Shown piece by piece: positions 1 through 64,000 of a stretch of 64,000 nt of DNA. A program made the position numbers and the translations under genes. The first letter of the stretch is position 1; each line of letters starts with the position of its first letter. The notes beneath the pieces are model-generated. The model had not been told where the DNA came from and ran no database searches. It saw nothing but the letters and a program-made list of their open reading frames with translations. This DNA comes from Patescibacteria group bacterium (GTDB lineage Bacteria; Patescibacteriota; UBA1384; JBAYJO01): positions 40,671 to 104,670 of the forward strand of contig JBAYJO010000001.1 of NCBI GenBank assembly GCA_041665085.1, written 5' to 3'.

Positions 1-1
1 A

Positions 2-1795
2 AATGCGTTTTATTTTATAATTATTCTTCTGCTTGCTTTAGGAGTGTATAGTTTTTTTAGTTCTCCATCTAAAGCACCGAAAGATGTTGCTTTGTCTGAA
101 ATTTCACAAGATGTCAAAGAAGATAAAGTTAAAAGCATTCAAGTTAATCAAGATAAAATTATTGCAACATTAAAAGATGGCAATAAGATACAATCATATA
201 AAGAATCCGGAGTAGGCCTTTCAGAATATGGCATTACATCGGATAAAGTTGCGATTAATGTATCAAATCCAGATAAGAGCAATTGGGTTGTTTTATTACT
301 GACCGGTGTTTTACCGATTGTTTTGATTATCGGTTTCTTTTATTTCATGATGAGACAAGCTCAAGGTGGAAATTCTAAAGCAATGTCATTTGGTAAATCA
401 ACAGCAAGACTAACCGGTCCGAGCAAAAAAACTACTTTTAATGATGTAGCTGGACTTGAAGAAGCTAAGCAAGAATTAAGCGAGATTGTTGATTTTTTGA
501 AAAAGCCGGAAAAATACAAAAAACTTGGGGCAGAGATTCCAAAAGGTGTCTTGCTTTTTGGCCCTCCGGGAGTTGGTAAAACTCTTCTTGCAAAAGCAGT
601 TGCCGGTGAAGCTGGCGTGCCATTTTTTAGCATTTCAGCTTCAGAATTTGTTGAAATGTTTGTTGGAGTTGGAGCTTCCAGAGTTAGAGATTTATTTCAA
701 AAAGCCAAGAGAAATGCACCATGTGTAATTTTTATTGATGAACTTGATGCTGTTGGACGACAAAGAGGTACCGGGCTGGGCGGATCTCATGATGAACGCG
801 AGCAAACATTAAATCAAATCTTGGTTGAAATGGATGGATTTGAAACCGATGACCGTGTTATCGTGCTTGCTGCAACAAATCGACCTGATGTACTTGATAA
901 GGCTTTGCTTCGACCGGGCAGATTTGATCGTAGAGTTACACTTGATTTGCCTGATCGAAAAGACAGAGAACAAATTTTGGCAATTTATGCAAAAAACAAA
1001 CCTTTAGATAAAAAAATTAATCTAAATACAGTAGCAGGTAGAACCATTGGTTTTTCCGGGGCTGATCTTCGAAATGTGTTGAATGAATCTGCGATTCTTG
1101 CAGCAAGAGATAACTCAAATACAGTGTCTCAACTGCATCTTAATGAAGCTGTTGAAAAAGTAATCATGGGGCCGGAAAAGAAGTCGCAAATTCTATCAGA
1201 TCAGGAAAAACAAATTGCTGCATTTCATGAAGGCGGACATGCAATTATTGGGGCACTGCTTCCTTATTGCAATCCTGTTCATAAAGTATCAGTAGTATCT
1301 CGCGGAATGGCACTTGGTTATACTATGAGTTTGCCGAATGAAGATACACATTTGAAATCAAAATCAGAATTTATAGATGATATTACCCAGCTTTTAGGTG
1401 GACGAGCTGCTGAAGAATTGATTTTTGATGAGCAAACAACAGGTGCGCAGAATGATCTTAAAGTTGCAACTAAAATTGCCAAAGAGATGGTCATGGTTTA
1501 TGGCATGAGTGAAGTTGGTCCTATTTCACTTGGTGAGCGAGAAGAAGTAGTTTTTCTTGGGCGTGAATTAGGAGAAAGACAACATTTCAGCGAACAAAAA
1601 GGTGCTGAAATTGATAAGGCTATTTCAGGAATTATTTTCAATGCTGAAGATCGAGCCAAGAAAATTCTAAAAGAACATAAAAAAGAGTTAGAGAAAATAT
1701 CCGAAGTTTTAGTTAAAGAAGAAAGCTTAGAGGGCGAAAGATTGGATAATCTATTACCTAAAAAGCAAGAGATCAAAATTATTAAAAAAGCTTAA
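2..1795 (+). CDS. ftsH: ATP-dependent zinc metalloprotease FtsH (5' end lies upstream of the window)
   Basis: The reading frame is open from base 2 and the N-terminal TM helix is encoded before the called Met. Walker [12 protein letters not shown] region, zinc motif HEGGHA. Confidence 0.9.
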
Positions 1796-1796
1796 G

Positions 1797-2888
1797 ATGA
1801 AACTAAAACTACTTGAAGTTGTGGCCGATTCAAGCTTGAGCGGTGCTCCAAAGCATGTATTAATTTTGTCTAAAAATCTTAATTCAACAGAATTTGATCC
1901 TATTGTTGTTTGTCCATCAGGTTGGCTTTCGGCTGAATGCAAGAAAAATAAAATAAAAACTAAAAATATTAATCTTAGAGGTTTTCTTGATTTCAAATCT
2001 ATGAAAAATCTAAGAAAATTTGTTCAGCAAGAAAAGCCGGATTTAATTCATTTGCATGGAATTAGAGCGGGTTTTATCGGAGTGATGGCTCTTGTCGGAC
2101 TTAATCAAAAGATAATTTACACTGAACATCTCTATACGGCAACTTATCATTTAAAAAGTAAAACTCGAGAAATTATTCAACTTTTTGGATTGATATTTAT
2201 TAATCTTTTTACAAAAATGATTATTACTCCTTCGATTGCAGTTAGAAAATTTTTGGTTGAGCGTATTTGGGTGAAGCCGACAAAAATTCAGGTTATTCCA
2301 AATGGTCTTGAAGATTTTAAGATTAAAAATGAATCATCTGAAATGAAGATTGGTTTCATTGGCTCGGTTAATCAACAAAAAGGTATAGCCGAATTAATTG
2401 CAGTTATGGAAGAACTTGAAACAGAATTTCCTGAACTTGTGCTTGAAATTCTTGGAGATGGACCGCTTAAAGAACAGTTAGAGCAAAAATATAAAAATAA
2501 AAAAGAAATAAGTTTCTTGGGAATCAAAGAAGATATTAAGAATTTTATTGCGAAATGGAAAATGGTTGTTATTCCTTCAATTTCAGAATCTTTCGGTCAA
2601 GTTGCGATTGAAGCGGGGATTGCTTCAAAACCGGTAGTTGCAACGACAGTCGGCGGGTTGCCGGAAGTGGTAATTGATGAGACATCCGGAGTTTTGGTTA
2701 GGCCGTCAGATAAAGAAGATTTGAAAAAAGGTATTTCATTTTTGCTTCGAAATCCTGAAGCTGCCGAGAGAATGGGTAAAAATGGAAGAAAAATTTTTGA
2801 GAAGTTTTTTACAGCCAAGAAAATGACTGCTAAAATTGAGAAAGTTTATAAAATAATTGCAGGTATTGATGAATCTAAAAAAAATTAA
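1797..2888 (+). CDS. Glycosyltransferase family 1 (GT4-like)
   Basis: GT-B C-terminal domain with a GGLPEVV-type motif and E-x7-E region. Start is 2 nt after the ftsH stop. Confidence 0.7.
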   Translation: MKLKLLEVVADSSLSGAPKHVLILSKNLNSTEFDPIVVCPSGWLSAECKKNKIKTKNINLRGFLDFKSMKNLRKFVQQEKPDLIHLHGIRAGFIGVMALVGLNQKIIYTEHLYTATYHLKSKTREIIQLFGLIFINLFTKMIITPSIAVRKFLVERIWVKPTKIQVIPNGLEDFKIKNESSEMKIGFIGSVNQQKGIAELIAVMEELETEFPELVLEILGDGPLKEQLEQKYKNKKEISFLGIKEDIKNFIAKWKMVVIPSISESFGQVAIEAGIASKPVVATTVGGLPEVVIDETSGVLVRPSDKEDLKKGISFLLRNPEAAERMGKNGRKIFEKFFTAKKMTAKIEKVYKIIAGIDESKKN

Positions 2889-3678
2889 AGAAAACTTATT
2901 ACATTTAAATAACTTAAGAAAGTTTATTGGTTATGAAATTTTTCGCGAAGCGATGAATTCTGAAACTAAGCTTCAAATTTTAGATACGCCGCCAAGCGGG
3001 AGGGTTTTGGTTTTAGCACCTCATCCAGATGATGATGTGATAGGGTGCGGAGGTACGATTAAAAAACATATTGATAATGGCGATAGTGTAAAAGTTGTTT
3101 TTTTAACAGATGGGTCAGGCGGAGTTGCTAAGAAGCGCCATATTACCACTGTTAAAGAGAGAAAGGATTTAACTGGCGAAAGAGAAAGCGAAGCCAAAAC
3201 TGCGGCATTGATTCTTGGAGTAACAGAAACGGCTTTTTGGAGATATCATGATGGTTCCCTTCTTTTAAATAATACTTCTATGAAGTTGCTTGATACCTTA
3301 TTTTCTGATTTTAAACCTAATATTATTTATGCGCCTTCTTTTTTAGATCCTCATCCGGATCATTTTGAAACAGCAAAAATATTAGCAGCATTCTTAGAAA
3401 AAAAGAATAATTTTACTGGAACAATTTTTAGCTATGAAGTGTGGTCGCCAATCTACGCGAATAGGCTTGTGAGGCTCGACGATGTGGCAGAATTTAAAAA
3501 ACAAGCCTTGCTTGCACATAAGTCCCAAATTGAATCACGGAGCTATGAGCAGGCGATTATGGGTCTTGCAAAATATCGTGCCGGAATGCATGATGCAGGG
3601 GAATATGCAGAAGCATTTTTTGCTTGCAATATGAAGTTGTATGTTCAGCTTTTTAATTTATTGAGTTTAAAGAAATAA
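2857..3678 (+). CDS. PIG-L/LmbE family N-acetylglucosaminyl deacetylase
   Basis: N-terminal LAPHPDDDVIGCGGT motif diagnostic of the LmbE/PIG-L fold. Overlaps the upstream GT, so likely the same operon. Confidence 0.7.
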   Translation: MQVLMNLKKIKENLLHLNNLRKFIGYEIFREAMNSETKLQILDTPPSGRVLVLAPHPDDDVIGCGGTIKKHIDNGDSVKVVFLTDGSGGVAKKRHITTVKERKDLTGERESEAKTAALILGVTETAFWRYHDGSLLLNNTSMKLLDTLFSDFKPNIIYAPSFLDPHPDHFETAKILAAFLEKKNNFTGTIFSYEVWSPIYANRLVRLDDVAEFKKQALLAHKSQIESRSYEQAIMGLAKYRAGMHDAGEYAEAFFACNMKLYVQLFNLLSLKK

Positions 3679-3751
3679 TTATTGCCAAAGAGCAGGGGGT
3701 TCTTTTCGATGTCGCCCCCTAGCCCTCTGGCGACTCCTTACCCCTACACGA

Positions 3752-3778
3752 CCTGCCTCGCCGGCAGGCGGGTTTTTC
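3752..3778 (+). terminator. Rho-independent terminator after the deacetylase gene
   Basis: Stem CCTGCC/GGCAGG with loop TCGCC, followed by CGGGTTTTT. Confidence 0.5.
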
Positions 3779-4012
3779 AAGGAGCATTCAAAATCACTTT
3801 CTTTCTAAAAGACACTTTGATGTCCTATCCTGTTTCACAGGCAGGCACAGTTTCTTTTGGAGCGAAACTGATTTTTCATTTCCTTGAAAAAAGAGGAAAA
3901 ATAGACAGGATCTTCACTTTTTTCTGGTTTTAATATAATATAAGGGTGGTTTTGGGCAGAGAACCGAACATAGCCGACGGCGTAAAAGGTCTAGGCAACT
4001 GGGAGGTCTCGA

Positions 4013-4657
4013 ATGTTTGATTTGGTTTCCGATGATGTATACGGGAATTGGCTGACAGCAGCGAGTGAAAAGGTGATCGTCAGGGCACATGAGATAGTGC
4101 ATCAGGAAGTAGATTACTTCACATCGCTGACTGAAATCCACATGTTTACATTGGTGGATCCGACTTGTGTGGTCTGTGCTCATGGTGATACTAATGGGAT
4201 GTTGCTTCCGTTCGTCAATATCTGGCAAGATGACGAGAGTGATACCTTTCGCGGGCAGATTGAGCTGATCTTTGGCACAGGCTTCATACATCGCGGGTTT
4301 TTGGGTCACGGAGTTGATACGGCGAGTGGCTGGACTATCGGTAGGTGGCAATCTGTTGAGCAGGTGCTTTTCGCAAAAGGATCGCCATCTTATTCGGTAA
4401 ACAGTGGTTCGTCTATTCGAGAGAATAACCACTGGGAGCTCTGTGATCCTACTAAGCTGTCAATCTTTCTGCAGGATCTGGCTCGCTTCGAAATGTTTTT
4501 GAGAATGAGCCCAGATCATTTGGTTGGAGGAAATGGTAAGTCTGAACGAAGTTCTGACAAAGAGAAGATCAAGATGCTGTGTCAGCGTTTGTTAGGGTTA
4601 CTGAAGTCCTTGAACGCTGGAGTCGATAGCTCTTGGATGAAACTTGTCAGACAGTGA
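4013..4657 (+). CDS. Hypothetical protein in a GC-rich, probably horizontally acquired segment
   Basis: RBS GGGAGG 6 nt upstream of ATG. Possible TTGAAA...TATAAT promoter near 3885-3938. GC content is far above the flanks. A hairpin AACCTGCC/GGCAGGTT sits directly after the stop. Confidence 0.45.
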   Translation: MFDLVSDDVYGNWLTAASEKVIVRAHEIVHQEVDYFTSLTEIHMFTLVDPTCVVCAHGDTNGMLLPFVNIWQDDESDTFRGQIELIFGTGFIHRGFLGHGVDTASGWTIGRWQSVEQVLFAKGSPSYSVNSGSSIRENNHWELCDPTKLSIFLQDLARFEMFLRMSPDHLVGGNGKSERSSDKEKIKMLCQRLLGLLKSLNAGVDSSWMKLVRQ

Positions 4658-4715
4658 GTTTGACCCAACCTGCCGCTGCCCCGGCAGGTTGAACCTTAAA
4701 AATTATTTTGAATAT

Positions 4716-4790
4716 TGCCGGGTCGTCTAGTGGTAGGACGTCTGCCTCTGGAGCAGAAGATCGTAGGTTCGAATCCTACCCCGGCAGCCA
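4716..4790 (+). tRNA. tRNA-Gln (anticodon CUG)
   Basis: Cloverleaf by eye: acceptor TGCCGGG/CCCGGCA, anticodon stem TCTGC/GCAGA with loop CTCTGGA, T-arm GTAGG-TTCGAAT-CCTAC, encoded CCA. Confidence 0.8.
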
Positions 4791-4801
4791 AATAAAAAAT
4801 T

Positions 4802-4825
4802 AAAGACCATGAATGGTCTTTTTTG
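4802..4825 (+). terminator. Rho-independent terminator after tRNA-Gln
   Basis: AAAGACCA-TGAA-TGGTCTTT followed by TTTTG. Confidence 0.6.
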
Positions 4826-4849
4826 ATATATTTATGTTAAAGTAAATTT

Positions 4850-5650
4850 ATGGAAAAGTTTGATTCAATAAAACATAAGCATTTATTTAAAGATTTGCCT
4901 TTTTCTTATTTTTCAACTGCATATTATTTAGATTATTGTGGTTATGTTTTTGAAAATAATGGTGAAGATTTAATTGTTTGGCAAGATATGTTGTATGTTC
5001 ATGATTTTCCCTCAATCTATTTGCCGAAAGAACAAAAAAATTGGGAGCGTGCATCTATTGCTTTTGCAACGCCAGAAGATATTTTAAAGGTTAAAAATGC
5101 CGGAATTCAAATAACCCTTGATAATCCAATCGAATCGGAATTTTATTACAAGACTGCTGATTTTATTAATCCAAAAAACAAAAATGCTGAACGAGTTAGA
5201 CAATTTGAAAAAAATTATACTTTTAATATTTTAAATGAATATCCAAAGCAAAAAATTATTGATTTTTATAATCAATGGAAAGATCAAAGAGTACACGAGT
5301 CGCTTACTTTTGAAGATGCTGAACAATCATTCTTTTTTTGCTTAGACAATTTAGGAAAATATAATGTTAAACAGGTTTATATTGAATCAGATGATAAATT
5401 AATTGGATTTGCCTGGGGGGTTGAACATCAAAGCGGTAATTGGATTGGGCTTCATTTGAAAGTGAATTATTCATTTAAAGGTTTGAGTAGATTTTTACAT
5501 CATAAACGAGCCGAGCTTTTTGCTGACAAGGAATATTTTTCTTTGGGAACCGGTTCTCATGATTCGGGAATTACGCAATATAAAGAGGAGCTGGGCCCGG
5601 ATTATAAATTGGAATATCATTATCTTTTAACTGGTGAGAAAGATAGCTAA
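4850..5650 (+). CDS. Hypothetical protein (possible GNAT-fold/DUF2156-like)
   Basis: Long ORF with host-like AT-rich codon usage. No decisive motif. Confidence 0.5.
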   Translation: MEKFDSIKHKHLFKDLPFSYFSTAYYLDYCGYVFENNGEDLIVWQDMLYVHDFPSIYLPKEQKNWERASIAFATPEDILKVKNAGIQITLDNPIESEFYYKTADFINPKNKNAERVRQFEKNYTFNILNEYPKQKIIDFYNQWKDQRVHESLTFEDAEQSFFFCLDNLGKYNVKQVYIESDDKLIGFAWGVEHQSGNWIGLHLKVNYSFKGLSRFLHHKRAELFADKEYFSLGTGSHDSGITQYKEELGPDYKLEYHYLLTGEKDS

Positions 5651-5652
5651 AT

Positions 5653-6558
5653 ATGGAAAATGAGCTTGGGATAGTTAATAGTCGTGAAATTGAATCTTTG
5701 GAAAAAGTAAGGTTGGAAAGAATTAAGCAGAATCTTGAAGTAGTATCAGATATTGAAAGTTTGTCTGGTGAGGAAGATAAAATTAGACAATATCTTCAAA
5801 GTAAAGCATTAGAGTTTGGGATTGAGACAGATATTGATAGAGCAGGAAATGTATGGTTTTTGTCTGATAGTCCTGAAGGAGAAGTGTTGTTAAATGCTCA
5901 TATGGATAAAGTTGGTGGTACTTCGCGAGCTATTGAATCTAATGGAAAAATTAATGGAAGGCTGGATAATTCTCTTGGAATTAGTGTTATTTTAGGTTTA
6001 CTACAAGAGGAAATTCGACCTTCAGTTGTATTCACAGTTGAAGAAGAATCAGAGCGTGAAAAAATTTCTGAAAGTGGAGAAAGAAGCTTTGTGAAAAGAG
6101 ATCTAAGAGAAGGAAAATATAATTTTGGTGCTAGAACTGCGGCCGAGGAAATTTATGAAGGAAAATACAAAAAACCAAAACTTGCAATTACTGTCGATGT
6201 TTCAGCTGCCGGAATGCTTGGGAACGGCCCGTTGGTTTACATGAGCTCATCTGTGTTCCGTTTTCCTAATGAAGGAGTTAAATTTATTTCCAAATTGGTA
6301 TCTCAAAATAAGCTCCATGCGCAATTTTTAAATGGACCGGCAAACGATTCGATTGAGTTTAGCTTTTTGAGAAAAAGCGGAACACTTGCTATTGAAATTC
6401 CAGTTGAAAATCTTCATACTGATAGCGAAAGATCTGATGTGGCAGATATTAAAGAGGCAGCTGAATTATTAAGTTTAGTTATTAAAAATCATGATATGAT
6501 TCCAGAAATGATTGATGAACCGACGCATAGAGAGTTTTCTGACATAACATCAATTTAG
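5653..6558 (+). CDS. M42-family (FrvX-like) peptidase-related protein
   Basis: Pattern SGEED...DRAGNVW...LLNAHMDKVG resembles the M42 aminopeptidase N-terminus. Confidence 0.45.
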   Translation: MENELGIVNSREIESLEKVRLERIKQNLEVVSDIESLSGEEDKIRQYLQSKALEFGIETDIDRAGNVWFLSDSPEGEVLLNAHMDKVGGTSRAIESNGKINGRLDNSLGISVILGLLQEEIRPSVVFTVEEESEREKISESGERSFVKRDLREGKYNFGARTAAEEIYEGKYKKPKLAITVDVSAAGMLGNGPLVYMSSSVFRFPNEGVKFISKLVSQNKLHAQFLNGPANDSIEFSFLRKSGTLAIEIPVENLHTDSERSDVADIKEAAELLSLVIKNHDMIPEMIDEPTHREFSDITSI

Positions 6559-6570
6559 TACAGGAGGAAG

Positions 6571-7443
6571 ATGGCTACAATCGAGGTTAAAAATTTAAAG
6601 AAACATTTTGGAAATATTAAAGCAGTTGATGGAATTTCATTTTCAGTTGAAGAAGGTGAAATTTTTGGTTTTTTGGGACCAAATGGAGCGGGAAAAACAA
6701 CTACAATCAGATGTATGACTGATTTTATTCGTCCAGATGATGGAAAAATTATGATACTCGGTAAAGATGTTGCAGGCGAAATTGTTGAAATTAAAAAAGA
6801 TATGACTTATCTTCCTGCTAGTGCTCAATTTTATGGCAACTGGACAGGTAAAGAACATTTGGATTTGATAAAAGCAATTAGACATGGCGATGGTGAGATT
6901 GAAGAATATGCAAAAAGGTTAGATTTTAATCCTAATTTAAGAGCAAAAACGTTATCGACCGGTAATAAACAAAAATTAGGTATTTTGCTTGCTCTGGTGA
7001 ATAAGCCAAAGGTGATTATTTTAGATGAGCCTACTTCCGGGCTTGATCCTTTGCTTCAAAATACATTTAATAAAATATTGAAGGATTTATCAGCTCAAGG
7101 TACAACGATTTTTATGTCAAGCCATAATTTGCATGAGGTTGAAGAAATTTGCGGGCGCGTCGCAATTATTAAAGATGGAAAATTAATGGCAGTTGAAAGC
7201 ATCAGAGATTTGAAACAAAAAAGAATTTACAGAGTTACTGTATCGTTTGAAAAAGATGTTCCGGACTTGTCTAAAGTTATAGATAAGATTGAGGAGAAAA
7301 AAGACGGTGGAATAGTTGCGATTGTAAAAGGCGATATTAATCCTTTTATTACAGAATTGTCGAGTCATAAAGTTAAAAGTTTAGAAATAATACAAGCACC
7401 GCTTGATGAAATATTTTTGGAATTTTATGGGAAGGAGAAATAA
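6571..7443 (+). CDS. ABC transporter ATP-binding protein
   Basis: Walker A GPNGAGKTTT, ABC signature LSTGNKQK, Walker B ILDEPTSGLD. Confidence 0.9.
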   Translation: MATIEVKNLKKHFGNIKAVDGISFSVEEGEIFGFLGPNGAGKTTTIRCMTDFIRPDDGKIMILGKDVAGEIVEIKKDMTYLPASAQFYGNWTGKEHLDLIKAIRHGDGEIEEYAKRLDFNPNLRAKTLSTGNKQKLGILLALVNKPKVIILDEPTSGLDPLLQNTFNKILKDLSAQGTTIFMSSHNLHEVEEICGRVAIIKDGKLMAVESIRDLKQKRIYRVTVSFEKDVPDLSKVIDKIEEKKDGGIVAIVKGDINPFITELSSHKVKSLEIIQAPLDEIFLEFYGKEK

Positions 7444-8252
7444 TGATGAAAATTGCTCTTAAGCTATTAAAAGATAATAAGTTATCACTTATAGTTTATA
7501 CTATTGCATCTCTTTTGTTTGCTTTGATGTATGTTTCGATGTTTCCTTCAATGGCAAAACAATCAGAACAATTTATGGAAGCATTTAAAAATTATCCAAA
7601 GGATATGATGGAAGCATTCGGAATTGAAATTTCACAGCTTTCATTTTCAAATGTGCAATCTTTCTTGGCAATGGAAAATTTTAGTTTGATGTGGCCAATT
7701 ATGGTTTTTGCAATGTCGATTTCGCTAGCTTCAAGTGCGATTGCGGGTGACATAGAAAAAGGGACGATGTCAATTTTTCTAAGTCAGCCAATATCTCGAG
7801 TTAAATTATATTATTCTAAGGTTTTATCAGGCTTCTTGTTTATTTCAATATTTGTTGTTTTGTCTGTCTTTTTAATTCCGATTATTATTGCTTTACAAAA
7901 TATTGATTTTAAATTTAATGGATTTGTGATGATGGCAATTATTGGTTGGTTTTTTAGTATGGCGATTTATGGGGTTATGATGTTTTTATCTTCAATTTTT
8001 TCGGAGAAGGGCAAAGTGATGTTTATGGGTGTTGGACTTATAGTTTTGATGTATGCAATTAATGTTGTGGCAAACCTAAAGGATAGCTTAGATAAATTAA
8101 AATATCTTTCCTTTTTTCATTACTTTGACCAACAAAATGCGCTTGTGAATGCAAAAATTGATTGGCATTCAATTGTTGTTTTTACTTTGGTTGCAGTGGT
8201 TTGCATTATTTCGGGATCAGTAATTTTTAAAAAGAGAGATATTATTGTTTAG
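7443..8252 (+). CDS. ABC-2 type transporter permease
   Basis: Six predicted TM segments. Start overlaps the ATPase stop (ATGA). Confidence 0.6.
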   Translation: MMKIALKLLKDNKLSLIVYTIASLLFALMYVSMFPSMAKQSEQFMEAFKNYPKDMMEAFGIEISQLSFSNVQSFLAMENFSLMWPIMVFAMSISLASSAIAGDIEKGTMSIFLSQPISRVKLYYSKVLSGFLFISIFVVLSVFLIPIIIALQNIDFKFNGFVMMAIIGWFFSMAIYGVMMFLSSIFSEKGKVMFMGVGLIVLMYAINVVANLKDSLDKLKYLSFFHYFDQQNALVNAKIDWHSIVVFTLVAVVCIISGSVIFKKRDIIV

Positions 8253-8428
8253 AGAAGCATAGAGAATAATCAAAAACGCCAGCATGGCCGGCGTAATTGG
8301 GGTAAAATGATTTGCCCCTAACTATATTCAACTTAACATGTGTGTAAATTAATTCAATATAGTTTTCAACATATTTCGTGATTATTTTTGATGATGCCTG
8401 ATAATTTAAAAAGTGGTAAGATAATATC

Positions 8429-8947
8429 ATGAAGAGAATTGCTTTAGTTGTGGCGCAAAATGAATTTAATGAACAAGAGTATGAAGATGTTTTTGATGCG
8501 TTTGAAGCAGAGGATTTTAATATATCGGTTGTTTCAGAAAGCGTGGGGCAAGCAGTTGGCAAAAATGGAAAAATTATAAATGCCGATTTCTCGCTTGGTT
8601 CAATAATAGTTGGTAATTATGATGCAATTGTTTTTATTGGCGGACATGGTGCGCGTGAGTTAGTTCATAATTCTAGTGCTATGCATTTAATTAAAGATGC
8701 CTATTCTCAAAATAAGATTGTGGCTGCAATTTGTATTGCACCGATTATTTTGGCATTTGCCGGGATATTAGAGGGGAAGAAAGCCACTGTTTCGTCTGGC
8801 GGAGTTGATATTTTAGTAAATAAAGGCGCAGAATATGTTGACAGAGATGTTGTGGTTGATGGGAATATTATTACCGGTTCCGGTCCAGATGCATCAATTG
8901 ATTTTGCAAATAAAATAATCGAGGAACTTCAAAATGGTGAATCATAA
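8429..8947 (+). CDS. DJ-1/PfpI family protein
   Basis: AAICIAP nucleophile elbow. Size and layout match the DJ-1/PfpI family. Confidence 0.7.
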   Translation: MKRIALVVAQNEFNEQEYEDVFDAFEAEDFNISVVSESVGQAVGKNGKIINADFSLGSIIVGNYDAIVFIGGHGARELVHNSSAMHLIKDAYSQNKIVAAICIAPIILAFAGILEGKKATVSSGGVDILVNKGAEYVDRDVVVDGNIITGSGPDASIDFANKIIEELQNGES

Positions 8948-9332
8948 AAGACTTCTAGTTGTTGAAGATGATTATATTTTAGCTCACATGTATAAGGAGC
9001 GATTTGGTGCTGAAGGATATGAGGTGGTGTCAGCTGACAATGGTGAAGACGGGATTGATGAAGCATTGGCAGGAAATTTTGACTTGGTTATTCTGGATCT
9101 GATGCTTCCTAAAAGAGGTGGTTTGTCGGTTCTTCAGATTTTGCGTTCAAGACCGGAGACTGAAAAGATTCCTGTAATTATTATTACTAATCATCCGGAT
9201 GACAGGTATCGAGAAATTGCTGAAAAATATGGGATCGAGGATTTTGTGTTTAAAGCCGAAATAATGCCCAAAGATGTGATCGATCGAATTAATAAAATTA
9301 TAAAAAAATACGATGCGTCCGCTTTTGAATAG
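8934..9332 (+). CDS. Single-domain response regulator (REC only)
   Basis: LLVVEDD, phospho-acceptor region LVILDLMLP, and K near the C-terminus. Confidence 0.85.
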   Translation: MVNHKRLLVVEDDYILAHMYKERFGAEGYEVVSADNGEDGIDEALAGNFDLVILDLMLPKRGGLSVLQILRSRPETEKIPVIIITNHPDDRYREIAEKYGIEDFVFKAEIMPKDVIDRINKIIKKYDASAFE

Positions 9333-9381
9333 TATTGAACTAAAGGTGTTTTTCGAGTAAAATAATAGGGTAATACATCAT

Positions 9382-9456
9382 GGCGCCATCGTATAGAGGT
9401 TAGTACGCCGCCCTCTCACGGCGGTAACAGGGGTTCGATTCCCCTTGGCGCTGCCA
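9382..9456 (+). tRNA. tRNA-Glu (anticodon CUC)
   Basis: Acceptor GGCGCCA/TGGCGCT, anticodon stem CCGCC/GGCGG with loop CTCTCAC, T-arm AGGGG-TTCGATT-CCCCT, encoded CCA. Confidence 0.8.
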
Positions 9457-9538
9457 ACAGGTTAAAAATAGTTCATTTCTTCATAGTTTCGAACTTTTTT
9501 AGTTATCATGTTAAAATAAAGAAAAATAAGGAGATGAA

Positions 9539-9853
9539 ATGATAGAAAAAGAGGAGATTAAAAATCGTTTGATAAAAAAATATAATTATCCTGATGAAGG
9601 AGCAGAACTTGTAGCATCAAAACTACTAGGCTTAGATGAAAAATTAGTGACAGAATTTGTTAAATGGTGGGAAACTGATCAACTGCCTATGATTGAAATA
9701 GAAGGATATTCGATAGAAAAATTCATTAGTGAATATGATTCTACACCACCAGCTGCATTTCTAAATATGAACTGGTTGATTAAAAATCCAGAGGAAGCAA
9801 AAAAGGCCTTTAGCAAAGGTTATGATAATGTAATTGTAAAGAAAAATGAGTGA
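9539..9853 (+). CDS. Hypothetical protein (islet A)
   Basis: RBS AAGGAG upstream. No recognised motif. Confidence 0.5.
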   Translation: MIEKEEIKNRLIKKYNYPDEGAELVASKLLGLDEKLVTEFVKWWETDQLPMIEIEGYSIEKFISEYDSTPPAAFLNMNWLIKNPEEAKKAFSKGYDNVIVKKNE

Positions 9854-10703
9854 ATTACTTGGTTCTGCATTTAAAAACGAAACAGTTCAGCCAGTGAGTA
9901 ATTTCGTTAGAATTACAGAAGAAATAGACCAACTTTTGTCGGAAGATACACCTGATAATCAGAAAGCATTAGAGGCTTTTGTTCTAAAACGTACTTCAGA
10001 ATTGACGGCAACTGCACCAGAAACTGAATATATTACATACAAAAAAGAAAAGCCACACAATGGTTTCATATCACCTAAAACTGAAGTTAAAGGCAAAATT
10101 ATGTATGATGGATTTCATTTAGATGATCCTGATTTATATCCTGCATTACTAAATGGATTAAAAGAATTAAAGTCAACTCCTGGATGGAAAGAAATGAGCA
10201 TAAAAGCTTTAGCAGTTCCAGCCGTAAACTATGCTGTATCAAAGTACTTTGGTAGTTATAAAATATCAGATGAACAAGAAAAACAAAATGCAGCTCATTA
10301 TATGAATCTTGGAGCTCCTTGTTCTATTAAAGAAATGAAGGGTAAAGGTATTGCTGTTTGTGCCGAAAAAGCAGCTGCCGCTCAAAATCTATTAACCTTT
10401 TTGGGGCTTGATTCAGAACTAGCAATGGCGGATTGCAAGCTTGATCCAAATCAAGAAGAAGGACCACATGCTTATAATATTGTTACGGGCCCAAATGGTC
10501 ATTTTATTTTTGATCCTACAAATCCTATTGTAAATGATAGTGCAGAGGGGCAACCGAATTATTTGCCAGCCACATATAAAATTTCAGATGAGCAATATGA
10601 ATCGCTGCAAAACCATCAAGCTGTTGAAGTAGCTCACACAAATACTAAGATTGTTGATGGGGAACAAGAAGCAGAAACAAATGCTAGAGTTTATAATGCT
10701 TAA
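9846..10703 (+). CDS. Hypothetical protein with possible transglutaminase-like Cys-His-Asp core
   Basis: GIAVCAEKAAAAQNLL ... GPHAYNIV ... FIFDPT resembles the transglutaminase-like cysteine peptidase core. Confidence 0.4.
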   Translation: MSELLGSAFKNETVQPVSNFVRITEEIDQLLSEDTPDNQKALEAFVLKRTSELTATAPETEYITYKKEKPHNGFISPKTEVKGKIMYDGFHLDDPDLYPALLNGLKELKSTPGWKEMSIKALAVPAVNYAVSKYFGSYKISDEQEKQNAAHYMNLGAPCSIKEMKGKGIAVCAEKAAAAQNLLTFLGLDSELAMADCKLDPNQEEGPHAYNIVTGPNGHFIFDPTNPIVNDSAEGQPNYLPATYKISDEQYESLQNHQAVEVAHTNTKIVDGEQEAETNARVYNA

Positions 10704-10762
10704 TTTTAAAAATTAGCTAAACCAAAATCTGGCAAAATAATATTATTTTCCTGCATGAAATA

Positions 10763-10835
10763 GATTCGAACGTCGTTTCCCTTGGCGCTGCCAAAAAAAT
10801 CACGAACTTTTGTTCGCGATTTTTTTGTAGTGCGG
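10763..10835 (+). repeat. Partial copy of the tRNA-Glu 3' end (att-like) plus a hairpin terminator
   Basis: CCCTTGGCGCTGCCA (10782-10796) repeats the tRNA 3' end at 9442-9456. Followed by ATCACGAAC-TTTT-GTTCGCGAT and a T7 run. Confidence 0.6.
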
Positions 10836-10946
10836 GGATGAGATTTTTGTATGGTGGACTATGCAAAACTTGATTATACGACCTATAGTGTGTTAATATT
10901 TTGGCAATTAGGATTAGCGAAAGTCCTGATCAAGGAGGAGGCAACG

Positions 10947-11453
10947 ATGATCACACGAATAATGCTGTCGGTCGTCATCGTTATACTGGCAGTGTGTTTC
11001 CTGCCAGTTCCAGTGAGGAGTCAGACTGTCTCCCTCTGGACTGAATCCAGTAGTGACTATACCACATACAATTGGGCGGTAGATTGGTATGGTTTGACTT
11101 TCTTCTCCGTACTGATACCGGAGAATGCTCACTTCGCAAGTTTGTATTGCCCGTGTGGGTGGGCATTCGATCTCTCTAGATATGGGAACATATGGGAAAG
11201 ATATTTGGAGTCCCCACCCTCTGATTATATGTGGGCGTATTATTGTCGGACTGCGCCCGGTACACCTCCCAGTGTATTGACATTCGCACTGACAACCAGT
11301 GCGTATTACGAGACCGGAATTGCCCTGTATGGTGTTGCAAATGGTTCTGGCACATCGTACGGCCCAACAATGGGGCCAATTGTGCCGGAACTGCCGTCTA
11401 TGATAGTGTTGATGCTAGGAGCTCTCGGTATTGTCGCTCGTAGGTGGCATTAG
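10947..11453 (+). CDS. Secreted protein with PEP-CTERM-like sorting signal, GC-rich
   Basis: RBS AAGGAGGAGG before ATG 10947. N-terminal signal peptide. C-terminus VPELPSMIVLMLGALGIVARRWH (PE-P motif, TM helix, basic tail). Confidence 0.5.
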   Translation: MITRIMLSVVIVILAVCFLPVPVRSQTVSLWTESSSDYTTYNWAVDWYGLTFFSVLIPENAHFASLYCPCGWAFDLSRYGNIWERYLESPPSDYMWAYYCRTAPGTPPSVLTFALTTSAYYETGIALYGVANGSGTSYGPTMGPIVPELPSMIVLMLGALGIVARRWH

Positions 11454-11667
11454 CCAGAGTTTGTCTTTTCTCGGCCTGGCCCTTACTCGGGGCTAGGCCA
11501 TATTTTATTTCATTTTACGCTTATTAATATTAAATTACGAATTATCAGGTTATTTGAGAACCATTCCTTGATTTTAATTAGATAATCTTCAAAAGTTAAT
11601 TCTAGTTGATTTTGGTTAATCAAATATTTATTATACTCTTAAATGATAAAGGATTAATTTTGTAGTT

Positions 11668-12660
11668 ATGAATCATACATTTAGGACGCTAAAATGGAAA
11701 CGCCATTCTACAGCAATAGCAAGAAAGCGTTTAAGACGACAGAGAAGAAAAAAAGGTCAGACACTTTTTAATTCTCCGAAGTATTTTAAGAAAATTTCTG
11801 CCCCTGCTTATTTTAGTATGATTAAAAATCCTGAAGGTATGGTTAGATTTTATCATGATTTTGAAAACGTTGTTAGCACAGGTGCGGGTGTTGATTTTGA
11901 TTTATCTCAAATAAAAGTGATGACGGTAGATGCTGTATTGTATACTCTTTATTTCTTTGATTATTTGAAATCTAAAAGAGTGTATTATTTTGTCAGAGGA
12001 AATGAGCCTAAGGATCAAGAATGCAAAAGGATTTTTCAAGAATCAGGGTTTTATAAATATGTTCAATCTTCTCAACTTAACAAAACGAGTTATAATATAT
12101 TTCCAATAGAATCAGGAACTTCTGTAGATCCTACCTTGGCTGAAAAAATAATTGATTTTACACGAGATAGATTACTTTATCCGAAATCGAAAAAAATAGA
12201 AGGTGTTTTTATAACTTTAGTTGAGTGTATGACAAATACTATTCAATGGGCTTATGAAAAAAATTATTCCCTTAATAAATGGTGGGTGGCAGCTTATTAT
12301 GACAAAAACCAAAACAAGATCTTTTATATTTTTTTAGACAACGGGCAAGGAATACCATCAACTGTGAGTAAAAGATTTCCAGAACGTGTCGCAGCGATAT
12401 TTAAAAAGATCACAAAGCAGCAACTCGATACAACTTTAATTAAATCTGCATTAAAAGGAGAATTTAGAACTCGAACTAAACAATCAAGTAGAGGAAAAGG
12501 ACTACCACAGATTTATAGTTTTGCTAAAGAGGGAAAGATATCTGATTTGCGAATAATGTCCAACAGAGGTTATATTGATACTGTGGATCCTAATAATTGT
12601 GAGGAGCTAAGCCGCAAATTCATAGGTACTCTGTTTAGTTGGAGTTACTCAACTAAATGA
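11668..12660 (+). CDS. GHKL-type (histidine kinase-like) ATPase protein without HisKA domain
   Basis: N-box-like VECMTNTIQWA, G1 box FLDNGQGIP, G2 box SRGKGLPQI. Basic N-terminal tail. Confidence 0.55.
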   Translation: MNHTFRTLKWKRHSTAIARKRLRRQRRKKGQTLFNSPKYFKKISAPAYFSMIKNPEGMVRFYHDFENVVSTGAGVDFDLSQIKVMTVDAVLYTLYFFDYLKSKRVYYFVRGNEPKDQECKRIFQESGFYKYVQSSQLNKTSYNIFPIESGTSVDPTLAEKIIDFTRDRLLYPKSKKIEGVFITLVECMTNTIQWAYEKNYSLNKWWVAAYYDKNQNKIFYIFLDNGQGIPSTVSKRFPERVAAIFKKITKQQLDTTLIKSALKGEFRTRTKQSSRGKGLPQIYSFAKEGKISDLRIMSNRGYIDTVDPNNCEELSRKFIGTLFSWSYSTK

Positions 12661-12689
12661 TCTATAATTTAAATTGATAAGGAGCCAAA

Positions 12690-12995
12690 ATGGATATATA
12701 TATAAAAAATTTTTCTACTGCCCTTGGCGGCAGATTTAAAAAAGAAGGTAATTTTTCGGGAGAAGAGTTTAGAGAAAAATATTTAGAACCTTTATTCAAT
12801 GGGAAAAAGACCGATCAGATCAATATCTATCTTGATGGTACCGAAGGATACCCAAGTTCTTTTTTAGAAGAAGCATTTGGCGGATTGGTTCGTTTATTAA
12901 ATGATAAGGAAATTGTAAAAAAACGATTGCGCTTGGTTACAAGTGATTCAATGTTGGAAAAAGAAATATTAAATTATATTGAAAATGCCCTATGA
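12690..12995 (+). CDS. Small STAS-like (DUF4325-like) protein
   Basis: 101 aa. The IYLDGTEGYPSSFLEEAFGGLV core matches my recollection of the DUF4325/STAS-like family that partners GHKL ATPases. Confidence 0.4.
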   Translation: MDIYIKNFSTALGGRFKKEGNFSGEEFREKYLEPLFNGKKTDQINIYLDGTEGYPSSFLEEAFGGLVRLLNDKEIVKKRLRLVTSDSMLEKEILNYIENAL

Positions 12996-13567
12996 AAATT
13001 TGGTTTAAAGAAAAGTATATTTTCATTACTCTGTTTATCCCCCTTTTGGTGGGAATAATAATTGTGTATTTAAAATGGGCAGATATTAGAGATGATTTTT
13101 TTAAAATTAATTTCGCTGATGTGTTCCAAGTCATTGCCACATGGATTATTGCTTTATTTGTAACCTCATATGTCGGTGAAAAAACAGGTAACAGCAATAA
13201 GAGGAAAGAAATTATTTTAAAAATCTTGGATGAATTTAGAGATAGGATATCCGAGATGTTTAATCTATCCACTACTTATATGGAAAATTCTGACAAAAGT
13301 CTCGAGAAATCAATCTTAGCCTGCAGTGAAAAAGCTAATTATCAGCTTAATAGTCTTATAGAATTAAAAAAGAATGGGATTTTAAATTGTTTAAATTTTG
13401 GCGATGATCTTGAAAATTGTTGTTTAAAGTTTAAAATTGCCGTTACTGAATCACCTTTTCGTACTAATAATGTTGTATATGATGAAACAAAAAAGAATAA
13501 AGTCTATACTAGTTTTTATGAGTTAATAAAAAAAATTGATACTATTAGGTATAGACTTTATAAGTAA
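12992..13567 (+). CDS. Membrane protein (two N-terminal TM helices plus cytoplasmic domain)
   Basis: Start overlaps the previous stop (ATGA), so translationally coupled. No known motif. Confidence 0.5.
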   Translation: MKIWFKEKYIFITLFIPLLVGIIIVYLKWADIRDDFFKINFADVFQVIATWIIALFVTSYVGEKTGNSNKRKEIILKILDEFRDRISEMFNLSTTYMENSDKSLEKSILACSEKANYQLNSLIELKKNGILNCLNFGDDLENCCLKFKIAVTESPFRTNNVVYDETKKNKVYTSFYELIKKIDTIRYRLYK

Positions 13568-13598
13568 ATTTATTTACACATACCCAGAAAGAAACAAT

Positions 13599-13763
13599 AT
13601 GGCCAACACAAAAGGAAAAGTTACATTTAGAGCTAATAAAACCATTACCAAACCAGTAAAGGTTGAATTTACAAATCGTAGGGGAGAAAGAGTGTCTTTT
13701 ACAACACATGAGAAAGTGATTAAGCCTGTAAAAGTTGAATTTTATGTTAGAAGAAAAAAATAA
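13599..13763 (+). CDS. Small basic protein with internal KPVKVEF repeat, putative antitoxin partner of the PIN protein
   Basis: ATG at 13599. Motif TKPVKVEF...IKPVKVEF duplicated. Overlaps the PIN gene start. Confidence 0.35.
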   Translation: MANTKGKVTFRANKTITKPVKVEFTNRRGERVSFTTHEKVIKPVKVEFYVRRKK

Positions 13764-14388
13764 AGTTTTTTATATCGATACTAATATAGCTTTGGATTGT
13801 GCTACTAATAGAAATATACATACTATTCTTTTAATTGAGAGGATTAAAGAGCAGAATTGGAAATGTGTTAGCTCAGCTTTTCTCGCCATGGAAATGGCTG
13901 ATTATAAAAAAGATAGTCTTTTTATTACAGATAGAATTATAAATAAAAAATGGGAAACAAGAAAAGTGCTAAGGGAAGTATATAAAAAAACCTTGCGAGA
14001 GAGCGATTATGAAGAATTATCAGAGTGGCTAAAAGAATTTAATCAAAGATACAAAATTGAGATGTATGACTTTTTAAGTGAGGCTAAAGGTTGGGATTTG
14101 GCACAACAAATTAGTAATAAATATTCAATTACTGCTGCAGACTCTATTCATTTAGCATCGGCTGTGTTAGGATCATTGAGCCAAGGGATTGAAATTTTTA
14201 TAACAGAAGATAAAGATTTAAAACAAATAACTTATCAGATAGTAAAGGATTTAAAAGTTGAAAATCCAGAGCTAAGTCTTCAACCTATGAATGTTGAAGA
14301 AGTGAAGAAAAGTTATTTCCAACCATTATCTATTCAAGTTGATAAAAAAGTGGACGTAGCAGAAAGGACAGTGTCTGAAAGATGGTGA
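13735..14388 (+). CDS. PIN-domain (VapC-like) nuclease
   Basis: Acidic residues in FYIDTNIALD, AADSIHLASAV and FITEDKDL match the PIN catalytic motifs. Confidence 0.7.
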   Translation: MNFMLEEKNKVFYIDTNIALDCATNRNIHTILLIERIKEQNWKCVSSAFLAMEMADYKKDSLFITDRIINKKWETRKVLREVYKKTLRESDYEELSEWLKEFNQRYKIEMYDFLSEAKGWDLAQQISNKYSITAADSIHLASAVLGSLSQGIEIFITEDKDLKQITYQIVKDLKVENPELSLQPMNVEEVKKSYFQPLSIQVDKKVDVAERTVSERW

Positions 14389-14500
14389 TTAAATATAGTT
14401 CTACTAAAGGATGGTAGTATTCAAGCTAAGTCCCAACTCTAGAAAATTCAGCTTCAGAGAAGATACTCCGGAGTTGTTTTAATTCATTGATCAGTTGATT

Positions 14501-14560
14501 CCAAAAAAAATTTGGCTGTCTGTCAAAAAAATCACAAACTTTTGTTCGTGATTTTTTTTG
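14501..14560 (+). repeat. Second copy of the att-like tRNA-fragment plus hairpin repeat
   Basis: TTGGCTGTCTGTCAAAAAAATCACAAACTTTTGTTCGTGATTTTTTTTG is near-identical to 10783-10835. Confidence 0.6.
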
Positions 14561-14656
14561 TGTTATAGCATTTATTTGCTATAGTTTATTTGTATTACAG
14601 GTGGAAGGTTGGAAGTTTCTGGATTTTTTTAATTAATAGTTTCAGGAGGTGTCAAA

Positions 14657-15442
14657 ATGAGAGAATTAGTGGTTGCTGTTAACAATGAAAATATAAATTT
14701 GAAACCCTTTGAAACTATAAAGGTGATAAAAGAAGCTGGATTTCAGAATGTATTTATCTATTGGCTTAACAAAAAATGGGAATGTTCTCAAGAAAAGCAG
14801 CTGAAGTATATAAGAGATTTAGGATTAAATGTAATTTTTGCTCATCTTGGTTATCAAGAAATAAATTCATTGTGGGAAACGGGAGAAAAAGGTCAATTAT
14901 TGGCTGAAAGATATAAAAATGATTTAGAAGTTTGCAAGAAGAATGATATCTCAATGGTTGTAATGCACTTGACTAGTAAAACCATAGCTCCGAAATACGG
15001 TGAAATTGGATTAAATCGAATAAGAGAGATTGTAAATTATGCAAAAGAACTTGATATTAAAGTTGCTTTTGAAAATAATAAAATTAAAGGGTATTTAGAT
15101 TATGTTTTGTCAAATATAGATCAAGACAATGTTGGCGCTTGCTTTGACTCGGGGCATTGCCATGCACATTTTGATGATGATTTTAATTTTGAATTGTTTA
15201 AAAATCGTATTTTTGCCCTACATTTGCATGATAATGATAAAACAGGAGATTTACATTTACTACCATTTGACGGAACTGTCGATTGGAATTGGTTAATAAA
15301 AAAATTGAAATATTGTAATTACAATGGTCCGGTAACATTAGAACCGCGTTATAGTGATTATTATTTAAATATGTCTCCATTAGAGTTTTATAAAAAAGGT
15401 TTTGAAATCGCAAAAGAAATATCTGATAGGTTTGCGAAGTAA
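14657..15442 (+). CDS. Sugar phosphate isomerase/epimerase (xylose isomerase-like TIM barrel)
   Basis: HLHDNDKTGDLHLLPFDGTVDW metal-binding region. Confidence 0.65.
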   Translation: MRELVVAVNNENINLKPFETIKVIKEAGFQNVFIYWLNKKWECSQEKQLKYIRDLGLNVIFAHLGYQEINSLWETGEKGQLLAERYKNDLEVCKKNDISMVVMHLTSKTIAPKYGEIGLNRIREIVNYAKELDIKVAFENNKIKGYLDYVLSNIDQDNVGACFDSGHCHAHFDDDFNFELFKNRIFALHLHDNDKTGDLHLLPFDGTVDWNWLIKKLKYCNYNGPVTLEPRYSDYYLNMSPLEFYKKGFEIAKEISDRFAK

Positions 15443-15464
15443 ATAGATAAGTTAGGGATGAAAC

Positions 15465-15963
15465 TTATTTGTATCTGATTCTATATCCTAAAATTCCAAG
15501 AGAAGTAGCAACATTTAATGATTTGCCTTTGCCAAGCATTGGTATTTCAACTACTAAATCTGATTGATCGATAATTTCTTGATCAAGTCCTTCTCGTTCG
15601 TGTCCAATAACTATTGCCAGAGGAAATTTATAATTCGCTTCAATATAATTTAAGCTTTTTGTTGTTTGCTCCAGAGCGATAATCGATACATCTTGGGTTT
15701 TGAGTTTTTTGATTAATTCTAGGGCTGATTCTTGGCATTCCCACGCAACATTTGCATAACCTTCAAGAGCGGTTTTTTTAATTATTTTGTCAGCGCGATC
15801 TGATACTTCGAATCTTCTTGGGTCGTCGGGTAATTTTGGATAACCGGTTAATCCGCAAAGATAAAGTTTTTTAACTCCGAGAGCGTCGCAAGTTCTAAAA
15901 ATTGTGCCGACATTTATAAGAGACCTGATGTTGTTGCAAATTACATAAATTTCTTGGTTCATT
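15465..15963 (-). CDS. SpoU/TrmH family RNA 2'-O-methyltransferase
   Basis: NIGTIFRTCDALG, GHEREGL, SLNVATS. Real start is MNQEIYV at 15963, abutting the stop of the upstream gene. Confidence 0.75.
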
Positions 15964-16569
15964 TTAAAGTGGAATATCGAGATCAGCTGTTGGATTAGAA
16001 TTAGTACTTGGAATTGTAGATGTGGAAGATGCAGGAATAATTGATTCTGCTGGCGAGAAAGGTGAGAGCGGTGCCGGTTCAATTGATGGTGCGGGTGCTG
16101 GTTTGGCGACCGGTTGCTCTGATAATTGCGGAGTGGTTTCTTTTATATCGGTTTGTAGAGTATTGGTTGCATCAGAAGGTTGTTGTTGTGTGGGTGGTGC
16201 AGCAAATGTTTCTGTGGACTTAATTTCAGGCGTTTTAGGAGCATAAGAAGTCTGTGAGGAATTATTATTTATTGGATTTGAAGGTGTATTGTTTTCTGAT
16301 GTGCTAGGTGTTGTATTTGTAGTTTGAGGCTTTGCTGACTCTATGTTCATTGGTTTTTTGACAGGGATTCTTTCTTTACCTGTGATTTTTTTCAAATAAT
16401 TAATGTTAATTAAAGCTGCGGCAGGTTGGGATTCATTATCCAAAAAAACATACAGGTTTTCCGGATGCGCTGAATTTTGGACATCGGTTATTATTTTTTC
16501 AGTATTGTTTTTTAGTTCGCTAACAGGCATTATTTTATCAATTTCGACTTCAGGCATTTGTTCCTCCAA
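15964..16569 (-). CDS. Protein with Phd/YefM-like N-terminal domain fused to a long Pro/Thr/Ser/Gln-rich low-complexity tail
   Basis: N-terminus IMPVSELKNNTEKIITDVQNS...LYVFLDNESQPAAALININ resembles the Phd/YefM fold. The rest is PTS-rich. Confidence 0.4.
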   Translation of the reverse strand: MEEQMPEVEIDKIMPVSELKNNTEKIITDVQNSAHPENLYVFLDNESQPAAALININYLKKITGKERIPVKKPMNIESAKPQTTNTTPSTSENNTPSNPINNNSSQTSYAPKTPEIKSTETFAAPPTQQQPSDATNTLQTDIKETTPQLSEQPVAKPAPAPSIEPAPLSPFSPAESIIPASSTSTIPSTNSNPTADLDIPL

Positions 16570-16939
16570 GTTCTTTAGCTAATATTTGTGCAATTTTATC
16601 CGGTTCATTGTAGGCTTTAACATAATATTCTTTAGCGCCCATTTTCATTGCTTTTTCTTTGGCTGATTCTTCAGGTAAATTGGTTAAACAATAAATTGGG
16701 ATTTTATTTCCATTTGAGTCTTTTTTGATTTGATCTAAAATATCAAGGCCATTGGTGTGAGGCAATAATATATCTAGGAGAATTGCATCAGGTTGAAATT
16801 TTGGAATTAGTTCCACCCCTTGTTCTCCGCTTTGAGTAATTTCAACTTCAAAGCCTGATTTTATCAATGCATCTTTATACATTGTTAAGATATCAATTTC
16901 ATCATCTATGATTAAGATTTTTTTCTTTTGAGTTATCAT
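16550..16939 (-). CDS. Single-domain response regulator (REC only)
   Basis: ILIIDDE, DAILLDILLP, K103 region. Immediately downstream of the histidine kinase. Confidence 0.85.
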   Translation of the reverse strand: MITQKKKILIIDDEIDILTMYKDALIKSGFEVEITQSGEQGVELIPKFQPDAILLDILLPHTNGLDILDQIKKDSNGNKIPIYCLTNLPEESAKEKAMKMGAKEYYVKAYNEPDKIAQILAKELGGTNA

Positions 16940-16953
16940 AGGCTAATTATACA

Positions 16954-18225
16954 TCATTGCTTTGCAATAGGAAGCGACAAATAAAATGTGGTTCCTTTAC
17001 CTTCTTTTGATTCAAACCAAATTTTACCGTTTTGTTTATTTACAAGCGCTTTTACGATAAAAAGTCCAAGTCCGTTTCCTTTATTTCTGTTGTTTGAGCC
17101 ATGAAAAAACTCTTTAAATACATTTTGTTGTTCGTTTTGAGGAATGCCTTGTCCAAAATCTTTTACAGATATGATTAAATCATTTGAGAATTCATTTTTG
17201 CCTTGTTCTGCATTTATTACAACTTTTTTTCCTTTGGAATATCTGATTGCGTTATCGAGTAAATTATAAAGTGATTCGGTTATTTTTACAGGATCGATAA
17301 AAACTTTTGGTAATTTTTGTGGGATAAATTGTATTGGAATTTTTTTGTATTCGGACTCAAGACTGATATGCTCTATTGCAAGTTTTATTACCTCATTAAT
17401 ATCGGCAGGTTCAAGTGATATTATTATTTTTTTTGATTCTATATGAGTAATGTTTAAAAGATTGCTTACAATATCAACCATATTTGTGGTTGATATATGA
17501 ATTGAGTTTAGATATTTTTCCTGATCTTTGTTTAATTTGCCTAAATGACCGGACAAAAGGTTTGAGCAATAGCCTCGGATTATTGAAAGCGGGGTAAATA
17601 ACTGGTGCGAGGTCATGGAAATAAATTCTTTTTCTCTGGTTTCGATTGATTTCATTGCTTCATCTGCTTTTTGGAGTTTTGTTTCTGCCAGTTCGCGTAG
17701 TTCTTTTTCATGCCTTAAATTCATGGCAAGAGTTCGGCAAAACAAAGTAATAAAGAGTAGAAAAATTATTTGAAGGGGACCGGTGAAAAATAAGTTTTCG
17801 CCGGAGTAGCTATAGACACTGTTATTAATTAAAAATTCTGCGCCAAGCATCAGAGAAACAAAGGCGGCCATGAGCAGGCTATTTATTAGATTTAGAGTCA
17901 TTGCAACTGAAGCAACCGGGATAAAATATAGGACATAAAAATATTGACCATAATCTTTAATCAGATGAATTAATATTCCAATAAAAATTACATCAATGAT
18001 ACTTTTGAGCCAGATTCTTTTGGTTTTGTTGAGCCAGTTGAACAGGACAAGGTAATAGAGAAGGGCAAAAGAGATTATTGCGCCTATAAAATAAAAAATT
18101 TCATCGTTGTTGATTAAGTTTTGAGGTAGAAATTTAACAAAAATCAAAGCAATAATTACGATTGCCCATGTGATTCCTTCGTAGATTTTCTCTAAATGGT
18201 GTGATTTTTGAAGTGCGATCGGCAT
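16954..18225 (-). CDS. Sensor histidine kinase with polytopic membrane N-terminus
   Basis: H-box FISMTSHQLFTPLS, N-box LLDNAIRYS, G1 VKDFGQGIP, G2 GNGLGLFIV. Confidence 0.85.
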   Translation of the reverse strand: MPIALQKSHHLEKIYEGITWAIVIIALIFVKFLPQNLINNDEIFYFIGAIISFALLYYLVLFNWLNKTKRIWLKSIIDVIFIGILIHLIKDYGQYFYVLYFIPVASVAMTLNLINSLLMAAFVSLMLGAEFLINNSVYSYSGENLFFTGPLQIIFLLFITLFCRTLAMNLRHEKELRELAETKLQKADEAMKSIETREKEFISMTSHQLFTPLSIIRGYCSNLLSGHLGKLNKDQEKYLNSIHISTTNMVDIVSNLLNITHIESKKIIISLEPADINEVIKLAIEHISLESEYKKIPIQFIPQKLPKVFIDPVKITESLYNLLDNAIRYSKGKKVVINAEQGKNEFSNDLIISVKDFGQGIPQNEQQNVFKEFFHGSNNRNKGNGLGLFIVKALVNKQNGKIWFESKEGKGTTFYLSLPIAKQ

Positions 18226-18328
18226 TTCCCTCCGTTCCGTTTGCCTTTGGTAGGCAGAAACCCCGCCTTAGCTCGCACTGAAAGTAGAGAATGCAATTCC
18301 TTTTTCAGTAAGAGCGTAGGTTGGGTAC

Positions 18329-19621
18329 CTAATTTTTTATTGATTGAACGATTTTTTCAATATCAAGTGTAATTTCTTTTTGCTCGCCCGAATCCATATC
18401 TTTGATTTTTACAATATTTTTTTCAAGTTCGGGCTTTTCAAATATGATGACGGTAGAGATCTTTTTTTTGTCGGCATATTTTATTTTTTTACCTAGATCA
18501 GATTCGTTTAGATATATTTCAGTTGTGATTTCATTTTTTCTTAATTCTTCAATAATTGGAAAAGACTTTTCTTGAGTTTCAGCATCAAATATAAATAATA
18601 TTTTTGATTTTTTATCTTGCAATGGAATGTTTAATGCCTTTAGGGCTTCAATAATTCTATCGATTCCAAATGAAAATCCGACACATTCAAAATCTTCATT
18701 GCTAAACATGTTGGTCAATTGATCGTATCTTCCGCCGCCGATTACAGATCCAAATTCTCGAGCTTGATTTAGCTTGAATTCAAAAATAAATCCAGTGTAA
18801 TAATCAAGTCCGCGAGCTAGAGCTGGATCAATTTTAATATTTTCTTCGGTAATACCATAATCTTTTAAAATTTGAAGAAGGTTTTCAAGTTTTTCGAATT
18901 CATTTGGGTCTATTTCTTTAAGCTCGATTTTAGCTTCATCATTGTTTGTTGTATTTAATAATTTCTTGATTTGATCTATGGTGTCATTTGAAAGTTCTAA
19001 TTTGGAAAGCTCTTGAATTACATCATCAGCACCGATTTTGTCGAGTTTATCAATTATCTGTAGAATACGATTTTGATCTTCTAATTTGATATTGTTTTTG
19101 GAAAAAAATGACATAAAAAATTTTCTTGAATTTAGAAAAATTGTGAAATCATCGATACCGAGTTCTTTTAAAACTTTAAAACCAAGATAAATAATTTCTG
19201 CTTCTGACTGAACAGAACTTGTGCCGACAATATCAGCGTCAAATTGGCAGAATTCTCTAAATCTGCCTTTTTGAGGTTTTTCAGCACGCCAAACTTGTCC
19301 GATTTGATATCTTTTGAAAGGTAGTGCAAGCTCGCGATAGTTCATAGCAATATATCTTGCTAGCGGAACGGTTAGATCGTATCTTAAAGCAATTTCTCGC
19401 TCGCCTAAATCTTTGAATTTATAGATTAATTTTTCGCCTTCAGAGCCGTATTTTCCAAGTAAAATGTCAGAATATTCCAGTGCTGGAGTTTCAAGTGGAG
19501 AAAAGCCAAAAAGACGGCATATTTTTTCTATCCTACGAGTTAAATTTATTTTGTCTTCAGCCTGTTCAGTTGGAAGGTCGCGAAATCCTTGCAGGATCCG
19601 CGGTTCAATTTTTTTGTCCAT
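18329..19621 (-). CDS. hisS: Histidine--tRNA ligase
   Basis: Class II motifs including RGLDYYTGFIFE and GGGRYD. Confidence 0.9.
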   Translation of the reverse strand: MDKKIEPRILQGFRDLPTEQAEDKINLTRRIEKICRLFGFSPLETPALEYSDILLGKYGSEGEKLIYKFKDLGEREIALRYDLTVPLARYIAMNYRELALPFKRYQIGQVWRAEKPQKGRFREFCQFDADIVGTSSVQSEAEIIYLGFKVLKELGIDDFTIFLNSRKFFMSFFSKNNIKLEDQNRILQIIDKLDKIGADDVIQELSKLELSNDTIDQIKKLLNTTNNDEAKIELKEIDPNEFEKLENLLQILKDYGITEENIKIDPALARGLDYYTGFIFEFKLNQAREFGSVIGGGRYDQLTNMFSNEDFECVGFSFGIDRIIEALKALNIPLQDKKSKILFIFDAETQEKSFPIIEELRKNEITTEIYLNESDLGKKIKYADKKKISTVIIFEKPELEKNIVKIKDMDSGEQKEITLDIEKIVQSIKN

Positions 19622-19834
19622 GGATCTATTCTAGCAAATTCTGATGTTTTATCAACTCGATTTGACAAATGTTTTAAAATCTTTAATACTTTACATGTTG
19701 GATGTTAAAATAATAATTAAATTTAGTTATAATTTAACTTTGTCCAGCCTCCATCTTTACTGAAAAAAAGATTGTTTTCAGTGCAGATTACGGCGGACTT
19801 CCTGTCCACTCAAGGTGGACGGAGTGGAGGTAAT

Positions 19835-20212
19835 ATGGCGGGGAAAGCAAAAATATTAGTAGCTGATGACGATGTTGTTTTAAGAGATATGTACAAGGCA
19901 AGACTTGAAGATTCCGGATATGAAATTATTACAGCGTCCAATGGCGAAGAAGCAATGGCGCGAGCAACAGATTCAAGTCCTGATTTGATTTTGCTTGATG
20001 TGATGATGCCGAAGGTTAATGGTTTTGATTGTTTGGATATGTTAAAAAGTACTGCCGAAACTAAGAAAATTCCAGTTGTGATTTTAACTGCTTTGGTTCA
20101 GGATTCTGATCGTGAAAGAGGGGTAAAAGGCGGAGCTGATGATTATATTGTGAAATCAGAGACAATGCCCGGTGAAATTATTGAAAAAATTGAAAAATTA
20201 GTCAAAAAGTAA
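19835..20212 (+). CDS. Single-domain response regulator (REC only)
   Basis: RBS GGAGTGGAGG then ATG 19835. ILVADDD, LILLDVMMP, DDYIVKS. Confidence 0.85.
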   Translation: MAGKAKILVADDDVVLRDMYKARLEDSGYEIITASNGEEAMARATDSSPDLILLDVMMPKVNGFDCLDMLKSTAETKKIPVVILTALVQDSDRERGVKGGADDYIVKSETMPGEIIEKIEKLVKK

Positions 20213-20327
20213 TTTTTATAACTTAGGTTTGTCATTTAGACCGAGCTAGCAAGCGAGCGGAGGAATATTGCATTATAAATTAGATCTCTCGACAAGCTCG
20301 AGATGACAGTTTTATTTTTTAAAAGGA

Positions 20328-20846
20328 ATGTGTATGGAAGATAAGCTTATTTTAGTTAATGAGCAGGATGAAGAGGTTGGAACCGAAGTTAAACTTGAGG
20401 TTCACGAAAAAGGCGCATTACATCGTGCTTTTTCTATTTTGGTTTTCGATTCATCGAAAAAGTTGATTATACAAAAACGGGCGGAAGGGAAGTATCATTC
20501 CGGTGGGCTTTGGGCAAATACTTGCTGCTCTCATCCTAGAGAGGGTGAAAAACTCGATGTGGCTATTCACAGGAGATTAAAAGAAGAAATGGGTTTTGAT
20601 TGTCAGTTGGAAGAAAAATTTTCATTTATATATGAAGTGAAATTAAATGATCTCAAAGAGCATGAATTTGATCATGTTTTTTTTGGTAATTATGATGGTG
20701 AAATTGAGCCTAATCCTAAAGAAGTTTCCGAAATAAAACGGGTGAGCTGGAGCGAATTAAGTCAGGATGTAGAAAAAAACCCAGATCAATATGCATATTG
20801 GTTTAAGATTATTGTTCGAGAGATAAATCAAAGAAAATTTATTTAA
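20328..20846 (+). CDS. idi: Isopentenyl-diphosphate delta-isomerase, type 1 (Nudix fold)
   Basis: WANTCCSHP and RRLKEEMG motifs. Confidence 0.8.
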   Translation: MCMEDKLILVNEQDEEVGTEVKLEVHEKGALHRAFSILVFDSSKKLIIQKRAEGKYHSGGLWANTCCSHPREGEKLDVAIHRRLKEEMGFDCQLEEKFSFIYEVKLNDLKEHEFDHVFFGNYDGEIEPNPKEVSEIKRVSWSELSQDVEKNPDQYAYWFKIIVREINQRKFI

Positions 20847-20860
20847 AAATAATTAATTAA

Positions 20861-20983
20861 TAATTTCTAATTTCTAATTTCTAATTAATTTCCAATATTT
20901 TAAATGTTTAATGTTAAATCCTTGATTATCCTTTGATCATTTATTAATTAGGATTTATTTAGTAATTAGTAATTAGAAATTTT
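20861..20983. repeat. TIR-bounded AT-rich element, copy A
   Basis: 5' (TAATTTC)n TAATTAATTTCCAAT and 3' TAGTAATTAGTAATTAGAAATT inverted ends. Lies between convergent genes. Confidence 0.55.
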
Positions 20984-20993
20984 GTAATTTTAG

Positions 20994-22076
20994 CTAGTAT
21001 TCTCGATATATCATATAGTGAGCAATGCCAAGCAGGAAGTCTTTTCCTTCTGAATTGAGTTCTATTTTTTCTAATGCATCGATTGCCTCATCAACTAATT
21101 TTTTGGCAAAATCCCTAGATTTATCCAATGCTCCGGTTTCAATAATTATTTTTTTTACATCTTCATGGTCTTCATTTGTGATATTTTTATTACCTAGATT
21201 TCTATTTATTATTTCTTTTTGAGCAGGCGAAGCCGATTCAAGAGCGTCAAAAATTAAAAGAGTTTTTTTGCCTTCCCTAATATCTGAAATAACAGGTTTG
21301 CCTATTTTTTCTTCAGAACCAAACATCCCAATTATGTCATCTTGAATTTGAAAAGCGGTGCCCATTGGTATGGTGTATTTTTCAAGATTTGTGATTTGTT
21401 CTTCTGTTGCGCCGGCAAGGATTGCCCCAAGTTTTACCGGTGTGTCAAAGGTATAAGGAGCTGTTTTTAATTCTTGAATCAAAATAATATCTTTTTTTGT
21501 AATATTTTCAGTGATTTGCGTAATTAAATCTAACGCTTCTCCGTAAATTTCTCGTTCATAAGTTTTGTTTAGCTCGGCAATTGCTTTTGATTGATTTTGA
21601 ATGTCAAAATTTGATGTAACTATGATTTCATTTGAATAAGCACAGGCTAAATCGCCAGCTAAAATTGCAATTGAAGTGCCGAAGTGGCGAGGATCAATTT
21701 TATTTTTGTATTTTTCATTGGCAATTTTCTCATAATCAGCGTGAATTGTTGTTTTGCCTCGTCTTAGTGAATCGTTGTCGATAATATCGTCATGAATTAA
21801 GAGAAAAGTTTGAGAGATTTCCATTGCCATTGATGCGTTTAAAGCGGATTTAGTATCTATTCCATCGTGAGCAAGATAACTGTAGTAGGCAAGTGCGGCG
21901 CGAATTCTTTTGCCTCCTCGAAGCGTCATATCTTTCACATGTTCGGCCAGTGCTTCGGCGTGAGGTGAGATATTTTTGGCATTTTCCACTTTTTGAGATA
22001 AAAATTTATCTAATTCAAGATCAATTTTAAGTTTAAAGTCTTGCAGTTGATTTATTGCTGTATTTATCTCGACCAT
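20994..22076 (-). CDS. Polyprenyl diphosphate synthase (FPP/GGPP synthase family)
   Basis: First Asp-rich motif LIHDDIIDND and second FQIQDDIIG. Confidence 0.85.
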   Translation of the reverse strand: MVEINTAINQLQDFKLKIDLELDKFLSQKVENAKNISPHAEALAEHVKDMTLRGGKRIRAALAYYSYLAHDGIDTKSALNASMAMEISQTFLLIHDDIIDNDSLRRGKTTIHADYEKIANEKYKNKIDPRHFGTSIAILAGDLACAYSNEIIVTSNFDIQNQSKAIAELNKTYEREIYGEALDLITQITENITKKDIILIQELKTAPYTFDTPVKLGAILAGATEEQITNLEKYTIPMGTAFQIQDDIIGMFGSEEKIGKPVISDIREGKKTLLIFDALESASPAQKEIINRNLGNKNITNEDHEDVKKIIIETGALDKSRDFAKKLVDEAIDALEKIELNSEGKDFLLGIAHYMIYREY

Positions 22077-22085
22077 ATTTTCCTT

Positions 22086-23864
22086 TTAAATTATTTCTAA
22101 TACTTTTTTGCAAATTCCATTAGCTGTTAAGCCATATTTTTCTCTAAGTTCGTTAATTTCTCCGTGTTCGATGAAATCTTCAATTCCAATTCTTACAACT
22201 TGAGTGTCTTGAATGTTTTGTTTTTGAAGCTCTTCCAAAATTGCGGAGCCAAAACCACCATCTAAAATATTTTCCTCAACAGTGATTATTTTACCGGTTT
22301 TTGCGGCATTTTTTACCATTTCCGAATCAATCGGTTTTACTGACCTGGCGTTATATACTGTTGCGTGGATATCATTCTTTTTAAGTAGATTTGATGCCTC
22401 AATAGCGGGATAGACCATGGATCCGATGGCTAAAATTGCAGCGTTGTTTCCTCGTCTTAACTTTTCTGCTTTTCCGATCTCGAGTTTTTCAAGAGTTCGG
22501 TTCATTGCGCTTCCGATGCCTGTCCCGCGAGGATAGCGAATGGCAATTGGACCTTCAGTGTATTGGGTGGCAGTGTAAAGCATATGCTGGAGTTCGTTTT
22601 CATCTTTTGGCGCCAAAATTATCATATGCGGGATATTTCTTAAATATGACAGGTCAAAAGCTCCGTGATGAGTTGGTCCATCGGATCCAACAAGGCCGGC
22701 TCGGTCAATCGCAAAAATTACTGGAATTTTTTGCAAAGCAACATCATGTAAGATTTGGTCGTAACTTCTTTGAAGAAAAGTGGAGTAAATGGCAACAACC
22801 GGTTTAAATCCTTCAAGCGCCAGGGCGGATGCAAATACAACAGCGTGTTCTTCAGCAATACCAGTATCGAAGAATCTCTCGGGGAATTCAAGAGCGAATT
22901 TATCGATTCCTGTTCCCGCAGGCATGGCTGCGGTTATGGCTATGATTTTTTTATCTTTTTTTGCCAGCTTAATTAAGGTATTGCCAAAGACTTTAGTGTA
23001 GGTTAGTTTTTTGGTGTCTTTGGATGTTTTTCCTGATTCCAAAATAAATGGGCTGGTTGAGTGAAATGCAGGGGGATTGTGTTCGGAGTAGTAATATCCA
23101 AGACCTTTTTTTGTTTCAATATGAATCAGTTTTGGTCCTGGTGTTTCTTGGGCAAGATTAAACACATCAATTAATTGTTTAATGTCGTGCCCATCGATGG
23201 GACCGAAATATTTAAATCCAAGAGAATGAAATATTGATTCAATATCGGTGTGAGGCTCTCCATTCATATGAATAGAGGAAAGTTTTTCCAGATAATTGGC
23301 TATGCCTCCGGTATTTTTTGAGATGGAAAATTTATTATCATTTAAAATTACTGTAAGATCGGTTTCTGTTGAACCAACATTATTTATACCTTCAAAAGTT
23401 AAGCCATTTGTTAGGCTGCCATCCCCGATAATTGCAACAACATGATTTTTTTCTTTTTTTAGATCGCGAGCTTGAGCAAAACCTAGCGCAGCCGAAACAG
23501 CCGTTCCGACATGACCGGCTCCATAGCAGTCGTGCTCGCTTTCTTCTCTTTTCAAATATCCACTTAGCCCGTCTTTTAATCTTAATGTTGAAAATTTTTC
23601 ATATCTTCCGGTGAGTAGTTTGTGTGTGTATGCCTGATGTCCGACATCCCAGACGATTTTATCTTCAGGGGAATTATATGAGTAGTGAAGTGCGATTGTG
23701 AGTTCGACTGTTCCCAAGTTTGGGGCTAAATGGCCACCGTTTTTTGCAACGGTTTTAATAAGGACTGTTCTGATTTCTTCAGATAGTTTTTTTAGCTGGG
23801 TAATCGGTAGCTTCTTTAAGTTTTTCGGACCTTTAATTTTTTTGAGTAAAGATTTTTTAAACAT
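22086..23864 (-). CDS. dxs: 1-deoxy-D-xylulose-5-phosphate synthase
   Basis: TPP-binding GDG region, DVGHQAYTHK, transketolase-like C-terminal domains. Confidence 0.9.
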   Translation of the reverse strand: MFKKSLLKKIKGPKNLKKLPITQLKKLSEEIRTVLIKTVAKNGGHLAPNLGTVELTIALHYSYNSPEDKIVWDVGHQAYTHKLLTGRYEKFSTLRLKDGLSGYLKREESEHDCYGAGHVGTAVSAALGFAQARDLKKEKNHVVAIIGDGSLTNGLTFEGINNVGSTETDLTVILNDNKFSISKNTGGIANYLEKLSSIHMNGEPHTDIESIFHSLGFKYFGPIDGHDIKQLIDVFNLAQETPGPKLIHIETKKGLGYYYSEHNPPAFHSTSPFILESGKTSKDTKKLTYTKVFGNTLIKLAKKDKKIIAITAAMPAGTGIDKFALEFPERFFDTGIAEEHAVVFASALALEGFKPVVAIYSTFLQRSYDQILHDVALQKIPVIFAIDRAGLVGSDGPTHHGAFDLSYLRNIPHMIILAPKDENELQHMLYTATQYTEGPIAIRYPRGTGIGSAMNRTLEKLEIGKAEKLRRGNNAAILAIGSMVYPAIEASNLLKKNDIHATVYNARSVKPIDSEMVKNAAKTGKIITVEENILDGGFGSAILEELQKQNIQDTQVVRIGIEDFIEHGEINELREKYGLTANGICKKVLEII

Positions 23865-24359
23865 CAGATTTATTTAATTGCTAATATTCGAATACTCTGT
23901 GGCTTGTCACAGAGATGAAGAATACTAAGATAGTACTTGTCGGACTTCGACGAGCTCAGTCGAGTCGCGGAGCCGACTTCCTCTGCAACGCACCCACCAT
24001 GATATCCTGCCAAAGCGGGGTTGGGTTCATTGATATTCTTAATATAGCAGGATTATGCAAAAATACTCAAGATCCGATTGATTTATCGTTGTTTGAGATG
24101 GTACATTGTGTTTAAATACAATTATGGCAAGTGAAAGAGAAATTAGGAAATTTGGTTTTTTCAAACTAACAGAGATTATTTTGGGTCGCTCCGAAGCGAA
24201 GCGGTAGTTATTTAATGCATTTTTTTAGAATACTTTTATATTATTTATCAGTCAGAAAACAAAACCCCCAGGTCCTTTGACAGAACTGGGGGGATTTAGC
24301 TTATTAACATGATCAGCGTGGGTGGTTATCAAAAGAAAAGTGATGTGTCCTCTAAGCTC

Positions 24360-24704
24360 CTATAGCAATTTACGAAGTTGGTTTGCCAGCTCTGGGAGAT
24401 CTTCTTCAACAACTTTCCAAACCTCATCAACATTCACATAATCGTATTCATGGACTAAGAGATTGCGCATCCCAATTGCTTCCTTAATGGGGAGATCGGG
24501 ATTTTTTTCTCTTAAATCGGTAGATAATTTTTTTGCTGCTTCACCTAAAATTTCCAAATTTCTCATAACAGCGTCTTGTATGAGCTTAGTGTTGGCGAAT
24601 TTTATGTAATCATAACCTTTACAGTATTCAAGAATCTGATCCGTAGCATCTAGCATATCTTTAAGATAAACTTCATCTTTTTTCATATAGAACTTTCGTA
24701 TCAT
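24360..24704 (-). CDS. HepT (HEPN-domain) toxin
   Basis: R-x4-HxY motif RNLLVHEY. Confidence 0.75.
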   Translation of the reverse strand: MIRKFYMKKDEVYLKDMLDATDQILEYCKGYDYIKFANTKLIQDAVMRNLEILGEAAKKLSTDLREKNPDLPIKEAIGMRNLLVHEYDYVNVDEVWKVVEEDLPELANQLRKLL

Positions 24705-24972
24705 TCAAAATATTTTTTTTGATACTTGGTTTAATGTTTTTTCTAGAGACCAGATCGACTGGTCGACCGAGCATTTCCTCTAAATCATATTGGATGCCCC
24801 CAATTTTCATAAGTGATTTAGTTTCTTCGAAATCAACCATTATATCAATATCGCTATCATCTTTCTCTTCTCCACGAGCAAAAGAACCAAAAATTCCAAA
24901 GTAATTAATTTGGTTTTTTTGGCAGTAGTCTTGAAGCTCAATTTTATTGTCGATTAGGAGTTGTTTTTTCAT
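24673..24972 (-). CDS. MntA minimal nucleotidyltransferase antitoxin
   Basis: GSFARGE...SDIDI (GS-x9-13-DxD). Overlaps HepT by 32 nt. Confidence 0.75.
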   Translation of the reverse strand: MKKQLLIDNKIELQDYCQKNQINYFGIFGSFARGEEKDDSDIDIMVDFEETKSLMKIGGIQYDLEEMLGRPVDLVSRKNIKPSIKKNILNDTKVLYEKR

Positions 24973-25101
24973 AACTTAATTTTATCAAATATTGCTCATT
25001 TTGCATATAGTAGAATTCATTAGCGTTCTAGTATGTTGTGGGTTTAAAATGTTTTTTTGAGGTAATATATAAATTAGATATTGAATCTATTTAGGAGGGA
25101 A

Positions 25102-25551
25102 GTGAAAAAAGTTTCACAGGCAATTTGGCTTGATTCTAAAAAAATTGAAAAACCTGTGAATTTAAGAAAAAAAACTTGGGCTTTTTTAATTTTTGAGCTT
25201 GAAAAAATGGATTATGATGATTTAATACAGCATTTAGGGGATTTGGGTTATGGTAATGCTAAAAAATTAGATAAATTCAAAGCATTGAAAATAATTGCTG
25301 ATTGCCCAGCGCCTTTTCTTTTGAGAATTGGAATTTTAAATTTTGCTGATTTGATGAGTAATACAGTTATTTCTTTAGACGAAGGTGTTGAATATATTAT
25401 TGATAAAAAAGCGGCAGATGAATTAAAATCAAGTACGCAATCTGTTGATCTAATTAGACTTTACGATAATAAATTAAAAAGGTTTGATCGAAAAGAAATT
25501 ATCCAATCAATATTTTCAGAAAAAGTTTTTGACCAACTATCTGAAAATTAA
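25102..25551 (+). CDS. Hypothetical protein (GTG start after RBS AGGAGGG)
   Basis: Its 5' region is duplicated at 26571-26668 and 27751-27840. Confidence 0.45.
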   Translation: MKKVSQAIWLDSKKIEKPVNLRKKTWAFLIFELEKMDYDDLIQHLGDLGYGNAKKLDKFKALKIIADCPAPFLLRIGILNFADLMSNTVISLDEGVEYIIDKKAADELKSSTQSVDLIRLYDNKLKRFDRKEIIQSIFSEKVFDQLSEN

Positions 25552-25564
25552 TAATTATTAGAAT

Positions 25565-25897
25565 TTATTTAAAATATTTTTTTTCCCAATCTTTAAAAAT
25601 GGCAATAAATTCTTGCCAAAGTTTTTCAGGATCGCCAGGAATGTGATGATCAGGAAGTTCCAAATCTCCCGCGACTGTTGCTATGTCAAACATTTCTTCG
25701 TCTTTTTCTATTTCCGGATCGAACATAAGTTCGGCAATTTGATAAGCAGTTTCTTTTCTGTCGATTTCTTTTTTCTCTAGTTTATCTAAAACTTTATTAA
25801 CAAAATCAACGAATTTTTTTCGTTCTTTGAATTTCTTTTTTTCTTCTTCAGGCGATAAATTTGTTTGTTCTGAAAAGATTTTCATAAAGTGTTTCAT
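25565..25897 (-). CDS. Hypothetical protein
   Basis: ORF only. Confidence 0.4.
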   Translation of the reverse strand: MKHFMKIFSEQTNLSPEEEKKKFKERKKFVDFVNKVLDKLEKKEIDRKETAYQIAELMFDPEIEKDEEMFDIATVAGDLELPDHHIPGDPEKLWQEFIAIFKDWEKKYFK

Positions 25898-25900
25898 ATT

Positions 25901-26113
25901 TTATTTTGAAGAAGTAATATCATTAAATGCTTTTATTACATCTTCCTTCTCAAATTCATCAAGAGCTAGAATATAATCGATTTCTCTGATTTTTTCTGGT
26001 TCACAATAAAAAACTAATCCAACTTTATCGGCAATGAATTTCAATTGATTTTTAGAGAGTTTAACTAATTTTTTTTTGAAATTTTCAAATTCTTTTTTAG
26101 TAAATTCAGACAT
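25901..26113 (-). CDS. Hypothetical protein
   Basis: ORF only. Forms a tight pair with 25565-25897. Confidence 0.4.
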   Translation of the reverse strand: MSEFTKKEFENFKKKLVKLSKNQLKFIADKVGLVFYCEPEKIREIDYILALDEFEKEDVIKAFNDITSSK

Positions 26114-26172
26114 ATTTGCTCCTATTAATCTTATTTATTGAGTGAGAGGACGAATGCCCTCTCACTCAGAGC

Positions 26173-26457
26173 TCATTGTTTGTTGACGGGTATGTCAACG
26201 GGCTGGCTGTTGTATCCTGGCGTGTCGTAGTTGTGGCCAACCTTTTCTGTATCACAACCACGGTTACTCACTGTTCTCTGGGTGTCTGTGTGGATGACTC
26301 CAGTTTTGTCTGGATGTTCTGGTGAAAACCTGATTCTTGTTTCTTTCGAGCTTCCGCCTGAGCCGCCACTACTCCCAGAGCTTTTATCACCTCCCGACGA
26401 GCCGGATTCGCCGCCCGATGACGGGCTAGTTCCGAAAATGGCATCCCATAAACCCAT
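26173..26457 (-). CDS. Hypothetical Gly/Ser-rich protein, GC-rich
   Basis: RBS AGGTG before ATG at 26457. A perfect 11-bp hairpin lies downstream (26128-26157). Confidence 0.4.
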   Translation of the reverse strand: MGLWDAIFGTSPSSGGESGSSGGDKSSGSSGGSGGSSKETRIRFSPEHPDKTGVIHTDTQRTVSNRGCDTEKVGHNYDTPGYNSQPVDIPVNKQ

Positions 26458-26673
26458 TACTGCACCTCTATTTGTGTGCGAATGCATGTGTTCTTATTGC
26501 TAAGTATATGTTGTTTTATCAAGCTGTCAAGAGTTCATTACTTTTTTTATGGATTAAAATATTGTATTCAAATGTTTTTTTGAGGTAATATATAAATTAG
26601 AGATAGAATCTATTTAGGAGGGAAGTGAATAAAGTTTTGAGGGCAATTTGGAATGAATTTATTGTCTAAAAAT

Positions 26674-27639
26674 TTACTTCTCTATGATTTGTAGTTTTAG
26701 TTCCAAAAAATTTGTATCTAGTTCTAAGATTTGTTCTTCTTTGTCTTTTATTTTTAGCCAATCTTCAATTAAATGGCATTTTTCTCCTAGAATTTCTTTT
26801 GCGATTTGATACCCCGAAGCGCATGCCGGATACATTCCTTTTCCAGTAAGTCCGGAGGCTAATCCCGCGGCATCACCTGCAAGATAAATATTATCAAATT
26901 TGTATCCTTGATAATCATAGTTTATTATTGACCCAGCGAATTTTCCTTTTGAAATATCAATATTATTTTTTTCAATCCATCTTTTCAAATTTTGAGTTAG
27001 CAATGGTAGGTTGGGGGATTTGTAATCAACTGCTGCTCCGACAGAAGTAAATTTATTATTTGGAAATATCCAAGCATAACCTTTATCAAATAATTGTTCA
27101 TCAACAAACATTTCGAAATCAGGATAAACCTTGGGAATGGTGTAATGGACAGCAGCTATAAATTTTTTTGTTTCGAGGCCAAGGAATTTTCGAACTATTG
27201 AAAATGAGCCGTCAGCACCAATTAAATATTTGAAATTTATTTCTAATCCATTAGCGGTTAGTTTATTTTTTTCAATATTTGTTATTTTTTGACCTAATTT
27301 AATATCAATATTCTTAAATTCAGAAAGTTCGTTTTTAAGTTTATTTAAAAAATCAGGCCTGCAAATTGAAGAGATCAAGCTCTGGTTAGTTGGCATTCTG
27401 TGTTTTTTATTTTTAGTTACGATTACTAGAGGTTTAAGGGAAAAGTTCATGCTTGATTCAGGAATAAATTGTATATCTTCGTCTTCTACGCCATAACCGC
27501 AGGGTTTTAATCCCAGTTCATTATTTTTTTCTAAAACCAAAACGTTTATGTTAGAATTTCCTAGCGCTTTTGCACAGTTTAATCCTGCAAAGCTTGCACC
27601 GATTATTACAATGTCATAAAAGTTTATTATCTTTTGCAT
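26674..27639 (-). CDS. Geranylgeranyl reductase family FAD-dependent oxidoreductase
   Basis: N-terminal FAD fold DIVIIGASFAGLNCA, LVLEKN, GDAAG. Confidence 0.7.
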   Translation of the reverse strand: MQKIINFYDIVIIGASFAGLNCAKALGNSNINVLVLEKNNELGLKPCGYGVEDEDIQFIPESSMNFSLKPLVIVTKNKKHRMPTNQSLISSICRPDFLNKLKNELSEFKNIDIKLGQKITNIEKNKLTANGLEINFKYLIGADGSFSIVRKFLGLETKKFIAAVHYTIPKVYPDFEMFVDEQLFDKGYAWIFPNNKFTSVGAAVDYKSPNLPLLTQNLKRWIEKNNIDISKGKFAGSIINYDYQGYKFDNIYLAGDAAGLASGLTGKGMYPACASGYQIAKEILGEKCHLIEDWLKIKDKEEQILELDTNFLELKLQIIEK

Positions 27640-27750
27640 GAGTTAATTTTATTTTAATAAATTGATTTTTGCAATAAATTTTCTTTTGTTATTTGAGTTG
27701 ATTTAATTAATAAATCGAGCTAATTTAGAGTTAATGAAAAATCAAATAAT

Positions 27751-27840
27751 AAAAATTGGAAAACCTGTAAATTTAAAAAAAAGACTTGGATTTTTTTAAT
27801 TTCTGGGCTTGAAAAAATTGATTATAGTAATTTATTACGG
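27751..27840 (+). pseudogene. Degraded fragment homologous to codons ~13-45 of the 25102 gene
   Basis: ~80% nucleotide identity to 25139-25228, with a frame disruption. Confidence 0.5.
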
Positions 27841-27912
27841 TAATCATCAGGTTAAAATCGTTCACGGAACAGAAATATTTCGTTAATAAATTCTTTTGTC
27901 ATCGATATTAAT

Positions 27913-28620
27913 CTATTTAGTCTTTGATTCATTCTCGATCAAAAATGGGTTGAAATTTGTTTTGTCATCAAAAGCGTCTTCCTTTTCCTCTTTTTTCAAA
28001 AAGCTTACAACTCGATAAGTCAAGGGGGTCATGATAACTTCTACACCCGTTTTGAATAAATAATTTGAAATAATAATTGTCAAGACAATGCCTGGGTTAA
28101 GGATTCCAATAAACGCAATACTAACAAAGAGTACAGAATCAACAAGTTCCCCCACTAAAGTCGATCCTATCGTCCTAGTCCATAACCATTTTCCCTTTGT
28201 AAAGACCTTCATCTTCGCCAAAATGTAGCTATTTGTAAATTCTCCAGCCCAGTATGCTATTAATGATGCTAGCACAATACGAGGAACTAAACTGAACAAG
28301 GCTTTAAATGCATCATTCCACTGCCAACTTTCATTTGGCGGAATTGCCGCCACAATAGCAAGCGTAATAGCCATAAGTATTGCCGAGATAAAACCGGTCC
28401 AGATAACCTTGCGTGATCCCGAATATCCGTACACCTCAGTTAATATATCGCCAAAGATATAGGAGAGAGGGAATAGTAATGTGCCACCATCAAATACAAA
28501 AGGGCCAATATTAATAATTTTGGTTGAGGCAATATTGCTGATTAACAGAACAGCTACAAAAAGGCCGGTGATTATAGGAAACCATTTATAATTTTCTAAT
28601 TTTCTTTCAGAGTTCTTCAT
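27913..28620 (-). CDS. Queuosine precursor transporter, YhhQ/COG1738 family
   Basis: Signature FPLSYIFGDILTEVYGY. Polytopic membrane protein. Confidence 0.75.
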   Translation of the reverse strand: MKNSERKLENYKWFPIITGLFVAVLLISNIASTKIINIGPFVFDGGTLLFPLSYIFGDILTEVYGYSGSRKVIWTGFISAILMAITLAIVAAIPPNESWQWNDAFKALFSLVPRIVLASLIAYWAGEFTNSYILAKMKVFTKGKWLWTRTIGSTLVGELVDSVLFVSIAFIGILNPGIVLTIIISNYLFKTGVEVIMTPLTYRVVSFLKKEEKEDAFDDKTNFNPFLIENESKTK

Positions 28621-28689
28621 AATTCATACATTTAATAATTAATATTGTTTAATTTGTATAATCTGGTAGGCTGTTCTAACACGAACAGC

Positions 28690-29385
28690 CTACCATGGAG
28701 ATAGTGGGGAGATGAAGCTCATCGCTTTTTGGACCGTTTCATCGATAGGTTTCTCATTGCACAGAACTATCCAATGAATTGGCTTCACAGAGAACGTTTC
28801 TATTAGTCGATCGAAGCACTCTTTATCGGCAACGTTTTTCTCAGCCATTCCTAGTTGAGTGTTGTCGAAATCAAGTAGGGCTGTTTCTCTGTTCGAGAAC
28901 CTTTCAATCGCCACTTCTGGAGAAGTTTCTAGATATATCAACTTCAAATCAGTGTAGCGGTTCAGTATCCCTAGTAATCTTGGATCCAGATCAGGAACAA
29001 ACTTTCCATTAACAAGCCCTGCTGATTTGCGAAGTGCTTTGGTCCGTCTAATGGAGAAATGTCCGTCAATAAGCAGTAGCTCGCTCTTTGATGCTAAAAA
29101 ACGCATCAGCACGAGCCAAGCGGCTCGTTCAATAAAGTCGTCGTGGTAAGGACCAATCTGATCCCAACCTGAGAGTCCCTCTGTTCCCCCAATCTCGACT
29201 ACGAGTTGACGTTGCTTGGCTGTTAGGCAGCCAGTCATACTTTGTATGACCGAGCATAGTGTTGTTTTGCCGGCACCATGATTACCTCCCACTACTGCTA
29301 CCTGTTTCACGCACAGCACCTCCTTATCTGTGAATACTCCATCTAATATACTAGATACCGAACTTTTGTCAATACAAATCGACAA
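28690..29385 (-). CDS. P-loop NTPase / predicted kinase (AAA_33-like), GC-rich
   Basis: Walker A GGNHGAGKTT. A perfect 12-bp hairpin lies downstream (28654-28684). Confidence 0.5.
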   Translation of the reverse strand: MSICIDKSSVSSILDGVFTDKEVLCVKQVAVVGGNHGAGKTTLCSVIQSMTGCLTAKQRQLVVEIGGTEGLSGWDQIGPYHDDFIERAAWLVLMRFLASKSELLLIDGHFSIRRTKALRKSAGLVNGKFVPDLDPRLLGILNRYTDLKLIYLETSPEVAIERFSNRETALLDFDNTQLGMAEKNVADKECFDRLIETFSVKPIHWIVLCNEKPIDETVQKAMSFISPLSPW

Positions 29386-29395
29386 GCCCTACTTC

Positions 29396-30643
29396 TTATC
29401 TTGAAATGATAATCTCACTAAATCCAGATATATAATTTTTTTCTATATTATACGATGACAGTACCTTGACTTTTTCTTTCTTTTTGACCTCCACAGCTTT
29501 GTTTTTATTGTTCATTATTAATTCGATAAGTTTAATTAGTTCTTTTGTATTGTGTTTACACAAAAAACCATTTTGCCAGTTTTGAATTATGCTTGTGAAG
29601 CATTGGATGTTGCTGTTGATAGTATATAAATCTTTATGAGAAATTAGTACTGCTTCGTTTGGAACAATTGGACTGAAATCTCTAAGTGGCATATTAATCA
29701 AAAATTTTGTGTTAGAGTATCTTAATAGATACTTTGGAAGGTCTGGCTCATAATCAAAAAATAAATAAATTTGTGAATTATCTTTTGCAATTTCTGCAAG
29801 ATTGTTTTGAATTTTTTCAATAAATGCTTCATCGCTAAAACTAGAAGCAATTAAAATTCCTATAAAATCGTCGTGCTTCTTGCAAAACTGAATCATACAA
29901 TTTAAAGAAAAATCCAGTCCTTTATATTCGTCAGCCCTTGCGTATGAAAAAATGATTTTTTTATCGAGAGGGATCTTTTTTTTGGCTAGAAACAATTTAA
30001 TTTGTTGTTTAGTTAATCTGGTGTATTTTTTAAGTTCATTAAAATTTAGACCATTCCTAAACTGAATCACCTTGTTATTGGGGATTGCAAGCTTCTTCTT
30101 TATTATTTCATCAACTGACTTAGATATTGATCCCAGAAAATAATTTGGTAATTTTTTTATTTTTGAGATTGCTTGATCCTCCCAACTACGAAGATCTTTT
30201 TCGTTACAATAACTTTGTTTGTGTACGCCAGCTAAGCTATGAGGAATCCAAACATTAATTAGATTCTTTTGATCCGTTAGAACTCCTGCAAAAATTGAGT
30301 CATTGGCTAAAACTATATTTTCGCCGGAATTATTATCCGAAATATGATGAATAATGCCAATAGCTTCTTTGTTATATTCTTTCCACAAAACCAGATCAAA
30401 ATAAGAGTTATTGAGAGATTTACGTCTTTTAATATAGAAATTATTACTCGAATTTCTTTTTGTGTCAGACAGAGATATTACAAACAAACTCAATAATATT
30501 CCTCGTTTAGCAAAGTAGGCTCTAACGTTAGACCATGACTTTGCAAAGTTTTGCGCAATTGTACCTACCCCGCAACGAGTTTCGGTTATTCCATCTTCGG
30601 TTAGATAGATAATATTAAATAATTTTTTTGAGTTCATCTTCAA
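29396..30643 (-). CDS. GT-B fold glycosyltransferase-like protein
   Basis: C-terminal domain pattern YARADEYKG ... PIVPNEAV is weakly GT4-like. Confidence 0.35.
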   Translation of the reverse strand: MKMNSKKLFNIIYLTEDGITETRCGVGTIAQNFAKSWSNVRAYFAKRGILLSLFVISLSDTKRNSSNNFYIKRRKSLNNSYFDLVLWKEYNKEAIGIIHHISDNNSGENIVLANDSIFAGVLTDQKNLINVWIPHSLAGVHKQSYCNEKDLRSWEDQAISKIKKLPNYFLGSISKSVDEIIKKKLAIPNNKVIQFRNGLNFNELKKYTRLTKQQIKLFLAKKKIPLDKKIIFSYARADEYKGLDFSLNCMIQFCKKHDDFIGILIASSFSDEAFIEKIQNNLAEIAKDNSQIYLFFDYEPDLPKYLLRYSNTKFLINMPLRDFSPIVPNEAVLISHKDLYTINSNIQCFTSIIQNWQNGFLCKHNTKELIKLIELIMNNKNKAVEVKKKEKVKVLSSYNIEKNYISGFSEIIISR

Positions 30644-31175
30644 CTTTTTCTAGTAAATTCACTTTGTCATGTCCTGAGGTAATATAAATAACATTTTTTT
30701 TATTTTTAAAAAATAATTTATAAAAATCACTGCAATGTTTCATTCCTTCTGAACCACTCCATACATCCTCAATTATAGTTTTTCTTGGACGATTAATAAG
30801 GCTGAATTCTGGAGTTTGATTCAAATAAATATAATAATCTGGTTCATATAACTTATGTTCTTTTAGGGCGGTTGCAACCCATTTTTTCTTCTCCTTAAAA
30901 TTTCTGGCCAATTTAAATTTTTCTGCCACATAATCCCAAGCCAACATAGACGGGTACCCTCTATCAATAACTGAATTTTTTCTACTTCTTTGGGCTAGAT
31001 AATATTTTTCCTTTGTTTCTTCAAATATTTTTTCTTGACTATCAGAGATAGCAGACTCGTCTAAATGTCCCAATGACTCATTTACTTTTTCAAAATTAAA
31101 TCGGTCTCGTAGCAAATCTGCAACTGTGGTTTTACCACTAGCCGGAAGACCTTCAATTACGAATATCTTTTTCAT
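30615..31175 (-). CDS. P-loop nucleoside/nucleotide kinase-like protein
   Basis: VIEGLPASGKTT Walker A. Deoxynucleoside-kinase-like layout. Confidence 0.5.
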   Translation of the reverse strand: MKKIFVIEGLPASGKTTVADLLRDRFNFEKVNESLGHLDESAISDSQEKIFEETKEKYYLAQRSRKNSVIDRGYPSMLAWDYVAEKFKLARNFKEKKKWVATALKEHKLYEPDYYIYLNQTPEFSLINRPRKTIIEDVWSGSEGMKHCSDFYKLFFKNKKNVIYITSGHDKVNLLEKVEDELKKII

Positions 31176-31710
31176 TTAGTTGAAGCTCCTTTTCTCCCTT
31201 AACCCTTTTTTCCCAAGGGAATCTAATCCATTTTAAGTGGGGGCAAATAAAAGCCACATAAAGACTAACGCCATAATTTGAAGAAGACATATCAAACTTT
31301 TCGTCAATAACAATGGAGCAGATACCAGTGAGAGTGGATCCGCCTTTCTTAATCTTGGCAATTGCCCCGTCTATTGTCACCCCTTTAAAAATAATATCTT
31401 CTACAATGAGATAACGTTTACCTTTTTTAATTTTTGAGCTCATCCCAGTTTCCACAAACTCGCAGTAATCATGCGGAGTGTTTGAGGCAGTTCTTTTGCC
31501 TTGATAGAAAGATAAATCGCGCTTGACAGTATGATGAGAGATGATTGCAGCGGGAACCATGCCTCCTCGAGCCATAACTAAAATCTCATCAAAAGAAGAA
31601 GCATCAAGAGACTCAATACTCTTCAATACGCCATTAAAAATATTGTCCCAGGAGAGGCAAATCACTTTTGACTTATTGCTCATTAATTTTGGCTTATTTG
31701 CAAATTTCAT
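31153..31710 (-). CDS. Purine phosphoribosyltransferase (type I PRTase)
   Basis: ARGGMVPAAI and PRPP-binding YLIVEDIIFKGVT. Confidence 0.7.
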   Translation of the reverse strand: MKFANKPKLMSNKSKVICLSWDNIFNGVLKSIESLDASSFDEILVMARGGMVPAAIISHHTVKRDLSFYQGKRTASNTPHDYCEFVETGMSSKIKKGKRYLIVEDIIFKGVTIDGAIAKIKKGGSTLTGICSIVIDEKFDMSSSNYGVSLYVAFICPHLKWIRFPWEKRVKGEKELQLNEKDIRN

Positions 31711-32390
31711 TTGTTGATTACTACAAATGCATCAAAACTACCTTTGAAAATGGATACTTTTTTGATGTTATATGTGGCACCTAATTTTTTAATCTTACCC
31801 AAAATATTAATTAGTTTTTTTTCCTCAATGCTAGTGATTTTTCCAACTTTTCTGGTTTTATTAACACCAAAATAGTCATCTTTAGTTTCAACAATAATAT
31901 TAAATAATATGTATTTTTTGCTCATTGAATACATCTTAAAAATATTGTATTCCAAATATTTTTGGAAAAATCTTGTTTTCGAATTTAATCCACCTAAATT
32001 AATTACTAGGTCGTATTGAGCTTTAGGGTTGAAGGAAAGAAAATTTTCCGTTTTAACATCTAGTGAATTATTCTTATTCTTGACATAATTAATAAACTCT
32101 GGCACAATATCAATTCCAGTATACTGAACTTTTTTGTTACATTTGTCTTTATAAAAATAATAGAAATTGCCAGTTCCGCAACCAACATCAAAAATAGAGA
32201 AAACTTTTGCGCAATCAATTATGCCAATTGAGTAATTGAAAAATTTTAGACTGCCCTCCTTATCTCTCCAGTCTAAAGACTTTTCCGAGATGCCTGATTT
32301 TTTTATTCTTGCTTGATAGTAAGAAATTATCTTGTTTGAATCAAGTTGCCATTTTTCTAACAGAATTTTTTTATTCAAATTTTGATTCAT
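31707..32390 (-). CDS. Class I SAM-dependent methyltransferase
   Basis: Motif I DVGCGTGNF. Confidence 0.7.
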   Translation of the reverse strand: MNQNLNKKILLEKWQLDSNKIISYYQARIKKSGISEKSLDWRDKEGSLKFFNYSIGIIDCAKVFSIFDVGCGTGNFYYFYKDKCNKKVQYTGIDIVPEFINYVKNKNNSLDVKTENFLSFNPKAQYDLVINLGGLNSKTRFFQKYLEYNIFKMYSMSKKYILFNIIVETKDDYFGVNKTRKVGKITSIEEKKLINILGKIKKLGATYNIKKVSIFKGSFDAFVVINK

Positions 32391-32513
32391 ATATTAGGAT
32401 TCATATTTTAGTTATTTATACAACAATTAGGGGACTTCGTCAAAGAATTGGAAAACTCTATTTTATTCTTAGCCTTGAAAATGCTATATTGAGATTAAAG
32501 ACAGAATGATTAA

Positions 32514-33635
32514 TTGTTATTTATTATATTTCCAATGAAAAAAGTTAAATCTATATCGGCAGGTGGACTTATCTCTAGAAATTTTCAGGACAGGTTAGAA
32601 CTTCTTTTAATTACAACTCTTGATGGCAAATTGACGATTCCAAAGGGTCACATAATTGGAACTGAGACATTTGAAGAAACTGCTGTCAGAGAAATCAAGG
32701 AAGAAATTGGGCTGAAAGAAGCTGCTGTTACCGGTTCTTTGGGAGATATAACTCGAGATGGTATGGAACCTAGCGGGGAATCCTCATTAAAAGAAATCCA
32801 TTTTTTTCTTATGAAAGGATCTGGTTATACTTATCTTCATGAAGAAGATTATGTTTGGATAGAGTTTGATCGTGCGTTGAAACTTATGCAATGGAAAGAA
32901 GAAAAAGAACTGATTGAAGAGAATAAAAAGAAAATTGCCAAGAATGTCTCTGACTATTTTTCCAAAAGCGATTTATCATTACTGTGGGATAATCAATACG
33001 CCAATTATCAAAAAAGAGATGAATTCGCGTTGAAGCCATATAATATAATAGAAGAAACGCTAAGCAAGCTCACACCTAGCGCTACTATCTTTGAGTTGGG
33101 AACGGCCACAGGGAGAGATGCCCTAACTTTCGCCAAAGCTAAAAAATCTAAAATTTTTGGTATCGATATATCCTTGCACGCCATTTGTAAAATGTGTGAA
33201 AACTTTATGTCTTTTGAGCTAGATCACCTGTTAACAACAAAAGTAATGGATGCAGGAAACATTATTGAATCTGATTTACCAAAAAAAATAGATATATTTT
33301 TTGCCAGATTTGCCTTGAATCTTTCTGATATGAAAACTTTTTTTCTCATCAATGAAATTATAAAAAAAATGCCCATTGGAGGATATGTAATTATTGAGGG
33401 CAAAACCAAACAAGACTATGGTATCCTAGAGGGCAAAAAATTAGGACCAAATGTTTATAGAGATAAACACGGCTTCAATATCAGAACATGGGACGAATCA
33501 TATGTTAATGAATATTTTGTGAAGAAACTCAAGCTAAAATTAGTAAAATATAAAAAAGCTAGCTTTTTATGGGGACAGAACAGGGCCAATGTCGCCTATT
33601 TTGTTCTGCAAAAAACCAGAGAATATTGTTATTGA
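32514..33635 (+). CDS. Nudix hydrolase fused to SAM-dependent methyltransferase
   Basis: Nudix box GHIIGTETFEETAVREIKEEIGL in the N-terminal half. MTase motif I FELGTATG in the C-terminal half. Confidence 0.6.
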   Translation: MLFIIFPMKKVKSISAGGLISRNFQDRLELLLITTLDGKLTIPKGHIIGTETFEETAVREIKEEIGLKEAAVTGSLGDITRDGMEPSGESSLKEIHFFLMKGSGYTYLHEEDYVWIEFDRALKLMQWKEEKELIEENKKKIAKNVSDYFSKSDLSLLWDNQYANYQKRDEFALKPYNIIEETLSKLTPSATIFELGTATGRDALTFAKAKKSKIFGIDISLHAICKMCENFMSFELDHLLTTKVMDAGNIIESDLPKKIDIFFARFALNLSDMKTFFLINEIIKKMPIGGYVIIEGKTKQDYGILEGKKLGPNVYRDKHGFNIRTWDESYVNEYFVKKLKLKLVKYKKASFLWGQNRANVAYFVLQKTREYCY

Positions 33636-33667
33636 GAGAAATTATTAATTAATGTTAAAATAAAAAT

Positions 33668-34516
33668 ATGAAGAAAGTTTTGAAAGTGATTTGGAATGAG
33701 TTTATTTATGGGGGGCATTTGCTTGCTCTGGGACCAGTAGCCATTAATTTATCTGTGATGACTGCTTTAAAATTACCTATCAATTTTTTTATTTTAGTTG
33801 GAGTATATCTTCTATCATATATTGTTTATTTTTTCGATCGAATTCAGGATTATGATTTAGAATCATCTCAATTAAGAAAGGATTTGTATAAATTTCATTT
33901 TAAATATCGTATTTATATTTCTGTAACAGTAGTTATTGCCTTATTATTATCAATGTATGCAGCCAGCATGCAAAGTTTTTATTTGTCTTTACTATTTATT
34001 ATTTTAGGTTTTTTCTACGGTATTTTTTTTAAAAAATTAACTCATATTATAATTGGATTTAAAAGTTTTTTTGTCGCAATTCTTTATTCTGGCACGATTT
34101 TGTTTACTCTTTCAGTCATCCCAACCGTTAATAGTTTTGGGTTAAAGCTGATTCTGATTTTATTCTTTTTTTATTTTATGCGATGGTTTATTAATACATC
34201 TTTTTGTGATGTTAAGGACAGGGAAGTGGACAAGAAAATTGGTTATAAGACTTTGGCTGCAGTTTTAACCAACAGAGTTTTTTTAATAACAATTCATATA
34301 ATTAATCTTTTTTCATTAATGTTTTTAGTTATAATGATTTATTATTTTAAATTACCTTATTATTTATTTGGGTTATCTTTAGTTTTTCCTTTCACTGTCT
34401 TGTATTTAAATTTATATCAAAAACAGTATGATTTACAGAAATTAACAAATATATGGGCTGACGCAGAAGTTATAATTTGGTTATTTGTATCAATAGGAGG
34501 GTTTAAATGGGTTTAA
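33668..34516 (+). CDS. UbiA-family prenyltransferase
   Basis: Polytopic. Asp-rich motifs FFDRIQDYD and DVKDREVDKKIG. Confidence 0.6.
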   Translation: MKKVLKVIWNEFIYGGHLLALGPVAINLSVMTALKLPINFFILVGVYLLSYIVYFFDRIQDYDLESSQLRKDLYKFHFKYRIYISVTVVIALLLSMYAASMQSFYLSLLFIILGFFYGIFFKKLTHIIIGFKSFFVAILYSGTILFTLSVIPTVNSFGLKLILILFFFYFMRWFINTSFCDVKDREVDKKIGYKTLAAVLTNRVFLITIHIINLFSLMFLVIMIYYFKLPYYLFGLSLVFPFTVLYLNLYQKQYDLQKLTNIWADAEVIIWLFVSIGGFKWV

Positions 34517-36243
34517 TAGGGTTAGTTTTATTAGTGATAATAATTTTAACTGGTGGAATTTTAGGAATAGCTGTTTATAGCAGCAATAAAAAATCGATTG
34601 TTGGCAAATTTTTTCTATTAACATCCATTAGCATTCTTTTGTGGAATATTTTTGGTTATTTAGGATATTGGACAAGTTCAGATCAATATATAACTATTTT
34701 TTTTAAATTAAATTACTCAGCAGTTGCACTCTGTTTTTTGTCATTTTATTATTTTTCTGTGCACTTCCCAATCGAATTAAAAGAACGAAAACTAATCGAT
34801 TTTTCTATATATTTTTTAGGATTTGTTTTTTTAATTTTATCAATATCAAGTAATTGGATTATTAAAGATGTAAATCTTCTGAGTGATGGTTCTATCAAAA
34901 TGCAAACTGGATTTCTAGGGAATTATTTTTATCTTTACACTTTTATAGTGACTATTAATATTATTTACTCATATTTTAAAAGATATTCTTCATTAGATAG
35001 TGATATAAAATTAAAAGTGAAGTTTTTTATAATAGGAACTTCTTTGTGGGCTTTATTTAATGTAATTTTTAATATTATTGTTTCGGTTTTTGGAAATAAT
35101 TATCGCTATACCCAGCTTGGTGATTTTTCAGCAATATTTTTTATTGGCTTCACGGCTTATGCGATTTTGAAGCATCAATTATTTAATATCAAAGTCATTG
35201 CAACTGAAACTATTGTCGTTTTATTATCGATTGGCTTATTAGTAGAAACTTTTTTGTCCAATACTGTTGGGGAGGGTCTTATTAAAGCGGTGGTGTGGAT
35301 TCTTGCGACTTACGGGGGATATAGATTAATTAAAAGTGTTAAATTGGAGATTCAGCAGGCAGAAGATTTAAGAGCAGTTACTAAAAAGTTAGAAAGTACA
35401 AATAAAGATCTAAATGTTGCCAATGAAGAACTCAAAAAACTTGATAAAACTAAAGATGAGTTTATTTCAGTTGCAAGCCACGAATTAAATACTCCGCTTG
35501 CGGCTATAGAAGGTTATTTATCGATGATATTGGATGAACATATGGCTAAGGTAGATACGAAGGCAAAAGAGTATTTGAAACGCGCTTATCAATCGTCAAA
35601 ACGTCTTGCAGCACTTATTATGGACCTGCTTAATGTATCGCGTATTGAACAGGGAAGAATTCATCTTCAATATGTGGAAACTAATATCTGCGATTTAATT
35701 GAAGAAGTTGTTCATGAGCTTGAAATCAAAGCTGACCAAAAGAAAATTAAAATTAGTTTTGCCTGCCCTGCAAAAGAAATTCCAAAAACATGGCTTGATC
35801 AAGCTAGATTTCATGAAATTATTACAAATTTAACCGGAAATGCAATTAAATTTACTGAAAAGGGAGGCGTGGTTGTTTCTGCAAGCATGAAAGATGATAA
35901 GGTTACAATATGTATTAAAGATAATGGTATTGGAATTGCAAAAGAAAATTTAGAAAAATTGTTTCATAAATTTAGCCAAGTTAATCGAGAAGAATATGAA
36001 AAGCAGGGTTCCGGGCTTGGGCTGTATATTTCCAGAAGCTATGTAGAACTTATGAATGGTAGAATTTGGGCAGAAAGTGAAGGAGAAGGAAAGGGTACTT
36101 CATTTTTTGTCGAAATACCAATTCTAAAAAAGAAACCTTTTGACCCTAACGAAGGTGAAGGATCGGTTATAAGATCAACTCCTGATCAGGAAGTGATGAA
36201 ACAAGTAATGCAAATATCAGAGAAGCATGCGATAAAAGAATAA
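34507..36243 (+). CDS. Sensor histidine kinase with multi-TM N-terminal domain
   Basis: H-box VASHELNTPL, N-box LTGNAIKFT, G1 IKDNGIGI, G2 GSGLGLYIS. Confidence 0.85.
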   Translation: MGLIGLVLLVIIILTGGILGIAVYSSNKKSIVGKFFLLTSISILLWNIFGYLGYWTSSDQYITIFFKLNYSAVALCFLSFYYFSVHFPIELKERKLIDFSIYFLGFVFLILSISSNWIIKDVNLLSDGSIKMQTGFLGNYFYLYTFIVTINIIYSYFKRYSSLDSDIKLKVKFFIIGTSLWALFNVIFNIIVSVFGNNYRYTQLGDFSAIFFIGFTAYAILKHQLFNIKVIATETIVVLLSIGLLVETFLSNTVGEGLIKAVVWILATYGGYRLIKSVKLEIQQAEDLRAVTKKLESTNKDLNVANEELKKLDKTKDEFISVASHELNTPLAAIEGYLSMILDEHMAKVDTKAKEYLKRAYQSSKRLAALIMDLLNVSRIEQGRIHLQYVETNICDLIEEVVHELEIKADQKKIKISFACPAKEIPKTWLDQARFHEIITNLTGNAIKFTEKGGVVVSASMKDDKVTICIKDNGIGIAKENLEKLFHKFSQVNREEYEKQGSGLGLYISRSYVELMNGRIWAESEGEGKGTSFFVEIPILKKKPFDPNEGEGSVIRSTPDQEVMKQVMQISEKHAIKE

Positions 36244-36373
36244 AAATAGTTTTTAAAGTTCATAAAGTCTATAAAGTCGAAAGGGAAAAAGATTACTTCG
36301 TTTTGCTCGCAATGATAAAGGATATGGTAATGCCTAGAGCTAATCACTCTAGGCATTTATGTCTTATGTGAGG

Positions 36374-37342
36374 CTAGTCGTAGATTGACCAGCCGAGTTG
36401 TTTGATAGTGTCGGCAGAGATGCTGAGCTTGACGAGCTCGTTCTTACTGATTTTAGCGTCCCCTCCCCAGTCGATGACTTTCCAGCTATCTTTTGCTTTC
36501 TTCAGAAGATATGTCGTATCACCACCATACTGATGTTCTCGGGCGTCAACTACATAGTTTGTAATAGCGGCATAGTCGCCCGCGATCTTCTTCTGTCTGA
36601 ACCGATCTTTGTATGGCGGCGGCGTAATGCTAAACGGTGGAGTACATATGTTGTAGTATTCGACCGTTTCCTCAATCGTGAGTATTCTCTTGCTCTTCAG
36701 CAGTTTGATCCTTGATTGTTCCCAAAGCCGTTCGGATCTTTCGAGAATCTTCACACCACAGGGGTTGGAAAATGCCATATCTTTAGGGTGTATAATAGGT
36801 ATTTCCCAACTACGGGAGCCGTAGACATCGGTTATGTAGTATCGCATTGCTTGTGCTGAAGCTATTTCCGATTCAAGAATCCATTTACCATCAGATGATA
36901 CTTTGTTCACGATGTCGGTGTTAGCATTGATCATTTTCCGTAGCGATGTATAAGATATGCTCAATCCTTTGATCTTTGGTGAAGCATTACCGCACTCTAT
37001 TTCCCAGCAGTTGTCGGCGACCTGCTTCATGTTTGTTCCGTCGATATTGACCGCATAGAGATATCTCTGGCGGCTGTTAACTTCGGAGATGAAGTAAATC
37101 GACTTATTGTCTGGTGAGAAAACAGCTGATTCAATGAGGCAGATTGGACCGGGAAATTTGCCGGTGCAAATGAGCTTGTTGTTTCTGCCGTCTAGGTTAG
37201 AAACTTGCAATTCATCTTTCTGCCACCCAATATCAGGGCTTGAAGTTCTCACGATGTACAGCATTTTTGGGTTTGTTGCATTGGTTGATGATGTTGCGAC
37301 GAGCAATACCAAAGTGACAAAAAACAGGATTCTTTTATTCAA
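36374..37342 (-). CDS. Secreted beta-propeller-like protein (paralog 1), GC-rich
   Basis: Signal peptide. SPDNKSIYFIS and SSDGKW PD40-like repeats. C-terminus LGWSIYD. Confidence 0.55.
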   Translation of the reverse strand: MNKRILFFVTLVLLVATSSTNATNPKMLYIVRTSSPDIGWQKDELQVSNLDGRNNKLICTGKFPGPICLIESAVFSPDNKSIYFISEVNSRQRYLYAVNIDGTNMKQVADNCWEIECGNASPKIKGLSISYTSLRKMINANTDIVNKVSSDGKWILESEIASAQAMRYYITDVYGSRSWEIPIIHPKDMAFSNPCGVKILERSERLWEQSRIKLLKSKRILTIEETVEYYNICTPPFSITPPPYKDRFRQKKIAGDYAAITNYVVDAREHQYGGDTTYLLKKAKDSWKVIDWGGDAKISKNELVKLSISADTIKQLGWSIYD

Positions 37343-37739
37343 GGAACGGTACCTCCGCGAAGTGATGAGTAGATTATATAACTGAATTGTTTATTTTTCA
37401 ATAGGTTGGATTGGTTGTTGGAATGACAAATAGGGTTAAAATGATTGCTATATTTCGTTCGAATGATAATTAGTGTTATTATAAAATTAAGTCTAATACG
37501 GAATAGTATTAAGTATTAAAAAATAGTTTTTAAAATCTATAAAGTCAGAAAGTAACTGGATTCCAGCTTTCCGCCTAGGTTCGGTGAGATTGGTCACTGT
37601 AATGACAGAAGGGAAAAGATTGCCACGGATGACCTCGCAATGACAGAGGGGACTAAAATGGCAAATGAGTTGGAATGTGATAAGAAAATGGTAAGGCCTG
37701 AAGCGGGGAGCTTCAGGCCTTTGGTTTTGTGCGAGCCGG

Positions 37740-38687
37740 CTAGTCGTTGATTGACCAGCCGAGTCGCTTGGCGGTATTGGCAGTGATGTTGAGCTTGCCG
37801 AGCTTCCTCTTGTCGATCCCTGACTCATCGGAGAAGTAAACGACTTTCCAGCTACCCTGTGTTTTCTTGAGCAGGAAAGTCTCTTCTTCACCGATTCGAT
37901 TCCCTCGTGAATCGACCTCCATTCGAGTTATGCTCGCGACATTACCGATCGATTCGCTTTCTTTGAATTCTTCCCTGTTGGGAGAAAGCGGAATCCCGAG
38001 CGCGGATTTGAGAAGGCAGTAGTATTCGACTGCCTCCTCAATGCTGTACGATTTCTTCTTGAGAAGGTAATCGATCTTGGACTTAAGTTGCGCTATGTGC
38101 AACTTGTCCAACGCCTTCTTTCCGCAGGGGTTGAAGAAGCCGATATCTTGCGTCCTCGTTGCGACCGATAGCCATGTCAGTGAACCATTGGTGGCACTGA
38201 CATAATATCGGAGTTGCCCTTTTGGATCGGTCCATTGTTCAGCCATCCAACATCCATCGGGGCTGACCTTGTTCTCGATCCTCGAGCCGACTACCAGCAT
38301 CTTCTGAAGTGAAGCGTAGCTGATAGTTAGACCCTTGATCTTTTGCGGGGAATTTCCCGCTTCGATCTCCCAGCAATTCGCTATCTTTTTCAGCTTCTTG
38401 CCATCAAGTGTTGAGCTGTAGAGGTACTTTTGTCTACTGTTCACGAAGTAGATGAAGTATATCTCTTTGTTGCTAGGCGAAAAAGTGGCTGCTTCAACGT
38501 ATCCCTTTTCGCCATATAACTTGTTTCCGCAGATCGGAAACCAGTTGGTTCCGTCTGGGTTGCATACGACCAGTCTGGTATTATCCCAGCCGGTCCTTTC
38601 GATGAAGAACATCTTCGGCTGGCAGAGCGCTGACCCTGATATAACTATGGTCAGCAGAATGATGAAAAACGTGACTTTTCTGTTCAA
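37740..38687 (-). CDS. Secreted beta-propeller-like protein (paralog 2), GC-rich
   Basis: ~40% identity to 36374-37342 across the full length. C-terminus LGWSIND. Confidence 0.55.
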   Translation of the reverse strand: MNRKVTFFIILLTIVISGSALCQPKMFFIERTGWDNTRLVVCNPDGTNWFPICGNKLYGEKGYVEAATFSPSNKEIYFIYFVNSRQKYLYSSTLDGKKLKKIANCWEIEAGNSPQKIKGLTISYASLQKMLVVGSRIENKVSPDGCWMAEQWTDPKGQLRYYVSATNGSLTWLSVATRTQDIGFFNPCGKKALDKLHIAQLKSKIDYLLKKKSYSIEEAVEYYCLLKSALGIPLSPNREEFKESESIGNVASITRMEVDSRGNRIGEEETFLLKKTQGSWKVVYFSDESGIDKRKLGKLNITANTAKRLGWSIND

Positions 38688-38996
38688 GATACGCCTCCGT
38701 CAAGTAGTGGGTAGATTATACAATAAAAGAGATAATATTTCAATATCTAAGTGAATTTATTTTGATTTTTAAAATTAATGATATGATAGACTTAAGTTTA
38801 TAAAGTTAAAAGATGAATATTAGTTGGATTCCATCCGCCAGCTGGCGGACTGTCTGGAATGACAAAAGAAAAGATTGCTTCGAATGGATCGCAATGATAC
38901 GAAAAAATAAAGTTTAAATTTTTAAATTATGACATTGAAAATTGAATTTAAATTTTAAATTAGTAAATTTTAAATTAATTATAAATAAGGAGGTAG

Positions 38997-39374
38997 ATGT
39001 ATAAAATTATGTTGGTTGAAGATGATAAAATACTTCAGGAAATGTATAATGCCAGACTTGAAGCAGAGAGCTTTGAAGTCAAAGTGGCTGAAAATGGAAG
39101 AGAAGCAATAAATCAATTAAAGGATTGGCATCCTGATTTAATTTTGCTTGATATTATGATGCCTGAAATGAATGGAATGGAAGTTTTACATTATTTAAAG
39201 TCTGAACCAAAAACAGAAAAGATCCCGGTATTTATTTTGACTGCACTCGGACAATCAAAAGACCGTGAAGCAGGTCTTAAAGCAGGAGCAGATGATTATA
39301 TCGTTAAGTCCGATCTAATGCCAAAAGAAGTGGTGGAGAAGATTAATCAAGTTCTTAAAGTTAAAAGTTCATAA
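38997..39374 (+). CDS. Single-domain response regulator (REC only)
   Basis: IMLVEDD, LILLDIMMP, DDYIVKS. Confidence 0.85.
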   Translation: MYKIMLVEDDKILQEMYNARLEAESFEVKVAENGREAINQLKDWHPDLILLDIMMPEMNGMEVLHYLKSEPKTEKIPVFILTALGQSKDREAGLKAGADDYIVKSDLMPKEVVEKINQVLKVKSS

Positions 39375-39392
39375 AGTTTGTAAAGTCTAAAA

Positions 39393-39737
39393 ATGAAAAT
39401 AAATAGATTTGAGGAAATTATTGCTTGGCAGAAAGCCAGAGAGTTAGTTTTAGATTGTTATGAAACTTTTAATAGTTGTCGAGATTTTAGTTTTTGCGAT
39501 CAACTTAAAAGAGCAGTTGTATCGATAATGAACAATATTGCTGAAGGATTTGAAAGAAAAAGTAATAAAGAATTTAAACAGTTTTTATTTATTTCTAAAG
39601 GTTCATGTGGAGAAGTAAGATCAATGTTAGATTTAGCCATTTCTTTAAACTATATTACTGAAGAAAAATTTGATAAATTGTCTGAACAATCTACTGAAAT
39701 ATCAAAAATTTTATCAGGATTCATAAAAACTCTGTAA
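39393..39737 (+). CDS. Four-helix-bundle protein (23S rRNA intervening-sequence protein family)
   Basis: EIIAWQKARELV ... IMNNIAEGFER ... SKGSCGEV, characteristic of TIGR02436. Confidence 0.75.
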   Translation: MKINRFEEIIAWQKARELVLDCYETFNSCRDFSFCDQLKRAVVSIMNNIAEGFERKSNKEFKQFLFISKGSCGEVRSMLDLAISLNYITEEKFDKLSEQSTEISKILSGFIKTL

Positions 39738-39781
39738 TTTTTCAAGTTTTCTTACTTTATAAACTTTTAACTTTAAGAACT

Positions 39782-40525
39782 TTATGGACTTATTGCAGCG
39801 AAGGGATTATCACGGCCGTCAGAGCCCACTGATGATGGTGTGACGAATTTTTTATATTCAATTAGACTTTGTATAGCTTTTAGCTTATCGATATCAAATT
39901 TAGCGTTTTCAGCGTCACTACTTAAATAATAAACCGTTCCATTTAGAGCAACTGAAACTTTGCCGTCTGAAGGCGAAAGGCTAAGTGATGGCAGGCTGTT
40001 AAATCTTTTGCTTGATTCGAGTTTACAGAGAAAGTCTAAAAAATCTGTGTAAGAACCGCTGACAGTTGCTTGATAACCAACAGCAGTTGCATTGATTGTT
40101 GATGCGTCAGCTGCTTTAGCGGTTGGTATTAATTGATTGTTTTTTGTTACCGGTTCTTCGGTTTTTGTGGCAGGTGCAGGCTCTGATTTTATTTCTGCAT
40201 CAAAGGAGATTGTAGGAATTGCTAGATTGGAGCTTTTTGCCAAGTAATCAAGCTCAAGCATAAATGAACTGTTATCTGATTCATCGGGCATTAGATTATC
40301 TGCTAAAACTCCCAATTTTAATACTTCGTCTTTGTTTTCAATCAGTTTGTTTATTTCATCATATTTTGTTTGCGTTATCTCCAATTCGGAAGATGTGCTG
40401 TCAGATTTATTTTGCCTGTTTGTTAAATTGCTGATTTGAGGAACAATGAAAATAATAATAATTGCTAGCTCAATTAAACTTGAAATAACAAGAATTAATA
40501 TTAATAGTTTATTTTTTATTTTCAT
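39782..40525 (-). CDS. pilO: Pilus assembly protein PilO-like
   Basis: N-terminal TM plus periplasmic domain. Position after pilM-pilN. Confidence 0.5.
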   Translation of the reverse strand: MKIKNKLLILILVISSLIELAIIIIFIVPQISNLTNRQNKSDSTSSELEITQTKYDEINKLIENKDEVLKLGVLADNLMPDESDNSSFMLELDYLAKSSNLAIPTISFDAEIKSEPAPATKTEEPVTKNNQLIPTAKAADASTINATAVGYQATVSGSYTDFLDFLCKLESSKRFNSLPSLSLSPSDGKVSVALNGTVYYLSSDAENAKFDIDKLKAIQSLIEYKKFVTPSSVGSDGRDNPFAAISP

Positions 40526-41078
40526 TTGCCTCTTTTTTTGTTTGATCTTCCCATAAAAATGTCATATTAAATGAAACAGTTGTTAGAGTTTCTGTTTGCG
40601 TTTCAGTAGTTGAACTATATGATGCTTTTTCGAAATAAGGAGAATCGTCGATTCTTTTTTTAAAGTTTTCTACATCCGGTCTGGTTTTTGTGGTTGCTGT
40701 AATAGTAAAAACAAGAGGAGTCCCTGTGATGCTTAAACTATTTATTTGAACATTTTGTGGAACTGTTTTTGAAAATTCTGATATTACTTGAGACCAGAGG
40801 ATGCGAGAACTTTTTAATTCGGTCAGTGAATCACTTTTATTAAAAATTTTACTTAAATCATTTTTTATCTTTTGTTGATTTTCAATTTTAACATTTAATT
40901 GTTCGATTTCTTTAGTGTTATTTATATCTCTCATTTCGTAAACTTCGTTAATATTTTTAAGGATAAACCAAGCAATAAAACTGATTAAAAAAACCGAAAG
41001 AGAAATTATAACAATAGCAAAATTTTGTTGTTTATGTTTTATTTTTAATTTTTCCGGTTCAGGCAGTAAATTTATCAT
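40509..41078 (-). CDS. pilN: Pilus assembly protein PilN
   Basis: MINLLPEPEK start. Single TM. Confidence 0.6.
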   Translation of the reverse strand: MINLLPEPEKLKIKHKQQNFAIVIISLSVFLISFIAWFILKNINEVYEMRDINNTKEIEQLNVKIENQQKIKNDLSKIFNKSDSLTELKSSRILWSQVISEFSKTVPQNVQINSLSITGTPLVFTITATTKTRPDVENFKKRIDDSPYFEKASYSSTTETQTETLTTVSFNMTFLWEDQTKKEANENKK

Positions 41079-41079
41079 T

Positions 41080-42123
41080 TTACTTTATGTTAATTTTTCT
41101 TAAGCTCAAACCAATTGCAACACTGTATTTTAATAAGCTGGGTGACAGGATCTCTTTTGGGCATGAAGTTATATTAAGAAGAGGGTTTGAAATAATTGTT
41201 GGAATTTTTGTCATTTCTTGAAAATAATTCGCAACATTAGTAATTTGTGATCCGCCGCCGCAAAGCCTAATTTCTTTTACTACGCCAGAGGATTCAACTC
41301 TACTTTGATAATATTTAACCAATTTTATAACCTCATCAACTATTGGTTTTAAACCGTTTGTAATAATATTATTTACATCTTTTGTTTGACCTTCTTGAAC
41401 TAAGTTGTTTGCAGAAGCTGTAGTATTTTTTTCAGTTGCTTTAATAGCATCGATAATATTTTGAGCGCCGATTGTCAGAGTGCTTGTGGCTTTTACATTT
41501 CCTCTATGGGTGATACTAATACCTGTTGCGTCAGATCCGATATCAACTATAGCAATTGGATTTTCTTCACTGGCATTGGTTATTGAACGAGCTAAAGAAA
41601 TTGGTTTTATTTCAATAAATTGAAGTTTTAATCCAGCAGCTGCAAAAACAAGTGCCAGATCATTTACTAGCGCTTTTGGGGCTGCGATAATTAATATATC
41701 CATCTCTTTTTCAATGTGGTTTTGGCTAATTATTTGCCAGTCTAAAACTACTTGATCGATGGGAATTGGAAGAAAATCTTCAGCTTGCCTAGGAATTGAT
41801 TTTTCTAGATTTTTAATATCGGTGATTAATGGTTGAGTTATCAGTTTAGTAAAAACCAAAGAAGAGGGAAGCGAAGTGCCTGTAATAATTGATGAGATCG
41901 GATGTGGTTTTGCGGTTTGCAGAGCCTGCCTGATATTTGTAATCAATGTGTTTTTATCGGATATGCCTTCTTTAGACATGGGTACATTTTTAACTGGAAT
42001 CTCGTTTATTGAAAGTAATTGAGCTTTTTTCCCTTTTCTTAATACAAAAGCGATCTTGATCGATGAATGACCAATATCAATACCAATAACGGGTTTGTTA
42101 TTATTGAAAAAGTTCTCGAACAA
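41080..42123 (-). CDS. pilM: Type IV pilus assembly ATPase-like protein PilM
   Basis: Actin-like IGIDIGHSSIKIA N-terminus. Confidence 0.8.
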   Translation of the reverse strand: MFENFFNNNKPVIGIDIGHSSIKIAFVLRKGKKAQLLSINEIPVKNVPMSKEGISDKNTLITNIRQALQTAKPHPISSIITGTSLPSSLVFTKLITQPLITDIKNLEKSIPRQAEDFLPIPIDQVVLDWQIISQNHIEKEMDILIIAAPKALVNDLALVFAAAGLKLQFIEIKPISLARSITNASEENPIAIVDIGSDATGISITHRGNVKATSTLTIGAQNIIDAIKATEKNTTASANNLVQEGQTKDVNNIITNGLKPIVDEVIKLVKYYQSRVESSGVVKEIRLCGGGSQITNVANYFQEMTKIPTIISNPLLNITSCPKEILSPSLLKYSVAIGLSLRKINIK

Positions 42124-42330
42124 AACCCCTCCTTGCTAAGTTAAAAGTTGAAAGTCTGTAAAGTTCATAAAGTTCAATGAATAGAAAATCTTTAAGACTA
42201 GAAATCAAAGTTTTTAACTTCAAACTTAATCCAATTCTATTCTACTATGATTTGTCAAAAAAAAGAATAAATTCATATTCTGACCATCTTAACTTTATAA
42301 ACTTTTAACTTTATGAACTTTATGAACTAA

Positions 42331-43536
42331 TTAGTATTCTTCTTCCCAATGGTTGAGAATTATTACAGGTGTGTCATTGGTTGAAGGAGATAGCGCTTCG
42401 TTAATTAAATTAGCATCGAAATAAATATCAAGTTGTCTATAATTTAAATAAAAATCTCGGGAAAGAATTCCGCCGGTTATGGTCATAGGAAATCCTGTTG
42501 AAATATCGACTCTGCTACCAGCATAAACAAGACCGGTGATGTTTGCGCTTCCAAATCGATCAATAGTAATCTTGGACATTGAGGCTATTCCGGAAGGTTT
42601 GCCGTCAACATGATTGATATTTACTGTTCCGAGTATTGTCGGTGTGCCAATATTAATATTTCCTTCGGCAATAAGCATACCGTTGATGGTTAATGTTTTG
42701 GCTAAATCAACATCGATTCCTCCTGTTACATAAACCACACCGCTTAAAGTCTGGTTGCCACTTTTGAGAAGATTTTTAAATGCTTGTTGGGTATAAAGTT
42801 GGTTTTGTGATTGAGCAAGATTTTTATATGAGTTTACATCAACTGAATTAAAATCGAGTGTTGGCATTGCATTTGAAGCCATGCCTGTTTCGCGAACTCC
42901 ACCATAAGAAAGGCTGCTTAATGGTCCAATATCAATATTTCTGACTGCTTTTATGTCTTTATCAATATTTACATCAGAAAGAAATTTAATGCTAATATCT
43001 CGATTGCTAATGATTGATGAATTGTGAATGTTTAGAATTGATCCCCAAATGTTGATATCTTGTTCAGAGCTGGCTTGACCGCCACCGGTATAAATTGCCC
43101 CGTCTTTGTTATAAGGTGGTGGATCAATGGCTTTAGCGACTTGGATTTTTATTTTTCTATTTGAAGTTTTATTTGGTCCGAACTCAAAAGTTCCATTTGA
43201 TGTAATGGTTGCTACACCTTTGGCACTGTTTTGAATTACAACGCTATATGAGCCATTTGCAGTTAAATTAGTATTTCGAGTGAAGGTGGTTTGACCGTCA
43301 GTTGAATTTAAAAAAGTTGCTTTTGCAGTCTCGTCATTTTTAATCATCCAAATGGCTTCATTTGCACCGGCTTCTGCTAAATAAAAACATTTTGTAGCTG
43401 ATGAAGTATTTTTGGATAGTTTAAATTCTTGATTTATGGTGTTTACCAAATAAAAACCAATCAGACTTAAGGCCGCTGTAAATAATATGACTAAAGGCAA
43501 GACAAATGATTTGTTGACAGACCAATTCTTTTTCAT
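42331..43536 (-). CDS. Large pilus-associated protein (PilX/tip-adhesin-like), N-terminal TM
   Basis: Context only. Confidence 0.4.
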   Translation of the reverse strand: MKKNWSVNKSFVLPLVILFTAALSLIGFYLVNTINQEFKLSKNTSSATKCFYLAEAGANEAIWMIKNDETAKATFLNSTDGQTTFTRNTNLTANGSYSVVIQNSAKGVATITSNGTFEFGPNKTSNRKIKIQVAKAIDPPPYNKDGAIYTGGGQASSEQDINIWGSILNIHNSSIISNRDISIKFLSDVNIDKDIKAVRNIDIGPLSSLSYGGVRETGMASNAMPTLDFNSVDVNSYKNLAQSQNQLYTQQAFKNLLKSGNQTLSGVVYVTGGIDVDLAKTLTINGMLIAEGNINIGTPTILGTVNINHVDGKPSGIASMSKITIDRFGSANITGLVYAGSRVDISTGFPMTITGGILSRDFYLNYRQLDIYFDANLINEALSPSTNDTPVIILNHWEEEY

Positions 43537-44087
43537 AAAATATTTCTGCTCATTACTGTTGTTTCATAATCTTCTTGATAATTTCCTTTTGAAACCAGAA
43601 GAGATATGTTGATAGCGTCGCTGCCCCAGAAATCAAGTGATTTGATATTTAATGCAACGATTTCACTCGAATCTGTTGTTTCGCTTGGACTATTTCCGCT
43701 GCCATCTTTTGTGTCGCTGAAAACCCAAGTTAATGGGTCAGAGATAAAACTATAATGAGAATATTTTTTAATTAAGTTTTCTTGATCAAGACTGTAGGTA
43801 ATGTATTGAATTTTATTTATAGTGTGTCCATCTTGAAATTTTATTTCATTTGCAGGAGTGTCTTTTGTTTCCGGGATATTATTGATTATTTTTACTGATT
43901 GTCTAATGTCTCGACTCATTCTTTCGATTGCGATTCTTGCATTTTGACGAACTTCAAATCTGGCATTTGTTTTAGACCAAGCGATGCTTGCTAAATCGAA
44001 AAGTTCATAAGCTGACACCAGTATAACCATACCAATTGTTATGGCTGCCAAAATTTCGATTAAGCTAAAACCTTTTTGTTTTTTCAT
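43533..44087 (-). CDS. Prepilin-type minor pilin
   Basis: GFSLIEILAAITIG N-terminal methylation motif. Confidence 0.7.
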   Translation of the reverse strand: MKKQKGFSLIEILAAITIGMVILVSAYELFDLASIAWSKTNARFEVRQNARIAIERMSRDIRQSVKIINNIPETKDTPANEIKFQDGHTINKIQYITYSLDQENLIKKYSHYSFISDPLTWVFSDTKDGSGNSPSETTDSSEIVALNIKSLDFWGSDAINISLLVSKGNYQEDYETTVMSRNIL

Positions 44088-44500
44088 TTTCTTGCCACAG
44101 TTGTAAATAATTCATAATTTTTATTCTGACTACCTTGTTGCCATGAGATTATAACTTTAACGCTTTTAAGGCCTGTGTCTGTTGGTGTGGAGATAAAGTC
44201 TGTATTAATATTTTGAATAATGGTTTGAGATTTAAATTTATAATAAGGGCTAGTAGTGTCTGCTTCGTAATCTACTATTCCGGTATCGCCGGGCGTGATT
44301 GTGTCGTAGTTTTGATTTATTTTATTGTCCATAACTGATTGAGCAAGTCCAATGGCAACAGTTGTATTTTCAGTTTGAGCAGATATTTTTGTGCTAAGTG
44401 GAATCAAAGCAAAAGCCGAAAGAATTCCAAAAGTGAAGATTCCAATTGCAAGCAAGACTTCGATTAATGAGAATGACTTTAGGACAGATCCTTGTTTCAT
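44084..44500 (-). CDS. Prepilin-type pilin/pseudopilin
   Basis: SFSLIEVLLAIGIF. Confidence 0.7.
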   Translation of the reverse strand: MKQGSVLKSFSLIEVLLAIGIFTFGILSAFALIPLSTKISAQTENTTVAIGLAQSVMDNKINQNYDTITPGDTGIVDYEADTTSPYYKFKSQTIIQNINTDFISTPTDTGLKSVKVIISWQQGSQNKNYELFTTVARK

Positions 44501-44943
44501 TGTTGCCTAATTGTTCCTATAGGGTTAATAACTATTGTTTTTGTGATTCCTGTTGGGCTATTTAAAGTTATATTGCCAGAATGAATTGGAGTTGAATCAG
44601 ATTTGAAAACAAATTGATTGTTGATGACATTTATCTCTACTTTTAGATTTGTTTCGATATCTTGAGTCCGAATAATTGTTTCAGTGCTATCATCATTTAT
44701 TTTAATAAGTGAATAAGAGGTTGGATTTGATGCTTGGTTAAAACGAATACAGTGGAGTAGTTGAGAAGTGGTTGCATCAGATTGAGCGTTTCTTAAGTCG
44801 CCGATTAGGTTATTGGAGGTCCCTCTGATGTCAAGTTGTGATTTGATATTGGAATAAGATGGAACTGAAATAACAGTAACTATTGAAATAATGGCAACCA
44901 CGGTAATGATTTCAAGCAATGAAAAAGCCTTAGTCGGTTTCAC
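44497..44943 (-). CDS. Prepilin-type pilin
   Basis: AFSLLEIITVVAIISI. Confidence 0.7.
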   Translation of the reverse strand: MKPTKAFSLLEIITVVAIISIVTVISVPSYSNIKSQLDIRGTSNNLIGDLRNAQSDATTSQLLHCIRFNQASNPTSYSLIKINDDSTETIIRTQDIETNLKVEINVINNQFVFKSDSTPIHSGNITLNSPTGITKTIVINPIGTIRQQ

Positions 44944-46142
44944 ATTGCTCCTACTAAACCATATATTGGCATTAAAACTGAAATTATAACAAAGCCAACT
45001 CCAATGCCTAAAACAATCATAATTACAGGTTCAATTATTGAAGATAAATTTGAAGTAACTATGTCAACTTCGCTTTCATAATAGTCAGATAAAGTTTCAA
45101 GAACATAGTCTGTTTTACCTGATTTTTCACCGACTTTAAGAAGCGAAGGAACGAGATGAGGAAAAAGTTTGTTTTCCTCAAATATTGCTGAAAGAGGCCG
45201 ACCGGCTTTAATTTCTTCGCAGGTTTTATCTAATTTTGTTGCATATATCGAATTATCAATTACCTGACCAACAGTTGTAAAAATTTGATTAATTGGAACT
45301 CCTGATGAAATTAAAGTATATGCGCTTCTAGCAAATCTAGCAGCATAAATTTTTTGAAAAATTCCGCCAAGAATTGGAGCTTTAATTTTAAATAAGTCAA
45401 AATAATGACGGCCCGAGTTTGTTTTAATAAATTTCATAAATCCAATTGACAGGGCGATAACTGCAACCAAGAGAATATACCAATATTTTACTAAAAATCT
45501 GCTTGTTCCAAGCAATATTCTAGTAATCATCGGTAGTTTTACCCCAGTATCATTAAAAACTTTCTCAAGTTGGGGCATTACGAAAATCATTATTAATGTT
45601 GCAACAACAAGTAAAGTAACAAAAATTAAGGCCGGATATGTCATAGCGCTTTTTACTTTAGCTGTTAGCTTATAGTTTTTATCAAGTTGTTCTGACAGGT
45701 TGAGCAAGACTATGTCAAGTTTTCCCGATTCTTCACCTGATTTTATTATACTGGTGTAAAGGGGCGGAAAAACATCCGGATGCTTGGCTAAGCTTTTGGA
45801 AAAACTTTGTCCTCCTTTAATATCGTTTGCAATTTCACCAATAATTTTTTTAAATTTAGGTTTTTCAAACTCATCGGCAATTGAACTTAGTGCATCAACA
45901 ACGGAAAGTCCGGATTTAATCATTATTGCTAGCTCTTTTGTGAAAATGATTTTATCTCGCATGCTGACTTTGTTGAAAAAAGGTAAATTAAGTCCATTTT
46001 TAGTTTCTTTTTTCTCGGTAATATCTGCAACCACAAGTTTTTTTTCTTTTAAAATCACTGCAGCGCTTTTTTCATCTGTTGCATCAATAATACCTTTTTT
46101 GATTTCGCCTAATTTATCGTAAGCAATATATTTAAAGATCAT
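44940..46142 (-). CDS. pilC: Type IV pilus inner-membrane platform protein PilC (GspF family)
   Basis: Two T2SS-F domains. Confidence 0.85.
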   Translation of the reverse strand: MIFKYIAYDKLGEIKKGIIDATDEKSAAVILKEKKLVVADITEKKETKNGLNLPFFNKVSMRDKIIFTKELAIMIKSGLSVVDALSSIADEFEKPKFKKIIGEIANDIKGGQSFSKSLAKHPDVFPPLYTSIIKSGEESGKLDIVLLNLSEQLDKNYKLTAKVKSAMTYPALIFVTLLVVATLIMIFVMPQLEKVFNDTGVKLPMITRILLGTSRFLVKYWYILLVAVIALSIGFMKFIKTNSGRHYFDLFKIKAPILGGIFQKIYAARFARSAYTLISSGVPINQIFTTVGQVIDNSIYATKLDKTCEEIKAGRPLSAIFEENKLFPHLVPSLLKVGEKSGKTDYVLETLSDYYESEVDIVTSNLSSIIEPVIMIVLGIGVGFVIISVLMPIYGLVGAM

Positions 46143-46150
46143 ATTGTGAA

Positions 46151-46185
46151 ATTCCTAATTTCTAATTCCTAATTTCTAATTAACT
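46151..46185. repeat. Partial copy (5' heptamer array only) of the same element
   Basis: AATTCCTAATTTCTAATTCCTAATTTCTAATTAAC between pilC and pilB. Confidence 0.4.
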
Positions 46186-46197
46186 TTAAATTTCGGA

Positions 46198-48018
46198 TTA
46201 ATCCTTTGTTACTCGCCAGACTTCTTCAAGAGTTGTATCGCCACTTATGACTTTTGTTATTCCATCAAGAAATAGTGTTGACATTCCTTGTTTTATTGCC
46301 AATTCTTTGATTTTATCAATTGACACATCTCGCGTGATAATTGATTTAATTTCCGGTGATAATGGAAGCACTTCAAATACTCCAATTCGACCGTGATAAC
46401 CGGTTGAATTACAGGATGGGCATCCAGCTCCTTTGTAAAGTTTTGTTGGCATCTCGATATTATAAATTGAACCAAGTTGAGCTTTGATTTCATCGATTTG
46501 TTGCAGTGTTATGGCTATTTCTTGTTTGCATGATTTACAGATCTGCCGACAAAGTCGTTGAGCAATAATTACATTTATTGACGAGTTGATCAGAAAAGGC
46601 TCGATGCCCATATCAATAAGTCTTGGAATAGCTCCGCTGGCATCGTTTGTGTGAAGAGTTGATAATACAATGTGTCCGGTAAGAGCTGATTGAACTGCCA
46701 TTTCCGCTGTTTCCTTGTCGCGAATTTCCCCAAGCATGATGACATTTGGGTCTTGCCTTAAAATAGTTCGGAGTCCGCTGGCAAAAGTATAGCCGATTTC
46801 TGAATTTACTTGGCTTTGATTGATTCCATTCATTCGATATTCTACTGGATCTTCAAGAGTAACAATGTTTATATCGTCGCTTTTTATCTGATCAATAATT
46901 GCATAGAGCGTGGTTGTTTTACCTGAACCGGTTGGACCGGTAATTAAAACCATACCATGCGGTTTTTTGATATCCGAATCTAAAATTTCATAACCCCTGT
47001 CGCGCAAGCCCAAATCTTTAAGAGTTAATACTCCGCTTGTTTTGTCTAAAATTCTCATTACGATTTTCTCGCCATTCACAGTTGGCAAGGTAGAAACGCG
47101 AAAATCTATTTCTTTTTCATCAAGAATTGTTTGGAATCTGCCGTCTTGAGGCATTCTTTGTTCGTCGATTTTCATATTGCAAAGAATTTTAATACGAGAA
47201 ATAACGGCCGGTTGAATTTCTTTTGGCAAGGTTAAAACTTTACGTAGGATTCCGTCTAGTCGATATCTTACTTCAAGGTTTTCTTCGTTTGGTTCAATAT
47301 GAATATCTGATGTTTGTTCGCGAACCGCTTGTTTTATGATTGAGCTGACAATTTTTGATGCAGGTGCTGATTCGCTTAATTCTTCATTTAGTGGTTTTTT
47401 GATATGCTCTTTTTTTGGTTCTTCGACTTTGACAATTTCTTCAAGTTCTTCTTTATCGCCGGAGTATTGGTTTAAAACATGGTTTAGATCATTTTTTGTG
47501 CAAATATTTGGAATAATTTCATATCCGGTTGATTTTCTGAAAAGTTCAAGTGTTTCGGCATCTTCCGGATCAATCATAGCAACAGTTAGTATTTTGTTTT
47601 CAAGTTTAATCGGAACGGCTTGATATTTTTGAGCAATTTTTTCCGGAATTATTTTTAGAATTTCAGGTGGAATTATGGCATTAGTCAGGTCGATATATGG
47701 TATTGTGTTTGACGGGCCGGAGAAAGATGGTTTTTGGGTAATTTCGGGAGTGGAATTGATCGAATTTTCGATTATTTGTGGTTTTTCATTTTGTTTAATA
47801 TTTGAAAATGAAACAATTTTACCATCCAGAGTAATTTGTTGATTGCCTTGTCTGTCCGGCATTAATTTTAAGATACCTAAATTGCCAAGATCAATTTGAC
47901 CTGATTTATTTAGAATTGCTCGAATCGATTTTACTAAAAAATCCACATCAATCATGGCTTGATTGGGAGTAATACCAGTTTTTTGAGCCAAGAGATTTAT
48001 AAAATCGCGATAAAGCAC
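46198..48018 (-). CDS. pilB: Type IV pilus assembly ATPase PilB (GspE family)
   Basis: Walker A TGPTGSGKTTT. C-terminal Cys cluster CPSC. Confidence 0.9.
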   Translation of the reverse strand: MLYRDFINLLAQKTGITPNQAMIDVDFLVKSIRAILNKSGQIDLGNLGILKLMPDRQGNQQITLDGKIVSFSNIKQNEKPQIIENSINSTPEITQKPSFSGPSNTIPYIDLTNAIIPPEILKIIPEKIAQKYQAVPIKLENKILTVAMIDPEDAETLELFRKSTGYEIIPNICTKNDLNHVLNQYSGDKEELEEIVKVEEPKKEHIKKPLNEELSESAPASKIVSSIIKQAVREQTSDIHIEPNEENLEVRYRLDGILRKVLTLPKEIQPAVISRIKILCNMKIDEQRMPQDGRFQTILDEKEIDFRVSTLPTVNGEKIVMRILDKTSGVLTLKDLGLRDRGYEILDSDIKKPHGMVLITGPTGSGKTTTLYAIIDQIKSDDINIVTLEDPVEYRMNGINQSQVNSEIGYTFASGLRTILRQDPNVIMLGEIRDKETAEMAVQSALTGHIVLSTLHTNDASGAIPRLIDMGIEPFLINSSINVIIAQRLCRQICKSCKQEIAITLQQIDEIKAQLGSIYNIEMPTKLYKGAGCPSCNSTGYHGRIGVFEVLPLSPEIKSIITRDVSIDKIKELAIKQGMSTLFLDGITKVISGDTTLEEVWRVTKD

Positions 48019-48310
48019 AGCCCTCCTTGCTAAGTTAAAAGTTGAAAGTCTGTAAAGTCCATAAAGTTCAATAAGCAGAATATCAGAAGATTTTATAAGT
48101 TAAAAGTTGAAAGTCAGTAAAGTCTTGAATATGTTCGGTGTTATTAAAAATTACTTAGCACCGGCGGACCTATATGCGTAATTTTCAACAACACCTCATA
48201 TTTAGAGATTATAAAGTTAAAAATTGGAATTTTTAACTTAAAATTTCTTCTGACTTTATTTTACTATGATTTGTCAAAAAAAAGAATGACGACTAAACTA
48301 AGAAAGTAAA

Positions 48311-48446
48311 TATCTAATTTCTAATTTCTAATTTTTAATTAATTCTCCAATGATCAAATTATTAGAATGTTTTTAAAGAAAGTTAGAAATTTATATTCTT
48401 ATTTATTCAATTTATTTTAGAAATTAGTTATTAGTAATTAGAAAAT
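48311..48446. repeat. TIR-bounded AT-rich element, copy B
   Basis: Same ends: ATCTAATTTCTAATTTCTAATT...CTCCAATG ... TTAGAAATTAGTTATTAGTAATTAGAAAATT. Confidence 0.55.
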
Positions 48447-48453
48447 TATATTT

Positions 48454-49989
48454 ATGGCTTTATATCAAAAATTTCGTCCGCAAAAATTTAATGATGTTGT
48501 TGGACAAGATCATATTGTTTATTCTCTGTCAGGTGCAATTTTATCTGATAGGATTTCTCATGCTTATTTATTTACCGGTCCAAGAGGACTTGGAAAAACT
48601 ACTCTGGCTAGACTCATGGCTAAGGCAATTAATTGCCAAAATAGAAAAAGTGATGAGAATGAGCCATGTGGAAAATGTCAAAGCTGCCTTGAAATTTCAA
48701 ATGGTTCTTCCTTGAATGTAATTGAAATTGATGCCGCTTCAAATAGGGGTATTGATGAGATTCGGGATTTAAAAGAGAAAATTAGATATTTACCATCTGG
48801 CGCAAAGTTTAAGATATATATTATTGATGAGGTTCATATGTTGACTGAACCTGCTTTTAATGCACTTCTTAAAACTATTGAGGAGCCGCCAGCTCATGCG
48901 ATTTTTATTTTAGCAACAACCGATTTACATAAAGTTCCTTTAACAATTGTTTCAAGATGCCAGAAATTTGATTTTCATCGAGCCGGTCCTCAAACAGTAA
49001 AGAGTAAATTAGATAAAATTGTTAAATTAGAAAAATTTGATATTACACCTGATGGAATTGACTTGATTTCGAGATTAGCTGAAGGGTCGTTTCGCGATGG
49101 GGAGTCTATTTTAGAACAAATTAGTTCTGTTAGTGATGGCCAGCAAATTACATCTCAAAAAATTGAAAATTTACTTGGTATTTCACCGAAAGTTTTCCGT
49201 TTGAATCTTTTGAAATTAATCAATACGGGAAAAATTCGCGAAACTATTACTCTTATTGAGCAAGAAAATAGTCGGGGATGCGATATGAAGCAGCTTAACA
49301 TCGATTTGATCGAAACGCTTAGACAGTTTTTACTTGCAAAAGTCGGAGTTTTGGATATTGATTCTGAAGAAAAAGAAGTTGCAGATATGTTGAGCATTGA
49401 ACAAATCACATATTTGATTGAAAGACTAATTCAGTGCGGAAGAGATTTAAAAAATGATTTAATGTCGCAGCTGCCGCTTGAAATGGCTTTGATTGAATTT
49501 ATTAATAAATATAAAAAAGATGAAGTTCAAGAAGATGAAATAAAGAGAGAAATTTCTGCTCCAAAAATTAAAGAAGTTGAAGCTGTGAAGAAAGTTGAAG
49601 CTAAAAACAATTTAGATGTTACAGACGAGATATCAAAAAAAACCGTTGAACCAATAGTTGATGGGTTGATTGATAAAGAGAAATGGTTAGAACTGCTTGA
49701 GGCTCTTAAGCCTTTAAATCATTCTTTGTACACGATTGTTAGTGATTCAAATGTGATTGGTGTAAATGATGGAGTAATAAAAATTGAAGTTAAATTTAAA
49801 TTTCATGCCGATAGAGTAAATGATAAAAATTTAAAAAAAGATTTTGATGCGGTTACAGAAAAAATTTTTGGTCGTCCGATGAGAATTCAGGCTGAAGTCG
49901 CGGCAAAAGTTAAAAAAGAAGAACTAAACGAAAGAAAAGAGGATGAAATTCTTGGTGATGTAGCTGAAGTTTTTGGAGTTGATCTTTGA
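48454..49989 (+). CDS. dnaX: DNA polymerase III subunit gamma/tau
   Basis: GPRGLGKTT and zinc module CGKCQSC. Confidence 0.9.
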   Translation: MALYQKFRPQKFNDVVGQDHIVYSLSGAILSDRISHAYLFTGPRGLGKTTLARLMAKAINCQNRKSDENEPCGKCQSCLEISNGSSLNVIEIDAASNRGIDEIRDLKEKIRYLPSGAKFKIYIIDEVHMLTEPAFNALLKTIEEPPAHAIFILATTDLHKVPLTIVSRCQKFDFHRAGPQTVKSKLDKIVKLEKFDITPDGIDLISRLAEGSFRDGESILEQISSVSDGQQITSQKIENLLGISPKVFRLNLLKLINTGKIRETITLIEQENSRGCDMKQLNIDLIETLRQFLLAKVGVLDIDSEEKEVADMLSIEQITYLIERLIQCGRDLKNDLMSQLPLEMALIEFINKYKKDEVQEDEIKREISAPKIKEVEAVKKVEAKNNLDVTDEISKKTVEPIVDGLIDKEKWLELLEALKPLNHSLYTIVSDSNVIGVNDGVIKIEVKFKFHADRVNDKNLKKDFDAVTEKIFGRPMRIQAEVAAKVKKEELNERKEDEILGDVAEVFGVDL

Positions 49990-50023
49990 TGTTGTTATTT
50001 TAAATTTAAAAAGGTTTACCCGG

Positions 50024-50052
50024 CGCGGATGCGCCGGGTTTGGTCCAGCAGT
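50024..50052 (+). terminator. Terminator hairpin after dnaX
   Basis: ACCCGGCGC-GGAT-GCGCCGGGT followed by TTTGG. Confidence 0.5.
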
Positions 50053-50274
50053 AGAAGAATTCAGTCCTCCCCCCGTTTGTACGTCCTTACCATTTAAGAG
50101 GCAGGTGCACGGGGGGAATCAGCATTTTATGACGTTATGCAATGTTTTCTCCTTTCCTCTACAAATTTGGAGACCTATGTATTGTATATTTATTTTGTCT
50201 CTTTGTCAATAATTAACACAATTCACCTAATTCACAAGTTTGACGATTTAAGACAATCAAACTAAGTTAAGATT

Positions 50275-52908
50275 ATGGCGCGAAAAGATGAAAAACTGAA
50301 TCAACTAAAATTGCCTCCTCAAAACATTGAGGCAGAAAAGAGTATTTTAGGTTCTATTCTTTTGGATAAAGATGCGATTTTGAAGATTGTTGATTTTTTA
50401 ACAGAAGATGATTTTTATTTGACCGAACATAAACTTATTTATGGTGCAATGGTTAAATTATTTGAAAAAAGATCTCCAATTGATCTGGTAACGCTATCTG
50501 ATGTTTTAGAATCTGAAAAACATTTAGACAGGGTTGGGGGCGCAGATTTTTTAAGCTCGCTTGTAAATGTGGTGCCAACAGCAGCTCATGTGATTGATTA
50601 TGCAAGAATCGTTTCAGATAAATCATCAAGGCAAAGGCTTATTTCTGCCGGTACTAAAATTGTTGAAATGGCATATAATGAAGAGATTGAAACTGCCGAG
50701 GTGATGGATAAATCAGAGCAGCAATTATTTAATGTGAGCCAAAAACAGGTTAAAGATAAATTTATTCCGATTAAAGATGTTTTAGTTGATAGTTTTAATA
50801 GATTGGATAAAATTCATAAGGAAAAAGGGACTTTAAGAGGAGTGCCATCGGGTTATAAGGATTTGGATAATTTACTTTCCGGTTTTCAGCCGTCAGATTT
50901 GTTAATTTTAGCAGCTCGTCCTTCAATGGGTAAAACATCTTTTGCTTTATCGATAGCGCAGCATGCAACAATTGATGAAAAAGTCGGAGTTGGTATTTTT
51001 TCTCTTGAAATGAGCAAGGAGCAGTTGGTTGATCGTTTGATTTGTTCTCAAGCCGGAGTTGATTCGTGGAAGCTTCGAAATGGACATTTGAGTGATGATG
51101 ATTTTAGAAATGTAGGTTATGCAATGGGGCATTTATCTGAAGCGCCTTTGTATATTGATGATTCGCCAATGCTTACAGTGTTAGATATTAGAACCAAAGC
51201 TAGAAGGTTGATGATGGAACAACCGCTTGGGTTAATTATTATTGATTATTTGCAGCTTATTTCAGGTTCATTTAAAAGTGATGGAAACAGAGTTCAAGAG
51301 ATTTCAGAGATTTCTCGAGCATTGAAAGGTTTAGCAAGAGAATTAAATGTGCCGGTGATGGCTCTTTCACAGCTTTCGCGTGCGGTTGAACATCGTGATA
51401 AAAAAGTGCCGCAGCTTTCTGATCTTCGTGAATCGGGCTGTTTAGCTGGCGATACTTTAATTTACAATGCTAAAACCGGACAAAATGAACAGATTAAAAA
51501 TTTGGTTGGAAAGGAATATGTTTGTTTGTCTCTTAATGATAAGAATAAATTAGTAAATACAAAATCTAGTAGGATTTTTTCAACTGGTAGAAAACAAATT
51601 TATGAATTAGTAATGGCTAGTGGTAAGCGAATCAAGGCGACTGCAAATCATAAGTTTTTGAAATTTTATGAGTGGGTTAGGTTAGATCGGTTGAGTGTTG
51701 GTGATTTTTTGGCGACTCCTCGGGAAATAAGATTTTCAGATTCAACTCAAGATATTTCTGATAATAAAATTATTTTATTAGCTCATTTAATTGGTGATGG
51801 CTGTTATTTGTCGCATCAACCTTTGCATTATACTAATGCTGATCCGCAATGTCTTAAAATTGTTGACGAGGTTTCTTATGATGAGTTTAAAACCAAAAAC
51901 AGATTAGTTAAGCAACAGAATTGGTTTCATTTGTATTTATCCGCACCAATTAAATTAGCACGAGGCAGAAAAAACCCTATTATAAAATGGTTAGATGAAG
52001 ATTTGAATATTTTTAATCAACGATCTGGAGAAAAAAGAATTCCAAAAATAGTTTTCTCTCTTGATAATAAAAAAGTATCTTTATTTATTAGTCATTTATT
52101 TGCAACTGATGGAGGATTAACAAAATCATCTGGAATTTGGAGGCTTCACTATGCTTCAAAAAGTAGAAGGCTGATCGAAGATTTGCAGCATTTATTGTTG
52201 AGATTTGAGATTCTTTCAAGAATTAAAGAAAATAAGAAAAAAGGATATGCAATTGTCTATGATTTAGTAATTTCGGGATCAGATAACCAGCTAAGTTTTT
52301 TGATAAATATCGGAATATTCGGAGAGAAGGAAAAAAATGTTAAACTTGCTATTGCTGAATTAAGAATGATTAATTCTAATACAAATGTTGATATTATACC
52401 ATCTGAAGTGTGGCAGAAAATTAAAGATGGCTTTATGAAACTAAATTGGTCTGCGCGGAAGTTTCATCAAGAAATGAATTGGGCTTATAGCGGCACGCAA
52501 AGATATAAAAATGGCTTATCCAGAGATCGTTTGGACAAAATTGCCGAGGTTCTTAAAAATAATGAATTAAAACAAATTGCTGATTCCGATATATTTTGGG
52601 ATCAAATTAAAGAAATAAATAAGCTGGGTGTTGAAGATGTTTATGATATAACAATTCCTGATAGTCATAATTTTATTGCAAATGATATGATCGTTCATAA
52701 TTCGATTGAGCAAGATGCAGATGTAGTGATGTTTATTTACCGAGAAGATTATTACGAGGCTGATACCGAAAGAAAAGGTATTACTGATATTTTAATTAGA
52801 AAACATAGAAACGGTCCCATTGGATCAGTTGAACTATTTTTTGTACCGGAACAGATGACGTTTAGATCAATTGATAAAAAAAGATCAGTGCCGAGTGAGA
52901 TAGAATAG
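50275..52908 (+). CDS. dnaB: Replicative DNA helicase DnaB interrupted by an intein
   Basis: DnaB N- and C-terminal domains. The extein sequence resumes at SIEQDADVVMFIYRE. Confidence 0.9.
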   Translation: MARKDEKLNQLKLPPQNIEAEKSILGSILLDKDAILKIVDFLTEDDFYLTEHKLIYGAMVKLFEKRSPIDLVTLSDVLESEKHLDRVGGADFLSSLVNVVPTAAHVIDYARIVSDKSSRQRLISAGTKIVEMAYNEEIETAEVMDKSEQQLFNVSQKQVKDKFIPIKDVLVDSFNRLDKIHKEKGTLRGVPSGYKDLDNLLSGFQPSDLLILAARPSMGKTSFALSIAQHATIDEKVGVGIFSLEMSKEQLVDRLICSQAGVDSWKLRNGHLSDDDFRNVGYAMGHLSEAPLYIDDSPMLTVLDIRTKARRLMMEQPLGLIIIDYLQLISGSFKSDGNRVQEISEISRALKGLARELNVPVMALSQLSRAVEHRDKKVPQLSDLRESGCLAGDTLIYNAKTGQNEQIKNLVGKEYVCLSLNDKNKLVNTKSSRIFSTGRKQIYELVMASGKRIKATANHKFLKFYEWVRLDRLSVGDFLATPREIRFSDSTQDISDNKIILLAHLIGDGCYLSHQPLHYTNADPQCLKIVDEVSYDEFKTKNRLVKQQNWFHLYLSAPIKLARGRKNPIIKWLDEDLNIFNQRSGEKRIPKIVFSLDNKKVSLFISHLFATDGGLTKSSGIWRLHYASKSRRLIEDLQHLLLRFEILSRIKENKKKGYAIVYDLVISGSDNQLSFLINIGIFGEKEKNVKLAIAELRMINSNTNVDIIPSEVWQKIKDGFMKLNWSARKFHQEMNWAYSGTQRYKNGLSRDRLDKIAEVLKNNELKQIADSDIFWDQIKEINKLGVEDVYDITIPDSHNFIANDMIVHNSIEQDADVVMFIYREDYYEADTERKGITDILIRKHRNGPIGSVELFFVPEQMTFRSIDKKRSVPSEIE
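51439..52701 (+). mobile_element. Intein (421 aa) with LAGLIDADG homing-endonuclease domain inside DnaB
   Basis: Begins CLAGDTLI (block A) and ends VHN with a +1 Ser. LAGLIDADG motifs LLAHLIGDGCY and LFISHLFATDGGL. Confidence 0.85.
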
Positions 52909-53051
52909 GTTTTTTTAAAAGGGACAAGAATTAATAATTGGAATGTAAAAGCCTGTGGATAACTCAAAAATTATTGCTCAATTATTTGTGGAAAAATGAG
53001 AGATTTTTTTTGTTTTAAACCTGTTGTTTAGATTGATTGCTACCTAAACCC

Positions 53052-53080
53052 TTGACAAATATTGCTAAGCGTATCATAAT
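53052..53080 (+). promoter_or_regulatory. Sigma70-like promoter TTGACA-N17-CATAAT
   Basis: Consensus -35 at 53052-53057 and -10 CATAAT at 53075-53080 with 17-nt spacing. Confidence 0.5.
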
Positions 53081-53087
53081 GATTAGA

Positions 53088-53397
53088 TTTGATGAAAAGC
53101 ACATTGAAAGACAAATTCAAGTTCACCAAGGAAATATTGCTTCAGGACGGTCGGAATCAATATTTCCTTGCAAGACTCTAGAGGGAAAGCAGAGAATGCA
53201 AAGAGTCTCAAAACAAGTGAGCAAGGAAAATATACTTAAAGGAAGAGAACAAACGTTTCTTACGCGAACCAAAATGGACGGGTAGGATGCGAAAGTAATC
53301 TATCCTAACATCTAAGGCGCGAAAGAAGCGGTCAATAATATAAGAACTATAGGCTGAATACTTCAATATAAATCGCGCCTTTTTCTATTTTTTTACA
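53088..53397 (+). ncRNA. Candidate ~300-nt structured ncRNA of unknown class
   Basis: No credible ORF. Perfect helices: GGAAATATTG/CAATATTTCC, GACTCT/AGAGTC, TAGGAT/ATCCTA. Terminal GGCGCGA/TCGCGCC stem followed by TTTTTCTATTTTTTT. Confidence 0.35.
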
Positions 53398-53500
53398 AAG
53401 TTGAATAATTGTTAATCTTAAAAAGAGATTGAGCACATGACGTTTTATTGTCTTGTGCTCGAGTATCTTGTTTGTAAATTCTCAAACAAGTAAAGCTGAT

Positions 53501-53740
53501 TCATAGGATGCTCCATGGTCCGGAACCTGCTAGAGGAGATGCTGACCTGCAGGACATGGCACATGTTGCTTCGTATGGTCCGAAGCATATTGCCTGTCGG
53601 CAGGGGCTTTGCGGGTCGCAGCTGGATAGGCATTCCTTGCACTTGCATTTTACGCATTCCGTTTGTGTTGCGTGTTCGCGGCATGCTTCTGTCTGTTGTC
53701 CGCCATGTTTGCGTGGTTGAGACATTGCTTCAGTTAGCAC
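53501..53740 (-). CDS. Possible small Cys-rich protein (10 Cys in 79 aa) in a GC-rich segment
   Basis: GGAGGT RBS 6 nt upstream of a GTG start. Every frame is open here, so coding status is uncertain. Confidence 0.3.
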   Translation of the reverse strand: MLTEAMSQPRKHGGQQTEACREHATQTECVKCKCKECLSSCDPQSPCRQAICFGPYEATCAMSCRSASPLAGSGPWSIL

Positions 53741-53863
53741 AACCTTACCTCCACGGTGAAGTGCTTGTAGTTTATATTTTATTTATAACTAACTTTAAAT
53801 ATTATTACAAATCGAATTGCTTAAAGGCTTGTTCTGGAACGATACTATGAGTAGAATGAAAAA

Positions 53864-55867
53864 GTGTCTAATATAGATTTACTTGAAGGTTTAAATGAAA
53901 GACAAAAAGAAGCGGTGCTTTTAACAGAAGGTCCGCTCCTTGTTATTGCCGGGGCTGGATCAGGAAAAACCAAGGTTTTGACGCATAGATTAGCCCATTT
54001 AATTCTTGATAAAAATATTAGTCCATATAGTATTTTGGCAGTTACATTTACAAATAAAGCAGCAGGGGAAATGGGTCAGCGAATGCATTCGCTACTCATT
54101 TCAAATTCCAAATATCAAATTCCAAATCCCAAAAAAAATCAAAATTCCGAACATACTGCCGACTTTATGAACTTTCAACTCGCCTCTTCGGCGAGCGCCG
54201 ATAAGGCGCTTTATGAACTTTCGACTAAATTGCCATGGCTTGGAACTTTTCACTCTATTTGCGTTAGGATTTTAAGAAAAGAAATTCAAAATATTGGCTA
54301 TGAGCGAAATTTTGTTATCTATGATTCAGATGATTCACTTTCTTGTATTAAAAAAATTATTAGGGAATTAAAATGGGATCCGAAGGAGATTAATCCAAAT
54401 TCTGTCAGAAATATGATTTCAAGTGCTAAGAGCGAATTTATTGACCCTAATACTTACGCGAAATATGCTGATGGATATTTTCAGGAAAAAGTAACGGAAA
54501 TTTATAAAAGATATCAAGATTTTTTGAGAAGATCTAATGCCCTTGATTTTGATGATTTGCTTAACCAGACATTAGTTTTATTTGAAGAAAAGCCGGAGAT
54601 TTTGTTTAAATATCAGGATTTATTTAAATATATTTTGATTGATGAGTATCAAGATACAAATCAAGCCCAGTATTTGCTGGCGAAAAAATTATCAGATAAA
54701 CACAAAAATATTTGCGTGGTTGGCGATGATTATCAAGCAATTTATTCTTGGCGTGGGGCAAATTTTAAAAATATTTTAAATTTTGAGCGAGATTATCCAA
54801 AGGCTAAAGTAGTAAAATTGGAACAAAATTATCGAAATAGTCAAAATATTATTCAAGCGTCAGAAAATGTGATTAAGAAAAATACTTTGCGTACAGATAA
54901 AAATATGTGGACGAAAAATGAAGAAGGGGCGCCGATTACGATTTATAAGGCAGCAGATGAGAGCGATGAGGCTGATTTTATTGTTGGTGAAATTGTAACT
55001 CTTAAAAAAGCAGGTGAAAGTTTAAATTCAATGGCGATTTTGTATCGAACAAATGCTCAATCAAGATCTCTTGAAGAAGCATTTTTGAATTATGGCATTC
55101 CATATCGGGTTATTGGTTCCTTGAAGTTTTATGAAAGACGAGAAATTAAAGATATAATTTCTTATTTGCGTTTAATAGTAAATCCGTCTGATTTTATTGC
55201 TTTTGAACGAGCGGTATCAGTACCTCCTCGAGGCATTGGCGATAAAACAATAGAACAGTTAGTAAAAATTCCAAATTACAAATCCCAAATTACAAATAAA
55301 TCTCAAATCCTAAATCTCAATATTCAAAAAAAAATGCAGGATTTTTTGATTATGATTGAAGATTTAAGAAATATGGCGGCGGAGAATTTACCGGCAGATT
55401 TTATTGATATTTTAACTGCCCGAACTAATTATCGAAGTTATTTGGTTGATGGGACTATTGAAGGGGAAGCAAGATGGGAAAATGTTGAGGAGCTTAAAAC
55501 AGTAGCGCAGAATTTTGATAGTCTAGAATCTTTTTTGGAAAATATTGCTTTGATGACTGATCTTGATGAATATGATGAAGCTAAAGAATCTGTGACTTTA
55601 ATGACAATGCATTGTGCTAAAGGTCTTGAGTTTGAAACGGTTTTTATTGCAGGAATGGAAGAAGGCCTTTTTCCTCATTCAAGATCAATTAGCGAGCCGA
55701 ACGAAATGGAAGAGGAGAGACGGCTTTGTTATGTCGGGATGACTCGAGCCAAAATGAGGCTTTATATGATTTATGCGGGTTCCAGAACAGTTTTTGGACG
55801 AACTCAAATGGGAATTAAATCGCGTTTTTTAAACGAGATTCCAGAGTGGTTGTGCGAGGAGATTTAG
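53864..55867 (+). CDS. UvrD/PcrA-family ATP-dependent DNA helicase
   Basis: Walker A AGAGSGKT, motif II DEYQDTN, motif III GDDYQAIYSWRGA, NYRN. Contains in-frame repeat-derived insertions. Confidence 0.9.
   Translation: MSNIDLLEGLNERQKEAVLLTEGPLLVIAGAGSGKTKVLTHRLAHLILDKNISPYSILAVTFTNKAAGEMGQRMHSLLISNSKYQIPNPKKNQNSEHTADFMNFQLASSASADKALYELSTKLPWLGTFHSICVRILRKEIQNIGYERNFVIYDSDDSLSCIKKIIRELKWDPKEINPNSVRNMISSAKSEFIDPNTYAKYADGYFQEKVTEIYKRYQDFLRRSNALDFDDLLNQTLVLFEEKPEILFKYQDLFKYILIDEYQDTNQAQYLLAKKLSDKHKNICVVGDDYQAIYSWRGANFKNILNFERDYPKAKVVKLEQNYRNSQNIIQASENVIKKNTLRTDKNMWTKNEEGAPITIYKAADESDEADFIVGEIVTLKKAGESLNSMAILYRTNAQSRSLEEAFLNYGIPYRVIGSLKFYERREIKDIISYLRLIVNPSDFIAFERAVSVPPRGIGDKTIEQLVKIPNYKSQITNKSQILNLNIQKKMQDFLIMIEDLRNMAAENLPADFIDILTARTNYRSYLVDGTIEGEARWENVEELKTVAQNFDSLESFLENIALMTDLDEYDEAKESVTLMTMHCAKGLEFETVFIAGMEEGLFPHSRSISEPNEMEEERRLCYVGMTRAKMRLYMIYAGSRTVFGRTQMGIKSRFLNEIPEWLCEEI
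54164..54232 (+). repeat. RPE-like palindromic element inserted in-frame in the helicase gene
   Basis: CTCGCC-TCTTC-GGCGAG and GCGCC-GATAA-GGCGC hairpins, flanked by direct repeats CTTTATGAACTTTC(A/G)ACT. Confidence 0.6.
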
Positions 55868-55959
55868 AATAGTATTGAGTATAGAGTATTGGGTATTGGG
55901 TATCGGGTATCGGGAAAATAGAGATTGTTTCGTCGGGACTCCTCGCAATGACAAAGGAG

Positions 55960-56022
55960 TCGAAAGTTTATAAAGCGCCTCATTGGCGCTCGCCGAAGAG
56001 GCGAGTTGAAAGTTCGTAAAGT
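55960..56022 (+). repeat. RPE-like palindromic element, intergenic copy (inverse orientation)
   Basis: ~90% identical to the reverse complement of 54164-54232. Confidence 0.6.
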
Positions 56023-56151
56023 ATTTTTAAATTTTAAAATTCAAAACAATAAATTATTTTTTACACTTATAATTTAGTAAAAATTGAAAAAGAAAATTGT
56101 AATAAAACAAATGGTCGGAGAACGAGTCTCCGACCGAGTTGTGCCAGGATA

Positions 56152-57192
56152 TTATCTCGACACTCGATCTATTGCTTTGTTGATCAGATCAGCGACTTCT
56201 TCGTGCTTGATCTTATCGCGCTGGTTGAACAGAACCGCGAAGTTGATACCATCTGTTCTCTGACAGGCGATAGCGGTAGTGCCAGGAAGGCTGCCGTAAA
56301 ACATGTAGCTATAGCCGGTTGTGCTGTTGCGACTATCTCCGCTGATCCAGTACTTGTCCAGGAACCGACAGAGTTCGACAGTTGAGATTGCAAAACAGTC
56401 GAAATAAGCCGGACTTTCTGGCTCGTACCAGATTTCACTTTCATCGCGACTTTCCTTGGGTAAAGTGAGTGCGATGTTGGTTATACCGGCTCTTTTGCAG
56501 ATAGAGCCGACAAGAAAGTCGTAGTAGGGCATGCCAGCGGCTTTTTCGACTGCCCTTCTCAAAACCACCGAACCGAAGTTGGAATAGACTTCTTTGGTGC
56601 CGGGGTCATAATCCAGTGGGCGAGTCAGCATGTATGCGATAATGTTTCGCATTGTTGGTTCGGTCTTCTGACCACTCTTGGCCATGAGTTGCCTCACCGC
56701 TTCCGAGCTCTTGGGTGAAAAGCCGTCGTTTTCGGCTGACCAGCCAAGTTTGTGGTCGATCACATTTTGGATTGTGATCTGGTTGACTCTTGCGTCAGCT
56801 ATGCTGCCATAAGGCTGAACGCCAAGGAGCGGAAATACTGCTGTATTTGCTTTCAGAATCCCTTGTTGAATCAGTTCTTTGGCACAGGCATTACCAAAGC
56901 ATTTGTCGATACTGGCAATGCGCATGCGAGTTTCTGGATTGATTGGTTTGGTTTGGCTCTTGTCTTGCCAGCCATAACCGCGAATCATCCAAAATTTGCC
57001 TCTGTAGGCAACTGCGATAGTAGCGGCTTTGTAGCCTGTTTGTTTCATAATGGAACACATGACTTGATCAACCGCTTCCATCCTCCTAGTATAGATACCA
57101 GTGGATGGCAGCATTTCTGCTGCAAAGATGAACCGGGGAATTGCGATCAGTATGATCGCAAAAACTGAAGATCTGCATTTCATCGAAATCAT
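56152..57192 (-). CDS. Beta-lactamase-family serine hydrolase (PBP/esterase type), secreted, GC-rich
   Basis: Signal peptide. SIDK (SxxK) and YSN (YxN) motifs. Confidence 0.65.
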   Translation of the reverse strand: MISMKCRSSVFAIILIAIPRFIFAAEMLPSTGIYTRRMEAVDQVMCSIMKQTGYKAATIAVAYRGKFWMIRGYGWQDKSQTKPINPETRMRIASIDKCFGNACAKELIQQGILKANTAVFPLLGVQPYGSIADARVNQITIQNVIDHKLGWSAENDGFSPKSSEAVRQLMAKSGQKTEPTMRNIIAYMLTRPLDYDPGTKEVYSNFGSVVLRRAVEKAAGMPYYDFLVGSICKRAGITNIALTLPKESRDESEIWYEPESPAYFDCFAISTVELCRFLDKYWISGDSRNSTTGYSYMFYGSLPGTTAIACQRTDGINFAVLFNQRDKIKHEEVADLINKAIDRVSR

Positions 57193-57390
57193 CCTTTCCT
57201 CGAGTTCTAGAACGCTAATTCTATCGGCATAAGTATAATACTTTTTTTAAAAAAATCAATAGATAAATACTTCATTGGGTTTGAGGATCTGACGAAAAAT
57301 ACCATTTTCGCTTCAAAAGCGCATTTGTCGATAGACCCTTGACCGTATAGCGGTGTGTTGTTATGATATTTTTGCAACCCGAAAATATAA

Positions 57391-58446
57391 TTGAGGGGAA
57401 AGCCGTGTATCAATAAGATATGTGGCAGAGGAGGAATTATATCACGCTCTTCCTTACCAGCTTCAAGCGCGCTTATAATTTTAGCAATATTGGTTACAAT
57501 TTTTTCCGGCGCAAATGAGAAAACCGAGTCAGCCGGCAAAGTTAAAGGAGAGGCGACCATTGCCCCCCTTTTTATGAGCGATAAAATCGATACTTTTTAT
57601 GGACCTCGCGGTCTTTTTACTTATGAAGAAATGTTTAAATCAATTAAGGCAACAATTTATCCGGAAGATAAATACATTGGTTTCCCTCCGCCGGAGTTAG
57701 GTGAGGGATCGGTAATTAGTGTTTATCGCGCGATGTCGGTTAATTTAACTGATGCAAATGAAAAACAAATATATCGAACTTGGCAAACATCAGTTATTGA
57801 TTTGCTTACTGAAAAGAAAATAATTTTAGGTAATCAAGATACTATTTTGCCTGATAAAAATTCAATTTTGTTTCGAGATATGAATATTGTAATTACTCGT
57901 GTTTCTGAAACTGATATTGATGAATTTGAGCCGATCAAATATAAAACTGTTACAAAGCAAACGAAAGATATGGAAAAAGGAACCCAGAGTCTGGAGCAAA
58001 AGGGAAAAAATGGAAAGCTCAAAAAAACTTATCATGTTAGAAGAGAGAATAATAAAGAAGTTTCTCGAAAATTAATCAATAAGGAAGTTGTTGTAGAATC
58101 TGTTGATGAAATTATTCTTATTGGAACCGGACCAAAACTTGCCAAATCCGGCCCATACTTAACTGAAATTAATTCGGCTGCAAAGCAATATGATATAAAT
58201 GGAACAGCTTTAAGCTGTCTTATGATGATTGAATCAGGTGGTACGGCTAATACCGGTTTTCCAGATGCCCAATATAATGGTTTATTTCAGTATGAAGAAG
58301 GTTTTTGGGCTGATATTAGCAAAAAAGCAGGTTATGGCGGATCAAGCATTTATAACGGCCCTGCTCAAATCTATACAACAGCTTATGCCTTAACTCATGG
58401 TTTTGCGACTCGTTGGCCTCCGTGGAAGAGATGTAGTGATAAATAA
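57391..58446 (+). CDS. Cell-wall protein with G5 domain and Rpf-like transglycosylase C-terminal domain
   Basis: VVESVDEIILIGTG (G5-like). C-terminal region MMIESGG...NGLFQY is lysozyme-like. Confidence 0.5.
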   Translation: MRGKPCINKICGRGGIISRSSLPASSALIILAILVTIFSGANEKTESAGKVKGEATIAPLFMSDKIDTFYGPRGLFTYEEMFKSIKATIYPEDKYIGFPPPELGEGSVISVYRAMSVNLTDANEKQIYRTWQTSVIDLLTEKKIILGNQDTILPDKNSILFRDMNIVITRVSETDIDEFEPIKYKTVTKQTKDMEKGTQSLEQKGKNGKLKKTYHVRRENNKEVSRKLINKEVVVESVDEIILIGTGPKLAKSGPYLTEINSAAKQYDINGTALSCLMMIESGGTANTGFPDAQYNGLFQYEEGFWADISKKAGYGGSSIYNGPAQIYTTAYALTHGFATRWPPWKRCSDK

Positions 58447-58457
58447 GTATTAATTAA

Positions 58458-58606
58458 GAATTTCTAATTTCTAATTTCTAAATAAAATCCAATGTTTAAA
58501 AAAATAAATTATAGAGTAATTTATTCGAAAAATGTTATAATAACTAGGTTAGCCATTATTAATTTAGTCATTAGTTAGGAATTAGTAATTAAATATTAGA
58601 AATTTT
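58458..58606. repeat. TIR-bounded AT-rich element, copy C
   Basis: GAATTTCTAATTTCTAATTTCTAA...ATCCAATG ... TTAGGAATTAGTAATTAAATATTAGAAATTTT. Confidence 0.55.
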
Positions 58607-58612
58607 ATAAAT

Positions 58613-59476
58613 ATGATTGATTTAACAAATATTTCTTTAATTAAAAGTTTACTCAAGATTGATAATTCATCTCCTGACAGAAGGATGGGTCAAAACTTTT
58701 TGATTAGCAGCAAAAGCTTGGAAAGAATTTCCAACTCAACTGAACTTGAGGGTCAGACTGTTTTAGAGATTGGAACCGGTCTTGGCGTATTGACTCAAGA
58801 GCTTTGTAAAAAAGCTAAAAGAGTTATATCGGTTGAAAAAGACGAGCGAATGTATAATATTGCAAAAGACGTTTTAATTTTTGACAATTTAACTCTTTTG
58901 AATGAAGACATTTTGGATTTTGAAGTTGAAAAATATATTTCGGGTGAGTTTAAGATCGTAGCGAATATTCCTTATCAAATTACTTCTCCGATAATCAGAA
59001 AATTTCTGCCCAATAAAAATCTTACAGAGATGATTTTATTGATGCAAAAAGAGGTAGCAGAGCGTATTTGCGCAAAACCAGGTAGCAGCAAGCGAGGATA
59101 TTTGACGCTTGTTTGTGAATTTTATAGTGATCCGTCGATTCTTTTCGGCATATCAAAAAATTGTTTTTGGCCAAGCCCGAAAGTTGATAGCTCGGTAGTA
59201 AAGTTTAAAGTGCCTCTTCGGCAATCGCCGGAGAGGCGAGTTTATGAAGATATTAATGCCCATAAAGTTGATGAAAAAGAACTATTTAGGATAGTACAGG
59301 CTGGTTTTTCATCAAAAAGAAAACAACTTTTGAATTCATTATCAGCTGGATTGAGATGTGATAAATCCGAAATCGAAAATATTTTAAATAAAGTTAATAT
59401 TATTCCGACACGACGAGCTGAAACTTTGACGCTTGAGGAATGGTGCTTAATTACCAAAAAAATACCAGTCAATTAA
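58613..59476 (+). CDS. rsmA: 16S rRNA (adenine1518/1519-N6)-dimethyltransferase
   Basis: GQNFL, VLEIGTGLG, NIPYQITSP. Confidence 0.85.
   Translation: MIDLTNISLIKSLLKIDNSSPDRRMGQNFLISSKSLERISNSTELEGQTVLEIGTGLGVLTQELCKKAKRVISVEKDERMYNIAKDVLIFDNLTLLNEDILDFEVEKYISGEFKIVANIPYQITSPIIRKFLPNKNLTEMILLMQKEVAERICAKPGSSKRGYLTLVCEFYSDPSILFGISKNCFWPSPKVDSSVVKFKVPLRQSPERRVYEDINAHKVDEKELFRIVQAGFSSKRKQLLNSLSAGLRCDKSEIENILNKVNIIPTRRAETLTLEEWCLITKKIPVN
59196..59249 (+). repeat. RPE-like palindromic element inserted in-frame in rsmA
   Basis: AAAGTGCCTCTTCGGCAATCGCCGGAGAGGCGAGTTTATGAAG aligns with the 55960-56022 copy. It encodes KVPLRQSPERRVYE. Confidence 0.55.
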
Positions 59477-59659
59477 TTGATTACCAAGAAACAATCATCA
59501 ATAATCAGTTAATAACCAATTATTCAATTATCAATTTTCAAACAATTTTCTATTCTATTTGGCTATTGGTTATTGATTATTACTTATGTGGTTATTGGTT
59601 TTCATGTGATTTTGTTTATTTATTTGAGTATTTATCATTTATTTTGTTATTATTAGATT

Positions 59660-61009
59660 ATGCAAGAAGATATAAAAAAAATCGAAGTTGATATTGCAGA
59701 AGCAGCTGGAAAAATTGCCGAGGATGTTAGTGAAATTGGAAAAGATGCTGTTAAAGCTGTTAAATCTGATGTGAAGGTTTTAGGGCCAGGACTTATTACC
59801 GGTGGTGCTGATGATGATTCGTCTGGAGTTGTAACATATTCTCAAGTTGGAGCTCAATTTGGGTATCGCATGAACTGGCTTTGCTTGATTTCGCTTCCGC
59901 TTATGACAGCAGTTCAGGAAATGTGTGCCAGAATCGGTATTGTTACCGGAAAAGGTCTTGCCGGAGTAATAAGAAATCATTATTCAAAATGGGTTTTATA
60001 TTTTGCAGTAACATTACTTTTGATCGCAAACGGAATAAATATTGGGGCAGATCTAGGTGCCATGGCAGCGGTTACAAAATTGGTTTTTGGCGGGAATTTT
60101 TATATTTTAGTAATCATGTTTACTATAATTACCTTATTTTTAGAGATATTCGTTTCTTATAAAGTTTATTCAAAATATTTAAAATGGTTAGCTTTTTCAC
60201 TTTTGTCATATTTTGTAACGGCACTAATTGTTCATCAGGATTGGACTCAAATTATAAAATCAATTGCAGTGCCTTCAATGCCTTTTACAACCCCTGCTTT
60301 AATGGCATTGGTAGGATTTTTAGGTACAACAATTTCTCCTTATCTTTTTTTCTGGCAGGCAGCTGAAGAAGTTGAAGAAGAGGTAAAAGAAAAAAGAATA
60401 TTTGCTTTTGGGTGGGGTTTGCCAAGATTTACATGGAGGCATATTAAAGCAATGAGAAAAGATAATGCTTTTGGTATGATTTTTTCGAATATTGTAGCTT
60501 TGTTTATTATGCTAACTGCTGCTGCAACCTTAAACCGAAATGGCGTTCAGATTACTGATGCTGCTTCTGCTGCCGGAGCATTAAGACCGCTTGCAGGAGA
60601 TTTCGCATTTTCGTTATTTGCAATTGGAATTATTGGTACCGGACTTCTTGGCGTGCCGGTGCTTGCAGGATCAGCTGCTTATGCCGTAAGCGAGTCTTTT
60701 CATTGGAAAACCGGACTTTATCGAAAGTTTAATCAAGCTCATGGTTTTTATGGGATTATTACTTTGGCGACTTTGGCAGGGCTTTGTATTAATTTTATAG
60801 GCATTGATCCAATGAAAGCTTTGTATTATGCCGCAATAGTAAATGGAATCGCGGCGCCTTTCTTGATTTTGATTATTTTGTTTATTGGAAATAATAAGAA
60901 AATTATGGGTAACAAATCTAATGGCCCTTGGTCAAATTTTTTCGGAGTTATTGCATTTCTTTTGATGTCTTTAGCAGTAGCTGCACTTTTCATTTTCTGG
61001 GGGAAGTAA
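59660..61009 (+). CDS. mntH: Nramp-family divalent metal transporter
   Basis: GPGLITGGADDD motif. ~11 TM helices. Confidence 0.8.
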   Translation: MQEDIKKIEVDIAEAAGKIAEDVSEIGKDAVKAVKSDVKVLGPGLITGGADDDSSGVVTYSQVGAQFGYRMNWLCLISLPLMTAVQEMCARIGIVTGKGLAGVIRNHYSKWVLYFAVTLLLIANGINIGADLGAMAAVTKLVFGGNFYILVIMFTIITLFLEIFVSYKVYSKYLKWLAFSLLSYFVTALIVHQDWTQIIKSIAVPSMPFTTPALMALVGFLGTTISPYLFFWQAAEEVEEEVKEKRIFAFGWGLPRFTWRHIKAMRKDNAFGMIFSNIVALFIMLTAAATLNRNGVQITDAASAAGALRPLAGDFAFSLFAIGIIGTGLLGVPVLAGSAAYAVSESFHWKTGLYRKFNQAHGFYGIITLATLAGLCINFIGIDPMKALYYAAIVNGIAAPFLILIILFIGNNKKIMGNKSNGPWSNFFGVIAFLLMSLAVAALFIFWGK

Positions 61010-61141
61010 GATAGTTAGTAAAGTTCGTAAAGTCGAAAGTTTATAAAGTTTATAAAGTTGAAGGTCTAGATAAATAAAATTTTTAATAATTGCAAAACTG
61101 CCCAAAGAATCTTTGGGCAGTTTAGTCAATGTGTTAAGACG

Positions 61142-61531
61142 TTAGCGCCGGCCGTACTTATCCGGATGCAGCTTGCGAATAGCCGCATCAATTCTGACGT
61201 CTCTAAGATAATCTTGGTAAGTGCGATTGAGATCGTCCCGAGCTTCTGTTTCGGCTCCGTTGGAAACTAGGAGATTCACGATCTCATCTCTGCCGCGCTC
61301 GGCAGCCATATGCAGAGGTGTCTTCTGTCTTCTGCTCTGGGCGTTGATGTTTGCATTATGTTCCAAGAGATCGGCAGCTATTTCTGCTTGACCGTTTGCG
61401 CATGCAAGATGAAGCAAGCTCATGCCGTACTCACTAGTCATATCGGGATTACCTCCATTTCGGAGATAAGAGTTGGCAATGTCTCTGTTGCCGTTTTGTG
61501 CGGCTAACAGTATTTCATTATCGTTCATCAC
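61142..61531 (-). CDS. Ankyrin-repeat protein, GC-rich
   Basis: Three ANK repeats (LHLACANGQAEIAADLL, TPLHMAAERGRDEIVNLL). Confidence 0.75.
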   Translation of the reverse strand: MMNDNEILLAAQNGNRDIANSYLRNGGNPDMTSEYGMSLLHLACANGQAEIAADLLEHNANINAQSRRQKTPLHMAAERGRDEIVNLLVSNGAETEARDDLNRTYQDYLRDVRIDAAIRKLHPDKYGRR

Positions 61532-61657
61532 AACATTCCCCTCTCGTTTGATGAGAGTATATTAGCATATAAATATCTTGTTTGTCAAGGTGCTATATTT
61601 GACTTTTGGTTGGTTTTAGTTTAAAATTACAATTATCTTGAGGTGGAGGATGTTCTT

Positions 61658-62296
61658 ATGAGCACTGATTTTCAGGATTTGCGAGAGACACTGGCTTCAG
61701 GAATCGCCAAGGTTCAGGAGACTCTGAAAGATGTTGCCGGCATCATGGGCAAAATGGCACTAATGTGTGGCTATGTAGGGCTTTGGGTTTATATCGGTCT
61801 TTTTCTCAAAGCGCTTCCGGTTTGCATGTTGATGATGGTTGCTATGGTCTATGCGTATCTTGGCCTATATCCGCTTAGGAGTTTTGATCGTGAAGTGGAT
61901 GCTTGGGCTCGAGCGACAGGCAACGACAGAATGAAAGCCCTGTTTGGCATTATGAAGCAGATGGCTTATCTGCAAAGCCGTGCTTGGTTCTATGCTTCTG
62001 CCTTCCTGCTGATACTTATATTGTCATTCGTTATTCTCGGACAGACAGAGAACATGAAGTATTGGGCAGGGATCTATGCAGTATTCGGACTTGTGTGGCT
62101 GTCTTGTAGATTCTACTTCTACACGATGGAGCAGGCAATGATCAAGTCAGTAAGAGCAAAGATGAATTGTCTTGATAGACAAGTACTGGCGGAGATGAAA
62201 GGGAGATTGTCGGGCCCGTACGATCCCTGTTACGGTTATTTCAAGGGTGAGCCGCAACTGTTCCGACTGGTCGATACTTTGGCCAGGACGGAATAG
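61658..62296 (+). CDS. Hypothetical membrane protein, GC-rich
   Basis: RBS GAGGTGGAGG. Four TM helices. Confidence 0.4.
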   Translation: MSTDFQDLRETLASGIAKVQETLKDVAGIMGKMALMCGYVGLWVYIGLFLKALPVCMLMMVAMVYAYLGLYPLRSFDREVDAWARATGNDRMKALFGIMKQMAYLQSRAWFYASAFLLILILSFVILGQTENMKYWAGIYAVFGLVWLSCRFYFYTMEQAMIKSVRAKMNCLDRQVLAEMKGRLSGPYDPCYGYFKGEPQLFRLVDTLARTE

Positions 62297-62404
62297 TAGC
62301 GAAACCAGTTGCCTTGGAAAAGACGAATCTCGGGAGCAGCCACAAGCTGTTCCTGTTTCTTTTCTATAGAATAAAATTAAAATTAAGTGTAAAATTTAAA
62401 TACT

Positions 62405-63121
62405 ATGAAAAATATTGGAAAATTATTTATTGTCGCCACTCCGATTGGTAACCTTGAAGATATAACTTTCAGAGCAATTCGTGTACTAAAAGAAGTCGAT
62501 ATGATCGCTTGTGAGGATACACGACACTCGCGCGTCTTGTTTGACAGATACGAGATAAAAACACCAACCGTGAGCTATTTTGAGGCAAATAGGGCTAAGG
62601 TATTAAGCAAGATTGCTTATATAATTTCCCAAATTCAAAAAGGGAAAAATATTGCTCTTGTAACTGATGCCGGTACTCCTGGAATTTCAGATCCGGGGCA
62701 GTTTCTGATTCAAAAAGCAACCGAGGCTGAAATTGAAATTAGTCCAATTCCAGGACCAAGCGCATTTGTTTCTGCCTTATCAATTTTCGGTTTTAATGAC
62801 GGAAGTTATTTATTTATACCTTTTCTGCCCAAGAAAAAAGGTCGTCAAACCTTACTTAAAAAAATTTGCAGGATGGATTCAGCAATCGTTTTTTATGAAT
62901 CGCCTCATCGAGTTATTAAAACCTTGGAAGATTTAGCGATGTATTTTTCTGCCGAAAGACCTATTGTTATCTGTAGGGAGCTAACCAAACAGTTTGAGGA
63001 AATTTTTAGAGGAACAATTGAAGAAGCACAGAAATATTTTAATGAATCAAAAATTAGAGGAGAATTTGTATTTGTGGTTAAAGGAAGTAATAATGTAAAT
63101 AATAGCTCTCTGAAAGATTAA
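62405..63121 (+). CDS. rsmI: 16S rRNA (cytidine1402-2'-O)-methyltransferase
   Basis: TPIGNLEDITFRAIRVLKEVDMIACEDTRHS. Confidence 0.85.
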   Translation: MKNIGKLFIVATPIGNLEDITFRAIRVLKEVDMIACEDTRHSRVLFDRYEIKTPTVSYFEANRAKVLSKIAYIISQIQKGKNIALVTDAGTPGISDPGQFLIQKATEAEIEISPIPGPSAFVSALSIFGFNDGSYLFIPFLPKKKGRQTLLKKICRMDSAIVFYESPHRVIKTLEDLAMYFSAERPIVICRELTKQFEEIFRGTIEEAQKYFNESKIRGEFVFVVKGSNNVNNSSLKD

Positions 63122-63285
63122 AGGAAATATGGCAAAAGATAAAATTATTCATACTAATAAAAAGAAAAAACCGAATAAGAGGATTCAGAAAAAGCTTCAA
63201 AAAGCGACTGACAAATTAATTGATCAGTATGGGGATGTTTTAAAGAAATTAGGAAAGACCTGATGCAAAATGACAGAATTACTAA

Positions 63286-63386
63286 TTATTCTAATTTCTA
63301 ATTAATTTTCAATGAATAAATTATTAAAAATCATACTTAAATCATTGGTTGTTGTTAATTGTTTAGAAATTAAAAATTAGAAATTT
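63286..63386. repeat. TIR-bounded AT-rich element, copy D
   Basis: TTATTCTAATTTCTAATTAATTTTCAATG ... TTAGAAATTAAAAATTAGAAATTT. Confidence 0.5.
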
Positions 63387-63403
63387 ATTAATTGAGTTAT
63401 GAT

Positions 63404-64000
63404 ATGATTTATTTGAATGAGCAATTAATGGAGGAGATGTGTCACCGCCTAGCGGCGACTTTTTTTAACAAAATTAAAGAACCTATACCTGATTTTTCTA
63501 ATGTTGATAAACCTCTTCTTAAGTCTGCTATTAATTTGCCTCGAGCAACCTATGCAAAACATGAGCTTTATCCAACGCTTTTTGAGAAAGGCGCAATTTT
63601 GTTTTATACTTTAATTAAGAATCATCCATTTCCAAATGGAAATAAAAGAATTGCAACAGCTTCTCTATTGGTTTTTTTGTATCTGAATGATTATTGGATG
63701 GAGACGCCGAAAGGAGTGCTGTACAAAAAAGCGATTAAAATTGCTGAATCTAAAGCAAGTGAAAGAGATGTAATTTTAAAAGAATTGCAGGATTGGATCA
63801 GGGAGGAGATTTCAAAAGAATCAGATGAGGGAAGGTTAAGGCGGCTTCTCATAGGTTTCTGGAGAGCAATTCTTGAGAAAATGACTTTTAAACGCAGAAA
63901 GCTTGATATAGTAAAAGTACCTGTTGTTAAAATGTCTTCAAAGAGAAATCTATTTTTTGGTAGAAAAAAGAAAGAAAATATTACTGTTCAGAAAAAGGGT
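63404..64000 (+). CDS. Fic/Doc-family protein (3' end lies beyond the window)
   Basis: Fic motif HPFPNGNKRIA. No stop before the window end. Confidence 0.65.
   Translation, partial: MIYLNEQLMEEMCHRLAATFFNKIKEPIPDFSNVDKPLLKSAINLPRATYAKHELYPTLFEKGAILFYTLIKNHPFPNGNKRIATASLLVFLYLNDYWMETPKGVLYKKAIKIAESKASERDVILKELQDWIREEISKESDEGRLRRLLIGFWRAILEKMTFKRRKLDIVKVPVVKMSSKRNLFFGRKKKENITVQKKG

Follow-up and report, generated by a model that had tools for sequence, protein, structure and literature searches.

How does a short GC-rich palindrome come to lie in frame within two housekeeping genes, and again in nearby intergenic DNA, of a Patescibacterium? This is the question raised by the 64,000-nucleotide stretch of contig JBAYJO010000001.1 analysed here (the window). 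A first-pass annotation had described an element of 55-65 bp, built from two hairpins, within a UvrD-like helicase gene, rsmA and an intergenic region, and had compared it to the Rickettsia palindromic elements (RPEs). The element itself is borne out by our analysis: the motif TCGCC-N5-GGCGA occurs in all three places (positions 54180, 55990 and 59225), against 0.00 occurrences expected by chance. What the three copies share is a 30-nt GC-rich palindromic core, and a scan of 81.3 kb of the source genome returned the same three copies and no others, all confined to 5.1 kb (p ~0.011 by our own calculation). Three further copies, all intergenic, are found in another metagenome (Ga0172379); two of the six known copies are thus intragenic and in frame, and four are extragenic.

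The copies form a single family. The rsmA copy, with 84% identity over 37 nt, is recovered at E=1.8e-11 by an independent HMM built from the other five and at 2.7e-9 by a core-only HMM (nhmmer), which makes the similarity among the copies significant. Across the six, the core is more conserved than its flanks, and its junction is sharp, with TAAAG on the left and TT on the right invariant in every copy. The second motif of the annotated hairpin pair, GCGCC-N5-GGCGC, is present in only two of the three window copies (54195 and 55975, against 0.01 expected by chance); in rsmA the second hairpin reads TGCC-N5-GGCA, a compensatory C-G to U-A variant. The sequence of the second loop follows the source, being GAAGA or GGAGA in the window and GTAGA in three of three Ga0172379 copies. 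The core can be read as two similar hairpin units, inverted relative to each other (one loop is TCATT, the other TCTTC in reverse complement), with zero spacer. The twin adjacent hairpins of 5-6 bp can form, as had been proposed, but they compete with a single 12-bp hairpin across the entire core, which is the minimum-free-energy RNA fold in several copies. The folds are stable (z-scores of -2.9 to -4.9), and covariation is not significant for either in an analysis of six sequences. The matches of the covariance model of the composite element (R1) rest on sequence only, and the sequence result was rechecked with nhmmer.

The first intragenic copy lies in a gene for a PcrA/UvrD-type helicase (53864..55867, + strand; 667 aa, NCBI MFA6422916.1; Pfam UvrD-helicase 1.5e-90 and UvrD_C 3.4e-78), whose closest solved structure is PcrA 1PJR (7.5e-183). 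Here a composite element (54163..54227, +), comprising a pair of units of a 9-mer array, the core and a second unit pair, encodes residues 100-121 (DFMNFQ-LASSASADKA-LYELST). The core (54179..54208, +; boundary ambiguous by 1 nt) accounts for exactly ten codons, L106-A115. Directly upstream lies an AAATYCC-type low-complexity repeat (54103..54137, +), part of the same expanded loop (ISNSKYQIPNPKKNQNS), with peptides like it in more distant PcrA homologues. The helicase core lies within a longer insert that also holds array units and a low-complexity repeat. Residues 79-123 stand in place of residues 81-86 of PcrA 1PJR, a six-residue loop, and the spacing from TFTNKAA to GTFHS is 59 aa, as against 22-25 aa in the three nearest homologues. 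The AlphaFold pLDDT is below 50 for residues 85-113, and the insert thus lies in a low-confidence loop.

The second intragenic copy lies in rsmA (ksgA; 58613..59476, +; 287 aa, NCBI MFA6422920.1; Pfam RrnaAD 4.2e-53), which was called essential along with the helicase gene; for rsmA/ksgA this is overstated, since the gene is dispensable in E. coli. The core (59210..59239, +) again spans exactly ten codons, V200-R209 (VPLRQSPERR), in the inter-domain linker, where pLDDT falls to 60-67 (residues 201-220) from 94 overall. It supplies ten of the twelve residues by which this linker exceeds that of the syntenic orthologue. That the full 55-65 bp went in as a single unit is not supported: in rsmA there is essentially nothing additional beyond the 30-nt core. 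The left flank of the core in rsmA is the conserved beta-strand VVKFK. Part of this flank may nevertheless have been imported, blurring a core-only insertion, because the F of VVKFK is found in no other RsmA homologue aligned.

Are these segments insertions at all? In the syntenic relative (52-80% amino acid identity) the PcrA loop is 34 aa shorter and the RsmA linker 12 aa shorter, which supports the segments being lineage-specific relative to their nearest orthologues. It is true that both sites are naturally length-variable among homologues, and that the helicase loop resembles, in its N-terminal part (ISNSKYQIPNPK...), the loops of more distant homologues. Chance similarity or ancestral coding sequence is nonetheless effectively refuted as an explanation of the core, both by the HMM match to the rsmA copy and by the expectation of no copies by chance. 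Moreover, the helicase gene and rsmA differ in the frame and orientation in which they read the same core DNA, giving LASSASADKA in the helicase and VPLRQSPERR in RsmA, and the core yields no common peptide because its hosts read different strands and frames. These core peptides occur in none of the 120 PcrA and 120 RsmA homologues listed, and when a 30-aa peptide from the helicase was queried against 1.84 billion representative proteins, one unrelated repeat protein was the only match. A chimeric six-frame peptide query gave no match at E<=10; that search was probably uninformative, as the parent proteins also went unscored.

Both ORFs continue across the inserts with no stop codon or frame change, in agreement with the first-pass annotation, and the core has a length that is a multiple of three and carries no stop codon in five of six frames of every copy. 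We infer that the inserts are translated. Yeast mitochondrial GC clusters and 'byp' elements, which are short GC-rich palindromic inserts in an AT-rich genome and also lie within protein-coding genes, offer a parallel to the way the core is scattered over an AT-rich genome, genes included. This analogy, together with the stable hairpin at the insert, is what could be said for ribosomal bypassing (as in T4 gene 60 and the 'byp' elements) or removal at the RNA level, which would leave the inserts untranslated. Such an outcome is very improbable. The byp elements break the frame and ribosomes bypass them, whereas the frame here is uninterrupted and would be lost by a hop: the direct repeats in the helicase lie 46 nt apart (1 mod 3), so that a hop between them would put LPWLGTFHS out of frame, and the take-off site has no stop codon.

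The third copy places the core in its intergenic setting. A composite of array, core and array (55959..56021, +), inverted with respect to the helicase copy, lies in the gap where the helicase gene and a beta-lactamase-like gene converge; its core (55975..56004, +) carries the hairpin motifs and folds. The two copies are inverted repeats with 87% identity over 83 nt, close to the ~90% first reported, and their 65-nt composites differ at four positions. The flanks of 17-18 nt on either side of the core are units of a 9-bp-periodic AT-rich intergenic array (AAAGTTCAT-like). The helicase copy and the intergenic copy have an identical flank pair with the same asymmetry (CAAC on the left, CGAC on the right), and the window holds 13 instances of the flank motif where 0.7 would be expected, most of them in arrays without hairpins. 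The 18-bp direct repeats of the helicase copy had been taken for a target-site duplication; their presence at the intergenic copy and at hairpin-less sites shows that they are not one, and does not fit a classical MITE, which would combine terminal inverted repeats with such a duplication. An additional similarity between 54226-44 and 55940-58 overlaps the conserved KLPWLG codons and was judged to be chance or microhomology.

Arrays without the core are found at eight sites in the window and at one just upstream of it. In the example at 61020..61057 (+), a 31-nt stretch matches covariance-model positions 1-61, with both flanks present and contiguous, as in a landing-site-type sequence that lacks the core. 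A regular-expression census places the others at 36255-36283, 39357-39385, 39755-39783 (- strand), 42144-42172, 42293-42321 (- strand), 48038-48066 and 48103-48122. Deleting exactly 30 nt puts three loci (L005, L006 and L007) back in 9-nt phase. The insertion thus has a precise junction and no target-site duplication, and the array is widespread and separate from the core, for which it acts as a landing site or with which it co-travels.

With moderate confidence, we take these observations to describe a palindromic repeat family, REP-like and non-autonomous, that belongs to a Patescibacteria (CPR) lineage and inserts site-specifically and without duplication. The mobile unit would be the 30-bp GC-rich imperfect palindrome, and its insertion point, TAAAG^TT, would be supplied by the 9-bp-periodic AT-rich intergenic arrays of the genome, without duplication of the target. 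A copy landing in coding DNA that bears the target would add ten residues and leave the gene unbroken, because the core is a multiple of three in length and stop-free in five of six frames. The coding targets here (n=2) would have been the rsmA linker, ...AAAGTTTAAAG^TTTATGAAG..., and, in PcrA, an array that the expanded loop already contained. Copies would persist only at sites that the protein tolerates; in the helicase this is a disordered loop on the surface of domain 1A, and in RsmA the inter-domain linker. Spread would be catalysed in trans by a hairpin-recognising HUH/Y1 enzyme (RAYT or IS200/IS605-type), presumably acting on single-stranded DNA.

The called genes in 81 kb of the source genome include no Y1, RAYT or other transposase, and a tblastn search of the same 81 kb with Patescibacterial Y1_Tnp gave no match. 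Two unannotated paralogues at 36374-38687, considered as transposases, have only weak matches to PD40 beta-propellers. The lack of a detected transposase in this region would suit spread by homology alone, in which the core was acquired once in a 9-mer array and gene conversion, template switching or illegitimate recombination between arrays, with AAAGTTNNT units as homology arms, then spread or erased it, intragenic copies arising where coding DNA had or gained array-like sequence. The clustering of the three copies within 5.1 kb fits this scheme, as does the left flank in rsmA, which is array-unit-like save for a 2-nt gap and encodes the unusual F. A further point against the transposition reading is that the helicase and intergenic copies, 1.7 kb apart, share flank-specific differences, including CAAC/CGAC, so that at least 64 nt must have been copied together; this suits recombination as well as transposition. 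Homology-driven spread is, in our judgement, possible and rather unlikely. The flank homology available in rsmA is very short (~15 nt, gapped, on the left and ~9 nt on the right), and organisms with coding DNA too different for nucleotide-level alignment to the window carry a core that is 87-93% identical, which would need strong constraint or transfer. A scan of species-representative genomes with AACTCGCCTCTYCGGCGANNGCC gave a chance match in Parvibaculum only, and viral contigs, phage records and plasmid records held no copies of the core.

High conservation of the core across genomes with diverged coding DNA could also mean that it is a functional cis-element under selection, either a palindromic protein-binding or recombinase site (11-6-11 architecture) or a hairpin acting in RNA stability or attenuation, the intragenic copies being incidental or regulatory. 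The stable folds, the lack of any variation in hairpin 2 among the six copies, and the gene boundaries within about 100 nt of the intergenic copies are in keeping with such a role. Position and orientation relative to genes are, however, inconsistent: copies are found in a 5' UTR, in the gap between genes that run in the same direction and in the gap between convergent ones. The core is missing at the corresponding gene boundaries of the syntenic relative, 25 kb of whose sequence contain neither core nor arrays. An intrinsic (rho-independent) terminator was also considered and rejected: the tail after the core is TTGAAAG or TTTATGAA, there is no U-tract, and the copies were unflagged in a terminator scan. 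Rfam 15 has no family matching the element at gathering or permissive thresholds. There is also no evident reason for a regulatory site to lie in two unrelated housekeeping ORFs in opposite orientations. We regard selection on a cis-element as improbable.

How does a mobile palindrome family of this kind relate to characterised systems? RPEs are elements of about 150 bp, in ten families, found in Rickettsia and encoding a conserved peptide; many copies lie in frame in unrelated housekeeping ORFs at positions compatible with the protein fold (PMC10969869). The present family is likewise a dispersed palindromic repeat with two of six copies in frame inside housekeeping ORFs, in low-pLDDT loops, and the functional analogy drawn by the first-pass annotation holds because of the in-frame copies, the lineage-specific segments and the flexible loops. 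Membership of the RPEs does not follow. The core has 30 nt, and even the composite with array flanks (~65 nt) is shorter than the about 100-150 bp of RPEs, whose descriptions also set the family apart by its lack of a conserved peptide, its TAAAG^TT junction in 9-mer arrays and its Patescibacterium host.

The core also shares features with REP/REPIN sequences and their RAYTs (PMC3116915, PMC3337134): it is a short GC-rich imperfect palindrome within their 20-40-nt size range, with intergenic copies and no target-site duplication; copies from the same source share diagnostic bases, and the inverted pair of hairpin units resembles a REP doublet. It departs from them in the missing spacer between units, the tie to a 9-bp-periodic array, the absence of a RAYT in the 81 kb and the intragenic in-frame copies, REPs being extragenic by definition. 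Hairpin-defined ends, a fixed adjacent sequence of 4-5 nt (here TAAAG) and insertion without duplication are also traits of the IS200/IS605 family (PMC3201880, PMC3597680, PMC6006769). A further link to that family is a PF01797 Y1_Tnp gene lying directly after rsmA in another Patescibacterium (L015) and bracketed by identical 23-nt hairpins; these have no sequence relation to the core. The core is, however, far smaller than any characterised member, since to our knowledge every characterised IS200/IS605-derived element is longer than 30 nt, and guide sequences could not be accommodated in so short a core.

Rickettsia provides the best-known examples of palindromic repeats lying in frame in housekeeping genes, and the family described here extends them to another phylum in a much smaller form. 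It is a very small example, in which the defined TAAAG^TT junction and the length of 30 nt, or ten codons, give a mechanistic explanation of how a gene survives the insertion. The RsmA linker of other Patescibacteria also holds palindromes, and as these are unrelated in sequence to the core, their presence at the same site suggests a recurrent process, which could contribute to the diversification of protein loops in reduced AT-rich genomes. A literature search for palindromic, REP-like or miniature transposable elements in Patescibacteria/CPR returned nothing relevant. As a tentative extension, which we consider doubtful, Patescibacteria might carry several unrelated families of tiny, stop-free palindromes with lengths in multiples of three, inserted by hairpin-recognising HUH enzymes at defined AT-rich motifs and repeatedly remodelling the same flexible loops of housekeeping proteins, here the linker between the RsmA domains and the motif Ia-Ib loop of PcrA, with the 9-bp-periodic arrays as dedicated landing pads. 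If true, this would amount to phylum-wide, RPE-like evolution of protein loops and could account for part of the unusual insertions in CPR proteins. At the practical level, gene callers, alignments and phylogenies based on CPR marker genes can all be led astray by inserts of this kind.

The palindromic repeat family described here, which includes two in-frame intragenic copies, is real and statistically robust. Its source is an uncultured Patescibacteria (CPR) bacterium, and the window (GC ~34%) is part of a ~150 kb contig, of which ENA, JGI and Logan data contain independent assemblies. One intragenic copy lies in a PcrA/UvrD-type helicase (ORF 53864-55867; Pfam UvrD-helicase, 1.5e-90, and UvrD_C, 3.4e-78; top solved structure PcrA 1PJR, 7.5e-183), the other in RsmA/KsgA (ORF 58613-59476; Pfam RrnaAD, 4.2e-53), and a third is intergenic (55975-56004). 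The motif locations reported by the first-pass annotation are correct, and counts in the window far exceed the chance expectation, with three occurrences of TCGCC-N5-GGCGA against 0.00 expected and two of GCGCC-N5-GGCGC against 0.01. The copy in the helicase pairs with the intergenic one as an inverted repeat of 83 nt with 87% identity, and the two show 4 mismatched positions across a 65-nt composite in which the core is set between unit pairs of an AT-rich array. The rsmA copy displays 84% identity across 37 nt; it was recovered at E=1.8e-11 by an HMM of the five other family members, and at 2.7e-9 by a core-only HMM.

Alignment of six copies, three from the window and one from each of the metagenome contigs L005, L006 and L007, defines a 30-nt GC-rich core between two invariant borders, TAAAG and TT. 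A fold of twin 5-bp hairpins pairs 98% of the cells in this alignment, with one compensatory change (C-G to U-A) in the rsmA copy and one U-G pair in that of L006. A single 12-bp hairpin spanning the whole core pairs 89% of cells and is the RNA minimum-free-energy fold in several copies; covariation across the six sequences is not significant for either fold. The folding energies of the core are well under those of shuffled sequences (z-scores -2.9 to -4.9).

The reading of the 18-bp direct repeats around the helicase copy as a target-site duplication is wrong; these are array units that are present also where the core is missing. The 17-nt motif CTTTATGAACTTTCAAC has 13 occurrences in the window where 0.7 would be expected; it forms a pair of units in an array with 9-bp periodicity (AAAGTTCAT-like). 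Intergenic arrays of this type lie at 36255-36283, 39357-39385, 39755-39783, 42144-42172, 42293-42321, 48038-48066, 48103-48122 and 61020-61057, with others just upstream of the window, at L018:7961-7983 and at L005:1576-1605. A covariance model of the filled copies matches the core-less arrays over 31 nt while covering model positions 1-61, and thus both flanks are present there, contiguous, with the core missing. Furthermore, the helicase and intergenic copies have in common the same difference between flanks (CAAC left, CGAC right), which duplications arising independently at each site would not give. In L005, L006 and L007 the 9-nt phase becomes perfect again once exactly 30 nt are taken out; the core is thus an insert at AAAG^TT within an array unit, without duplication and with a 1-nt ambiguity in its boundary.

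The arrays sit at gene boundaries and are concentrated at 36-61 kb of the window. Several overlap stop codons and so encode the last residues of proteins, as in the response regulator at 38997-39374 (...VLKVKSS*) and the L005 ORF 17-1594. A 23S_rRNA_IVP gene (39393-39737; 114 aa, four-helix-bundle) lies between inverted repeats of 49 nt (39346-39394 and 39737-39785) consisting of 9-mer arrays with 84% complementarity, in what looks like a cassette. Upstream blocks containing a ribosome-binding site and 9-mer arrays are duplicated before pilM-like and pilB/T2SSE-like genes (42127-42190 with 48021-48084, 92%; 42199-42268 with 48218-48287, 80%), and resemble a common promoter and leader.

The intragenic copies were compared with a syntenic relative (ENA ERZ27297473; 52-80% amino acid identity, same gene order), which has neither the core nor any array in the 25 kb covered. 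A role of the core as a cis-element with function alone is a less likely reading, given its inconsistent orientation and position relative to genes, the lack of a U-tract or of any Rfam family match, and its absence from this relative. In the helicase, TFTNKAA and GTFHS are separated by 59 residues, against 25 in the PcrA of the relative and 22-25 in the three nearest homologues. This spacing ranges from 20 to 80 residues (median 35) over 118 homologues, which marks the PcrA loop as a hot spot for indels in general. In the window helicase, the N-terminal portion of this loop (ISNSKYQIPNPKKNQNS) is like the loops of more distant homologues, making its polarity ambiguous; the array-core-array peptide DFMNFQ-LASSASADKA-LYELST (residues 100-121) is unique to this protein. 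On the RsmA side, the conserved strand VVKFK forms the left flank of the core. With the 30 nt taken out, the protein reads VVKFK-VYEDINAHK-VDEKELF, compared with VIKIK-RKEQIPD-VDEKEFF in the relative, so that the core (V200-R209) accounts for 10 of the 12 extra residues. The F of VVKFK is unique among aligned RsmA homologues, and a few flank nucleotides may therefore have been imported along with the core.

The helicase ORF also holds two AAATYCC-type low-complexity repeats (54103-54137 and 55266-55332; 83% alike) encoding KSQI/IPNPK-like peptides. Many Patescibacterial PcrA homologues have the second region (KIPNYKSQITNKSQILNLNIQKK) too, in variable form. In a 56%-identical homologue (P0008), the PcrA loop ends, at L014:10370-10400, in an 8-bp hairpin, GGCAAACG-CTAA-CGTTTGCC, which overlaps the conserved LPW codons; what remains of the loop is a CAAAT-type repeat rich in AT, not the double hairpin.

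The host genes survive because the core spans 10 codons, is stop-free in five of six frames in every copy, and inserts in low-confidence segments of the proteins. In AlphaFold models, helicase residues 85-113 have pLDDT below 50, and RsmA residues 201-220, which come after the final strand of the methyltransferase domain, have 60-67 against 94 overall. Helicase residues 79-123 stand in place of the 6-residue loop 81-86 of Geobacillus PcrA. Ribosomal bypass between the helicase direct repeats was excluded, as their 46-nt offset would put LPWLGTFHS out of frame.

The element is non-coding, with a hairpin-defined core, a fixed adjoining pentanucleotide and no duplication, and is far below the size needed for autonomy. 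These properties match those of REP/REPIN elements with RAYT transposases (PMC3116915, PMC3337134) and of the IS200/IS605 family (PMC3201880, PMC3597680, PMC6006769), both moved by HUH/Y1 enzymes; REP or miniature IS200/IS605-like elements are the closest mechanistic class, and the core would be moved by a HUH/Y1 enzyme in the same way. No HUH/Y1-type gene was found in the 81 kb of source genome scanned. Such genes do exist in the phylum: in another Patescibacterium a 242-aa Y1_Tnp (PF01797) gene directly follows rsmA (L015:10827-11609), bracketed by identical 23-nt hairpins TCCCGAAAGCCGGGCTTTCGGGA, the left one inside the rsmA 3' end. The main rival to such enzymatic movement is array-to-array copying driven by homology, which is favored by the stretch of at least 64 nt that the intergenic copy has in common with the helicase copy, by the closeness of these two, and by the clustering of the window copies; the 81.3 kb of source genome scanned holds only these three cores, all inside 5.1 kb (calculated p ~0.011).

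Further afield, 185,579 species-representative genomes were scanned with a chance match only, and searches of viral contigs, phages and plasmids gave no copies. JGI metagenome contigs yielded three more, each on its own contig and all from a single metagenome (Ga0172379); all counts are lower bounds, since the window's own contigs are absent from that metagenome collection. These three copies are intergenic, with core identities of 87-93% to the window copies and a second loop of GTAGA, against GAAGA or GGAGA in the window; the DNA around them has only other short repeats in common with the window. One such repeat is a GGGTAT(T/C) 7-mer run just past the helicase stop codon (55880-55915), 87% identical to L007:2617-2662; the coding DNA of that contig is otherwise not alignable.

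The likeness to Rickettsia palindromic elements (RPE) proposed in the first-pass annotation is apt as an analogy, but size and the absence of a common peptide speak against membership: orientation is opposite and frame different between helicase and rsmA, so no core peptide is conserved. The two are set apart by description, not by sequence, and RPE are known only from Rickettsia, whereas the host here is a Patescibacterium. Other Patescibacteria have unrelated GC-rich palindromes in this same linker of RsmA, likewise in frame, so an RPE-like process may be recurrent in the phylum. One, ATTCCCGC-GCAA-GCGGGAAT (L015:10615-10634), encodes SFPRKRES; another, GAGGTCAGACCTC-N11-GAGGTCTGACCTC, encodes RGQTSRPTGGLTS and resembles an intergenic palindrome of its own locus (L016:3889-3927 and 7307-7333), a sequence likeness that is suggestive only.

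Other repeats and insertions were seen in the window. Intergenic runs of the 7-mer AATTTCT (20831-20989, 46140-46199, 48299-48447, 58442-58612 and 63289-63393) often form inverted pairs ~50 nt apart, and one of these runs has a counterpart at L005:5359-5402. DnaB (50275-52908; 877 aa) is interrupted by an intein that includes a LAGLIDADG endonuclease domain; the DnaB of the syntenic relative has 457 aa and no intein. A segment of locally higher GC content (42%) holds two paralogous unannotated genes (36374-37342 and 37740-38687), one with a weak PD40 match only. After each gene come a hairpin of 11-12 bp and the motif TCGCAATGAYA, which is also present at 55943, adjoining the intergenic element copy. 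Repeated blocks of 75-87% identity (25044-25228, 26567-26661, 27747-27838 and 33669-33706) cover the upstream regions and 5' ends of several small genes, a pattern suggestive of a paralogous family whose leaders are conserved.
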